Source of the DNA: a virus | IMG/VR virus record: IMGVR_UViG_3300039098_000024 | Location: 1 to 59,501 of that record | Strand: one strand, 5' to 3' | DNA: 59,501 nucleotides | In this document: positions 1 through 59,501 of the stretch, in pieces | Position numbering within the stretch: the stretch's first letter is position 1 | How the letters are laid out: each line of letters opens with the position of its first letter | The notes under the pieces: model-generated | Database searches by the model: none | Seen by the model: only the letters and a program-made list of their open reading frames with translations | Told to the model about the DNA's origin: nothing | Position numbers and translations under genes: made by a program

Positions 1-53
1 TTAGAATACATGGCGCACCATCAGAGTGGAAGCCAAAAGGAGATCGACTATGA
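1..53 (+). CDS. terL: Large terminase, 3' end (wrap-around copy of 59403-59455)
   Basis: Same sequence and frame as the end of ORF 57569-59455; TGA at 51-53. Confidence 0.85.
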   Translation, partial: RIHGAPSEWKPKGDRL

Positions 54-99
54 AAAACTTTTTAATCGGCTTTATAATATTAGCAATAGTTACTTTATG
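1..99. repeat. Terminal direct repeat; 1-99 is identical to 59403-59501 (circular or terminally redundant assembly overlap)
   Basis: Direct comparison of the first and last 99 nt of the window. Confidence 0.95.
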
Positions 100-439
100 T
101 AGTTTACTAGTTGTTAATGAGGTTAACAGACTTGGTCGTTTAGACGACGTATATTACTTTGGTACAATGACAAATGAGAATAGCTTTATCGACAATTTAA
201 TTAATGACAATGTAATCTATACTTTTACATCTATAGACGGTGAGATTTATACATTATCGTTTACTAACGATATGTTAGAAGAAGATACTCAATATAAACT
301 AGAGTATAAAGCTATGACAATACTACAGACCTACAGACGTAGCCATTACCCTAACTTTAAGAAAATAAACGGGGATTGGTATAGCTTAGAAAATATTACG
401 TTAGTACCAGTTGAAGACGTAGAAGTAGAGGTGGTATAA
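50..439 (+). CDS. Small N-terminally membrane-anchored protein (129 aa)
   Basis: ATG at 50 overlaps the terL stop (ATGA). MKNFLIGFIILAIVTLCSLLVV is a hydrophobic anchor. The GTG at 26 lies inside terL and is not preferred. Confidence 0.7.
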   Translation: MKNFLIGFIILAIVTLCSLLVVNEVNRLGRLDDVYYFGTMTNENSFIDNLINDNVIYTFTSIDGEIYTLSFTNDMLEEDTQYKLEYKAMTILQTYRRSHYPNFKKINGDWYSLENITLVPVEDVEVEVV

Positions 440-2607
440 TGAGAGCTAAACAACTTTTAAAACGTACACCAAAACCAAGTGTCTTAGACTCTAATGTATT
501 AGAGTATTTGAATGCTGAACCTGGAAAGAACTTATATCTTAACACTGCTCTTGAAACGAAGCTAGTTGGTTTATGGGATCAGAAGTATGTAACCGCTAAA
601 GAAGAGTTTAATAACAGTCGTTGTAACCCAGAGAAACTTAAGGTATGGCGAGATGCTTTCTTAGGTAACTTCAAAGAGTTAAACGACAATGGTACACCAA
701 CTACAAAATCTCAGAGGGCTATTAAGAAAATGGCATATGAGATGGTACAAGATAAAGTCAATCCACATATTCCTATGCCTAAAATGACACCTAGATATCA
801 TAGCGATATACAACCGGTTAATGCTACGGAAGCATTAATCAAACAAGAAATGGACAAGATGTTATCTGAGGAAACTCACGACGAGTCAGAACGTGCAACA
901 TTGATTGACTCAACATCATGGTTTAAAGTATCATGGAACCCGTTTGATAATACACACGAAAGATCAGGTATGCCTACTGTTGAGTTATGCCCAGTAGATA
1001 AAGTATTCCCTCAACCAGGTATATCAAACTACAAGAAATTAGAGTATGTATTTGAAGACACTACAATGACATTGTCACAAGTACAAACTATGTACAATAG
1101 AAAAGTTAAAAGTAAAGACAATAACGATCTAGTAGAGGTTGTTGAATGTTACTACTTAAACCAAGATAGACATGTTGGAAAATTTGTATGGGTTAGTGAT
1201 TGTAAGACAGTATTAGCTAACGACTTAGAATGGGGTATGAGACGTAGACGTGAGTGTACAGAATGTCATAAGCCAGTAACAATCGATCCTGAATGTCCAG
1301 CGTGTGGATCAGATACATTTGAGTATGTCGGAGTTAAGTCACAAGAACTAGAAGCAGACTTAAACAAGATTGTTAATAAGTATCGATCTGGTACCTCACT
1401 TGAGGAAAAAGACGACGAGACCAAAGTAGACGAACAAAGCACTATACCAGCCGGTACTAAAATACCATTCTACTTAATTAGACAATTACCATATGTACCT
1501 AAACGTACTATGAAAATAGTAGGTGACATGTACGGTATGTCAGAAGTTCAAGTACACTTAGAACCGCAAGATGCAGTTAATAAATTGTTAAACAAAGCGG
1601 TTAGAAAGTCTCAAGCTTCTAAAGCTTATGCTACTAAATTAAAAGATACTAGAACTGATAGTAGTGACAACAACAGTGAGATAACTTGGATTGAAGTTGA
1701 AAGTGCACAAGAAGGTCAAGCTATTCAAGTTAAACAAATTATGTCTGATATTACTGAAGAGATGGTTATGTCTAACAACTTGTATGACAGCAGTAAAGGT
1801 ACAGCAGGTATAACTGCAACTGATCAAGGTCAGAATGACCCTTCTGCTAAATCAGGTAAAGCTAAACAAGTACAGCTAGCAGCTTCTTCTAAACGTAAGG
1901 CATCACCTAACGTACAAAGGAACGCAGCGTATGCTGGAGTATACGAGTTAATCTTTAAATACTTATTAGCATTCAGTGACGAGGAAAGATCGTTCGTAAG
2001 TTTAATGCCAGATGGTAGCGAGAAAGAAGAAGTTTGGTCTAAGTACATGTTTATAGACACAGACAAAGATGGTAACTTCTACTATCGAGACGACTTTGCA
2101 TTCAGCGTAGATAACGCTAGTGAGATTACTCAGGACAGAGCATCAATGTGGCAGTTAATAGATAATGACTTTATGAATGGTGTTATGGGAACTGAGATAG
2201 ACCCAACTAGAGCATTACAAATGTACTGGCATATGAAAAACCAAGCTGGTTACCCAACTGCTAAGTTTGCAATAGCGTTCTTAGAGAATGCGATTAAACA
2301 CTTACCAACAAGTGTAGAGCAAGCGTTAGTAAACGATCCAGAAGCAGTTGAATTAGCATTAAGTTATATGGAAGATAAAGCTACAGGTAAAGCAGCAGCT
2401 ATTGCGCAGAAGCAACAAGCAGACGCAGCTAAGCCAGCTACTGGAGGACCACAAGGTGGTGCTAGAGCAGGTGCAGGTAAACCAAGTAATAATTCAACTA
2501 AGACACAGCAACAAGGTGCAGCAAATAACAAGACTAGATCAGCTAAAGGCCAAACGACTAATACGACTGCGACTAAGACCGGAGGACAACAAGGAGGTAC
2601 CGAATGA
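439..2607 (+). CDS. Portal protein (putative, 722 aa) with a Q/G/T/A-rich C-terminal tail
   Basis: Large ORF just downstream of terL; size and position are typical of a portal; SD GAGGTGG upstream. Confidence 0.6.
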   Translation: MRAKQLLKRTPKPSVLDSNVLEYLNAEPGKNLYLNTALETKLVGLWDQKYVTAKEEFNNSRCNPEKLKVWRDAFLGNFKELNDNGTPTTKSQRAIKKMAYEMVQDKVNPHIPMPKMTPRYHSDIQPVNATEALIKQEMDKMLSEETHDESERATLIDSTSWFKVSWNPFDNTHERSGMPTVELCPVDKVFPQPGISNYKKLEYVFEDTTMTLSQVQTMYNRKVKSKDNNDLVEVVECYYLNQDRHVGKFVWVSDCKTVLANDLEWGMRRRRECTECHKPVTIDPECPACGSDTFEYVGVKSQELEADLNKIVNKYRSGTSLEEKDDETKVDEQSTIPAGTKIPFYLIRQLPYVPKRTMKIVGDMYGMSEVQVHLEPQDAVNKLLNKAVRKSQASKAYATKLKDTRTDSSDNNSEITWIEVESAQEGQAIQVKQIMSDITEEMVMSNNLYDSSKGTAGITATDQGQNDPSAKSGKAKQVQLAASSKRKASPNVQRNAAYAGVYELIFKYLLAFSDEERSFVSLMPDGSEKEEVWSKYMFIDTDKDGNFYYRDDFAFSVDNASEITQDRASMWQLIDNDFMNGVMGTEIDPTRALQMYWHMKNQAGYPTAKFAIAFLENAIKHLPTSVEQALVNDPEAVELALSYMEDKATGKAAAIAQKQQADAAKPATGGPQGGARAGAGKPSNNSTKTQQQGAANNKTRSAKGQTTNTTATKTGGQQGGTE

Positions 2608-2858
2608 TAAAAAGTAACAGTAAAGTATATGGTGAAATAAATGACGCAAATACTTTGTTAAGTACGCCAGATCTAGGTACTGATAAATATGTAGTAGGCA
2701 GCGGGAATAAAGGTATAAAGACCTTTACTCCTGGTGCTAATCAATTGTTAATAGTTAACGCAGATGGGACGGTGTCAGCACTGCCACTAGGAGTTGCTAA
2801 TAAGACAATAGCTACAGATGGTACTGGGACTATAGTACTTATCGATAAGGAGACTTAA
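2604..2858 (+). CDS. Stand-alone fibre-adaptor domain protein (84 aa), paralogous to the N-terminus of the next ORF
   Basis: SD GGAGG. N-terminal similarity to 2860-4245 (YGE(I/V)N..DT.LS..DL..DKYVV....K..K.F.PGA.Q.L). Confidence 0.7.
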   Translation: MIKSNSKVYGEINDANTLLSTPDLGTDKYVVGSGNKGIKTFTPGANQLLIVNADGTVSALPLGVANKTIATDGTGTIVLIDKET

Positions 2859-2859
2859 T

Positions 2860-4245
2860 ATGGTAAAAGATATTAACAAAGATTATGGTGAAGTAAACAG
2901 TGAAGACACTGTGTTATCTGAGTTAGATTTAACAGCAGATAAATATGTTGTTAGTGCTGATAGTAAAGTAGTTAAGAAGTTCGATCCCGGTGCTAAACAA
3001 ATATTAGTAACTGACGACGATGGTAATGCTGACAGTGAGTCATATGCAACACCTAATAAATATGTAGGCACTGACGAGAACGGTAAACTAGAACTATACC
3101 AAGGACTATACATTCCAGAGGTAGCACCTCCAGGAAGAGAGTTAGTTCTTGAAGTATTAGGAAATGACTTTTCAGCAGCTGCATTAAAAGCAAGTGCTTT
3201 AACTCTAAGTGGTACTAGTTGGTACGAGATAGAGATAGCAGCTGCTGGCGGTGGTGGTGGTGGTAGTAGTTGGCGTAGTGGCGCCCACGTAGATGGCTCA
3301 GACGGAGCGCGTGGTGGTTGGTTCAACGAAACATTTATTGTTAACGGTGATAAAGACTCGACTATACAATATTCATTAGGCACACCTGGTCAAGGTGGTG
3401 CAGGTCCATATCATGACGAGTATAAAGGCGACAAAACAGTTAAAGGTTATTCCCCCGGTGGACAAGGTGGTAAATCACCAATTGTTTACAGTGGTGTAGC
3501 TGGTGCAGCACCAGTAACTGGTCCGCTGTATGAACAAGAAACAAAAGGTGGTCCAGGTCTAGGAGCTCTAGCAGGTGCTGATGGCGGTGGACGAGAACAA
3601 ATAGGTTTAGGTACAGCAGACAGTTACTACCAAGCAGCACCTACGGCAGGTGGCGGTGGAGCTAATGGTCCACACGGTGGCGAAGGAGCTACCGCAAACT
3701 ACTGGTCTAGTTATGAAATGATAGCTACAGCCGGTACTGACAGAATTGCCATAGGTGGTTCAGGTGGTGCAGGTGGTGGCTTAGGTCTAGCAGGTAACGG
3801 AAGTTACGACGAAAATTGGCCATCTAAAGCAGCACAAGGTCAAGGTGGCGGTGGCGGCGGTATGGGTACTCCTAGTGGGTATGCTAACGCAGGTTATAAT
3901 AGTACAGGTGCTACAGCAGGTGCTGGTGGTGGCGGTGGTGGTGCTTCAAAAGTATTACTAACTAACATCAGGTTAACTAAAGACGGTTCACGTATAAGTT
4001 TCCATGAGTTAATTACTGGTGGTGGTGGTGGCGGTGCAGGTGCATCAAGTAAAACTACTGAAACTGGTTGGCAAGACAATGGTGGCGTAACAGCTCCAGT
4101 AGCTGGTGGCAATAACCAAGACTCTAACTTAGGTGGAGGCGGTACAGCTGGTGTTAAAAGTAGCACCTACGGAAACACGACAACTACTGAAGTGCGAGGC
4201 GGCTCAGGCGGTGCAGCATATATTAGAATATGGAGGCGATACTAA
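2860..4245 (+). CDS. Glycine-rich adhesin/fibre protein (461 aa)
   Basis: N-terminal adaptor domain, then WYEIEIAAAGGGGGG, repeated poly-Gly runs and a C-terminal GGSGGAAYIRIW. This resembles glycine-rich (polyglycine-II type) phage adhesins. Confidence 0.7.
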   Translation: MVKDINKDYGEVNSEDTVLSELDLTADKYVVSADSKVVKKFDPGAKQILVTDDDGNADSESYATPNKYVGTDENGKLELYQGLYIPEVAPPGRELVLEVLGNDFSAAALKASALTLSGTSWYEIEIAAAGGGGGGSSWRSGAHVDGSDGARGGWFNETFIVNGDKDSTIQYSLGTPGQGGAGPYHDEYKGDKTVKGYSPGGQGGKSPIVYSGVAGAAPVTGPLYEQETKGGPGLGALAGADGGGREQIGLGTADSYYQAAPTAGGGGANGPHGGEGATANYWSSYEMIATAGTDRIAIGGSGGAGGGLGLAGNGSYDENWPSKAAQGQGGGGGGMGTPSGYANAGYNSTGATAGAGGGGGGASKVLLTNIRLTKDGSRISFHELITGGGGGGAGASSKTTETGWQDNGGVTAPVAGGNNQDSNLGGGGTAGVKSSTYGNTTTTEVRGGSGGAAYIRIWRRY

Positions 4246-4832
4246 TGAAAGAATATTTGTTTAATAAAATAGAGAATTTACCTAGTACTATAAGTACTAT
4301 ACTTAGTCAAACAGTACCAACTATTGGAATATTTGAAAATGACGAAAGTTGTGTATTTAGAAAGCCTGGTGACGATCGAATAGACGTAGGTCGTTGTGAA
4401 GTATTAGAAATACCTATAGTTGATATTCCATATACGAAAGGTGCAGTAATATCAAATACTGGAGATTTAGCTATAATGATATATATGCCTAATACAAATA
4501 AAATTACTTGGGGCACATATGTATTCAATAAGTTAAAAACGTATTTAATATCACAAGGGTTACGTATAACATTATCTAGTAATGACATATTATTATATAA
4601 TAAAAAAATTGGTGGATACTCTGAGAGTATCGAGTCACATGGAACTATAGGTGTATTATTTATAGCTATGGAAGATGCCCAAGATATTGTCAATACTATA
4701 TGTTTAAAACATACTGACAAACAAACTGCTGGACTACATGACTATGGAATAACTACTAACGAAGTAAGAGCAGAAATTATAAAAGCAAGCGAAGACTATT
4801 TAAAAGCAATAGGCTTGGAAGGAGGTAATTAA
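4245..4832 (+). CDS. Lipoate-protein ligase (LplA/LipB, BPL family)-like protein, 195 aa
   Basis: TAATG start overlap with SD GGAGG. Motifs KGAVISNTGDLAIMIY (cf. LplA GGGAVFHDLGN.CFTF), SSNDILLYNKKIGGYSE (cf. GRNDL..x..RKVSGSA) and HGTIGVLF (cf. HHGTLLL). Confidence 0.45.
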   Translation: MKEYLFNKIENLPSTISTILSQTVPTIGIFENDESCVFRKPGDDRIDVGRCEVLEIPIVDIPYTKGAVISNTGDLAIMIYMPNTNKITWGTYVFNKLKTYLISQGLRITLSSNDILLYNKKIGGYSESIESHGTIGVLFIAMEDAQDIVNTICLKHTDKQTAGLHDYGITTNEVRAEIIKASEDYLKAIGLEGGN

Positions 4833-5737
4833 TGTTTACGTACGGCAATGAAAGAGAAGTACAGCAAGGTGAGGAATGGAACTTAGATATACTAGTTAGC
4901 CAATCTGAGGAAGAGTATATACCATTTATCGTTTCAAGTGAAAGAGAAAACCCGATGTGGGCTATCACTGTAGCATCTACTAAATTCGAAAAGAATGAAC
5001 GATATGTAGCTACTTGGTGGTTAGACTTACTACAAGGTGATGGACCTACTTACGAAGCTGACGAACAAGGGGACTTACAAAATACAGGTTTACCTAGATT
5101 TTACCAGACAGTTCCAGACACTACTACATTTGGCGAAGTTGCAGATAACACACCTTTGACTAGACCTGCTGGTGACGAGCCAATGGCAGTACTATATCAG
5201 TATACTAAAGCGAGTGATGCAATTGACGAAACTCTTGGTCATAAACCTTACTATTATATATACTTCCCAGTAGACGACCCTGAGAACCCAGTACATGGCT
5301 ATGAGTGTAGAATTCGTATGCAATTCAAAAGTACAGAAACTGCTGAATGGGGCAGTCAAAACTATTCGTACCAAATAACACTAGTAGACACAATTGAAAT
5401 GGGAGACTATGTACAAGACGCTTATGAAACTTACCCTGACTTAAATTGGAAAGAGTGGGTAGACACTTCGGATCCTGATTGGGTACAACCTGAACAAGAA
5501 CCTGGAGAGTCGACGGACGACTATAATATTAGAGTCGCTGAGGCATGGAGAGTATTTAGAAACGAGTGGATCATAGAGAACATCGTTGAACTATACAATT
5601 TCATTAAACTTAGAATACCAACATGGTTTCAACTAGACATTGACGTAGATGCACCAGTAGGACAAATTGACATACCACAAGTAATACTACCACCAACTAA
5701 ACTAAGAGTTAATAATAACATACGCAGGTTAATATAA
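4832..5737 (+). CDS. Hypothetical virion/tail-associated protein (301 aa)
   Basis: Long ORF with SD GGAAGGAGG, inside the fibre module. Confidence 0.7.
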   Translation: MFTYGNEREVQQGEEWNLDILVSQSEEEYIPFIVSSERENPMWAITVASTKFEKNERYVATWWLDLLQGDGPTYEADEQGDLQNTGLPRFYQTVPDTTTFGEVADNTPLTRPAGDEPMAVLYQYTKASDAIDETLGHKPYYYIYFPVDDPENPVHGYECRIRMQFKSTETAEWGSQNYSYQITLVDTIEMGDYVQDAYETYPDLNWKEWVDTSDPDWVQPEQEPGESTDDYNIRVAEAWRVFRNEWIIENIVELYNFIKLRIPTWFQLDIDVDAPVGQIDIPQVILPPTKLRVNNNIRRLI

Positions 5738-5747
5738 GGAGGTAATC

Positions 5748-8258
5748 ATGCCAAATATATTTCAACAAAAAGTAGTACCGAATAAGCCTAAGGTATTAGC
5801 ACAAGAACGTATATACGTATACATGCCTAAATCGGCTACAGGTAAAGCTGGACTAGCATCATTCAACCCAAGAGACTTTAAAGTCTTAGATGGTTATGTG
5901 TCGTCAAGATGGCCAGTAGAGATGCTGGTAGAAGACTTAGCAGATCCAACACTTAGACCATCATTGTCAAAAGTATTGTCGGACGAGTTTATAAAAACTA
6001 CTGATCCGGTAACTTTAGTCAATCCTGTAACAGGTGTTAGTTATGCTAGTAGCACGGCAGAGATCAAGTTGAACAGAATAGCTAGAGACGCGACTATCAG
6101 ACCAGACTTAGTTATGCTAGAGACTGAAGACTTTGAAGCAACAGAGACCGGCGAGGGCTACAATAATTACAGTCTAAAACGTAACAACCCATTAATCACT
6201 CCAAGTCTAATACAAGTAGATAATGAAGACTTCGTTAGAGAGGACGACATTGTTAAAGTAAACTGGGGATTTGCACACGATAAACTTACTGGTAGTAATA
6301 ATGGCTATGGTGCAGTACGTGTGGCAGACGACAGTGCAGGCAATCTAAACTTTAGTGCTGAGGACAATCTACAAGTTGACATAGATGCATTAAAGATTAG
6401 TCTAGGTAGTTACGATAGTGAAGGTAATTTAATTGTAAATGTGACTAAAGAAGATGTAGGTCTAGGGAATGTAGATAATGTAGCTTTTACAGATAGAATA
6501 TATACTGACTTTGGCACTGACATGAAAACACACTTTAATACTGAGTTCGGTTTAAAATTAGATCAAGCTGACTACGACACACTATTTTCAGACTGGGCAC
6601 CAGATGCACTCGAAAAGAATACTGTACAAAAATACTTTACATTCTTAGAAGGTGAAGACGCATCTATACGAGACAGTATTAGTGCAGGTCAAATCTTCTT
6701 AGGGTTCTATGCTGACGAAGCAGCTTTAATAGCAGCTCACCCAGCAACAGCGTTACTAGAAGGTTCATATGCAATATTAGCTTCTACCGACACTAACTGG
6801 TCAGTACGCTTTAATGTTGTATGGGAATGGTATGACACTACAACTAGTAGTATTGGTTTCAGTGACTTAGCTGAAACAGTAGCTGCAAATGTAGTAGCTA
6901 ACGGGGCAAGTGCTTCAGTTGGTAATACTGGTAAATGGGCACAATCAAATCACGTGCATCCATACGACACGACTAAACTAGATACAGACACAGAACTACT
7001 ATTAACTACAGAAGCACCAAATGCAAATGACTTTACAGCATTACTATCAGCAGGGACTATTAATATACCTTTTGTTAGAACAGCACAATACCTACATAAC
7101 TGGAAAGACAATCCGACTATATTTACACAAGACGCAGATAGCAATGAATACTACTGGGCAGGAACTGAAGCTGAATTTGCAGCATTAGATTTAGGTGATA
7201 TACCAGAAGGTGCAATACTACATGTTGAAGACGAAGGTATTGTAGAGGCTGCTGGAACACTTGCCACTCAAGAACAATTAAATGTAAGTGGTTTACAAGT
7301 GACTGATGCATATACGGCTAGTACTGAAAGATTTATAATTGTTGATCAAGCAGTTGATCTAACAGGAGTTCCAGTATCAGTAGTTAGTGAAGTAGCTGCT
7401 GGTGACTTAGGCGAACGTAGACGATTAATTCCATTTGACTTTGGAGCAGTACAACAAATACCAGGTCTACATAGAATGGCAATTGTACAAAGTTCAGCGA
7501 ATGGTGATACTCTAACTCAAAGATCGTTCGTACCAAGCCGAGCTATTATTAGTGACACTAGTGGCAACTTAGAAGTATCGGCAGTACATGCAGATAATTT
7601 AATTGTTACTAGTGCAGCGAGTACAGCTATCGATTTAACACCAAACAGATTACTTAGATCTATAGGTACCAGAACGGTAGAAGCTTTCGAAGCAGGTGTG
7701 ATTGCTAATAAACCAATCACAGCTAAAGGTGATGGTGATATTAAAGTATTATCATTAGCTGGAAATAGAGTTGTATTTACTGACACAGATGGTGGTCTAA
7801 CTAATAGTGCTCACGCAACTGAGAACGTACTATTGACTGGATCAACTGATACGGTAGTTACTTTAGCTACAGACAAACTAATAGTCAGTGGAGCAAACAA
7901 TGTAATGTCTACTTGGGACTCAGGCGGTGTAGCAGGTACTATGATAGTACGTGGCGCTAGTGATGGTCAAATAGCTATACGCACACATGCAGCAACTAAT
8001 CGAATATTAGTTACTGGAGCAGACGGAACAGTCGCTGAACTAGGTGCAGGAACTACAGGACAGTACTTAGTATCTACTGGATCAACTATACCAGGTTGGG
8101 CAGATGGTCCAAGTACATTCACTAATTTACCACAAACACGATACACTACTAACCCAGAAGCAGTCGTAGCTAATGCTTTAGACGGCTTAGCAGCAGTTGT
8201 GCTAGACGCCGCTCCATTAGTGACGGAACTTAGAAATAACTGTATATATTATTATTAA
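5748..8258 (+). CDS. Tail fibre protein (836 aa)
   Basis: VGLGNVDNVAFTD and SNHVHPY motifs typical of phage fibres. Repeated L(V/I)xTxxDGxx motifs near the C-terminus. Confidence 0.75.
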   Translation: MPNIFQQKVVPNKPKVLAQERIYVYMPKSATGKAGLASFNPRDFKVLDGYVSSRWPVEMLVEDLADPTLRPSLSKVLSDEFIKTTDPVTLVNPVTGVSYASSTAEIKLNRIARDATIRPDLVMLETEDFEATETGEGYNNYSLKRNNPLITPSLIQVDNEDFVREDDIVKVNWGFAHDKLTGSNNGYGAVRVADDSAGNLNFSAEDNLQVDIDALKISLGSYDSEGNLIVNVTKEDVGLGNVDNVAFTDRIYTDFGTDMKTHFNTEFGLKLDQADYDTLFSDWAPDALEKNTVQKYFTFLEGEDASIRDSISAGQIFLGFYADEAALIAAHPATALLEGSYAILASTDTNWSVRFNVVWEWYDTTTSSIGFSDLAETVAANVVANGASASVGNTGKWAQSNHVHPYDTTKLDTDTELLLTTEAPNANDFTALLSAGTINIPFVRTAQYLHNWKDNPTIFTQDADSNEYYWAGTEAEFAALDLGDIPEGAILHVEDEGIVEAAGTLATQEQLNVSGLQVTDAYTASTERFIIVDQAVDLTGVPVSVVSEVAAGDLGERRRLIPFDFGAVQQIPGLHRMAIVQSSANGDTLTQRSFVPSRAIISDTSGNLEVSAVHADNLIVTSAASTAIDLTPNRLLRSIGTRTVEAFEAGVIANKPITAKGDGDIKVLSLAGNRVVFTDTDGGLTNSAHATENVLLTGSTDTVVTLATDKLIVSGANNVMSTWDSGGVAGTMIVRGASDGQIAIRTHAATNRILVTGADGTVAELGAGTTGQYLVSTGSTIPGWADGPSTFTNLPQTRYTTNPEAVVANALDGLAAVVLDAAPLVTELRNNCIYYY

Positions 8259-8272
8259 GGAGGTCATACTAT

Positions 8273-8560
8273 ATGGCAACAGACGGTGGACAAATACGCA
8301 TAGCTGGTAAAATACTAGCTGAGCAAAATCATTCAAAAACGGTCACTAGTAATAGTACTATGACCTTAGATAAAATTGCAGTAGGGAATGGGGCAAAGCG
8401 CCTCGTACCCCATACTGTAGGACAAGCGGGTATACTGATAACTAACGCACTTGGGAATGCTACATTTGTACCAGTCCCAGCTGGTGAAGCAGGTTATAAT
8501 AAACTACTATACTCTAACGCTAACTCAGAGTTAGAGTGGGTAGACAAAGGAGGAGCATAA
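8273..8560 (+). CDS. Small fibre-module protein (95 aa) carrying the same adaptor-like motif
   Basis: SD AAGGAGG. GILITNALGNATFVPVP...NKLLYSNANSELEWVD resembles the adaptor repeats of neighbouring fibre proteins. Confidence 0.65.
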   Translation: MATDGGQIRIAGKILAEQNHSKTVTSNSTMTLDKIAVGNGAKRLVPHTVGQAGILITNALGNATFVPVPAGEAGYNKLLYSNANSELEWVDKGGA

Positions 8561-11067
8561 TGAGTGTATATAGAAAAGGTGCAAGTGGCCTTAAAAAGAC
8601 AGCAGGTAACTTAGTACAACGAATTAACAATAGAATACTTACAACCACACATACAGTAGTAGACAATAAAGATTACTACACGATAGACGTGACGGCCAAG
8701 AAGTATATATTGTCGTTAACAGATTTAACAGAATTCTTACTATACTTTGATGCAGCGAATGAAACTGATACTGTATACATTGTGTACGAAGGTAAGACAT
8801 TATTGTTAAAACGAAGTGACGGTGATAGCATAGCTATTGGTGCATTGTTTAGACGATTAAATGTGTACACTATAGACACTGCAACAAACGAGATATGGAT
8901 GGACTCACTACTACAACCAACACCTGATAGCTTTAGAGGTACGTTTACGTACGCTTTAAACACATGGGTTGCTGGTGATATAAGTACTCCATTACTAAAT
9001 CAAACAGCAGTAGCTATGGACACTAACATGACTTATCTATACGATGGAGCAGCTTGGAATGAGACTGGACTAATAGACGACCCAAACACTGGTGAGGTGG
9101 TTGAACCACTAAACGGATGGTATTGGATGGTAAGTGTATTCCCAGACTATGACGACGGTGCAGGTAAAATTGTATGGAACGGCGGTAGAGACGACTGGGA
9201 CATATTCTTAGAGAATACTTCTAGACCAGACGAGTATACTCTTGTTACCGACCCAGGGACTAACAAATTTAGTGTTAATATAATAGGCTTACTTGAGAAG
9301 ACAGTGCCGAATGCAGCAGACATACTAAGTTTTGCAGATAGTGAAGACAGTAATATACTTAAACGTATCACACTTAGTAATCTGTTAACTGCAGCTGGTG
9401 GATCTACTGGAATGTGGATCGACGAAGCAGTCCTACCTAGTGGTAGCGGTGCAAGTGGCACACCATATATTATAACTAATGCGAAAGAATTGGCATGGGT
9501 TGCAAAACAAGTAAACGTTGACCAAGCTGCTGGTTGGAGTGAGAATACATATTTCACTCTTCAAAATGATATAAGTTTACTATTCAAGGAATGGACACCA
9601 ATTGGAACAAGTGCTAAACCATTCAAAGGTATATTTACACAACAGACAGCTATGATAGTAAATGGACTTACTATTATTGGGACAGATGTAACCTCCGACG
9701 TAGGTTTATTTGGTAATGTAGGTGCATCAAGTGTAAAAACAAAACTTCCAATAATTCACTTTAAAAATGTATACATAAACGTCGAGAACCAGTATGGTGC
9801 TTCAGACGTAGGTGCATTAGTTGGAGAGACAAATGAGTACTTCTTATTTGAAGCGAGTGCTCCAGATATATATACCGTAGAAGGTGTAATATTAGGTGGA
9901 AGTAATGTAGGTGGACTAGTAGGTAAACATACAAACGGTCAAGTTATGAATGCTCATAATAAAGCCTATGTACGAGGAAATAATACTAGTGTAGGCGGAG
10001 TAGTAGGTTCAGTAAGTGGATCAACCTCTGATTGTATAAACGAAGGAACTATAATTAACAGAACAAGAACTGGCTTAAGCTATAAAGGTTTTGTAGGTGG
10101 TATCGCTGGTACAGGAGACAATATATCTAACTGTACGAATTTAGGTAGAGTTCATGGTGAAGGAAGTTACTTCACAGGAGTAGGCGGTATTGTAGGTTAC
10201 TGTGGCGCACATACAATCTTGAATTGTAGCAACCATGGTGATGTATCTTTAGAGGGTACTGGAGCAACTAAAATCGGTGGCTTAATTGGGTATACTTCAA
10301 GTAGCTCAAGTGTCATAGAAAATTCATATAGTGTTGGAGTAATAACTTCAACAGTTACTACAGCTTACGGGTTAGATGGTACTAATATTGCTACAATCAC
10401 AAATTCATTTTACTTAGACTATACAGTAAATGGTGGTTCAGAAAATACTACTCAGACTAAGACGTTAGGCGAATTAACAACTGTGGTTACTGATGCGAGT
10501 TGGAGTACAGTAGTTTGGACAGAGAGCGTTAAACTCACTGGTTTTAACTTTCCACTACAAACAGCATTCTTAAATATAGGACTAGTACAATCACCATATA
10601 TCGAAGCTAGATTTAGTGCTTATAATAAAAAAGAAGTACTATGTAACTTAGTTGTAGATGTCTCAGCATCAGCACCATTCTTAATAACACCGGCAGACAC
10701 ATATGTCAACATAGACAACCCTATGCATTTAATTTATAACTCTGGGGAATTCTCATATAACGACACAACAAAAGAGATAACTTATAGCGGCAGAGAAAAG
10801 AGGATTGTGCACGCAGACGCAAGTATGACGATGGAAGCTGCGTCTTCAAGCAACCAAATAATAACTGCAACGTGGGTGGTAAATGGTGTAGAGATAGACG
10901 AAGACTTTATTGCAAAAAGAAAGATGGGAAACCCGGACGACGTAGGTAACTTTACTGGTGTTGGTGTAGGCTTAATATACCCTGGTGACACTATGAAAGT
11001 TATGATTAAATCAACAGCTCCAATTACTACTAATTTCTATATGTCGTTTAGAGTTATAGCTAAGTAA
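8560..11067 (+). CDS. Tail fibre/receptor-binding protein with GLUG-type repeats (835 aa)
   Basis: ATG at 8560 (TAATG overlap, SD AAGGAGG). At least 7 repeats of the (V/I)GG(L/I/V)(V/I/A)G type: VGLFGNVG, VGALVGET, VGGLVGKH, VGGVVGSV, VGGIAGTG, VGGIVGYC, IGGLIGYT. Confidence 0.7.
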   Translation: MSVYRKGASGLKKTAGNLVQRINNRILTTTHTVVDNKDYYTIDVTAKKYILSLTDLTEFLLYFDAANETDTVYIVYEGKTLLLKRSDGDSIAIGALFRRLNVYTIDTATNEIWMDSLLQPTPDSFRGTFTYALNTWVAGDISTPLLNQTAVAMDTNMTYLYDGAAWNETGLIDDPNTGEVVEPLNGWYWMVSVFPDYDDGAGKIVWNGGRDDWDIFLENTSRPDEYTLVTDPGTNKFSVNIIGLLEKTVPNAADILSFADSEDSNILKRITLSNLLTAAGGSTGMWIDEAVLPSGSGASGTPYIITNAKELAWVAKQVNVDQAAGWSENTYFTLQNDISLLFKEWTPIGTSAKPFKGIFTQQTAMIVNGLTIIGTDVTSDVGLFGNVGASSVKTKLPIIHFKNVYINVENQYGASDVGALVGETNEYFLFEASAPDIYTVEGVILGGSNVGGLVGKHTNGQVMNAHNKAYVRGNNTSVGGVVGSVSGSTSDCINEGTIINRTRTGLSYKGFVGGIAGTGDNISNCTNLGRVHGEGSYFTGVGGIVGYCGAHTILNCSNHGDVSLEGTGATKIGGLIGYTSSSSSVIENSYSVGVITSTVTTAYGLDGTNIATITNSFYLDYTVNGGSENTTQTKTLGELTTVVTDASWSTVVWTESVKLTGFNFPLQTAFLNIGLVQSPYIEARFSAYNKKEVLCNLVVDVSASAPFLITPADTYVNIDNPMHLIYNSGEFSYNDTTKEITYSGREKRIVHADASMTMEAASSSNQIITATWVVNGVEIDEDFIAKRKMGNPDDVGNFTGVGVGLIYPGDTMKVMIKSTAPITTNFYMSFRVIAK

Positions 11068-11079
11068 GGAGGCGCTGAT

Positions 11080-11247
11080 ATGAATAAATTATTAATAAGT
11101 AGACTACTGGACGTAGTTATAGTAGTGCTGATAGTAGCAAATATATACCATTGGTCACATCTACCAGAAGCACCGGAACCAGGTTATGAAACTAACTTTT
11201 GGTTTAACTCAGTTGAAGAAGTAGAAATACCAATGGGTATGGGGTAA
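11080..11247 (+). CDS. Small single-pass membrane protein (55 aa)
   Basis: SD GGAGG then ATG. LLDVVIVVLIVANIY is a TM segment. It is below the 60-aa cutoff of the ORF track. Confidence 0.55.
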   Translation: MNKLLISRLLDVVIVVLIVANIYHWSHLPEAPEPGYETNFWFNSVEEVEIPMGMG

Positions 11248-11256
11248 GGAGAACAC

Positions 11257-11733
11257 ATGAGAATATTAAAGTTTATATGGAAAGTAATTAAATCGTTTGG
11301 TATATTTATGTGGGACTTAACTATTGGACAAGTAGTAAAAGGTATACGTAATCATGGTTTAATCTACGGTGCATTAATAGGTTCTACGGCATTTACAATT
11401 ATGAATTTGCCAAAGTACCTATATGAGTGGACCGGGTTAGAAATCATAAACAAGGTATGGGGAATATGGGCCGGTATATGGGCATCCCCAATAATACCTT
11501 TATGGTTAGTTTCAGCATTAATTGCAAACTTCCTCTTAGCTAGGTTTCTATCATTTGATAGTGGTAGTAAGAAGTTAGCTGGTAAGATTGAAGACTTAAT
11601 GGACAGAAACAAAGACGGTATTGTAACAACTAAAGAAGTAGGTGAGTTCTTTCAAAAGTTATCGCCACGAAGTATTAGAAAACTATTAAGACGCGTAAAG
11701 CGTGATAAGGAGGATGACTATGGAAGAGACTAA
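11257..11733 (+). CDS. Holin-like multi-pass membrane protein with a C-terminal EF-hand (158 aa)
   Basis: 2-3 hydrophobic segments. The loop DRNKDGIVTTKEV (nt 11602-11640) fits the canonical EF-hand pattern. Basic C-terminal tail. Confidence 0.7.
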   Translation: MRILKFIWKVIKSFGIFMWDLTIGQVVKGIRNHGLIYGALIGSTAFTIMNLPKYLYEWTGLEIINKVWGIWAGIWASPIIPLWLVSALIANFLLARFLSFDSGSKKLAGKIEDLMDRNKDGIVTTKEVGEFFQKLSPRSIRKLLRRVKRDKEDDYGRD

Positions 11734-11878
11734 TGAACGTATAACCGAACTAGAAGCGAAAGTTAAAGAACTCGAAGATAGACTAAAACAACTAGGTAAA
11801 CAAATTACAGGAATTAAGACTGGCCAGGAAGACCTAAAATTAGACATTGATATATTAAAAGAGGGAGGTAATATTTAA
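11720..11878 (+). CDS. Small coiled-coil protein (52 aa)
   Basis: ATG after SD AAGGAGG. MEETNERITELEAKVKELEDRLKQLGK has a heptad character. Its end overlaps the next start (TAATG). Confidence 0.55.
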   Translation: MEETNERITELEAKVKELEDRLKQLGKQITGIKTGQEDLKLDIDILKEGGNI

Positions 11879-12303
11879 TGACTGAAGAAATAATTGTACA
11901 AAACTTGGCAGCAATACTAGCTGCTATAACAGGTATATGTGGTGCTATCATATCTATAGTAGCATTCGGCCTGTCTCTAAAGAGCCAAAAGAAAACTAGA
12001 GGTGACGTAGCTATAACTAGACAAGGTATTGTTGAAGGCTTTAAGAACGCAGTAGTACCAACAAACGTACAGGTATCACTTAACCGACAAGTGGAAAAAA
12101 TGTTAAGTGAGTTTAGAACTGAAATGATCGGTGCTATTAAAATCGAACAGGACACTAGAACTAAAATGACATACTGGTTATTACACATACTTGCAGAGAC
12201 AGTATCATACAATAAGTTATCAAAAGCTCAGAAGGGTGAGATAGCTCAACTCTTAGCACTTGTAACTGACGACGAAAGACAGTTAGATACAGGTACTAAT
12301 TAG
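11878..12303 (+). CDS. N-terminally anchored membrane protein (141 aa)
   Basis: SD GAGGGAGG. TM segment LAAILAAITGICGAIISIVAFGL. Confidence 0.7.
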   Translation: MTEEIIVQNLAAILAAITGICGAIISIVAFGLSLKSQKKTRGDVAITRQGIVEGFKNAVVPTNVQVSLNRQVEKMLSEFRTEMIGAIKIEQDTRTKMTYWLLHILAETVSYNKLSKAQKGEIAQLLALVTDDERQLDTGTN

Positions 12304-12312
12304 GAGGTTAAC

Positions 12313-12807
12313 ATGAGAGGACCAACACTTAGAAAATTAAAATACCCGCGATGGTTTACTATCTTGTTTTATCTGTTAACAATTGTTATACCTGTAGGTC
12401 TAATAGCAAGCGAAGGTATGAAAGTACCTGACCAATTGTTTAGAGTAGGTTTTATGACAATAGCACTATTAGCGATAGTCTGGTTTATAATCAAGAAGCA
12501 ACTTGTTAGCAAGATAGAAACTAAGTTGCTTAGTACACAGGCTACTTTGGAACTTAACTATTCAACTGACATTGGAGACTCAATAAAGACTAAGCAACTA
12601 TGGTTTGAGAACGAACAGAAGTTACTATGGTTTAGTATGACATCAGTATTGTTAAACGGCGGCTTGTTAGTATTAATGCTAATGGGTGTAGCATCTAGCT
12701 TTATGAAAATAAGGTTATCATTAATAATAATCATAGTGTTATATCTCATAGCGTACACATTAAAGACACTTATTGTGTTGGCAATGAAAGGAGAGGGACA
12801 TGCGTAA
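12313..12807 (+). CDS. Multi-pass membrane protein (164 aa)
   Basis: SD AGGAGG; about 4 hydrophobic segments. Confidence 0.7.
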   Translation: MRGPTLRKLKYPRWFTILFYLLTIVIPVGLIASEGMKVPDQLFRVGFMTIALLAIVWFIIKKQLVSKIETKLLSTQATLELNYSTDIGDSIKTKQLWFENEQKLLWFSMTSVLLNGGLLVLMLMGVASSFMKIRLSLIIIIVLYLIAYTLKTLIVLAMKGEGHA

Positions 12808-13909
12808 GAAAGCAATACCAACAGATAAAAACGGCAGACCTGTTAATAGAGCACAAACTATTATGGCTAGTGTAGTTAAGAGCTTTAGTATAATTGCAAT
12901 AATTGTTGCAATTATACTAGTGGCCGTACTTTACTTTGGTCCTGAACTTAGTTTAAACGGTAGCATAGTTATTGACTTAGCTATTCCATCAATTATTCTA
13001 GCTTTTGCTATATCAATAGTATATACCTTATGGGTAACAAATGGACAAGAAGCTGCAGCTAAGGTGCAAGCGTATATAGATGCATTAGCTGATTATAAAA
13101 CCAAGAGTGATTGTCTACATTACCCGACTCTACAACTATTTTTAGACTACGAGCAAGAACGTCGTCGTCAAGTTGAGTATGACACACTTACTCGCTTTAT
13201 AGATAGAGAAGAAGGTCTATTGGTTAAAATGGAAAAAGCACTAACTACTAAACGAGCTGACAGATTAAAAGTGTCAAAGTTCAAACAGTTCTTTAAAAGT
13301 CGTGGTCGTATAGATAGCATAGTAATTAGACTAACTAAGAGACGAATACGTAAATGGAAGAAGAGTAGAGACTTCATAAATATAATACTTCCATACGAAA
13401 AGTCTGAGGAGTTTGATTACCTACGTAACAATACGTTTGACACAGCACATAAAGAACACTCACCCAAAGACGCACAGAAGCATGTACGTAAAGCTAAGAG
13501 AAAGAAATACGTTAAGACTTTTGTATTTACTATTGTTGGGTTTAATATACTATCAATAGGTGCAGCGACTGGAATTACATGGGCGGCTATCGTCCTAACT
13601 GCTCTGGCTGCAGTATCACTAGTTATGGGTGCAGTACAAGGTTACATGACGGGCTATAAAAATATCAATGTAATTAGTATGGGTGTATACCTTACCGGTA
13701 TATCGTACTTAGACAGAGGAGTAGCTTGGGGTAAGGCAACAGAACAAACAATATACTATGATGGAACCAATCAATTCAAACAGAGAAAAATAGACCCTGA
13801 AGACGAGCTACCTTTTTTAGACGGAAGCGAATTTAAAACTGCTGAAGTAGAAATAGAAAAAAGTATTTTTACAAATGCGGCATTTGAAGTAGCCAAAACT
13901 AATTATTAA
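12800..13909 (+). CDS. Membrane protein with a central basic/coiled region (369 aa)
   Basis: SD GGAGAGGG. Two N-terminal and two C-terminal TM segments flank a Lys/Arg-rich region. Confidence 0.7.
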   Translation: MRKKAIPTDKNGRPVNRAQTIMASVVKSFSIIAIIVAIILVAVLYFGPELSLNGSIVIDLAIPSIILAFAISIVYTLWVTNGQEAAAKVQAYIDALADYKTKSDCLHYPTLQLFLDYEQERRRQVEYDTLTRFIDREEGLLVKMEKALTTKRADRLKVSKFKQFFKSRGRIDSIVIRLTKRRIRKWKKSRDFINIILPYEKSEEFDYLRNNTFDTAHKEHSPKDAQKHVRKAKRKKYVKTFVFTIVGFNILSIGAATGITWAAIVLTALAAVSLVMGAVQGYMTGYKNINVISMGVYLTGISYLDRGVAWGKATEQTIYYDGTNQFKQRKIDPEDELPFLDGSEFKTAEVEIEKSIFTNAAFEVAKTNY

Positions 13910-14016
13910 GGAATATAATTTAATAAGGGCGAATGGTTTTCCATCGCTACAAATTTAGGGTGCGAAGACGTATTGAACGTCAGCTTACTGTTATCACCCG
14001 CAGTAAAGGAAAAGAC

Positions 14017-14760
14017 ATGGCAGAAATAAACGGCGAGAACGCTGCAGACATGGACATTGATGACCTGTTCGCAGACGAGGAGAAAACACCAACTCCAACA
14101 GCAACTCCATCAAACCCCGACGAGGACCAAGGTAATGAACCTTCAGCAGCAACTCTAGCAGTGACTAAACGTATTAATGAAGTTAGAGAAAAGACTGAGA
14201 AAGCAGTCGAAGCACGTATAGCTAAAGACAATGGTTTTGAAACATACGCAGCTATGACGGAAGCTAAACGACAAGCTAAAGAAGATGCTATAATCAAAGA
14301 GTCTGGCTTAGATGCTGACGAAATTGAAAAAGTAGTAACTCCATTACTTAAACAACGTCAAGCGGACGATCCTCGTTTTGCGAGACTAGCTGAACTAGAA
14401 GCTGAAAAGAAAGCGAAAGAAATTGACGAACAACTAGCAAGTATCAACGAGACTACCGGACAACAATTGACATTAGAGGCACTACCTGAAGCTACATTAA
14501 AATTGTGGGAAAAAGGAATACCTCTAGAACAAGCATACTTTGCAACACAAGGTAAAGCATTGTTTAAGAAAGGTATACCCGCTGTGAATAATGGCACATT
14601 AACCCATTTAGCTCCAACAGGTACAAAAGGTAAAACTACAACTCGTGGTTATACTGAAGAAGAAAAAGCAATTTATCAAGAGACATTAGCACTAGGTGAT
14701 TATAGTATCAGTGACGAAGAGCTTAATAAACAAACAGTAACTTTAAAGAAGGAGGGTTAA
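14017..14760 (+). CDS. Scaffolding protein (putative, 247 aa)
   Basis: Acidic, Ala/Glu/Lys-rich helical protein upstream of the capsid gene. ATG at 14017 follows AAAGGAAAAG. The upstream in-frame start at 13933 has no SD. Confidence 0.55.
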   Translation: MAEINGENAADMDIDDLFADEEKTPTPTATPSNPDEDQGNEPSAATLAVTKRINEVREKTEKAVEARIAKDNGFETYAAMTEAKRQAKEDAIIKESGLDADEIEKVVTPLLKQRQADDPRFARLAELEAEKKAKEIDEQLASINETTGQQLTLEALPEATLKLWEKGIPLEQAYFATQGKALFKKGIPAVNNGTLTHLAPTGTKGKTTTRGYTEEEKAIYQETLALGDYSISDEELNKQTVTLKKEG

Positions 14761-14763
14761 TAT

Positions 14764-15015
14764 ATGAAAGACGTTAGAGTTAGACGACTTGGCGCAGCAC
14801 CTTGTACTGAAGCAGATTATATCAAGCTTAAAACAGGGAAAGCTCCAGTAGTTAAACCGAAAGGTTTTATCGCTAAAGCGAAACCACCAGTGGCACCAAA
14901 ACCACCAGTGGCACCAAAACCACCAGTGGCACCAAAACCACTAGTGGCACCAAAACCACCAGTGGTACCAACACCAATCAAGCCAGTAGTTACACCAGTA
15001 ACTGCGGTTAAATAA
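14764..15015 (+). CDS. Proline-rich repeat protein (KPPVAP)n, 83 aa
   Basis: SD AAGGAGGG; five tandem KPPVAP units. Confidence 0.65.
   Translation: MKDVRVRRLGAAPCTEADYIKLKTGKAPVVKPKGFIAKAKPPVAPKPPVAPKPPVAPKPLVAPKPPVVPTPIKPVVTPVTAVK
14881..14970 (+). repeat. 18-bp tandem repeat x5 (AAACCACCAGTGGCACCA); copies 1-3 are perfect, copies 4-5 have one mismatch each
   Basis: Read directly from the sequence. Confidence 0.95.
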
Positions 15016-15026
15016 AGGAGAACAAT

Positions 15027-15497
15027 ATGTTAAAAACTATAGGATACTTAGCAGACTTTGAAACTGGTTATTTACAGAGAGCTCTTCCACTGCATCAAGC
15101 AACAATAGCAGGCGGAATTGACGAGTCTGTACATGACGCAACAGTTAAAGGTTTTGCAGTCAGACGACTAGTAAAAATAGTAAAGAGTGCTGATAACACT
15201 TATACTATCACAGCACCAATAACAGGTGTTGGAGCATTAATAGCAACTACATTTACCGGAGCTAAAGCTACTATGGTAGCAGCAGGTATCGGTGATGCAA
15301 CACACATTATTGCTCAATCAGATAACTCACTACATAACCAACCAGGCGACTTTATTAAAGCAGAACAATATAATACACAATTTGACGACATTGCTAAAAA
15401 CGAGGCTACTGACAAATTAGTCTCAGTATACAAAATAACTAATGCCGACGATATTAAGTTAATTGACGTTGACTCTATCGCTCGTACAGCATCTTAG
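15027..15497 (+). CDS. Head-associated protein (decoration or auxiliary capsid protein?), 156 aa
   Basis: SD AAAGGAG; sits between the scaffold and the major capsid gene. Confidence 0.6.
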   Translation: MLKTIGYLADFETGYLQRALPLHQATIAGGIDESVHDATVKGFAVRRLVKIVKSADNTYTITAPITGVGALIATTFTGAKATMVAAGIGDATHIIAQSDNSLHNQPGDFIKAEQYNTQFDDIAKNEATDKLVSVYKITNADDIKLIDVDSIARTAS

Positions 15498-15507
15498 GGG
15501 GTAAGGA

Positions 15508-16764
15508 ATGAGATATTTTAACATAGACAAAGGACTGGAATTACCTCAGCAGTTTAACATAATGCATAACGCATTAGACGAACTATATGCTAGACGACAA
15601 GAGGACTTCCAAAAGCAAAACCCATTAATGGAAATTTACAAAATGGTTCCATTAAAACGCTTCCAAAAATCATACGGATCAAGTACTGGTTTTACACAAG
15701 CGTTCGAACAAACTGTAGACTACGCTAGTTACCCAGGTTTCACAAGCGGTGGTGGTTTTAGAACTACTGTTAGCTATAAAGCCTTTAATGGTAAAGTAGT
15801 AGTTACATGGCAAATGATACTAGAAGCAGACTATGCCGGTATTACCGAAATGGTTTCAGACTTCCAGTTAGCATGGCAAAGACAGGTTATTGAATATGGA
15901 ATATTCGCACTAACCGCATTCTTCGGAGGTAAGATCTTTGACCCGGTTTCTAAATCGTGGATCAAGATTACTTCAGCAGATACTACAGACGGCGACCCAA
16001 TGGGCGACGTTAAGAACCCAGTATTCACTAACGCACATACTATTGTAAGAAAAGACGACATGACAGATGCTAAGTTCGATGCAGCACTACAAAGTAATAA
16101 GTTCTACATTGACGTTGCTCTTGATGGTAGTGATATAGGTGCACATCAAAAGATCGCTAACGGTCTATACCAAATCAAAGTGTACATGAACAAGCTTAAA
16201 AACGATAACAACAAGCGTGCAGGCTTACGTGGTAACAAACATCTTGTTATGACTGAAGACGCTCACTTAAATCAAGCAATTGAAAGCGTTATCGCTGCAG
16301 AGCACTTCAGTGTAGCAAGTGGTAAAACCCAACTTAATCCAATTAAGGGGAACTTCACTACTTATGTAGACTCACACTTAGATGGTAACGACGACCAACC
16401 TATTCCTCAATTTGCATCAGATAATGGAATTGCAGATTACGCTGTAGGTATGTTAATGTTAGATAAAACGTACAACAAGCAAAATAAAGGACCGATCATG
16501 TTAGAACGTGTTAAGTTCAGCTTAGACGTAGTTAAGACTAAAGATCCAGAGAGTACGAAATACCTTGGTAAACAAGCGTTCGATTTCTACTGTCCATCTT
16601 GGAGAGGCCTAGCATATATCTTGATAGGTAATCCGACTACATACTATGGGCTTGATAACACTGCAAACGCATGGGCGAACCCAGCAACGTTTACGGAAGT
16701 AACACCAGTAGCTAACTATGGTTCAGTTAATATTGCAAATATTGCTGATACACCAGTAGCCTAA
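15508..16764 (+). CDS. Major capsid protein (putative, 418 aa)
   Basis: Position after the scaffold, appropriate size, followed by the strongest terminator on the plus strand. Confidence 0.65.
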   Translation: MRYFNIDKGLELPQQFNIMHNALDELYARRQEDFQKQNPLMEIYKMVPLKRFQKSYGSSTGFTQAFEQTVDYASYPGFTSGGGFRTTVSYKAFNGKVVVTWQMILEADYAGITEMVSDFQLAWQRQVIEYGIFALTAFFGGKIFDPVSKSWIKITSADTTDGDPMGDVKNPVFTNAHTIVRKDDMTDAKFDAALQSNKFYIDVALDGSDIGAHQKIANGLYQIKVYMNKLKNDNNKRAGLRGNKHLVMTEDAHLNQAIESVIAAEHFSVASGKTQLNPIKGNFTTYVDSHLDGNDDQPIPQFASDNGIADYAVGMLMLDKTYNKQNKGPIMLERVKFSLDVVKTKDPESTKYLGKQAFDFYCPSWRGLAYILIGNPTTYYGLDNTANAWANPATFTEVTPVANYGSVNIANIADTPVA

Positions 16765-16789
16765 ACTGACGTAACAATATAAGAGAAAT

Positions 16790-16820
16790 AAAACCTACCG
16801 ACGATAGGTAGGTTTTATTT
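16790..16820 (+). terminator. Rho-independent terminator after the capsid gene
   Basis: AAACCTACC-gacgata-GGTAGGTTT followed by TTTTATTT. Confidence 0.85.
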
Positions 16821-16958
16821 ATGGAAGGGACCGTTCGAGGTTAAGTAGGTTTGATACCTACCTGTTCCACAATTAAGAGTCGCTCAATAGCACTGGCGTG
16901 TATTGAGCTTGACTTTAAAAATCGCCAGCCTCCGCGTTATAGAGGCAAGGAGGAAGTT

Positions 16959-17717
16959 ATGTATACATTTGGTTATATCAACGAAGCAACGTTAGCTCAC
17001 CTTGACATAGACGAGGCCGAAGCTAAAGACATGGACTTAGAAAAACGTTATTACATTTTTGCCAATGAGGCAATGCAAACAATATGTGCTAACAAACCTA
17101 AATTAGACTACCTAGAATATGAAGGAGTAAGTGAATTTGCTCCAGTTATAAATGCAGGTACTGAAGGTTTTAGATTAGCTACAGAAGAGGAAATAAATTG
17201 GGAAACACTAGGCTTAGACGAGCCTATTTTTGCCGACTCAATTGATAGTAAGAAGTGGTTTAACGACCAGAACATTTATTTGTTAAATGATCCAGTAGGT
17301 ATGCCGGAAGACTTTATTGCATTTGCAGACAAGCAGGCATATATACTTAAAGAAATAGCAGACTTTGATCCAGAACTATTTGTTACTGGTCAAATACCTG
17401 AAGCTGCGACACATGCTAAAGGTAAAGCAACTAACGACGACTTTGAATATACCGGCAGAAATACCGTGACTCTATACAATGTAGGTAAATTCTTCATACC
17501 TTATAAAGGTGTGTGGTTTAGGTTTACATCAGGTATGGATCGTGAGACGGTTATAGACATGCCTATTGATATATTCTTGACTATACCTATATATGTAGCA
17601 GCAGTGTGTCTAGAGAAAAACCACGAACAAAAAGCAGGCATCAAACGTGCTCAGTTTGAGAGAGCTTTGGCTAACTGTACAGCGACTGATTTTCTAGCAT
17701 TAAAAGCTATAGTATAA
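16959..17717 (+). CDS. Head-tail adaptor/connector-like protein (252 aa)
   Basis: ATG after AAGGAGGAAG. The N-terminus INEATLAHLDIDEAEAKD...YIFANEAMQTI resembles gp6-type head-tail connector N-termini. The upstream start at 16851 has no SD. Confidence 0.55.
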   Translation: MYTFGYINEATLAHLDIDEAEAKDMDLEKRYYIFANEAMQTICANKPKLDYLEYEGVSEFAPVINAGTEGFRLATEEEINWETLGLDEPIFADSIDSKKWFNDQNIYLLNDPVGMPEDFIAFADKQAYILKEIADFDPELFVTGQIPEAATHAKGKATNDDFEYTGRNTVTLYNVGKFFIPYKGVWFRFTSGMDRETVIDMPIDIFLTIPIYVAAVCLEKNHEQKAGIKRAQFERALANCTATDFLALKAIV

Positions 17718-17727
17718 GGAGGCATGT

Positions 17728-20700
17728 ATGATTACACTTAAACGAGCACCTAAAATGCCATATAGCACGAAAGACATAAAAAACTATTCTAAGCATATGC
17801 ACCAAATGAACTTTAAAGGTATTGTACATAGCGACAATATATTTGAAGTAGAGCAAGAGTCATTTAAAGATACGAATAATGTATTTGTTAATGAAGACAT
17901 GATGCTAGTAAGCAGAGCACCTATTGTTGGTGAACAATTACCTGTTAGTTATATTCTAGATGGTTCACAGACTATTGAGACTTCGATAGTACCAGACGGT
18001 TATTCATTAGTAGATATATATGAAACTGGTAAAGTAGTAGTGTATATTAGTATTAATGATACCGACCAATTTACTATTGTGGCTAGAGAAAAAGCGACTG
18101 GACTATTAACTATTATGACTGAGTTAGTAACTGAGTATCACGTAGCGGCTATTGAAAAATATCTTATAGTATTCAACGACGTAGATGCTCGAGTTATCGA
18201 CACTAATAGTTATTCGACAGGTTGGCAGTTGCTTAGAGACTTAGCACATATACCTATCACTAAACGAGTTGTTGGGCAAGAGACTTTTGAAAACCCAGCT
18301 AACTTATTTACTGAAAGTTATAAAGAACAATACATATGGAGTGAAGACATACTGCCGGTGTTACCAGATGGTGATGCAGAGGTAGTAATCACTAAATCAC
18401 CAGACGACTTAACATGGCAATTACCTAATGCTAATATAAACACAGAGTTCAGATTACTAGATAGACTGAATTGCTATGTATCACCTACTGACCTAGTTAG
18501 TGTGGCTACTAACGATACACTAGGTATTACAATGATGGCAGTAGGTAGAAGCGACCATGTAATTATATCATACGATGCTGGTCAAACCTTTGAAAGAGTT
18601 TTATACCCAACACATAACGGGTTCTTACAAATTGCATCAATAAGTGACGATGGACTACATTATTTCTTTGTTGCAGTAGACGGTGTGTTTAGATATGACT
18701 TAGGACTTAAGACATGGGACTTACTACGAGAAGGTGATCTACCAGCTTCAACAGCACCTCAACTAGAAGGTACTGGTATAGTTAGTGGTAGACAGAACAC
18801 GGCTAAATTTATAAACGCTGAAGTATTTACATTTGTATTGTACAGAGAAGACGTTGGCGTACCTATCACTAGAGTATACTGGCGAGGACCTGGCTTACAG
18901 ACAAAAGGTTACGTGCCTGGTACACTAGGCTATACTGAGATAACAGCAAGTATAAACCCACTAATACAAATAAATAAAACTAGACAAGATATATCACCAT
19001 TTAGTGTTACTATAAGTGGTGACGATACTAACAGTGTAGTAACTGCATGGCTATCAGCAACAACCGCAACTAGTACATATATGGTTAATATGTTCAGTAC
19101 TAGTTTAGACACATACGATTATACTGTAGCTACAGTAGTAGACTTCGAAAACTTAAGTGGAACATATGTAGATGGTGAGACAGTATACATTACTGAGACT
19201 GGAACATACTATATACACAATGGTACTATATGGATTGGGGCTGACCCTATCTTAGTAGAACAGACACTAGACAATGCATACGGTATAATTGTTAATGCTA
19301 CTAGATCTACTCAACTAGTTCACCCAGACACTGGGTTTGCAATAGACGCTATTGAACTAGAATGTATTACAGATAACAATGGTATATGGGTAAGTGCTAG
19401 AGCTTTAATAGGTCGTCAATATAATACACCTGATTGGTTAACTTTTAATGAGTTCCAATATGGACTTGCTATAGGCAGTGTAGTAGATACTAACGGTGCT
19501 CCATTGTTTTTAGAAACTGGACACATTAATAACATGACTACATTAACTGTAGATGGAATAGCCAATCTACCAAGTACTCTAGACGACAATGAAGACTGGC
19601 CAGATCCATACAGTCGTGATGCAACAGTTACAAATGGCAAATACTATTATATGATAATAGGTACTAAGATATTTACAAATGACGTTAGTAGCAAGATTGT
19701 TACTATTACATATACTCGAGAGAGTGCAACCCCATACACAAATATACCAGATGTCACTCATGTTAATAACGAGTTATATTTAGGGTTTGGAAACACTTTG
19801 AGTATCACCAATAACTTTAGTACCGGTACTGATATTCAATTTAACTTACCTATAATTAATGACCAAGGCTTTACTTCGAATATCAACGGCTTAATTAACA
19901 TATCAACGACTGAAGTCGCAGTGTTCTTAATAGACGACATAATCATAAGCACTAAAGTTGCTGACGATTTATTAGGCTATAGATATGACTATCTAACGAC
20001 TAGATTATCTAATGGCATACGACAAGGTGATACAGTTATAAATACTAAAGATGGTGGTTATACATTGTACCCGACAAGTAAGGGATTGGCAGTAATGAAC
20101 TATCAAGCAGATGTAGCTACTACTGATCAAGTTGTAGAATATGTTACAGATAACATTGTTAGTTTATGGCGAGAGTTCTATAAAATCAATGCTATTAAAA
20201 TAATACAAATGAACGACTATATATTCTTAACTAATAGTACTAAAGATTACTTAATGTTAGACTTACGTACTATGAGTTGGTGGAAGTTTAGTAGTCCAGT
20301 AAATGTATCTAAATTATTAACTGACCAAACTAACTTATATATTGTTAACAACGGGCTATATAAATTCAATGAAGACTATATTACTTATAGAGACCTAAGC
20401 ACTGAGTTTATCGATTGGAAAATAGAGTCACAGTTATTACACTTTAGCGCACCAGCACACTACAAGAATATTAAGCAACTGATCTATCAATTAAAAGAGT
20501 CTAATGTTAAAGAACAAACTATACTAAGTCAAATAAAATTGTATAGAAAAGTTATAAGTACTAGAGAGCCAGACACTGTAGGGTTCGTAGTAGATGGGTA
20601 CAGACCATTTGTTAAACGATTTAATTACTGGAAGATAAACCAACTACAGTGGGGTATGGCAGCAGACCCAGAGACTAAGGTACCTGCTAGATTACAACTA

Positions 20701-20745
20701 AACGGTATTACGATAAAATACGAGAGAGGGGAGGAGGTTAGATAA
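17728..20745 (+). CDS. Large tail/nozzle-like structural protein (1005 aa)
   Basis: SD AAGGAGG. In the T7-like order it follows the adaptor. Confidence 0.6.
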   Translation: MITLKRAPKMPYSTKDIKNYSKHMHQMNFKGIVHSDNIFEVEQESFKDTNNVFVNEDMMLVSRAPIVGEQLPVSYILDGSQTIETSIVPDGYSLVDIYETGKVVVYISINDTDQFTIVAREKATGLLTIMTELVTEYHVAAIEKYLIVFNDVDARVIDTNSYSTGWQLLRDLAHIPITKRVVGQETFENPANLFTESYKEQYIWSEDILPVLPDGDAEVVITKSPDDLTWQLPNANINTEFRLLDRLNCYVSPTDLVSVATNDTLGITMMAVGRSDHVIISYDAGQTFERVLYPTHNGFLQIASISDDGLHYFFVAVDGVFRYDLGLKTWDLLREGDLPASTAPQLEGTGIVSGRQNTAKFINAEVFTFVLYREDVGVPITRVYWRGPGLQTKGYVPGTLGYTEITASINPLIQINKTRQDISPFSVTISGDDTNSVVTAWLSATTATSTYMVNMFSTSLDTYDYTVATVVDFENLSGTYVDGETVYITETGTYYIHNGTIWIGADPILVEQTLDNAYGIIVNATRSTQLVHPDTGFAIDAIELECITDNNGIWVSARALIGRQYNTPDWLTFNEFQYGLAIGSVVDTNGAPLFLETGHINNMTTLTVDGIANLPSTLDDNEDWPDPYSRDATVTNGKYYYMIIGTKIFTNDVSSKIVTITYTRESATPYTNIPDVTHVNNELYLGFGNTLSITNNFSTGTDIQFNLPIINDQGFTSNINGLINISTTEVAVFLIDDIIISTKVADDLLGYRYDYLTTRLSNGIRQGDTVINTKDGGYTLYPTSKGLAVMNYQADVATTDQVVEYVTDNIVSLWREFYKINAIKIIQMNDYIFLTNSTKDYLMLDLRTMSWWKFSSPVNVSKLLTDQTNLYIVNNGLYKFNEDYITYRDLSTEFIDWKIESQLLHFSAPAHYKNIKQLIYQLKESNVKEQTILSQIKLYRKVISTREPDTVGFVVDGYRPFVKRFNYWKINQLQWGMAADPETKVPARLQLNGITIKYERGEEVR

Positions 20746-21449
20746 TGAGTAATGGATTTTTTGTTCCTAATTCAATTAGTGGTAACTATGTGTCTAACAA
20801 AAAGACATCTACCGGTGCTATTCAATATGATACAGCGCAAAGCGAAATAGGACTATCAAAACAGGCGGCGTTACAGTCAATAAACAAACAGTACTCGCCG
20901 ACAATAGACAAAGCATACAGCGGTTACTTAGCAGCTAACCGAAATATTCAAGGCTCTCAAATGGGTCAAGGTTATAAGAGTGCATACATTAAAGCATCTA
21001 CTGAAAACTTACAATCAAATGTAGCAAATGCTAAACTTACAGCAGCTAATGCACGAGCAGATATTAATGCTAGTGCTGGTAAAGCTACTAGTGCTCTTGG
21101 TGACACATTCGCATCAGAAGTATATAATATGGACAGAGTAAAAACTACAATGGAAGGCTACTTATCATATGTTAAAAATGTAAGTGGCATCTCAGATCCT
21201 ACTAAAACATTCTTGACAGACGCACAACGAAATCAAGAAGTAGATACTTTGTATGATACATTGTTTGATGCTAGTGGTCAACTGACTGATTACTATGACA
21301 GTAGGGGCGAGCAAGCTAAAGGCTATGCTGAATGGGTTAAGTCTGAAATGGGTGATAATGTAGCAGACAGAGAATGGTCACAATGGCTATTCGGATCTGG
21401 TGGGTTACAACAATTTAGAAAAGCAGTTACGAAAGGTATAAAGTCATAA
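20745..21449 (+). CDS. Internal virion protein (putative, 234 aa)
   Basis: ATGA-type overlap with the preceding gene, SD GGGGAGGAGG. Ala/Ser/Gln-rich. Confidence 0.6.
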   Translation: MSNGFFVPNSISGNYVSNKKTSTGAIQYDTAQSEIGLSKQAALQSINKQYSPTIDKAYSGYLAANRNIQGSQMGQGYKSAYIKASTENLQSNVANAKLTAANARADINASAGKATSALGDTFASEVYNMDRVKTTMEGYLSYVKNVSGISDPTKTFLTDAQRNQEVDTLYDTLFDASGQLTDYYDSRGEQAKGYAEWVKSEMGDNVADREWSQWLFGSGGLQQFRKAVTKGIKS

Positions 21450-21491
21450 CATAATAACTCGAGGTGTAGAGCCCGAGTAAAGGAGAGACAT

Positions 21492-24400
21492 ATGGCAACA
21501 GTAAACAGAACTAGACCAACGGCTACCGAAGCGTCAGACATTAGAGCGCAACGTGGTACTGGTCAGTTAGAGTCGGTTAACAGTTATTTAAAGAACACTG
21601 ATCCGACTAGTTATTTTTATAAGAAATTTAAAAGCGAGAACAATGAGTTCTTGCGTGACGACTTCTGGTCAGAAGCAGCTACTCGTGGTGAGTCGCAAGA
21701 TATGGCTAGTTTGTTAGAAGCAAGCAAAGACAAAGGGTTCTCTAGAGAGGCAGTAGATATTGTATCAGGGTATGAAGGTAGGGCAGACTACGACAGTTAC
21801 ATGTTAGCTCTTCAAACACCTCACTTAGATAATACTACTAAGAAAGAACGACTTGGCGATAATGATTATAGCTTCGGTGAGTACACTGACCAAGAGTGGG
21901 CTACAGAAATATTAAAACGTACGACTGCTCGTTGGGATGCTGAAATTGTTCAAGCTGATAAAGACAGACGAAATTGGTTCACTAAGACTGGCGCTCAAGT
22001 AGTTAGTCAAGTTGGTAATTTTACTGGTGCAATTTTAAACTTCACTGGTGACGTATACAACTTAGAAGAAGGTTTATTTAATATGTTATTTAACTGGTCA
22101 GGCGATGCAAATGCCGGTGACCGGTTTTTACATGCTTTTGACAATGACGACAAGTTCTCAGGTAACCCTTGGGCTAAAGTAGGCGATTGGTTGACTAAAG
22201 CTACTTTTGAATTCCAAAAGAATTATGCTAATGGCGTAGACGCAGTAGATGCATTTGACGAAGGGTACAGACTGGGCGATGGACCAAATTGGATTGCTCA
22301 GATAGCTAACTCGTCAGGTGAAGGTACAGGTACCAATTGGTGGGGTACAGTGAGTAATGGTATATCACAAGCAATCGGTTATATGGTACCAACTATCGCA
22401 CTAGCATACTTTACAGGTGGAGCAAGTACTACCGGTACTGCAATTAGTGCAGGTGCTAGATCAGCATTATTCTATAGTGGTATATTCTCGGGTATGGTTA
22501 AAGATAGTGTAACTACTGCATCATTAAATGGTGTTAGTTATAAAGACTTAAATGCTGGTAAAGTAGTAGCACAAGCAGGACTTAAAGCAGCAGCTCAATA
22601 CGCTGTTGAAAAAGGTCTGGGAATGTTAATAGGCTTTACTGCAATTGATAGAGGTATAGGTACCGCTGGTAGTGATATAGCTAGTGAAGCTGCTACTAAA
22701 GCTGCAGCAAGCTTAGCTACTAAAACTGGTTGGAGAGCAGGAGCTGCAGTAGCTGCACGCTTTACTAAAGAAGCACTCAAAGAAGGTCTAGAAGAGACTT
22801 TCCAAGAATTGTCAGATAGTTTCATTGACGAAGCATTCGACGGACGATTTGGTGTAGACGTAACAATACAAGAACTAGTAGACGCATTTGTAATAGGTGC
22901 ATTAACTTCTTATACTATGGGGTTAGCAGGTAATGTTAAAACATTCTTACCAGGTACTATTAAAACAAATAAGAAGACTGGCGAAGTAGTATCAAACCGT
23001 GGAGTTACTATAGACAAAAAAGGAAAGACTGCCTTTATGGGTGCTTTCCAAACTATGAACTTAAATGAGTCTATGAGACTTATGAACGACCATATGGGCG
23101 TTATTAACGATAATAAATCAAGTATAGAAAAGAAAGCTAAATCTATGTTCTCTATGAACGCAGCGATGGCAATACTTGGTGACGTGTACGCGACTATGGG
23201 CACTGAGCGTAGTGCAAAGGCTGATGCTATGGTTAGTAAGATGGTAGCTAGTAATAATAAGAAAACTCAGCTGAAAGCATTAAATACTAATACTAAATAT
23301 AGTAATGAGTTATGGCAGAATTTATACAAAGTTCAGAGTGGAGCAAACATAGCACACGTTAAGACGTTAGAAAAGAAAGTAAAAGATGCTATAAAGAAAC
23401 GTAGCAAACTACTTAAATCGAAACAAGTAACTAAGCTAGATAATATTGTTACAACAACTACTAAGCTAGACGAGACTAACTCAGACCTTGAAGCAGATAC
23501 ATACGCTGTATTACAAGAGATGCTAACTAAGACTGATATTAAAGTATTAGTTGGTGTAGATGGTGCGACAGTAGCTAGTTCAGACGACGTAGCTTTTGTT
23601 AACAATAAATTAATCAAGAGTGGTGATATTCCAACAATAATTAAAGGTTTAGCATACGATAAGAGTGTTAAAGCAGTTGAAGCAAATTTAACACCTAGAC
23701 AATCGAAACTAGTGCTACATTCATACAATAAAATAACTGGTACTAACGGAACAATAAACCAAGCTATTACTGCATTGTTATTTGACAAACAGTTTTACGG
23801 CTATATGCTATTAAAAACTAGTGAAGCTAAATATAAAACAAGTGGTGATAAAGCAGCGGCTATAAATATCTTAATGAAGATAGACCAACTAATTACTGGC
23901 AAGCTATCACCGTACGTGGCAGCAGGTACTGTAGGGTTAGACCAGAAAGCATATATGACCTTATTAAAGAAAGTGCAAGAGAACATGCGTTCTGGACTAG
24001 TAACATTTGCTACACAATATGCATTTGTAGATGTCGGTGCAATAGATAATGCTATACTACCTAAAGAACTTAAAGATGCTATTAACGCACATAGGAATGT
24101 TATATTCACTAAGTTGATAAACAAGATAACTAGTGACAAGAGCAACAAAGTTCCAAATGCTGAACGTATAGCAATGTTTGATAAAGAGTTAGACAAACAT
24201 AAAAGTGACTCAGACTTAACCTCACAGAAAATTAAAGCACTTAAAGAGAATGCTAGATCTACTGATTATCTTAGACGACTTGATGCAGGTATCAGTTTAA
24301 ACTTTTATGCTAAACGCTCTGGTTCGTATAAAGAGAAAACAACCTTCTTAGAAACAGACCCATTCAATGCTAGTGCTTTAAATGCTATAGCACATGTTGA

Positions 24401-27400
24401 AAATGTATTCGGTGTTGGGTTTGACGACTTAATAAATGGTACATTCAGTCCATTAGATATAAACCCAGAAATAAATAAAAGTGTTTATGCATTAGATAAC
24501 TACCAAGATCGGCTAGCTGCTATACGAGAAGTATTATTCAACTCGTCTGCTAAAGCGTATACATTAGGGTATGATGGTAAGCTATTAGAAGTATTAGATA
24601 AAGATACCTTTATACAAGATAAATATCTAGGCGACCAACAGAAGTTTAAAAATGACTTTAAAGCTAAACAAAAAGCTGGTAAAGATTTTACATTACAAGA
24701 TATTAGTAAGATTGATTTAGCTGCCGATACTAAGACTAAATTCTTAAGTGAAACAAAAGTAATAATAAAACCAGGTGCTTTGAAAGCAGGTACTAACAAC
24801 CATTATGACGAAGACACAAATACTATAATACTACGTGGTACTGACATTAATAATGTAGTAATGCACGAAGTAACACACGCTACTCAGTTTAGCTTAATGG
24901 GCTATGACAATGATAGTGTTGTATATGGTGGAGCACCGGCAATGTTCGATATTCTACCTGACGACGTACAAGCAGATCTAACTGACTATATAAAAACTAA
25001 CTTGCCATTGTCGTATGAATTGTTGAAAGACCCAGACGGTAAGAACTACTACTTTGCTTACTTTATGTTAGCGGGTGAGATTGAAGCTAACTCTAGTTTA
25101 ACAGCATTTATGTTCGAGACTGGCTTTAGATGGAAGGACGATAGACAAACCTTAGTATCACCTAACGACAACAATAGAACTTGGCCTATGGCACCTGATG
25201 CTACTAAAGAGGCGGCACGTGATAAAGGCAACTTACAGAAGAAAGCTAAGCAATACCAGAAAGCACAAGACACACCACTAGTTAGAGAAAAGCAGAAAGC
25301 CTTAAAGAATAAAAAATCTGTACAGACTTTTATGAAAGATGGCTTCTTACAAACTAAGTCAGGTGTGCCACTAGTAATGTATAGAGGTGCTGGACAAGAA
25401 GGTGCTCAACAACATGAAGGACATATATTCTTGACAAGTAGTCCACAGATAGCTAGCGCTTATGCAGGCGGTACTAGTGCATCAACTAATTCATATGTAG
25501 GTTGGATCTCTAATCTACAAAAAGACGATGTATATGTTATTGACGGTAAAGGCAAATCATTTGACGACTTACGTTTCAAAGGTATGGCATTAAGTACAGA
25601 CAACGCAGTTAAGTGGGTACAAGAGAATACTACTAAGAAAGCTGTGTTAATTAAAAATGTAGTAGAGGCTGATTATATTGAAACTAAGCCCGCGCATGAC
25701 TTAATTATATTTGATACTGCATACGATACTATGAAACGAGTTACTATGGAAGATAATGGCAAGTTCATTAAAAATTGGACTGACAAATTAAACAGAAATG
25801 ACTTTGAACAATATAATGGTAGACGAGTAGATAGTGAACAATTTTATAATTACGTTACTGCTCTTAGTACTAGTGCAACTAACGTCGCTGAGGATGCAGC
25901 TATACCAACCACTGGCCGATATATAAATAACAAGGTGGCTAGTACTTCTAATCTTAAGTATAGAATTAGAAAAGGTATACAAATTCAAGTGAATGATAAT
26001 GTAGCTAACTTCATTGTTGCTACTACTAAAGATTTCGCTAAACTACCGAAGGTACTTAAAGACAGTATTAAAAGTGGTAAAACAACATACTACGATATAA
26101 GTAAATATGTAGCTACTACTAAGTCTATGAATGACTATACGTTTAAAGCAATAGCTAAGTATTTCTACAACAATGAGCAACTTGCTAAAACTACATATAG
26201 TGCTATGCGTAGTCTATTGTCAAATATAGAAGAGTTGTCAACACTATCATATATGGTACCAGCCGAATATCAACATAAACAAATCACACCTGCGAACATG
26301 ACTAAGTTGTTAATCAAGACATTAAGTGATGCTGACACTGATACTACTATAGCTAAGAGCTATACTAAGTATATGAAACGCTCTCAAACGGTTATGATAA
26401 AGACTGATGCTGGTAAGGTAGCATTTATAGACAATCAACATGCTGATGCTAAACAACTTAATACTGCAGTCTTCCTACATTATGATGGGACGCTACGTGG
26501 TATGAGAAGTATTAATGCTATTGGTAAATATATGTCGTTTAAACAAAATGATATATACAATAAAGATACTAACTGGGTACAAGGAATACGTACTGCTACT
26601 ACTGACTACGAACAAGATATTGATATAAGCGAAATGTTAGATACTGTTACTAGACAAGAAAAATTAAATACTATCAACAACTATGTAGCTAATGCATTAA
26701 TCGCGAAAGTTGAGAAACTACCAATTGCTGAAAGGAAAGTTAAAGGTCCTAAAGTAATGGCAGAACTTAGACGTATAATGAGTAAGATGGCTGGCTACGA
26801 CGAGACAACAATTAATAAACGATACTTAGCTGCTCTTAGTAATGAGAACGCTAAGACTCAACCTATTGAAAATATTGTTAAACCTTTGAGCGAGCAACCT
26901 AGATCTACTAAGAACCTTAAAGACCATATACGTGAGAGAGCTAGTAGAGTAACTGAACGTATCGGTGGACTTAAACGTAGATACAATAAAATGCCAGACT
27001 CTATTAAAGCAGTAATTGATCCTAAGACCTACAAGCTTACTAAGACTTATCAATCTATGAGTGACCAAGACTTATTATCATTGTTAGTTGATATGAAAGA
27101 AACTGCTAAACAACTTAGTAGTATTATAGGTGAGCAAGAACTTAGACAGCAGAAAGTCAGAATTGAAAAAGCTAGATTAGACCGAGTAGCTAAACGTGAA
27201 ACTACAACTAAGACAGACAAGAGGAGTTTACGTGAGAAGCTTAAGTATGTTCACACAACTAAAGTAATTAACCAGACATTCGAATTTGAAAGTAGAGATG
27301 CTATAACTAAGAGCGCTACTGAGATGCTGAATACTCAATGGGGTAAACAGCGTATGTCGACCGTCAAGGGTGTATCAAATAATAGACAGCAGAATGTCCA

Positions 27401-29702
27401 TAATGGTGAAGTATTCTTTAAGAACAATGCCAACACTTTAATGGACATGACTACTGCAGAAGCTGAGGCAACAGCTAAGTGGTTTATGGATGCTAATATG
27501 ACTGGTATTGCTGGTGATAGCACAGAGACTCAAACCTTTGCAGCAGTTAAGATGTACTTCTTAGGTTATGTATTGTCTGAGATAAAAGATGGTGGTCAAT
27601 TCTATAAGTTTAACGCGAACGTTAAGAGTAGAATTAATAATAACCTTAAAGGACAAGTAACCGCCGCAGGTACTGCACTATCAGTATGGAAGAACTTAAA
27701 GACTTTCATTAACCCGATAGAAGCTATGAAAGCAGCCGACATGGAAATAGCAGGAGTGTTACTTACAGCTGACGAGAAAAACATATTGTTAGATGCAGCT
27801 AAGAAAGGTAACATGGAAGACATAGCGAAAGCACAAGCGACTATTATAAACAGAGTTAACCAAGAGAAGACAAGTAAGAAAGGTATATTGCGTAAGATAA
27901 CTATGTTACGATCTATGTCAATGTTGACTGGACCACCTACGTGGTTACGTAACAAAATATCAAACTTTATGCTTAAGCGACTAAACAAAATATCTAGCAA
28001 AATAGGTGACAAAGTCTTCACTGAGAAATCAGTAGCCGGACAGTTTAAAATGAATGGTAAAGTTACTACTGAAATTCAGGACTACATAGACAAACACTTT
28101 ATCGACAATAAACTGTTCGATACCATTGTAAGTAATCTGTCTAAGTATAATCCTAGCGATATTCAAAGGCGTTTTAAAGATGCTACAGGTGTTGCTAATA
28201 AAGATGCATTATTTGCTAACATGGTTATTAAGTCAATGTACAACCAATACTATAACCAAAGTATGTTCGACAATAAAATTGTTAATAAGTATCACCAATT
28301 CTTAATGAAAGTATTGTCAGATAATAACTACGTGCGTGAAGCAGCTATTAGGTACTTCGGTAAAATAATGGCAGAGCGTGGTTATTCATTACAAGGAGAC
28401 GTAGTAAGTGACGATATAATGAGTGACTTTGCAACGGCTATTGGTATGGGTATGAAAGACTATATGCACTCAGACAATAAATTCAACGAGTTTGAAACAA
28501 TGTTGGCTGGAGTTAACGAAGAGTTATTATTTGCATATAAGCTGATATTACCTTTTGGAGCAGCTCAATGGAATTGGTTTAAAGCTGCTGTAACATATAG
28601 TCCATTAGGACTAATGAACAGTATACGTAGACTAACCAAGTTAGAAGCCCAAATAACGAAAGCAGAAACTAAGTGGGCAGAAGGTACTGCACAAGTACCG
28701 CCAGAAATGACCGAGTACTTAATTAGACGTGACGTAGGGTCAGGTGTGATAGGAACGATGGCAGTACTCTTTGGAATGTTGTTAGCAGCAACTGGTAAGA
28801 TAGCCTTAGACGACGACGATTACGGAACACCTAAATTACGAATAGGTAGTGTAGACTTTGATGTCGCTACTATATTCGGCTCTAGTTCAGTACTAGCCGG
28901 TGCAGCACTAATTAAAGGCTGGGGAGAAAATGGTAAGTTAGTAGAAGGCTTAGACGCAATGGCTGGTCCATTGTTAGACGGGTTCTTCCTGACTCAGATA
29001 TTAGAGCTAGACCAATATAACAATGGCGGCTGGGTATCATGGGGTATTGGTTATGGTGAACAAACAATGTTATCATTCATACCTAATGGTTTAAGATGGC
29101 TGTCAGGTGCAAGTGCTACTGGTTCATTTAAGCCAGACAATGTATTTGAAAGAGCAGTAGCTAGATTACCATTCTTAGGTAGTGCCTTTGGTGTCAATAA
29201 GAAAGTTAATCCATATACTGGAGACGAAGGTGACTTATGGGATGCGTTCAATAGAATAGTACCTTTTGTAGAAGTACGAAATATAAGTAGTCTTGAAGAG
29301 AAGTCTAGAGCGCTTGGTATCAATAAAGATCAGTTACGTGGCAAGTACACAATCAATGGTGAAGCATTTGATTTAACAGCTACTCAGACTGCTGAACTCA
29401 ATAGACAATATGGTAATTGGAATGCTATTGCATTAACTGAGTTCTATAATAGTTCGTCAATGCATAGAGTATTGACTGAGCATGATACTTTTGCAACACT
29501 TAGGTATTCTCAAATGACTGAAGAACAACGAGCACGAACTGTTGGAAGTATAATGACTAAGAACAGTACATACGCTAAGATACAAGCATGGTTGAAAGAT
29601 GGTAATAAATACTATGCAAGTGATAGCGAATATGCTACTCTAAAGAAGTTAGGTATCACTGGTTTATTATATAATGGATCACAAGGCTTTGTAGCCAAAT
29701 AG
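21492..29702 (+). CDS. Giant internal virion/ejection polyvalent protein (2736 aa) with a zincin HExxH motif
   Basis: One uninterrupted 8.2-kb ORF with SD AAAGGAGAG. Hydrophobic segments near residue ~300 and near the C-terminus. NVVMHEVTHATQF metalloprotease motif. A possible ART-like VMYRG...FLTSS stretch follows. Confidence 0.75.
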   Translation: MATVNRTRPTATEASDIRAQRGTGQLESVNSYLKNTDPTSYFYKKFKSENNEFLRDDFWSEAATRGESQDMASLLEASKDKGFSREAVDIVSGYEGRADYDSYMLALQTPHLDNTTKKERLGDNDYSFGEYTDQEWATEILKRTTARWDAEIVQADKDRRNWFTKTGAQVVSQVGNFTGAILNFTGDVYNLEEGLFNMLFNWSGDANAGDRFLHAFDNDDKFSGNPWAKVGDWLTKATFEFQKNYANGVDAVDAFDEGYRLGDGPNWIAQIANSSGEGTGTNWWGTVSNGISQAIGYMVPTIALAYFTGGASTTGTAISAGARSALFYSGIFSGMVKDSVTTASLNGVSYKDLNAGKVVAQAGLKAAAQYAVEKGLGMLIGFTAIDRGIGTAGSDIASEAATKAAASLATKTGWRAGAAVAARFTKEALKEGLEETFQELSDSFIDEAFDGRFGVDVTIQELVDAFVIGALTSYTMGLAGNVKTFLPGTIKTNKKTGEVVSNRGVTIDKKGKTAFMGAFQTMNLNESMRLMNDHMGVINDNKSSIEKKAKSMFSMNAAMAILGDVYATMGTERSAKADAMVSKMVASNNKKTQLKALNTNTKYSNELWQNLYKVQSGANIAHVKTLEKKVKDAIKKRSKLLKSKQVTKLDNIVTTTTKLDETNSDLEADTYAVLQEMLTKTDIKVLVGVDGATVASSDDVAFVNNKLIKSGDIPTIIKGLAYDKSVKAVEANLTPRQSKLVLHSYNKITGTNGTINQAITALLFDKQFYGYMLLKTSEAKYKTSGDKAAAINILMKIDQLITGKLSPYVAAGTVGLDQKAYMTLLKKVQENMRSGLVTFATQYAFVDVGAIDNAILPKELKDAINAHRNVIFTKLINKITSDKSNKVPNAERIAMFDKELDKHKSDSDLTSQKIKALKENARSTDYLRRLDAGISLNFYAKRSGSYKEKTTFLETDPFNASALNAIAHVENVFGVGFDDLINGTFSPLDINPEINKSVYALDNYQDRLAAIREVLFNSSAKAYTLGYDGKLLEVLDKDTFIQDKYLGDQQKFKNDFKAKQKAGKDFTLQDISKIDLAADTKTKFLSETKVIIKPGALKAGTNNHYDEDTNTIILRGTDINNVVMHEVTHATQFSLMGYDNDSVVYGGAPAMFDILPDDVQADLTDYIKTNLPLSYELLKDPDGKNYYFAYFMLAGEIEANSSLTAFMFETGFRWKDDRQTLVSPNDNNRTWPMAPDATKEAARDKGNLQKKAKQYQKAQDTPLVREKQKALKNKKSVQTFMKDGFLQTKSGVPLVMYRGAGQEGAQQHEGHIFLTSSPQIASAYAGGTSASTNSYVGWISNLQKDDVYVIDGKGKSFDDLRFKGMALSTDNAVKWVQENTTKKAVLIKNVVEADYIETKPAHDLIIFDTAYDTMKRVTMEDNGKFIKNWTDKLNRNDFEQYNGRRVDSEQFYNYVTALSTSATNVAEDAAIPTTGRYINNKVASTSNLKYRIRKGIQIQVNDNVANFIVATTKDFAKLPKVLKDSIKSGKTTYYDISKYVATTKSMNDYTFKAIAKYFYNNEQLAKTTYSAMRSLLSNIEELSTLSYMVPAEYQHKQITPANMTKLLIKTLSDADTDTTIAKSYTKYMKRSQTVMIKTDAGKVAFIDNQHADAKQLNTAVFLHYDGTLRGMRSINAIGKYMSFKQNDIYNKDTNWVQGIRTATTDYEQDIDISEMLDTVTRQEKLNTINNYVANALIAKVEKLPIAERKVKGPKVMAELRRIMSKMAGYDETTINKRYLAALSNENAKTQPIENIVKPLSEQPRSTKNLKDHIRERASRVTERIGGLKRRYNKMPDSIKAVIDPKTYKLTKTYQSMSDQDLLSLLVDMKETAKQLSSIIGEQELRQQKVRIEKARLDRVAKRETTTKTDKRSLREKLKYVHTTKVINQTFEFESRDAITKSATEMLNTQWGKQRMSTVKGVSNNRQQNVHNGEVFFKNNANTLMDMTTAEAEATAKWFMDANMTGIAGDSTETQTFAAVKMYFLGYVLSEIKDGGQFYKFNANVKSRINNNLKGQVTAAGTALSVWKNLKTFINPIEAMKAADMEIAGVLLTADEKNILLDAAKKGNMEDIAKAQATIINRVNQEKTSKKGILRKITMLRSMSMLTGPPTWLRNKISNFMLKRLNKISSKIGDKVFTEKSVAGQFKMNGKVTTEIQDYIDKHFIDNKLFDTIVSNLSKYNPSDIQRRFKDATGVANKDALFANMVIKSMYNQYYNQSMFDNKIVNKYHQFLMKVLSDNNYVREAAIRYFGKIMAERGYSLQGDVVSDDIMSDFATAIGMGMKDYMHSDNKFNEFETMLAGVNEELLFAYKLILPFGAAQWNWFKAAVTYSPLGLMNSIRRLTKLEAQITKAETKWAEGTAQVPPEMTEYLIRRDVGSGVIGTMAVLFGMLLAATGKIALDDDDYGTPKLRIGSVDFDVATIFGSSSVLAGAALIKGWGENGKLVEGLDAMAGPLLDGFFLTQILELDQYNNGGWVSWGIGYGEQTMLSFIPNGLRWLSGASATGSFKPDNVFERAVARLPFLGSAFGVNKKVNPYTGDEGDLWDAFNRIVPFVEVRNISSLEEKSRALGINKDQLRGKYTINGEAFDLTATQTAELNRQYGNWNAIALTEFYNSSSMHRVLTEHDTFATLRYSQMTEEQRARTVGSIMTKNSTYAKIQAWLKDGNKYYASDSEYATLKKLGITGLLYNGSQGFVAK

Positions 29703-29708
29703 TAGGAA

Positions 29709-29731
29709 GGACACCAACCGGTGTCCTTTTT
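29709..29731 (+). terminator. Rho-independent terminator ending the late arm
   Basis: GGACACC-aacc-GGTGTCC followed by TTTTT. Confidence 0.9.
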
Positions 29732-29756
29732 CATATCATTCAATTTAATTGAAAGA

Positions 29757-29793
29757 ATATCATAGAAGCAAACTGTCGCGTCTTCTATGATAT
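29757..29793. repeat. 12-bp perfect inverted repeat ATATCATAGAAG/CTTCTATGATAT with a 13-nt spacer
   Basis: Read directly; lies in the convergence gap between the two arms. Confidence 0.9.
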
Positions 29794-29895
29794 ATCTGTG
29801 GCGAATTATATAGTCCCGTGATTAATTATAAGAAAGATTAATTTGATCCCATATATTATCCTAAAAGGATCCATAGTCTATATATTGAGAGCATG

Positions 29896-29926
29896 AAAAA
29901 AGAGGTTATTACACCTCTTTCTTTTT
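29896..29926. terminator. Bidirectional terminator (A-run, AGAGGT-tattac-ACCTCT, T-run)
   Basis: The hairpin lies just downstream of the minus-strand stop at 29925-29927. Confidence 0.8.
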
Positions 29927-30167
29927 AGTCTATAGTATACATCTGATTTCTAACCATTGCCAGGTGGATCCATCTGATTTCAGCAACGTCGCCATGAATT
30001 TCGATGTTTTCATTGGTAATAGGTACACGTATCACTAACCAATCGTCGTTCTTAGAAAGCAAAGTAATAGAACGCCTTATACCTAATTGTTTATTCTGTA
30101 ACCATTTCAAGCATTGCTCTTTAGAGTTAAACTCTTGCGGCATTAATCTTCCCATATCAGCTAACAT
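29925..30167 (-). CDS. Hypothetical protein (80 aa)
   Basis: ORF with SD AAGGAGGTG upstream; last gene of the minus arm. Confidence 0.65.
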   Translation of the reverse strand: MLADMGRLMPQEFNSKEQCLKWLQNKQLGIRRSITLLSKNDDWLVIRVPITNENIEIHGDVAEIRWIHLAMVRNQMYTID

Positions 30168-30184
30168 ATTGCACCTCCTTTAAT

Positions 30185-30430
30185 TTATCGTGACTTTAAT
30201 CTTTCTTCTGACACTTCATATAAGTATGCGTCTATTGACCATGTTATAGCACCAACTAAGATACTAATTCCACCTGCGATATTTATAGCTGGTGGTATGT
30301 TGCTAAGTATCTCAATAATACTTCGGTCTTCTGCAGCATATACTATGAACCAACCTAGGTATATGACAGTAGTCGTCGTAGATATTATTTGCATTACTTT
30401 ATTAAAGCCTACTAATACTTTCTTTATCAT
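30185..30430 (-). CDS. Small two-pass membrane protein (81 aa)
   Basis: ATGA overlap with the polymerase stop; two hydrophobic segments. Confidence 0.65.
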   Translation of the reverse strand: MIKKVLVGFNKVMQIISTTTTVIYLGWFIVYAAEDRSIIEILSNIPPAINIAGGISILVGAITWSIDAYLYEVSEERLKSR

Positions 30431-32544
30431 AAGTTAAACTCCTTCGTATACGCTAGTTTGCCATCTTTTAATTTGTACCAATGACGGTCTAGTGCATTAC
30501 TTAATTTCTCAGTGTAGTAGTTAAAGTCTAGTTTAGCCGACGAGCCATCTATGTGTGTCAATCGTCTATCGTGGTATGGACCTTCTATCTTGTAGTTGTA
30601 TAAAGCATCGTTAACAATCCAAGTGTGTGGTGGGCAATTGGCAACTGTGTTCTCTTGATGTAAATACCATTTGTTGTTCTCAAACTTAAGTTTCTTACCA
30701 GCTGCTCTATGTGCTGCTAACAATATATCAACTGTCTTGCCAGCTCGTATTTGAGTCGCAGTAGGTTTAATTTCACTCCACTTCAATTTCTTAATTGAAC
30801 CATATTTAGTATTGTCACTAGCAACTACTCTACTCACTTTACCAAGTTCTAAGTCACCGCCAACATTTCGTTGTACTGAAGTATAGAAGCTAGGACCTTT
30901 AGTAGCTGTAAGACAGAAGTCTGCTACCTTAGTGTGCTCTAACAAATATTTAACTGGGTTAGTCTTATTTATATAGAACTCGTTTTGTGCTTTATTTATA
31001 ACATGTAGTCCAAGTGGTCTTATTCTGTTAGTACCTGGTTGGAACACTGTATTTATGAATGCTCCACCTTTAAGTGTTACTTTGTCTTTAATGTCTATAG
31101 CTAGATAATTGTTAACATTCGCTTGCCATATCTTTTTCTCTTCGTCAACTTCAAAAGTGAATTTAGATATACGCTCGAAGTTCTGTACTACTCTAATTAG
31201 TGCATCATATTTATCTTTAGAACCATAAACAATAATACCATCTGTATTACTTTGTATGATTTGAAGACCAAGTTCTTTGTATATATTGTTAGCTAGTGAT
31301 ATAAGTATCATTTGCCCAATGCGACATATTTTTGATCTCATATAGTCGTCGTATAATGCTAACCACTTATTACCTGCTGCACCGAACGTAGTGTTCATAA
31401 CCAGCTTTGCAGATGGTACGAATTCAAACTCTTCAGTTGTCCAAGTTGATTTAGGCTTCTGCTTCAATCCTAATCTAGTACTATAGAACTTAACGAAACG
31501 TTGTGGTTTAGTTATACCTCTCGGCATTGCATTACAGAATATCATTGTAGCTGGGTAACATGAAGATGCATCAACGTGCCACATACCATGTGACTCAGTA
31601 GCTTCTACATATATACAACTATTTGATCTACCTACTTTTGGAGTAGTAATAATTGAGTGTAAACCACCATCAGCAGTATAAACTCTATTACCAAATATAG
31701 TCATGTTCTTAGCTTGCTGTGAAGTAAGTATATGATGGTATAACTCATTAGGTATCCACTTCTCAAAGTACTCACGTAACTCTTTTTGATATATCGTAAT
31801 TGTCGGGTCAACGATTGTAGTACCGGGGTACTTCTCAGCACCTAGCACTATACCTGCCAATACTGCATTCGTAGATTGGTATGCTATGCGTTCTGCAATA
31901 TCATATTGTTTACATAATGATACCTTAGTATCAATATACGGTTTAGATACAGTAATGTAATAAGCGTGTAGTGCATATACGTCGTGTCGACAATAAAACA
32001 TTATCTGCGCTTTCTCGTCAGCCGTTAAAGTCTTTTGTCCGAACGGAACTGTAGTCTCTCTAATGTCTAAACCTAACGAAGCTTCATGATCTTTCAAACC
32101 TTTATTGTTAGTGTCGTCCATTAAGTCTTGATATGCTTCACCTGTAAACTTACGTCTAATATAGTTTGCAATTCTATAACCGTCTGGGTACTCTCTCAAG
32201 AATGCATTATACTTGTCAGGGTTCTTACGGTGTATAACTAAGTTAGATGCAATGTATACTTCTAGAGCTGTAAAGCCTGCCAATATACAATTAAGAATAA
32301 TTTGGTCATATCGTTTGTTGTTAAACCCTGTCAATACACCACTAGACATATCACGTTTAAGTCTCATTAAACCTTCACGACCTTGGTCACTCGTATACTC
32401 ACGCATCTTAGCTTTAATTCTAAGTTCTTCAGCTTTATTTAATTTGTTGTTATGTGGTGACGAGTCATAGCTGTCTTCTTGGTCACTTGCTATTATTCCC
32501 CAAAAACTAGGGTACGACTCAATGTCAAAAAACTTTAATCTCAT
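30427..32544 (-). CDS. Family B DNA polymerase with 3'-5' exonuclease (705 aa)
   Basis: Exo I FFDIES, Exo II GFNNKRYD, Exo III YCRHDVYA. Pol motif A DASSCYPAT, motif B KLVMNTTFGAAG, motif C SNTDGI. Confidence 0.8.
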   Translation of the reverse strand: MRLKFFDIESYPSFWGIIASDQEDSYDSSPHNNKLNKAEELRIKAKMREYTSDQGREGLMRLKRDMSSGVLTGFNNKRYDQIILNCILAGFTALEVYIASNLVIHRKNPDKYNAFLREYPDGYRIANYIRRKFTGEAYQDLMDDTNNKGLKDHEASLGLDIRETTVPFGQKTLTADEKAQIMFYCRHDVYALHAYYITVSKPYIDTKVSLCKQYDIAERIAYQSTNAVLAGIVLGAEKYPGTTIVDPTITIYQKELREYFEKWIPNELYHHILTSQQAKNMTIFGNRVYTADGGLHSIITTPKVGRSNSCIYVEATESHGMWHVDASSCYPATMIFCNAMPRGITKPQRFVKFYSTRLGLKQKPKSTWTTEEFEFVPSAKLVMNTTFGAAGNKWLALYDDYMRSKICRIGQMILISLANNIYKELGLQIIQSNTDGIIVYGSKDKYDALIRVVQNFERISKFTFEVDEEKKIWQANVNNYLAIDIKDKVTLKGGAFINTVFQPGTNRIRPLGLHVINKAQNEFYINKTNPVKYLLEHTKVADFCLTATKGPSFYTSVQRNVGGDLELGKVSRVVASDNTKYGSIKKLKWSEIKPTATQIRAGKTVDILLAAHRAAGKKLKFENNKWYLHQENTVANCPPHTWIVNDALYNYKIEGPYHDRRLTHIDGSSAKLDFNYYTEKLSNALDRHWYKLKDGKLAYTKEFNL

Positions 32545-32702
32545 TTCACATTACCTCTCCAGTCGTCAACTCCAAAATATCTTTCTAGCTTGTGGAGTTT
32601 CTTACTAAGCCGCGTCATTCTAGCCCACTTAATATTATCTATAAAACTTAAGCCGTCTTTCTTCATTTGCTTCTCTACTTTCTTCCAATCTACATGTTTC
32701 AT
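32541..32702 (-). CDS. Small basic protein (53 aa)
   Basis: SD AGGAGG then ATG at 32702. Its stop overlaps the polymerase start (ATGA). Below the ORF-track cutoff. Confidence 0.55.
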   Translation of the reverse strand: MKHVDWKKVEKQMKKDGLSFIDNIKWARMTRLSKKLHKLERYFGVDDWRGNVK

Positions 32703-32711
32703 AATTACCTC

Positions 32712-34775
32712 CTAAGTAAATGTGCTTGATGCTAGCGATTGACTGAATGGGCAATAGTCCTCGTCTAACAATGATTTGATTACTATTTGATCATTTAAAG
32801 CAATATCAAAATGAGTTGTCAATTTGTATTCTTTAACTATATGTTGAACGAAGTTACCATAGTTGAATGGATGGTAGCCCATCATTTGTGTCCATGTTTT
32901 GTATTCTACAAATAAGCTGGTAAGTCCTCTGTTCACTAATCTCTTAACCGTGATATATTGTAATTGACACCACTTGTTAATTGAGCTTTGCTCTACTTTG
33001 AAACGCTGCTTAAGTTTCTCTTCGCTTTCTTCCATTACGAACTTACCTGACTTTAATACTCCATGCATAGCTTCAACTGATTTGCATAAGAAGTACTCCA
33101 TATCTAAGTCAGTAATCTTACTATCGAAGTTTCTATCAGGCTCCTTAATTTTGTTGTTAAGTTCTACTAGCATTAGTCTACGATATAGACCTTCTGAGTC
33201 GTCATGTATTTTAACCATAGAGTTTGCACAAACAATAACTGTTGCCATACATTCTAGTAAGATAGGCTCTGAGTATATAGCTCTAACAAGTACTGGTTGT
33301 CCTGCAACAATAGATTTGAACCTACCTGCATCTCTAAGTACTTTTTCACTACTAGCATCGTCGTCTATGTTAACCATAGCACCAGTCAATGTTGATAGGT
33401 GATAGTCTTGATCAAACTGGCTAAGCCCTACTGTCGATACATACCTAGGGTTAAACATTTTTCTAATCAGGTTAGTGTATGTGGACTTTCCAGTACCACC
33501 ACCACCTACTAGTACGAAGAACTTATGAAAGTTATTTCTACGTATTAAGCAATAACCGGCTAGTTCATATAGTTGTTGCATAACCTTTGCGTCACCTTTA
33601 GATATAAACTTCATAAACTCGTTTATACGTTCTGAGAACTGACAATTTGGGTTATATGGAATATCAACCTTAACAGTATTATAACTGTTTGGTGTTGGCT
33701 CAATTAGCTTTAAGTTAAGTAGATCTAAGTAGCCGTTCTTTACTGATATACAAGCATACTCTTTGTCTAGTAGTTTAGGGTTGATCTGCTTCTCAACGCA
33801 TACAAATTCTATTATCTCTTTACGTTGTTGTTTAGTAGCATGTTCAAAACCTTCTTTGTGTACTAGCTCGTGCACTTGGTGAGGTGTTAGCTTTACATAT
33901 ATACCTTCTTTGAATTGGTATACATAATCACCAACAGCTATCAGTCCGTGGTCAGCTATTAACTTACGAGCTATCTCTAACCAGACAGGCTTCTTAGCCT
34001 TACCAGTGCCGTCTTGTGCTTCCATGTTGCCATAGGTCTTTTCAACTGGACGAGCTACTGTAGCGTTGAACATTTCCTCGGTCATTGGGTCTTCCCAAAT
34101 TTCCCAGTTAATGATACGTAAACATTCAATTGACTCTTCTTCTGTTACTAAGTTAGGTCCAGTGTGTGCACCACGTAGTTTGAATAGAGCTTCATTACCA
34201 GAACCATCTGGCATATCGATAAAGCTTACGTCTGTGTCTCTAGCTTGTCTAAGTGGTCTTAACCAGAATGGCAAGTCGTCTATTTCTAGATCGTCCCACT
34301 TATACCATTCTCTGTTTGACTTCTCGTCATTAGCAGGAAGTATGATATAACCTTTCTTATCACCTCGACCATCAGTTCCAATACCTATATGATTTATGCG
34401 TCCTTGGAACTCACTTTTACCAGCCATTATAGGTGATACATTACCAAATATGAAGTGCATACCTTTCTTACTTTTATTAGCTACGTATTTAACACTATGA
34501 TTGTCTAACAACTTTTCAATAACTTCACTACTTCTAGCGTGGTCTTTGTTATCAATGTCTATAGCGATATAACCTTTAGGTACAATCCAACCTAGTCTAC
34601 CACCACGACTCAGCCAGTTCTTAGCTTGAGCAATGTTAAGTGGGTCTTTTAACGAATTAAGAGGTGCCTTGTTCTTTTTTCTTATGGCTTCGTCGTAGGC
34701 TTCTTCTTCATTATAGTTTATTATTTTTACAAAGCCAGCTTTAGGGAAGGCTTCACAAAATTTATTAAAGTCCAT
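32712..34775 (-). CDS. Primase-polymerase / D5-like SF3 helicase (687 aa)
   Basis: N-terminal prim-pol-like YIAIDIDNKD and GMHFIF. Walker A VLVGGGGTGKST. Walker B-like MVNIDDD. Confidence 0.75.
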   Translation of the reverse strand: MDFNKFCEAFPKAGFVKIINYNEEEAYDEAIRKKNKAPLNSLKDPLNIAQAKNWLSRGGRLGWIVPKGYIAIDIDNKDHARSSEVIEKLLDNHSVKYVANKSKKGMHFIFGNVSPIMAGKSEFQGRINHIGIGTDGRGDKKGYIILPANDEKSNREWYKWDDLEIDDLPFWLRPLRQARDTDVSFIDMPDGSGNEALFKLRGAHTGPNLVTEEESIECLRIINWEIWEDPMTEEMFNATVARPVEKTYGNMEAQDGTGKAKKPVWLEIARKLIADHGLIAVGDYVYQFKEGIYVKLTPHQVHELVHKEGFEHATKQQRKEIIEFVCVEKQINPKLLDKEYACISVKNGYLDLLNLKLIEPTPNSYNTVKVDIPYNPNCQFSERINEFMKFISKGDAKVMQQLYELAGYCLIRRNNFHKFFVLVGGGGTGKSTYTNLIRKMFNPRYVSTVGLSQFDQDYHLSTLTGAMVNIDDDASSEKVLRDAGRFKSIVAGQPVLVRAIYSEPILLECMATVIVCANSMVKIHDDSEGLYRRLMLVELNNKIKEPDRNFDSKITDLDMEYFLCKSVEAMHGVLKSGKFVMEESEEKLKQRFKVEQSSINKWCQLQYITVKRLVNRGLTSLFVEYKTWTQMMGYHPFNYGNFVQHIVKEYKLTTHFDIALNDQIVIKSLLDEDYCPFSQSLASSTFT

Positions 34776-34785
34776 CGGTACCTCC

Positions 34786-36147
34786 TTATGCGTGTTTAAT
34801 TGACATTAATGCGTCGTGTATGTTTTGTTTGCCAACTAAGGCTTTCCAAATCTTACCTTCAACAATATATTTATCACCTGTTGTGTTAACTAATACTGAT
34901 AACTTACAAGGCTTGTCTTGTCCACGTCTCCAAGTCCTATGTATAAATTGTTTATAGTATATGAAGCTGTGGTCTATTGAGTAGTAAACAATGTTTTGAC
35001 ATAATTGTAAGTTAACTGAATTGCCACGTGCACATTGCAATACTAATGCGTTGTAGTTACCAGTCTTAAACTTAAGTATGTCGTTAGTCCAAGTTAAGTT
35101 AGCTTTAGTAAGTGCTGTTTGTATATTATCACCATCTATTTGAAATCTATAACCTACTATCGTTTTCTCTCGCTTACACTCATTTACTATAAATGGTAAT
35201 TTAGGGTTAACGAAGTTAGGTATTATATATGTTTGTCTGACCATGTCGTCGTCATAATAGTATAAAAAGCCATTAAGCGCTTGTTGTGCTTTTTGCATTG
35301 CAATTGCTTTCATTGTAGTAGACTCGTGTCCACCTAATTTTAATATACCTTGAAGTGCATTCTCATACTCTTTAGTTGACTCAACTTTAAATGTAGTCAG
35401 TGCCATTGGAGTTACGTCCATTGCTGGCATATCGTCGTCGTCGTCATACGGCCAGAACATTACTGATTTTAAGTAAACATCCATAAGCAACTTCTCACCA
35501 CGTTCGTTAAGTGACACAGGCTTCATAAAGCTTCCGTACGGTGTTCTTTGTAGTTCCATATTACAAAATATTTTCTTAAACTCGGCCGTTCTTATTCTAC
35601 CCATTCCACCTACGTTAAGGTTGTGCAATACTGCCCAAGGTTCTATATTGTTATTACCACTTATAGTACCTGTCATACCCCATACGTATTCTGCTTTCGC
35701 GGTTAATGAATATACTACTTTAGCAAACTTAGATTTCTTTCTAGTAACTCCAGACCTTAGCGATTGACATTCGTCTATAACAATGATGTCCCACTTAGTT
35801 GCTACTAGAGCTTCTTTAACTTTGCCAATAGCTGTACCACTTGTAACAAAGTATGTTTGCTTAGGTAATACTCCTTGTGGCATTATGTCTGCTTTCCACA
35901 TTGCTTTAATTGCAACTGCAGCTGACATAATCAATACTTTAATAGGTCTGCCTTTTAGTTTCTCTACTTCTCTAATAGCATGTATGATAGGGTATGATTT
36001 ACCCTTGCCGGGTTCAAATGCTAATACAGCATGTTTTTCTGTTAACAATAATTGTTCTGCAAATTCCTGCTCAGGAAGGCGGTATATCTCATTGTACTCA
36101 TTATAAGTAATACCACCTGCTTTCTTAGTAACTGGTACCATCGTCAT
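34786..36147 (-). CDS. SNF2-family (SF2) helicase (453 aa)
   Basis: EPGKGKS (motif I), VIDECQSL (DExQ), HRTWRRGQ (motif VI). Confidence 0.75.
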   Translation of the reverse strand: MTMVPVTKKAGGITYNEYNEIYRLPEQEFAEQLLLTEKHAVLAFEPGKGKSYPIIHAIREVEKLKGRPIKVLIMSAAVAIKAMWKADIMPQGVLPKQTYFVTSGTAIGKVKEALVATKWDIIVIDECQSLRSGVTRKKSKFAKVVYSLTAKAEYVWGMTGTISGNNNIEPWAVLHNLNVGGMGRIRTAEFKKIFCNMELQRTPYGSFMKPVSLNERGEKLLMDVYLKSVMFWPYDDDDDMPAMDVTPMALTTFKVESTKEYENALQGILKLGGHESTTMKAIAMQKAQQALNGFLYYYDDDMVRQTYIIPNFVNPKLPFIVNECKREKTIVGYRFQIDGDNIQTALTKANLTWTNDILKFKTGNYNALVLQCARGNSVNLQLCQNIVYYSIDHSFIYYKQFIHRTWRRGQDKPCKLSVLVNTTGDKYIVEGKIWKALVGKQNIHDALMSIKHA

Positions 36148-44611: not shown

Positions 44612-45080
44612 TACAGTCACCTCTTACTTCGTTATATTTAGCTAGTAAGTATTCTAGCTTAGGGTTAAGACTGACTTTAGCCATTGCCTTAAGCACCAAT
44701 ACTGGGTTCTGAGCAACAGCATCAATCATTTCGTTTTCAATCTTTTGCAATTTACGCTTTCTTTCTCTAGCAGCTTTCTCTATTCTAGCTTGTTCTTTCC
44801 TTTCAGCTTCAAGACGTTCTTGTTGCTCAGTGTACTCGTCCATATCAACCTTAGCAATAACTCTTCTGTGTGGAATGATGCCACAATGTTGTCTAGTCTC
44901 AGCCAGCGAATACACTTGGTATACTTTTGCTAACTCTGGACCATACTGTGTATCAGTAACTACTAAGTCACCTTTCTTTAAACCTTTAATGTCTGTGCTA
45001 AAGTAATAACCTCCGCTGCTAAAACCTTTTACGCATTTCTGTTTATACTTTACTACTACTATTCTATCTGCTCTTTTCAT
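44604..45080 (-). CDS. Paralogous domain plus charged coiled-coil tail (158 aa)
   Basis: N-terminal similarity to 44363-44611. The C-terminal half includes EQQERLEAERKEQARIEKAARERKRKLQKIE. Confidence 0.65.
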   Translation of the reverse strand: MKRADRIVVVKYKQKCVKGFSSGGYYFSTDIKGLKKGDLVVTDTQYGPELAKVYQVYSLAETRQHCGIIPHRRVIAKVDMDEYTEQQERLEAERKEQARIEKAARERKRKLQKIENEMIDAVAQNPVLVLKAMAKVSLNPKLEYLLAKYNEVRGDCND

Positions 45081-45096
45081 GTTCTTTACCTTCCTT

Positions 45097-45696
45097 TTAT
45101 TTTATTTGTTCTGCTTCGTCCCATCTTGATAATGTATTGTGTCTTTCTATACCTGCCCATAACTTAGCTAATATTGTATTAACCGCGTCTGGCATCTTAT
45201 CGCCCATTGTAGCTACGTCGTACTCAAAAGTTGAGAACATACTCATTACTTGACTGAACAAATATCGCAACTGTTTATGATGCTCGATCGCTATCGGGTT
45301 GTCATCACCTCGTGCTAACATTAGTTCTTCTGAGTTTGTGCTATTACAATAAACAATAACGATACGATTTACCCATCCAATCCAGTAAGTGAATAACTCA
45401 CCTAGATTTAACAAAGGGTCGTGCTCGTCAAACGTTCTGTAAATGATGTCACTAATAGGTCCTCTGTCACATACGTACACAGTACTATCGTCTTTTACCA
45501 TTTCATTCAACTGTTCGATAAGTTGTATTGGTGTTAGTCTACTTGGATGCTTTGGGTGTGTTGGTATCAGTGCTTCACCGTCCGCAACAACTTTAATGTT
45601 CTTTAAACCTTTTAGTTGCTCTAGTCTAGCTACCACTGCTTTTATTAATGTTGACTTTCCACTACCGTCAACTCCCTCTACCATTATTACACTCAT
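45097..45696 (-). CDS. Thymidylate kinase-family dNMP kinase (199 aa)
   Basis: P-loop VEGVDGSGKST and CDRGPISDIIY (DR...S..Y) motif. Confidence 0.7.
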   Translation of the reverse strand: MSVIMVEGVDGSGKSTLIKAVVARLEQLKGLKNIKVVADGEALIPTHPKHPSRLTPIQLIEQLNEMVKDDSTVYVCDRGPISDIIYRTFDEHDPLLNLGELFTYWIGWVNRIVIVYCNSTNSEELMLARGDDNPIAIEHHKQLRYLFSQVMSMFSTFEYDVATMGDKMPDAVNTILAKLWAGIERHNTLSRWDEAEQIK

Positions 45697-46442
45697 ATTA
45701 GTTTCTCCTTTTTATAGTTTACTTTCTTTCCATACAGGTTGCTTGCGCCTATCTGTATAATGTCACAACATTCGTAATACTCTGCAGTATTCCATTTAGG
45801 TTTATGTGGAGTTACAAATCTTATGTTTCTACCACCGCCATTATGTATAATACTTTTTAGGCATTTCTCACAAGGTTCTAAGTCCATCAACCAAGTCTCT
45901 CGTTCAACCTCTATAAGCTCTACAGACTTAACATACTCTACTAAAGTTTGTTCAGCATGAAACTTATCAGCATAGCCATCTAACAATTGATTACACGTAT
46001 ATGCTATAGGTGATAATGTCGTTGGTCTGAATGCATGATTTCCTCTACCTACTAATGCTGCCGTCTTAATGTCGTCTTGTGAGTACTTAGCAACCTTCTT
46101 AAGTATAGAATACGCTTTCTTTATACTAATATACTTAGGCTCTGGTAAACCAAACCCTATGTCCATTAGTGGTACAAATACTACTTTGAATTGGTTTCCG
46201 TTTGCTGCTTCAACTAAACTCTTACGAACTCGTTCAGGTAGCATACTACTTTGTAGCGTCAACACTATAACCATATGCTCCATGTTTTCGTAGTCGTCAA
46301 TCATATGTCCTACAACATTACTATTGTATTTGATAACCTTGTCTTCGTCTATAACTTCTAAACCTCTGCCTTTATTAAAGTGATTGTTACAATTATAGAT
46401 TGCCCACATTACTTGTTCTGCTTGCGTCCATCTTTTACTCAT
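45693..46442 (-). CDS. Cytidine/dCMP deaminase-fold protein with an unknown ~120-aa N-terminal domain (249 aa)
   Basis: Zinc motif H-A-E (KFHAEQT) followed about 25 aa later by P-C-x-x-C (EPCEKC). Confidence 0.65.
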   Translation of the reverse strand: MSKRWTQAEQVMWAIYNCNNHFNKGRGLEVIDEDKVIKYNSNVVGHMIDDYENMEHMVIVLTLQSSMLPERVRKSLVEAANGNQFKVVFVPLMDIGFGLPEPKYISIKKAYSILKKVAKYSQDDIKTAALVGRGNHAFRPTTLSPIAYTCNQLLDGYADKFHAEQTLVEYVKSVELIEVERETWLMDLEPCEKCLKSIIHNGGGRNIRFVTPHKPKWNTAEYYECCDIIQIGASNLYGKKVNYKKEKLI

Positions 46443-47259
46443 TCCCGTAGTCCCTCCTCTTGTGAGCTTTCTGCCATTTTAATAATTTACGATATATGGT
46501 CATTGATATGTAACCACGCGCATTTATTATCTGGTCTATTTCTCTAGGTGAGAATACATGTCTTAAGTCTTTAATAATATCAGCCTTCAATTCTTCAAAG
46601 TCTGACTCTTTATGATAAGGGTCAACCGTACCTACTAAATCGATTATCTTTAATTCGTCAGTACCGTCTTTATTTCCCCCAGTGTGTTGCTCAAACGATA
46701 CTACTGCTGGGTGATTTATAGTAAGTCTATTTGTCATAAATCTGTAGTCTAACTTAATGTCATTCTCTGCAGCTTTAGATACGTATGATAAGTTACCCAT
46801 ATATACATGACCTTTACTGTAGCACTTCATTATAGTATAATACACCGAGCTTCTGCAGTCCTCAAACGGTTTCTTATACTTGAGTGATAACTTGTGAGAT
46901 AGTTTCTTGATCCAGTTGTCTTTTGTGTCCATCCACTCTTTGACTGGTGGGTTCCTAAACATTTTACTATGCTCGTCTTCCGCTAAACTTTCTAACCATT
47001 GTAAAAATGTATTTTGTATAGTACACAAAGGAATTACCTTTCTTTTATTAGTTAAGTATTCCTCACTAATTGTGTATAGGTTTAACACACGTGTCCATGT
47101 ATCAAACTGACTCTTTATACTCTTGAATAGATACCCGATAACAACTTCGCCTTTCAGCTTCTTAGACAATGATATGTCTGTCCACGTCGTAGGGCTATTA
47201 GTAGTTGTTAGTATCTCTTGAACAATATGAAACTGCTCTGGCTTTCTACTATGTATCAT
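46435..47259 (-). CDS. Hypothetical protein (274 aa), possible transcription factor
   Basis: Long ORF with ATGAGTAA overlap. No confident motif. Confidence 0.65.
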   Translation of the reverse strand: MIHSRKPEQFHIVQEILTTTNSPTTWTDISLSKKLKGEVVIGYLFKSIKSQFDTWTRVLNLYTISEEYLTNKRKVIPLCTIQNTFLQWLESLAEDEHSKMFRNPPVKEWMDTKDNWIKKLSHKLSLKYKKPFEDCRSSVYYTIMKCYSKGHVYMGNLSYVSKAAENDIKLDYRFMTNRLTINHPAVVSFEQHTGGNKDGTDELKIIDLVGTVDPYHKESDFEELKADIIKDLRHVFSPREIDQIINARGYISMTIYRKLLKWQKAHKRRDYGNE

Positions 47260-47287
47260 AGTCTCTCCTATTACAGCTAGTCGCCGT

Positions 47288-47533
47288 TTATAATTTGCTT
47301 TGCTTGTTGTGTTCTGTTATGTATGTCTCGTCGTCTATCAGCTTCTTTAAGTGAGGTAACTGATTGTCTAACTTGCCTTCTACAAACAATGTAATCAATG
47401 CTCGTAGTAATGCAGATTGTTGACCTCTCTTATCTACTTCTAATAGTTTAAGGTGCATCTGTGCTTTTAATAGCTTTGGAAAATAGAAGTTCCACTTTTC
47501 TTTAGCACTTGCAGCCGTTACCTTTCTTGGCAT
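47288..47533 (-). CDS. Ribbon-helix-helix (Arc/CopG-like) DNA-binding protein (81 aa)
   Basis: KWNFYFPKLLKAQMHLKLLEV..RGQQSALLRALITLF fits a beta-strand/helix/turn/helix pattern. Confidence 0.5.
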   Translation of the reverse strand: MPRKVTAASAKEKWNFYFPKLLKAQMHLKLLEVDKRGQQSALLRALITLFVEGKLDNQLPHLKKLIDDETYITEHNKQSKL

Positions 47534-47628
47534 ATTACTCCTCCTAATTGTAGCTATATGTCCTATTTTAATAGAGCAAAAAAATAGCCGTAAAGACTAT
47601 TTTTTTTATTCTATTATTTGCTAGTTTA

Positions 47629-48345
47629 CTATTCTGCGTCTTGTGCCATAAAAGCTGCTAGTAAATCTTGAGCGTGACTAATTTTCTTAGCTGTACGCTT
47701 AAGTGTTCTTGCTTCTTTTTGTTCGTCAGTTAATTTCGCACGAACTGCTTTCGGAGCATTAGCTTTAGCTTCTACAGATATAGCTAATAGTTCGTTGTAT
47801 CTGTCGTACTGAGTTTCGTCAAATACTTCTAACCAGTTACTAGGACCAGTAGCCATAGTAATCGATCTGCCTTCTTGAAGAGCAGTGATGTATTCTTGAA
47901 GTTGTTCTGGGTTCATGTCTTCAGGTTTAATTTTCTTGCTTCCTGCTTTTAGTTCTTTGTAAGTAGCTACTGCTGTTTCTACTAACTCAGTGTACTCAGC
48001 TGCTTCTGCTTCGTTAAGATATTTAACGATGCCAGCTTTAACACCACTAGCTCCTAAAATTCTAGGTGCACTTGTTTTAACTTCTACTTCTACAAAACCT
48101 TCTTCATTTACTGAAGTGTTGAATAGTTGTTCACTGAAGTATTTTCTGTTACAGATGTTACCTTTTGGTAGAATGATCCAAGGTTTGCCATCAGGGTTAG
48201 CTTCATTAGCTTTAGACTTTTCAATCCAAACATGTAGAAGTTCTGCCTCAGCGCCTTCTTCAGCTACGAATAGGTATTTGCCAAGTTCTTTTACGTTTTC
48301 TTCCGTTGCAGTGTATTCTGCGTTTACATAAATTCTTGCGTTCAT
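47629..48345 (-). CDS. Hypothetical acidic protein (238 aa), co-oriented with and directly downstream of the RNA island
   Basis: SD GGAGG, intact ORF, followed by an A-run/hairpin/T-run at about 47575-47610. Confidence 0.7.
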   Translation of the reverse strand: MNARIYVNAEYTATEENVKELGKYLFVAEEGAEAELLHVWIEKSKANEANPDGKPWIILPKGNICNRKYFSEQLFNTSVNEEGFVEVEVKTSAPRILGASGVKAGIVKYLNEAEAAEYTELVETAVATYKELKAGSKKIKPEDMNPEQLQEYITALQEGRSITMATGPSNWLEVFDETQYDRYNELLAISVEAKANAPKAVRAKLTDEQKEARTLKRTAKKISHAQDLLAAFMAQDAE

Positions 48346-48433
48346 TTTAGTACCTCCATGTACTGTTGCCCTTTCAGGTATCTACAGGGTAATTTACCTT
48401 ATTGTAACCAACGTCTAGCGGACGAGTTGGTAT

Positions 48434-48528
48434 TGGCGGGTAAGGCAGGGTTCGAACCTACGACCTCTTACTTGACGGAGTGTATACCGTTCTTACCGTA
48501 AGTGCTCTTCCAACTGAGCTACTTCCCC
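48434..48528 (-). tRNA. tRNA-like gene (95 nt, encoded CCA) with 26 nt between the anticodon-stem strands
   Basis: Acceptor GGGGAAG/CTTACCC (one G-A mismatch). D-arm GCTC-AGTTGGAA-GAGC. Stem CTTAC...GTAAG encloses GGTAAGAACGGTATACACTCCGTCAA. Variable loop AGGTC. T-arm GTAGG-TTCGAAC-CCTGC. Confidence 0.55.
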
Positions 48529-48861
48529 ACGATTGTCCGCTGTGCTCATAGGTATAAACAACAGACAAAATGCCTTTCAAGTTTATTGCTAGAAACTTGA
48601 ACGCGACTAATCTACACTAGCATGCGGTGGTTGACAGTACATAATATACATGTCTTACAAGCGGGCACGTTACCCTAACCACTTTCTTAACCCGTAAAGC
48701 AGATCGAGCTATAAGCCTCTCTTCTACTATTTGGCTGCGACTTTCCTAACTAAATAGGGGCGCTTTGCATTTAAACTATCACATACCTATACCGAGATAG
48801 TACCCTCTTTACGGTCAACCTTTACTCATAAAAGTTGCCTACACTCTATTGCTAGAGCGAT
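48529..48861 (-). ncRNA. Candidate structured non-coding RNA of unknown class (333 nt) between the tmRNA and the tRNA-like gene
   Basis: No ORF of 60 aa or more on either strand. A 7-bp helix capped by a GCAA tetraloop (48842-48859). A 9-bp hairpin TTCAAGTTT/AAACTTGAA (48576-48601). Short RNase P-like strings. Confidence 0.4.
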
Positions 48862-49176
48862 TGGTGGACCTGACGGGGATTGAACCCGTGTCCAGCCACG
48901 ACCTATTAACTAATCTTTATTACACTCATTTTGCGTTTCTAACTTCCACCAGATAGTTTACTTGAACCATCAAAGCCAGTAGTTTATGCATACTACCAAA
49001 CGTTCTTCGTCTCTTACGCGAATGCTCTTACTGAAGGGGTAAAAGCGTCACGGACTGCTCCAAGCAGACTGTTGATTATGTTTTTTGCATTTATTTGTTG
49101 TGATACTTTTAGAGCAATGTATCATTGCTGAGTGAATTAGTTAACGGTTTGCAACTGTCGAAACCAATGCAAGCCC
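48862..49176 (-). ncRNA. ssrA: tmRNA (transfer-messenger RNA), 315 nt
   Basis: 5' GGGCUUGCAUUGGUUUCGACAG and 3' GGACACGGGUUCAAUCCCCGUCAGGUCCACCA match the conserved tmRNA ends. Acceptor stem has G3:U70. Internal tag frame GCA...UAA at 49088-49014. Confidence 0.85.
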
Positions 49177-49305
49177 ATATTGGAAGAAACTCAAACTTAT
49201 ATTTTTTCATAAGTATATTATTTCTTCCGATATTATATTATATACGGAAACGGTCGGAATATTTCACTATTTTTATACCTTTTTTAACTTAACGTTTATT
49301 TGAGA

Positions 49306-50256
49306 TTACTTAGGCCAAATAACATTACCGTCTATGTCAAAACTAGGTAGACCGTACTCACCAGCCAAGAACTTGTCATAAGATAGTACCTGCCTGCCAG
49401 CAATTCTGTTGTTGTGTCCTAACAATGTATTTACATAAGCCCATGCCCACTCATTATACGTCCATAGACCTTCAAAGAAGTCGTCGTACGATATAAAGTA
49501 GAAGTCGCATATACGGTTAGCCCAGTGCTGTGCATCCTTGCTGTTGTCTACAGTGTTATACTCTTTCATAAACCAGTCCCATCTTAGTTTCTCAGGGTGG
49601 TGTGGACGTTTCATAGCTACTGTGTACTGGCGAGCATCTCGTTGTTGTGCTATACCAGTTCGCTTGTCCACTTGCTCTCTTGCTCTAACTGTAATAGTCT
49701 TAGCAAAGTGAGTCGTACGTGGGTTGAATATCATGTTGACGTCACGTATCAGTGTATCGCCATGACCATCACTACTAGCATGAGTTCTAATAAAGGCTTG
49801 GAATTGTCTTCTAGCATACCCAGCTGTGTCTTTATTATAGTGTACACGCTTAGTACCCTTATCAGACCTAGTCTTAGTCACTACATGTGACTTACCTTTA
49901 TCAGTACGCATCTTACGACCGCTAGGATGTACACCTAATGACTTTAACTGGTTTAATAATACATCCACTGACTCTTGGTCATTCTTAGCTATCTTTCCTA
50001 CTATCGCTACTCGTCTCAATAGTTGTTGACCACCAACAATAGATTTAAATCGTTCGGGGTCAGCCAATCCTATTTCAGACATGGTCTTAGGGTATAGTGA
50101 GTCAGTACCTTCAGCGTCTTTAAAGTCACAATAGATTACTTCACTGTCTGGTTCTCTATCACTAGGCGGGTCTACATTCTCACAATGTTGTACCATCGTG
50201 TACCCATCACCTACAATGTCTCCACCACATTTAGGACATGTTCCATATTCGTCCAT
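49306..50256 (-). CDS. Zinc-ribbon plus basic-domain protein (316 aa)
   Basis: CPKC N-terminus; duplicated R(T/S)DKG(K/T) basic motifs; SD GGAGGTG. Confidence 0.7.
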   Translation of the reverse strand: MDEYGTCPKCGGDIVGDGYTMVQHCENVDPPSDREPDSEVIYCDFKDAEGTDSLYPKTMSEIGLADPERFKSIVGGQQLLRRVAIVGKIAKNDQESVDVLLNQLKSLGVHPSGRKMRTDKGKSHVVTKTRSDKGTKRVHYNKDTAGYARRQFQAFIRTHASSDGHGDTLIRDVNMIFNPRTTHFAKTITVRAREQVDKRTGIAQQRDARQYTVAMKRPHHPEKLRWDWFMKEYNTVDNSKDAQHWANRICDFYFISYDDFFEGLWTYNEWAWAYVNTLLGHNNRIAGRQVLSYDKFLAGEYGLPSFDIDGNVIWPK

Positions 50257-50263
50257 TACTTCT

Positions 50264-50494
50264 TCACCTCCAATTTATATAGTCTTTACGTGCTTGGTCA
50301 TACTCTTCTTTATGAACTTCACTATATTCTTTAGCATCATACTTAGCTATTTCGCACTCTCGTGTAGTAAGTTCATAGCCGTTACAAGCTGAACCACAAT
50401 GGTCACAAAACTTAGTACTATTATACTGACTAGCATAATGGGTACTGTCTACTGTTTTACAAGTTGGACATACATATGTTAAGTTATCTAACAT
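50264..50494 (-). CDS. Zinc-ribbon protein (76 aa)
   Basis: CPTC...CDHC; SD GGAGGTG. Confidence 0.65.
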   Translation of the reverse strand: MLDNLTYVCPTCKTVDSTHYASQYNSTKFCDHCGSACNGYELTTRECEIAKYDAKEYSEVHKEEYDQARKDYINWR

Positions 50495-50913
50495 TACTTC
50501 TTCACCTCCAATCTTTCTTTGAATGCTTTAACTCGCTTGTTCACTATAGGCGACAGGTCTCTTACATTGTCGTATACCCTGTTCTTGTATGGCTCACCCG
50601 TGTACTCATTTACTATGGTCTGTAAGCTAGTGTCGATAAACCCTGGGTTTAAGAACTTGTGTCTTACTGAGTTAAACTCCTTGTATGCCCACCACTCCTG
50701 TTGTAGACCCTTACGTTTCTTTCTAAGTCTGACTAATTCTTTTACTACCTTCCAGTCTCTAGTAGGGTGTAAGTGTTCAGCCTCTTCTAGGAAGTGTAGT
50801 ATATCACTTAGTGCTAAGTCAGTCTGTGATTGTTCCTGTGCTACTTCTTCTTGTCTAGCATCAATACGCTTCAATGTAGTACCTGCGCTAGTAATTAATT
50901 CCATCATGTCCAT
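50494..50913 (-). CDS. Hypothetical protein (139 aa)
   Basis: ATG at 50913 overlaps the upstream stop (TAATG), about 10 nt after GGAGG. Confidence 0.6.
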   Translation of the reverse strand: MDMMELITSAGTTLKRIDARQEEVAQEQSQTDLALSDILHFLEEAEHLHPTRDWKVVKELVRLRKKRKGLQQEWWAYKEFNSVRHKFLNPGFIDTSLQTIVNEYTGEPYKNRVYDNVRDLSPIVNKRVKAFKERLEVKK

Positions 50914-51170
50914 TACTCCCATACCTCCTTAGTTACTCTCTTAGCAAATACATTTAGTTCGTGAGTGTTCATAGCAATACCATCGTCGTTAGTAAACTGG
51001 TAACCTTTACCCCATGCTGTTGAGAAGAATACTCGATTTACTTTATACTTCTTACCTTTAGTAACACTTAAGTACTCTTCAGGTTCAGACATTATTATGT
51101 GCAACCTCTTGCCTTCTTTTATAATTGGTGGGTCTAGTCTAACTGCGTCAAACGCATCCATGTCCATCAT
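50913..51170 (-). CDS. Hypothetical protein (85 aa)
   Basis: ORF with ATGA-type coupling. Confidence 0.6.
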   Translation of the reverse strand: MMDMDAFDAVRLDPPIIKEGKRLHIIMSEPEEYLSVTKGKKYKVNRVFFSTAWGKGYQFTNDDGIAMNTHELNVFAKRVTKEVWE

Positions 51171-51370
51171 TACTTCACCTCCCTGTAATCTACTATGAAT
51201 GTATGTACATTAAACTCTACATTAAACCATTCATTAGTATAATCCTTAGGTGTGTTTTGTTTGGCTAATTCTTTTGTTGAGAATACACCATGCACATTGG
51301 TTTGTGTGCCTCTAACATAATCATGACTGTGCTTGTTACACATTACGACGTATACTCTGTTCTCTTCCAT
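51170..51370 (-). CDS. Hypothetical protein (66 aa)
   Basis: ATG at 51370 after GGGAGG, overlapping the upstream stop (TAATG). Confidence 0.55.
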   Translation of the reverse strand: MEENRVYVVMCNKHSHDYVRGTQTNVHGVFSTKELAKQNTPKDYTNEWFNVEFNVHTFIVDYREVK

Positions 51371-51498
51371 TACTGATGTACCTCCCATCTATGATTACAC
51401 TTATAACAATGATACCATACGCGGTACCCAGACTTAACTGGTACACGTTGGTTACAGTTCGGACAATTAATTCCTGCCCATGTTGTTTTCTTAGCCAT
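51370..51498 (-). CDS. Mini zinc-ribbon protein (42 aa)
   Basis: SD GGAGGAG then ATG. CPNC...CYKC. Below the ORF-track cutoff. Confidence 0.5.
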   Translation of the reverse strand: MAKKTTWAGINCPNCNQRVPVKSGYRVWYHCYKCNHRWEVHQ

Positions 51499-51501
51499 TA
51501 C

Positions 51502-51732
51502 TTACTCCTCCTTCTTCAATATAAGCTTACCTAATAGCCAACCTATACCAAAGACTGCGAATACCATTATTAACCATGGTAGGTATAATAGCACTGCTAT
51601 TATTGTGCCAACTACATTTAGTCTACCTAAGAAATGGTTAAGAGTGTACTCGTCAATAGTTATCATAGTGAATACAGTAACTACTGCTAATAGTACATTG
51701 TACATTAAGTACCCGAATAGTAAATCGTTCAT
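51502..51732 (-). CDS. Small two-pass membrane protein (76 aa)
   Basis: Two long hydrophobic segments. Confidence 0.6.
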   Translation of the reverse strand: MNDLLFGYLMYNVLLAVVTVFTMITIDEYTLNHFLGRLNVVGTIIAVLLYLPWLIMVFAVFGIGWLLGKLILKKEE

Positions 51733-51733
51733 A

Positions 51734-51961
51734 CTACACCTTCTTTGCGTTTTGTTCTTTACGCATCTTACTAGCTAGTCTAAGCTTGGCCATTCTTTTT
51801 CTAAACCCACGCTCTTGTCTTGCTTGCTTAGCATTAGCTTTGTCTCTTGCTTTAGCTTTGCTGAACTCGCCTACACTTGTAAACTTTGCCTTCTCTATGT
51901 TCCTTCTAATTTTTCTTGTACTCACTGTTAGGTTTGGTACTACTTTCTTTTTCACTTCCAT
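51734..51961 (-). CDS. Highly basic small protein (75 aa)
   Basis: ATG at 51961 after AAGGATGGTGAG. Lys/Arg-rich. Confidence 0.55.
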   Translation of the reverse strand: MEVKKKVVPNLTVSTRKIRRNIEKAKFTSVGEFSKAKARDKANAKQARQERGFRKRMAKLRLASKMRKEQNAKKV

Positions 51962-51962
51962 G

Positions 51963-52217
51963 TTACTCACCATCCTTACTTATTTCTTTCACTTCATAAC
52001 CTAAGTCTTCTAATGCATTATATATTTGATTGTATGTCACACCTTTAATATGTGCCATAGCATCAATAGCACTACCTACTTTGTCATGAATGTCGTCAGG
52101 TTCTACTTCACTTCTAGTAGCTATCAACACAGTACATATATCTCTGTCGCCAGTTTTGTAATACTTATGATTAAGTCGTATTACCTCGTCAACTTTCTGT
52201 TTGTCTAATATTTTCAT
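51963..52217 (-). CDS. Hypothetical protein (84 aa)
   Basis: ATG at 52217, 8 nt after GGAGG. Confidence 0.55.
   Translation of the reverse strand: MKILDKQKVDEVIRLNHKYYKTGDRDICTVLIATRSEVEPDDIHDKVGSAIDAMAHIKGVTYNQIYNALEDLGYEVKEISKDGE

Positions 52218-59501: not shown

Follow-up and report, generated by a model that had tools for sequence, protein, structure and literature searches.

We report that the 333 nt separating a tmRNA gene from a tRNA-like gene in an uncultivated tailed phage appear to encode a structured RNA, here called X, with a conserved multi-hairpin 3' domain whose base pairing has been kept beyond chance between the two sequences in which it is found. X lies on the minus strand of a ~59.5-kb contig (the window, 59,501 nt; IMG/VR record IMGVR_UViG_3300039098_000024), and it belongs to a hypervariable island of RNA genes that forms the 5' leader of a gene for a conserved 238-aa protein. 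We suggest, at what we judge to be even chances, that X is an independently functional, rare phage non-coding RNA of a new, previously undescribed family. An earlier note on this DNA had made an observation that is now confirmed in part and had given it an interpretation that is partly supported: the structured non-coding RNA stands, while a likeness to RNase P RNA, a GNRA-capped hairpin and an 8-bp long-range pairing do not.

Results

The phage and its RNA-gene island

The window carries genes for a terminase, a primase-helicase, a DUF2800 nuclease, a ligase, a sigma factor and nucleotide metabolism, and the identical sequence is on record as ENA ERZ23495601 scaffold_90 and NCBI LGVE01185660. 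Neither distant blastn nor megablast detected DNA-level similarity between the window and GenBank phages, and its large terminase is at most 32% identical to that of any isolate. A Firmicute host for this phage group is hinted at by a Spo0A_C-domain protein (PF08769) encoded in two related phages (Table 1), taken with ribosome-binding sites of the form GGAGG and promoters of the form TTGACA/TATAAT. A single ORF of 2736 aa occupies a structural or late region of the window.

The island site spans positions 48346-49305, and the same site was identified in loci L003-L023, L034-L036 and L069. X fills exactly the space between two RNA genes of its own orientation, as the earlier note had it, and ARAGORN and Rfam agree on both neighbours. 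A motif search of the window for the promoter gave three overlapping matches at two sites, with 0.05 expected, and the promoter is conserved 5' of the orthologue in relatives, whether or not they have an island. No terminator-like site was found on the minus strand between the promoter and the 5'UTR. With a conserved promoter upstream and no terminator in between, a single transcription unit is the simplest reading, and the tmRNA, X and the tRNA-like gene probably belong to one primary transcript, which the earlier note had likewise thought probable. The second promoter site precedes a dUTPase-like gene (40663-41049); the motif probably defines a phage-specific promoter class, and the phage encodes a sigma factor of its own. 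In 50-nt folds across six island variants, a stable hairpin lies 0-7 nt 5' of 8 of the 11 tRNA-like or tmRNA genes, and the terminal hairpin F of X is the leader hairpin of the window's tRNA-like gene.

Table 1. Features of the window (47629-49270 in order along the minus strand), of L014, which carries the homologue of X, and of related loci
Feature	Sequence	Position	Strand	Basis or remark
Phage promoter motif ATAGTGA-N-TATAATATAATA	window	~49231..49270	-	motif search; conserved upstream of orthologous gene
Leader hairpin, ending 7 nt upstream of tmRNA 5' end	window	49184..49226	-	fold of upstream 50 nt
Phage tmRNA, tag AKNIINSLLGAVRDAFTPSVRAFA	window	48862..49176	-	ARAGORN; Rfam RF00023, 86.5 bits, full length
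X, 333-nt non-coding RNA	window	48529..48861	-	ORF-free, Rfam-negative, strand-specific fold, L014 homologue
Variable 5' third of X, with GCAA hairpin (48842-48859)	window	48741..48861	-	poorly alignable with L014
Conserved 3' domain of X, ~210 nt, from CAGCCAA (48731-48737)	window	48529..48740	-	RNAalifold consensus
Hairpin A, invariant loop core GCUUAUA ("CR-V-like" string)	window	48698..48728	-	2 double and 2 single compensations
Helix B, outer helix	window	48655..48697	-	1 double and 2 single changes
Inner hairpin of B, GGG-UAACGUG-CCC (the earlier note's GGGUAACG)	window	48663-48675	-	2 double changes, loop invariant
Possible pseudoknot helix GUGGUU (48677-48682)/AACCAC (48627-48632)	window	48627..48682	-	crosses helix B
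Hairpin C, variable length	window	48634..48653	-	1 double change; 6-nt deletion in L014 loop
Hairpin D / invariant AUGCUAGUG	window	48612..48626	-	consensus fold
Hairpin E (the earlier note's 9-bp hairpin), invariant loop CUAGCAAU	window	48577..48600	-	3 consecutive doubly compensated pairs
Hairpin F, invariant 11-bp stem whose end is 4 nt from tRNA-like gene	window	48533..48568	-	consensus, leader folds; includes AGCGGAC (48535-48541)
tRNA-like gene, encoded CCA	window	48434/7..48528	-	Rfam tRNA, 48 bits; ARAGORN "Leu(aag)"
5'UTR hairpin, conserved loop GUCCGCU (48417-48423)	window	48407..48431	-	present in most relatives examined
Hairpin GUAC-AUGGAG-GUAC over ribosome-binding site	window	48349..48364	-	
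Conserved 238-aa gene downstream of island	window	47629..48345	-	95 homologues
Second promoter copy, ATAGTGA-N-TATAATA	window	41090-41129	-	
Phage sigma factor	window	41625-42590		
ORF of 2736 aa	window	21492-29702	+	
tmRNA	L014	1899-2181		counterpart of window 48862-49176 (-)
Homologue of X	L014	2182-2494		
tRNA-like family, other members	L014	2495-2617		
	L016	1258-1338, 1691-1785		
	L034	~229-308		
	L036	~1002-1096		
	L069	~1892-1988		
CAGCCAA, other sites	L014	2293		
	L034	7		
	L035	346		
	L036	671		
Island: tRNA-like element, unrelated ~350-nt RNA, second tRNA-like element	L016			
Island: tRNA-like element and tRNA-Asp	L034			
Island: RNA of no known kind and tRNA	L035			
Island: ~400-nt RNA of no known kind and tRNA-like element	L036			
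Island: single tRNA-like element	L069			
Spo0A_C-domain protein	L019	5920-6408		
	L020	3289-3777		

X is non-coding and matches no known family

On neither strand is X overlapped by an ORF longer than 40 aa, which bears out the statement of the earlier note that there is none of 60 aa or more; the longest are of 21-40 aa, and most of them overlap the flanking RNA genes. The earlier note had also raised a small conserved coding frame as the alternative, and this was looked for and not found; given ORFs of at most 40 aa and indels of 1, 2, 11 and 19 columns between X and its homologue, we reject the reading of X as a small protein-coding gene. The minus strand of X folds at -95.8 kcal/mol (z = -2.54, with none of 100 shuffles as good) and the plus strand, its reverse complement, no better than shuffles (z = -0.16), so that the folding signal is strand-specific, as expected for an RNA. 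The G+C content of X, 0.42, is higher than that of most of the genome (about 0.33-0.43, mostly near 0.37).

None of the 4227 families of Rfam 15 covers X at gathering score, and none could be assigned in a permissive search of 1 kb (48300-49300, E<=10, permissive filters), in which the sub-threshold matches over X were to eukaryotic lncRNA or miRNA models with E of about 1-10. X was unmatched by the models for GOLLD, ROOL, HEARO and other large RNAs, the threshold being reached only by the tmRNA and tRNA, and the same searches, at gathering score and at E<=10, of L014, L016 and L034-L036 returned nothing for X. The earlier note had been unable to assign a class, and the Rfam search it proposed gave X no family. 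Two specific candidates were also rejected. A second or permuted tmRNA is not supported by the permuted-tmRNA model (15.2 bits, E=1.1, against a gathering score of 47), whose match overlaps the T-arm of the real tmRNA; no T-arm or acceptor lies within X. A group I intron is likewise rejected, as X lies between two complete RNA genes and has no Intron_gpI match at E<=10.

A conserved multi-hairpin domain

The homologue of X is carried by L014, a 7.8-kb scaffold from the same sample as the window, whose flanking protein is 64% identical to that of the window and whose gene order (tmRNA, X, tRNA-like gene) is the same; L015, from a second sample, is identical to L014. Covariation is thus pairwise, between two distinct sequences, and the structure is partly derived from that same pair. 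The 3' ~210 nt of X retain seven to eight helices in L014, and this domain has a z of -2.2 by itself. In the 5' third, L014 has different hairpins, and the 7-bp hairpin with a GCAA tetraloop to which the earlier note had drawn attention, present as described in the window, is deleted.

In the RNAalifold consensus a GCC/GGC closing helix encloses hairpins A, B (outer and inner), C, D and E, and hairpin F follows. Of its 58 pairs, 9 are doubly compensated, 9 are changed on a single side and still paired, and none is broken; when the 3' partners were slid by 1-3 columns as a control, 0-2 double changes and 33-42% pairing were obtained. Because RNAalifold favours pairs that fit both sequences, it was re-run on 200 column-shuffled alignments, and the consensus energy of the core, -48.2, stood far from that of the shuffles (-21.7 +/- 3.6; z = -7.3), as did the 9 double compensations, which no shuffle reached (mean 2.85, maximum 8). 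The inner helix of B, for instance, is GGG/CCC in the window and GAC/GUC in L014, and the perfect 9-bp hairpin reported in the earlier note at 48576-48601 is present and covaries, with three double changes. All six pairs of GUGGUU/AACCAC are kept in L014, one of them by a G-C to A-U double change, and this helix is a possible pseudoknot or a fold alternative to helix B. It brings the total to 9-10 doubles, so that the compensatory changes by which the earlier note had proposed to judge the RNA are found, with none broken, in one homologue. Hairpin D contains UGCUAG (48617-48622), whose complement, CUAGCA, stands invariant in the loop of E, and a D-E kissing loop could be formed; since both partners are invariant, this contact is proposed from sequence alone. 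Single-sequence MFE structures transfer poorly to the homologue (28 of 46 changed pairs break), and only the shared local helices can hence be trusted.

Identity between the window and L014 is 79.5% over the tmRNA, 71.5% over the core of X, 60% over the tRNA-like gene and, in the 238-aa gene, 61% at third codon positions; the island may have passed recently from one of these phages to the other, which would inflate this conservation. Both phages have the same sequence in the loops GCUUAUA, UAACGUG and CUAGCAAU and in a 22-nt block, AAAGGCAUUUUGUCUGUUGUUU, and X thus appears to be constrained in sequence as well as in pairing.

This constraint bears on the possibility that X is a structured spacer or processing scaffold, functionless after excision, whose hairpins keep the folding of the tmRNA and of the tRNA-like element separate and offer defined entry and stop points to RNase P, RNase Z/E and exonucleases. 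Such a role would fit the leader hairpins found 5' of most tRNA-like and tmRNA genes in the islands, the freely varying 5' third of X, and the quite different intervening RNAs in the islands of relatives, as if their content were interchangeable. The best-conserved block, hairpin F, is itself a generic leader hairpin of this kind, so that it may serve processing and not an X-specific function. However, a spacer would need stems but would have no need of constant loops of 7-8 nt or of constant junctions; CUAGCAAU, UAACGUG, GCUUAUA, CAGCCAA and the 22-nt block are identical against a background of 61% at third codon positions; and 333 nt is far above the inter-element lengths of other islands (about 110 nt in L034). 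We consider the spacer reading rather unlikely.

X is not recognisable as RNase P RNA

In bacterial RNase P RNA, the regions CR-I (GGAAAGUCC) and CR-V (ACAGAA..GGCUUA) are universally conserved and pair as the long-range helix P4, and a terminal helix, P1, joins the 5' and 3' ends. The earlier note had found four strings in X reminiscent of such regions. All four are literally present, X adjoins two RNase P substrates, and X is comparable to RNase P RNA (RF00010/RF00011) in total length and in a setting where the neighbouring genes would be its substrates. The resemblance nevertheless lacks support, the strings being either unconserved or in an incompatible context. The CR-I-like GGAAAGUC is AGAAGGUC in L014, and the supposed CR-V, GGCUUAU, follows it downstream at a distance of only ~10 nt, as the loop of the covarying hairpin A. 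Neither at gathering score nor in the permissive search of 48300-49300 (E<=10) did an RNase P model match, the homologue was likewise unmatched, and no P4-type pairing is conserved between the two X sequences. The sole P1 candidate is the 8-bp complement AUAGGUAU/AUACCUAU (48783-48790/48548-48555) of the earlier note, which exists in the window, is out of register in L014 (about 4 of 8 pairs, by eye) and has as its 3' arm the loop of hairpin F. With models unmatched, strings misplaced and P4 and P1 absent, an RNase P identity is largely refuted, and a ribozyme reading, whether as RNase P RNA in reduced or rearranged form or as another processor of tRNA, seems to us extremely improbable.

The neighbouring tRNA-like elements and tmRNA

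The earlier note had called the downstream neighbour tRNA-like, and rightly so: the Rfam alignment places a 26-nt anticodon loop or insertion in it, which rules it out as a standard decoder. In L014 and L016 the homologues of this element carry different insertions. Members of this family retain the acceptor stem, D-arm, T-arm and encoded CCA, while the anticodon arm is replaced by an insertion of 26-45 nt or by a long hairpin of 9-10 bp with a 4-8-nt loop, and they are hence unable to decode. Two types of sequence are seen repeatedly among them, GGGGAAGUAGCUCAG... and GAGAGAUUAGU....

Tags of tmRNAs usually end in ...ALAA. The 24-residue tag ends in ...TPSVRAFA in both phages, being AKNIINSLLGAVRDAFTPSVRAFA in the window and AKNVITRLVNLISDALTPSVRAFA in L014, and the G3-U70 pair of the acceptor stem is kept in the phage tmRNA, as judged by eye. 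Upstream of its tmRNA, at ~1700-1860, L014 carries an extra tRNA-like T-arm (GGUAGGUUCAAUUCCUAUC) and a 10-bp leader hairpin, and its island therefore has at least one element more than that of the window.

The 238-aa gene and its leader

Homologues of the 238-aa protein are common in metagenomes (95 clusters). The protein belongs to no Pfam, PHROG or NCBIfam family and has no sequence or fold match in the PDB (AF2 pLDDT 91). The GUCCGCU hairpin upstream of its gene occurs in most relatives examined, several island-free ones among them, and is accordingly a feature of the gene, not of the island; its stems covary among phages. The second leader hairpin, GUAC-AUGGAG-GUAC, sequesters the Shine-Dalgarno sequence, and the two look like a translational operator for the gene.

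It is conceivable that X regulates the 238-aa gene in cis or in trans, with AGCGGAC pairing to the GUCCGCU loop and modulating translation or stability. AGCGGAC is the only 7-mer of X complementary to the 5'UTR in both phages, the loop is conserved in most relatives examined, and UAGCGGA occurs also within the different intervening RNA of L016. Yet AGCGGAC is buried in an 11-bp stem, a match of this kind is expected by chance in about one case in five (an estimate), and the island variants L034, L035 and L036 hold no clear complement. RNAduplex of the whole RNAs gave no usable pairing signal. The UTR motif, moreover, exists in island-free relatives and thus functions independently of X. We regard such regulation as improbable.

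Distribution of X and variability of the island

Among the contigs with flanking-protein homologues that were examined, X was found only in L014 and L015. Pattern and blastn searches of IMG/VR, JGI metagenome contigs, GTDB genomes and GenBank phages gave no homologue beyond these two, and X must accordingly be very rare; the blastn check against phages proposed in the earlier note yielded no relative among GenBank phages, with blastn or megablast. In IMG/VR, searches by way of the flanking proteins gave no relatives at first, and a profile search with the same proteins gave 11 loci, none with a tRNA, a tmRNA or X. DNA patterns, exact or gapped, were also built from X, the UTR and the tmRNA. 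Three of them had no hit in IMG/VR, and two others had 27 and 5 hits, with no covariance-model match at the pattern sites; two matches of ~12 bits elsewhere are weak and were judged to be chance, and the 5 loci of the tmRNA pattern contain no tRNA or tmRNA. The JGI metagenome contigs gave 2 chance hits, one antisense to an apparent dnaK-like chaperone gene, and the GTDB genomes 10 hits, about the chance expectation, with no model match among them. Run over all fetched loci and the other islands, covariance model R1 found no further X-like match. In both known cases (n=2) X is accompanied by a tmRNA.

The intergenic region 5' of the gene measures only ~200 nt in most relatives and consists of the promoter, the GUCCGCU 5'UTR hairpin and the RBS hairpin. 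As the site holds promoter and UTR alone in these phages, the tmRNA, X and tRNA-like gene of the window are best seen as an inserted island. Five loci (L016, L034, L035, L036 and L069) have other island contents and the remaining contigs have none. The 5' leader of the 238-aa gene is thus a hypervariable RNA-gene island, ranging from nothing beyond the ~200-nt leader to ~900 nt of tmRNA, tRNA mimics and structured RNAs. Some modules have been shuffled between phages, with blocks of 30-70 nt common to L016, L035 and L036. Three independent assemblies (L073-L075) have their ends at the island site, 127-141 nt 5' of the 238-aa gene, and these breaks are consistent with variability of the island at population level.

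A variable hotspot where some assemblies break just upstream of the gene could also be read at the level of DNA, with the hairpins acting as an origin or as a recombination or attachment site, or as decay, with X made up of tRNA or tmRNA pseudogenes; tRNA and tmRNA genes are, after all, common integration targets. The former is opposed by the strand-specific folding and by the many G-U pairs of the consensus, which would be A-C on the other strand. Against the latter, the compensatory changes speak for maintenance and not decay, and there is no tRNA or tmRNA signal inside X. We give readings of this sort very little credence.

The 7-mer CAGCCAA is present in 5 of 6 island variants and is the sole motif so shared outside the promoter, the UTR and the T-arms. 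A hairpin follows within a few nt downstream in each variant, and in L035 and L036 the motif reads AGCAGCCAA, which we take to resemble a motif of SRP RNA domain IV; SRP models did not match the CAGCCAA/AGCAGCCAA regions. Hairpins at L016 1656-1687 and L036 ~1036-1065 have an identical 8-nt loop, UUUCGUGC, on stems that are wholly different and each complementary (CUUAAG/CUUAAG and AAUAAUAG/CUAUUAUU). The same loop on different stems suggests a conserved loop-recognition motif.

Discussion

We posit that X is made as part of a transcript that runs from the promoter through the tmRNA, X, the tRNA-like element and the 5'UTR into the 238-aa gene. RNase P, cutting where the tRNA-like element begins (48528/48529), would fix the 3' end of X just after hairpin F, which would shield that end against 3' exonucleases; 3' maturation of the tmRNA would define the 5' side, and the variable 5' third may then be trimmed. 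The released ~210-nt domain would persist and act through its invariant loops (CUAGCAAU, UAACGUG and GCUUAUA) and junctions, either as a binding platform for protein or RNA or as a compact tertiary fold, with the possible D-E kissing loop and pseudoknot. Leads on its target may be the strict co-occurrence with the tmRNA (n=2) and the 7-nt complementarity of hairpin F to the GUCCGCU loop. A bolder proposal, which we put forward tentatively and are inclined to doubt, is that X founds a new class of phage ribonucleoprotein or regulatory RNA, in an island serving as a toolkit. That toolkit would comprise a tmRNA with the ...TPSVRAFA tag, tRNA mimics, X and other modules, directed at host translation, RNA-processing enzymes or tRNA-targeting defences.

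The nearest known parallel to X is in phage T4. That phage makes two small stable RNAs, of unknown roles, from its tRNA region (PMC3014915). X shares with these RNAs, RNAC and RNAD, that it is non-coding and lies on the same strand and in the same transcription unit as phage tRNA-type genes, and in both cases the RNA would presumably be freed by tRNA-processing enzymes. The likeness is one of setting. RNAC and RNAD are roughly 120-140 nt long, whereas X has 333 nt with a conserved multi-hairpin domain of ~210 nt and sits beside a tmRNA and non-canonical tRNA-like elements in the leader of a protein-coding gene. A looser parallel is offered by GOLLD and ROOL, large ornate structured RNAs of over 500 nt, which are often near tRNAs in phages and prophages. 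X resembles them in being a structured, phage-associated RNA near tRNA genes; in contrast, it does not share their sequence, has no Rfam match to either, is about half their size or less, and is known from two phages only. In tRNA-punctuated transcripts, such as mitochondrial polycistrons and MALAT1-mascRNA, tRNA-like structures mark the sites of RNase P and RNase Z cuts, which release the flanking RNA with a defined, structure-protected 3' end. The X locus may follow the same logic by analogy, although those systems are eukaryotic or organellar and X belongs to a bacterial context in which such processing is inferred. X is therefore new as a family and, as a kind, a variant of the phage RNAs embedded among tRNA-type genes.

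The surrounding island, with its tRNA mimics, its tmRNA with an unusual tag and its other RNA modules, may be the more interesting object. To our knowledge, phage tmRNAs and tRNA-like elements are poorly understood, and we know of very few phage non-coding RNAs with a known role. The X locus offers a compact candidate RNA of ~210 nt with clear helices and invariant loops, a defined context of transcription and processing, and a natural comparison at one and the same site, where relatives have no island, one tRNA mimic or other RNAs. If X proves to be only a spacer, it would show how phages build tRNA-punctuated RNA operons within an mRNA leader; if it is stable and functional, it would constitute a new RNA family and provide a handle on why phages carry tmRNAs and anticodon-less tRNA mimics.

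Follow-up and report, generated by a model that had tools for sequence, protein, structure and literature searches.

Phage tmRNAs, including long-tagged ones, are already known, though rare: of 18,146 deposited phage genomes, 402 have the gene, about 2.3% (PMC9004378), and it has also been described for huge phages (PMC7162821) and for siphophage and podophage isolates of Bradyrhizobium that lack tRNA genes (PMC12656738). These three studies interpret phage tmRNAs in the way that is proposed below; for marine myophages, the proposed roles are the upkeep of hijacked translation and the tagging of proteins for recycling (PMC9004378). A mycobacteriophage tmRNA has been listed as a phage ssrA since 2014 (PMC4131195), and the tmRNA of mycobacteriophage DS6A, which consists of the tRNA-like domain (TLD) only, has been described as well (PMC4131195, PMC11915505). 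Given these reports, and about 200 mycobacteriophages with a 25-codon tag, the statement in an earlier note on this DNA that phage tmRNAs are known mainly from a few mycobacteriophages and huge phages is outdated. The modal tmRNA tag is 10 aa long (PMC11915505), and Mycoplasma, in which ClpXP, ClpAP, and Tsp are missing, has AFA in place of the ALAA ending (PMC3985003). What is unusual in the tmRNA described here is its AFA ending and the lineage of its tag.

In the window, i.e. the whole stretch of 59,501 nucleotides analyzed here, ARAGORN identifies a minus-strand tmRNA with the tag AKNIINSLLGAVRDAFTPSVRAFA followed by a stop codon (Table 1). The Rfam model RF00023 (gathering score 47) aligns, over model positions 1-374, to all 315 nt of this RNA with 86.5 bits (E 3.3e-32), and a local search gives an E value of 5.9e-34. 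The two independent callers agree on both termini, which read GGGCUUGCAUUGGUUUCGACAG at the 5' end and GGACACGGGUUCAAUCCCCGUCAGGUCCACCA at the 3' end, and both call a full-length tmRNA exactly where the earlier note had placed a 315-nt RNA with tmRNA ends; ARAGORN also returns the identical frame of 24 codons, from GCA (49088) to the UAA ending at 49014. The window RNA is a tmRNA in the standard one-piece sense of RF00023, above the gathering threshold and over the full model.

All the features of the tRNA-like domain are present. The 7-bp acceptor stem, the G3:U pair, the discriminator A, and the encoded CCA that had been noted before can all be read in the sequence, with nt 1-7 and nt 305-311 pairing at 7/7 positions, and the G3:U pair does not vary across 15 aligned tmRNAs, that of the window included. 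The T-loop follows UUCRANN, the T-arm stem covaries in the same 15-sequence alignment, and the D-loop analogue UGGUUUCGAC corresponds to the consensus GGNUUCGAC. The constrained fold with helix H2 lies 0.2 kcal/mol above the MFE (-82.8 versus -83.0 kcal/mol), and H2a covaries, with 3-6 pair types per pair in the 15 sequences and pairing at 8/9 positions in the window's tmRNA. The tmRNA fold is more stable than 100/100 dinucleotide shuffles (z = -2.27).

Table 1. Features of the tmRNA locus, with positions in the window and nucleotide numbers (nt) in the mature RNA.
Feature	Position	Strand	Description and basis
Non-coding insertion with both RNA genes	48346..49305	-	961 nt; between o238 (47629-48345) and o316 (49306-50256)
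Aberrant tRNA-like gene	48434..48528	-	Rfam tRNA, 48 bits, with 26-nt insertion; ARAGORN
One-piece tmRNA gene	48862..49176	-	315 nt, CCA encoded; ARAGORN, Rfam RF00023, fold
Acceptor 3' strand CAGGUCC (nt 305-311), discriminator A and CCA (nt 312-315)	48862..48872	-	Sequence, constrained fold
T-arm ACGGG-UUCAAUC-CCCGU (nt 288-304)	48873..48889	-	Rfam alignment, posterior probability '*'
Helix H2, 3' strand (nt 249-283)	48894..48928	-	Rfam alignment, constrained fold, 15-sequence alignment
Three plain hairpins (nt 165-179, 180-199, 206-225)	48952..49012	-	In the place of PK2-PK4; folds
Tag stop codon UAA	49014..49016	-	ARAGORN, fold
13-bp interrupted hairpin (nt 125-160)	49017..49052	-	MFE and centroid folds; ends directly 5' of the stop codon
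Tag frame, 24 codons, AKNIINSLLGAVRDAFTPSVRAFA	49017..49088	-	ARAGORN; translation from resume codon GCA at 49088
Hairpin CUGCU-UGG-AGCAG (nt 110-122)	49055..49067	-	Inside the tag ORF; Rfam helix 5 position; folds
Resume-codon context AAAUAAAU	49089..49096	-	U at -5, A at -4; fits Rfam consensus AAUAAuU before GCa
PK1 (nt 47-75)	49102..49130	-	S1 AGCAA/UUGCU 47-51/59-63; S2 UGAUAC/GUAUCA 52-57/70-75; L3 CUAAAA
Helix H2, 5' strand (nt 20-46)	49131..49157	-	3' of D-loop analogue UGGUUUCGAC; constrained fold
Acceptor 5' strand GGGCUUG (nt 1-7)	49170..49176	-	Contains G3 of the G3:U AlaRS identity pair
Candidate -10 region, two overlapping TATAAT	49232..49249	-	Weak, by eye; 56-66 nt upstream of mature 5' end

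The 59.5-kb window is a complete phage genome that closes on itself with a 99-bp terminal overlap; the same genome is found in three public assemblies of one sample, and hallmark genes such as those for TerL, DNA polymerase, and primase are present, among others. No ORF of at least 100 aa has a family match to an integrase or recombinase, SmpB, or a protease, and the phage is apparently virulent. For SmpB, tblastn with E. coli and B. subtilis sequences gave a best E value of 1.1, in agreement with the earlier finding that no SmpB-like ORF is present. The tmRNA gene sits in the early/replication gene block, within an insertion in which no gene was called in the public assembly. The counterparts of the genes on its two sides, o238 and o316, adjoin in every syntenic relative, with gaps of about 230-700 nt, and the insertion has no nucleotide similarity to these relatives. 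Neither a tmRNA nor a tRNA is present in any syntenic relative among about 100 related loci from a TerL-anchored retrieval, which indicates that the tmRNA is dispensable for the phage family. Exact 22-32-mers from its 5' and 3' parts have zero matches in IMG/VR, megablast and blastn against deposited phages gave only a 31-nt match to the T-arm, and none of the collections searched holds a close relative.

Integration at ssrA is classic, and temperate phages can carry fragments of it (PMC9004378, PMC12656738), so that the gene might instead be a host ssrA at a prophage/host junction (an attachment site) or the product of a chimeric assembly. Several viral contigs indeed carry canonical Lachnospiraceae-like tmRNAs without nearby tRNAs, which are probably host flanks. 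Nevertheless, the contig closes on itself, the tmRNA lies about 10 kb from either end of its linear form between flanks that both consist of syntenic phage genes, and an independent public assembly (L002) shows the same arrangement. The gene is present in full length rather than as a 3' fragment, the search for an integrase was negative, and the central region and tag are unlike those of any bacterial tmRNA retrieved (at least 9), so that this explanation is largely refuted and extremely improbable. The gene is neither an att-site fragment nor part of a host flank, but a tmRNA encoded by a complete phage genome. We likewise discarded an ssrA-derived attP of a temperate phage, given the full-length gene and the lack of an integrase or recombinase in ORFs of at least 100 aa, and a TLD-only decoy of the mycobacteriophage DS6A type, given the full mRNA-like domain with its 24-codon ORF.

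The tRNA-like gene in the same insertion is co-oriented with the tmRNA, 333 nt downstream. It forms a good cloverleaf, with 26 nt in place of a 7-nt anticodon loop and a G.A mismatch in the acceptor stem. ARAGORN reads it either as Leu(aag), where the anticodon stem has a mismatch, or as Asp(GUC) with a 19-nt 'intron'; we discarded the tRNA-Leu(aag) label as unreliable. The association of phage tmRNAs with tRNA genes is thus seen in one tRNA-like gene, though an aberrant one, and in the 5-27 tRNAs that surround relatives of the tag. Upstream of the tmRNA, the candidate -10 motif is unique in the genome and was not called by a sigma-70 scan because its -35 is poor; no recurring promoter motif was found there, and a repeat search of the genome gave only Shine-Dalgarno/start-codon regions. 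Strong GGAGG Shine-Dalgarno sequences precede the phage start sites, and the nearest cultured phages infect Bacillota. Together with the TLD match, these indirect clues point to a host in the Bacillota, and the 5' and 3' halves of the RNA, near-identical to those of Lachnospiraceae tmRNAs, would make the tRNA-like domain compatible with the SmpB and AlaRS of such a host.

In the mRNA-like domain, an H-type PK1 can be drawn 5' of the resume codon, in competition with a 7-bp hairpin at nt 47-63. Its S2 is the stem that Rfam places on its own PK1 stem, with no mismatch marks, while S1 was paired by hand; the automated H-type search missed PK1 because it was limited to maximal stems. No PK2-PK4 could be detected, the best H-type candidate in nt 160-250 scoring like shuffles (p 0.44), and plain hairpins appear to replace them in the folds. 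Of the PK1-PK4 architecture named before, a candidate PK1 is thus seen and PK2-PK4 are not. Since tmRNAs can do without PK2-PK4 in vitro, and these vary in nature (PMC3985003), their absence does not disqualify the RNA as a tmRNA. In the hairpin at nt 110-122, whose inverted repeat was also picked by a terminator scan on the plus strand, UGG stands where the Rfam consensus has a UAA stop. The loop of helix 5 normally carries the stop codon of the tag.

With its stop in the helix-5 loop lost, the frame would run through 15 more codons, and the tmRNA could then have been captured recently and be in decay or only partly functional, maybe neutral cargo. Other features fit such a decay: the missing PK2-4, the aberrant tRNA-like gene next to it with its 26-nt anticodon 'loop' and acceptor mismatch, the absence of the gene from all relatives, and RF00023 posterior probabilities that are low across the mid-part of the RNA. 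Moreover, a 24-codon open frame would arise by chance about one time in five in an RNA so AT-rich, by a rough composition estimate, which we count against a functional reading. Nevertheless, the acceptor stem is perfect, the T-arm, D-analogue, CCA, and resume context are intact, the whole fold beats all shuffles, and short pseudoknot-poor tmRNAs (255-310 nt) recur in the tRNA arrays of other viral contigs. Equally long tags of similar style with shared motifs are also found in other phage tmRNAs, where long tags show purifying selection as peptides (see below). We therefore judge decay to be unlikely.

This tag is 24 aa long and ends in ...VRAFA according to ARAGORN, with a net charge of +2 and a hydrophobic moment of 0.60 over residues 2-15. 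Compared to the modal tag of 10 aa (PMC11915505), its length is atypical; in a sample of viral-contig tmRNAs, however, 17 of the 43 unique one-piece tags have at least 17 codons, and many two-piece viral tmRNAs are also long-tagged. A long tag is thus typical for phage tmRNAs, and the only rare feature is the AFA end, found in 2/43. In the earlier description of a long and atypical AFA tag, it is thus the ending that is rare, the length being usual among phage tmRNAs.

One group of these long-tagged tmRNAs (L230, L229, L347, L409, L400, L375, L420, and L365) shares the acceptor stem and resume context of the window, and its tags have 17-27 codons, mostly begin with A-[K/N] as in the window, and are positively charged in most members listed, like the window's (L365 has -1). 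The context AAAUAAA[U/C] before GCA/GGA is also found in L229, L347, and L268, the stop context UUCGCG-UAA-GA...GAA resembles the UUUGCG-UAA-GA...GAA of L229, and the tmRNA of L230 is likewise short (310 nt). Common pieces can be recognized in the tags as DAFTPS, NFFAPS, and NLFAPA, and as VRAFA, PRAFALV, and CVAFA before the stop. The only members tested for hydrophobic periodicity over residues 2-15, L229, L230, and L347, show it as the window does, with p values of 0.01-0.07 that are individually weak and come from sequences that are perhaps not independent. Peptide similarity is modest (p 0.0085 for L230, 0.033 for L229) and could partly come from RNA-hairpin constraints instead of peptide function. 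RNA identity outside the TLD, by contrast, is only about 52%, and the C-termini differ from the window's, with ALAL, AALA, AMAA, or PLAA. Judging from these likenesses, the window's tag is distantly related to the long, mostly basic tags found in the tRNA arrays of large metagenomic phages. Most of these tmRNAs, those of L229, L230, L365, L397, L400, and L404, have 5-27 tRNA genes around them, on contigs of 59-230 kb; those of L347 and L371 are on contigs of 20-23 kb, and those of L409 and L375 on stretches with 0-1 tRNA. The deposited-phage collection contains no member of the group, and the L409-type tmRNA has no match to deposited phages.

In the close pairs L302/L393 and L365/L404, 4/4 substitutions within the ORF are at third positions and synonymous, and L347 and L409 differ at 6/75 positions in the ORF versus 121/344 outside it. 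These patterns, which concern other long-tagged phage tmRNAs and not the window's, indicate that long tags are selected as peptides.

What the peptide does might differ from the usual degron. The tag may not be primarily a ClpXP degron, but a basic amphipathic mark that, for instance, re-routes rescued chains to Lon/FtsH or the membrane or renders them inactive, or the RNA might compete with host tmRNA for SmpB. The AFA ending, instead of LAA, is that of Mycoplasma and correlates with Lon rather than ClpXP (PMC3985003, PMC8138137), the charge and amphipathic pattern recur in L230, L229, and L347, tags are short and acidic, ending in ...LAA/YAA, in bacteria that share the TLD type, and inhibition of host tmRNA is known for a phage tmRNA that consists of the TLD only (PMC4131195). 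Nevertheless, related phage tags end variously, even with canonical ...MAA or ...LAA, so that the lineage has not conserved AFA, each amphipathicity statistic is weak by itself, and the tag scores like shuffles in local BLOSUM62 alignment against M. genitalium and M. pneumoniae tags (p 0.27 and 0.41). Such a re-routing, which the earlier note also raised, or such a competition is speculative and, on balance, quite unlikely.

We thus consider it probable that the window encodes a functional one-piece tmRNA, gained horizontally by the phage lineage along with the tRNA-like gene, and likely that trans-translation proceeds with host AlaRS and host SmpB. The core of the earlier reading, a phage-encoded full-length tmRNA with a long AFA-ending tag that would rely on host SmpB, is supported. 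By analogy with the trans-translation pathway, the precursor would be transcribed on the minus strand together with replication-module genes, and host RNase P and 3' exonucleases would process its ends. Host AlaRS would then load alanine onto the mature tmRNA, which, with host SmpB and EF-Tu bound to it, would enter stalled ribosomes whose mRNA is broken or lacks a stop; translation would switch to GCA (49088) and end at UAA (49016-49014), freeing the ribosome and leaving AKNIINSLLGAVRDAFTPSVRAFA on the nascent chain. At the C-terminus, the hydrophobic AFA, perhaps aided by the amphipathic basic stretch predicted for residues 2-15, would be expected to direct the tagged chain towards an AAA+ protease of the host, with Lon or FtsH likelier than a strictly LAA-reading ClpXP. 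The benefit would probably be more ribosome rescue while infection, host mRNA decay, or RNA-targeting defences yield truncated mRNAs, and when the host tmRNA stops being replenished.

A broader proposal, which we regard as rather doubtful, is that the window RNA belongs to a metagenome-only lineage of phage tmRNAs with tags of 17-27 residues, which would be a phage-specific adaptation and not host mimicry, sending rescued chains off the host ClpXP route (Lon, FtsH, membrane, or inactivation). Extended tags would then be a general hallmark of phage tmRNAs, and the cassette would move between unrelated phages, from those of roughly 136-230 kb with tRNA arrays to one of 59.5 kb. The tags of this lineage mostly start with A-[K/N], are basic in most cases and amphipathic in the four tested, and end with AFA, ALA, ALAL, MAA, or LAA.

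If functional, the gene means that a small virulent phage imports only the RNA half of ribosome rescue and depends on host SmpB, and that infection is limited either by how much rescue is available or by which tag is added. Taken as a feature of one genome, the tmRNA is an expected kind of accessory gene. The literature searched does not contain two points suggested by the comparison set: that a large share of phage tmRNAs have tags about twice the bacterial norm, and that one lineage, including the window, has mostly basic and, where tested, amphipathic tags that differ from those of bacteria with the same TLD. Whether tmRNA serves phages in the recycling of ribosomes or in providing a degron of their own choice thereby becomes testable. 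Long degrons that are orthogonal, for example the M. florum tag with Lon, are also useful as parts in synthetic biology.

Among the known systems, standard bacterial one-piece tmRNAs have H2 and the resume context in common with the window's, in which PK1 can also be drawn; typically they have PK2-4 and are host-encoded, whereas the window's is phage-encoded with no detectable PK2-4. The Lachnospiraceae type is nearly identical, in Roseburia and Mediterraneibacter, in its acceptor GGGCUUG/CAGGUCC with G3:U, D-analogue UGGUUUCGACAG, and GGAC with the T-arm. Nevertheless, it is about 340 nt long compared to 315 nt, its central region has about 50% identity to the window, equivalent to alignment noise, and its tags are acidic, with 9-10 codons and LAA, YAA, or IAA ends, in place of 24 codons, basic, and AFA. 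Our pattern scan of GTDB was permissive (95 of the 120 matches listed are tRNA-Ala) and recovered at least 9 bacterial tmRNAs, none of which, among the matches listed, corresponds to the window's central region and tag.

The Mycoplasma/Mesoplasma ssrA tags, which are Lon degrons, are long and end in AFA, like the window's, and the Mollicutes character of this ending, also stated before, is supported by PMC3985003. These tags are acidic and Asn-rich, however, whereas the window's is basic and hydrophobic. Of the traits of a Mollicutes-type tag, the length and the AFA end are found and sequence relatedness is not; the tags of B. subtilis and E. coli show no similarity either. The tRNA-like domain of the window is presumably not Mollicutes-like.

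The tmRNAs of marine myophages (Melnitz and pelagimyophages) are, like the window's, complete phage ssrA genes without an integrase (PMC9004378), but they are circularly permuted two-piece RNAs, some with a glutamine riboswitch, with proteobacterial affinities and tags mostly ending in ALAA. The mycobacteriophage tmRNA in our sample (L408), 100% identical to that annotated in phages Erdmann, Colt, Gizmo, and about 200 others, is phage-encoded and one-piece, with a 25-codon tag, ATDTDATVTDAEIEAFFAEEAAALV, and a non-LAA end. It differs in its Actinomycetota host, its length of 435 nt, its strongly acidic tag (net -7), unrelated in sequence, and its genome, that of a roughly 155-kb myovirus with about 30 tRNAs, compared to 59.5 kb and one tRNA-like gene in the window.

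Read directly, the minus strand of 48862-49176 is exactly the sequence that an earlier note had ascribed to a phage tmRNA, and that observation is confirmed, far above chance. ARAGORN calls a tmRNA at 48862..49176 (-) with the tag peptide AKNIINSLLGAVRDAFTPSVRAFA followed by a stop, and the Rfam model RF00023 matches the whole 315 nt over model positions 1-374 with 86.5 bits (E 3.3e-32; gathering score 47), a local search giving E 5.9e-34. The two detectors, one of them a covariance model, are independent and return identical ends. The resume codon GCA at 49088 and the UAA stop at 49016-49014 are likewise as the note had read them, and the fold is more stable than 100 of 100 dinucleotide-preserving shuffles (z = -2.27).

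A fold constrained by the acceptor stem and T-arm only, which lies within 0.2 kcal/mol of the unconstrained optimum, gives the canonical tmRNA layout (see table). In an alignment of 15 tmRNAs (the window's, 11 from phages and three of Lachnospiraceae type), each of nine H2a pairs occurs as 3-6 standard pair types, eight of the nine being formed in the window; the T stem also shows covariation, and G3:U is the same in all 15. The resume context, AAAUAAAU followed by GCA, with U at -5 and A at -4, agrees with the Rfam consensus (AAUAAuU followed by GCa) and with other phage tmRNAs. For PK1, an H-type pseudoknot is possible (S1 47-51/59-63, S2 52-57/70-75, L3 CUAAAA), in which S2 is the stem aligned by the Rfam model, with no mismatches, and S1 is a hand pairing that has a 7-bp hairpin as its competitor. 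In nt 160-250, no pseudoknot candidate rises above shuffled sequence (p 0.44 for the best), so PK2-PK4 are not detectable. The PK1-PK4 architecture proposed in the earlier note as a test is thus not detectable for PK2-PK4, yet this failure is only formal, since such pseudoknots vary among tmRNAs and can be dispensed with in vitro (PMC3985003). Apart from them and PK1, whose S1 is putative, the sequence and structure features examined for membership in the tmRNA class are all present. Short tmRNAs of 255-310 nt recur in the tRNA arrays of other viral contigs. Two other identities, a TLD-only decoy and an attP fragment, were tried and rejected, the window tmRNA belonging to neither.

Features of the window insertion and tags of the comparison loci (nt, tmRNA positions)
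Feature	Position	Strand	Sequence or remark
tRNA-like gene	48434-48528	-	good cloverleaf; Rfam 48 bits
Acceptor stem	nt 1-7 / 305-311		7/7 pairs, with G3:U and U5:G
D-loop analogue	within nt 8-19		UGGUUUCGAC
Helix H2	nt 20-46 / 249-283		long connector helix
ORF hairpin	nt 110-122		CUGCU-UGG-AGCAG; at the model's helix 5 position, whose loop normally holds the stop codon
ORF hairpin, 13-bp, interrupted	nt 125-160		3' end one nucleotide before UAA
Three plain hairpins	nt 165-225		downstream of the tag
T-arm	nt 288-304		ACGG G-UUCAAUC-CCCGU
Discriminator and CCA	nt 312-315		A, then CCA
L230 tag			ANFVKNTIAKIKNFFAPSNQLALAL
L229 tag			GNLFTKISNKVKSLFAFNCVAFA
L347 tag			ANSIKNKIANFFRGFGAQRVAALA
L409 tag			AKSIFNKIANFFRGFGAQRVAALA
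L400 tag			AKSVNLAAVAAMNAPRAFALV
L375 tag			AKIINLFRGSRSVAMAA
L420 tag			AKQKLAQVVTFAKNLFAPAMEPQLMAA
L365 group tag			GINKALSNFFGFAEEMPLAA

The 5' leader (49177-49231, minus strand) contains a potential long hairpin, seen by eye only, GGAAGAAA...UUUCUUCC, inside which lies an ACUUAU/AUAAGU stem; the hairpin stops 5 nt before G1 of the mature tmRNA and could play a part in RNase P processing or transcription control. Two overlapping TATAAT sequences (49242-49232, 56-66 nt upstream of the tmRNA), also noted by eye only, form a candidate -10, for which a consensus promoter scan gave no support.

When bacterial genomes were scanned with the 3' T-arm/acceptor pattern, tRNA-Ala made up 95 of the 120 matches listed, and at least nine listed matches were tmRNAs, the CAGGUCC acceptor strand being common to all nine. 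Among the matches listed, Lachnospiraceae tmRNAs (Roseburia, Mediterraneibacter) have both TLD halves nearly identical to those of the window: the 5' end GGGCUUGUAcUGGUUUCGACAG is almost unchanged, and the T-loop is the sole difference at the 3' end of the Roseburia tmRNA. This near-identity points to a Clostridia-like TLD type, which would be compatible with the AlaRS and SmpB of such a host. Outside the TLD, however, identity is at noise level (about 50%), and none of the bacterial tmRNAs listed has an mRNA-like domain resembling that of the window. The Lachnospiraceae tags are short and acidic (e.g. AEDNLAYAA), whereas the window tag has 24 residues.

Complete IMG/VR scans with the 5' TLD pattern (9 loci) and a refined 3' pattern (84 loci) contained no close relative of the window tmRNA, nor did the matches listed from a looser scan. 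They yielded a group of one-piece tmRNAs that have long tags and share the acceptor stem of the window, here designated by L-numbered viral loci; several are embedded among 5-27 arrayed tRNA genes, the contigs measuring 59-230 kb, and seven (including L229, L230 and L347) score 70-113 bits with Rfam. The window tag resembles L375 and L347 at its start (A-K-x-I-I-N), L230 (NFFAPS) and L420 (NLFAPA) in its middle (D-A-F-T-P-S), and at its end (V-R-A-F-A, then stop) both L400 (PRAFALV, then stop) and L229 (CVAFA, then stop), the latter being similar also in nucleotides around the stop codon. Statistically, this similarity is modest: the local BLOSUM62 score against L230 is 31 (shuffle p 0.0085), and shuffle p is 0.033 against L229 and 0.0005 for L230 against L347. 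The four tags tested (window, L230, L229, L347) have net charges of +2 to +4, and in all four the helical hydrophobic moment peaks over residues 2-15, at 0.54-0.63 (individual p values 0.01-0.07). The NFF codons lie within stems in L365 and L230, and RNA hairpins in the ORF could impose part of the tag conservation, which makes an amphipathic helix suggestive only. The lineage to which the window tag would belong has so far been seen in metagenomic phages only, and its tags are sharply unlike those of bacteria sharing this TLD type.

The comparison contigs carry further RNAs. Positions 5822-6158 (+) of L229 (IMGVR_UViG_3300032038_000012, a 135.8 kb viral contig) match OLE (ornate large extremophilic) RNA (RF01071, 109 bits; gathering score 50), the model span 1-616 being compressed into 337 nt, next to a 23-tRNA array and the long-tag tmRNA; OLE is presumably a Bacillota RNA, and a shortened one on a phage would be unusual. 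L229 also has a tRNA-SeC (tca) called by ARAGORN at 8971-9066 and an Rfam tRNA-Sec at 10244-10329 (49 bits; gathering score 47) that ARAGORN calls tRNA-Ser. A Pistol self-cleaving ribozyme match (RF02679, 38 bits; gathering score 34.5) lies at 8700-8759 (-) within the phage tRNA/tmRNA array of L302 (IMGVR_UViG_3300027491_000200). CUA-anticodon tRNAs (ARAGORN 'Pyl', amber suppressors) occur at L227 6561-6636 (-) and L234 2172-2245 (+), in arrays adjoining very short tmRNAs (255 and 276 nt), which suggests TAG-recoded phages also bearing minimal tmRNAs.

In closely related pairs of other long-tag phage tmRNAs, the three ORF differences between L302 and L393 and the one between L365 and L404 are all at third codon positions and synonymous (4/4), and L347 and L409 differ at 6 of 75 ORF positions against 121 of 344 elsewhere, as one would expect of long frames that undergo translation and selection. 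With the missing PK2-PK4 on one side and this pattern on the other, we consider it unlikely that the window tmRNA is a decaying capture whose long tag is read-through. Extended tags are common in our viral-contig sample (L227-L425): of the unique tags, 17 of 43 from one-piece and 26 of 58 from two-piece tmRNAs have at least 17 codons, although the sample favours a single acceptor-stem type and its resume codons are ARAGORN calls; ANADTFDFSAMSFTGNTVSGKSKVALAA is an example of an extended tag, present in many two-piece genes of this sample. Bacterial tags are most often 10 residues long (PMC11915505). It is conceivable but improbable that extended tags form a phage-specific class that alters the fate of rescue products.

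Metagenomic relatives of the window terminase number in the hundreds (58-75% identity), many of them from 54-60-kb contigs, and about 100 related loci were fetched with up to 10 kb of flank. Homologues of the genes on either side of the insertion, o238 (47629-48345) and o316 (49306-50256), are adjacent in these loci; about 230-700 nt separate them in five loci, and 1.4-2.4 kb in two that are more distant. In the window, 961 nt lie between them, and public gene calling places no gene between the two ORFs flanking the tmRNA. In the roughly 100 related loci, neither ARAGORN nor Rfam at gathering thresholds finds a tmRNA or tRNA, and nucleotide similarity to the insertion is absent, so we regard the tmRNA and the tRNA-like gene as accessory cargo acquired by the window lineage. 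Both point in the same direction as the replication and nucleotide-metabolism block, a gene order that suggests early or middle expression.

The anticodon stem of the tRNA-like gene (CUUAC/GUAAG) is a perfect 5-bp stem that encloses 26 nt, with an ACGG/CCGU hairpin, instead of a 7-nt loop, and there is a G4.A mismatch in the acceptor stem. ARAGORN offers two readings: Leu(aag), in which the stem is mismatched, or Asp(GUC) interrupted by a 19-nt 'intron'; bacterial group I introns are longer than that. No relative of this gene occurs in any fetched locus. A terminase relative, P0024 (L024-type, 960 aa), matches Pfam PF05204 and PF14528, which we take to be homing-endonuclease families, suggesting an intein or endonuclease inserted in TerL of a related phage.

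The first 99 nt of the window are repeated exactly at its end, a circular-closure signature by which the genome is complete, at about 59.4 kb and 37.6% G+C, and the same genome is present in three public assemblies of one sample (ENA ERZ23495601, NCBI LGVF01677718, Logan SRR2133847). With this closure and recurrence, a host-junction or assembly artefact is very improbable. The genome encodes a large terminase, DNA polymerase, primase, helicase, ATP-dependent ligase, exonuclease, sigma-factor-like protein, thymidylate kinase, thymidylate synthase, ssDNA-binding protein and dUTPase; ORFs of at least 100 aa gave no match to an integrase, SmpB or protease family. The lack of SmpB reported in the earlier note also holds in tblastn, where the SmpB proteins of E. 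coli and B. subtilis as queries reach E 1.1 at best. No deposited phage has DNA-level similarity to the window. Among cultured phages, the nearest have Bacillota hosts (Bacillus, Staphylococcus, Lactococcus, Faecalibacterium, Enterococcus, Weissella; 30-32% identity in terminase, about 25% in polymerase), which, with the strong GGAGG Shine-Dalgarno sequences ahead of start codons, makes a Bacillota host likely. A repeated motif, the reverse complement of GGAGGTGAAGAAGTAATG (50251-50271, 50489-50509, 50908-50928, 51162-51182 and others), marks a very strong Shine-Dalgarno at fixed spacing before small early gene starts, consistent with a Bacillota-type host. A single 2,736-aa ORF at 21492-29702 (+) has no Pfam match, and most proteins of the structural module (439-20745) have no PHROG or Pfam match, indicating a poorly charted phage family.

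The best-supported explanation, which we hold to be probable, is ordinary trans-translation on host factors. The RNA would be processed and alanylated through G3:U, and SmpB/EF-Tu would deliver it to stalled ribosomes; translation would resume at GCA 49088 and terminate at UAA 49016-49014, releasing a chain with the 24-residue tag. The sequence and structure features needed for each step are present, a phage SmpB being absent, and from these we infer expression, charging, tagging and product fate. Handling truncated mRNAs from host shut-off or RNA-targeting defences is a possible further benefit, beyond those proposed for phage tmRNAs. The latter are that hijacked ribosomes are kept circulating and amino acids recycled (PMC9004378, PMC7162821, PMC12656738).

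Mycoplasma, which has lost ClpXP, ClpAP and Tsp, degrades a long tag through Lon (PMC3985003, PMC8138137). The AFA terminus of the window tag matches this solution, but the Mycoplasma tags compared have no sequence similarity to it; AFA endings are rare in the viral-contig sample (2/43 one-piece, 1/58 two-piece tags). A non-ClpXP or re-routing role of the tag, or competition for SmpB, seems to us unlikely, and ordinary trans-translation is preferred.

Phage-encoded tmRNA is an established though uncommon accessory gene: a 2014 list gives eight mycobacteriophages, phage G and DS6A (PMC4131195), 402 of 18,146 phage genomes had one in 2021 (PMC9004378), huge phages carry it, some with SmpB alongside (PMC7162821), and Bradyrhizobium elkanii siphophage and podophage isolates have a tmRNA with no tRNAs (PMC12656738). 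Long phage tags are also already on record, since L408 encodes a 25-codon tag and its tmRNA is 100% identical to the one annotated in about 200 mycobacteriophages. Less ordinary here are the pseudoknot-poor tmRNA and the presence of a two-gene RNA cassette in a 59.5-kb, apparently virulent phage whose relatives are all without it.
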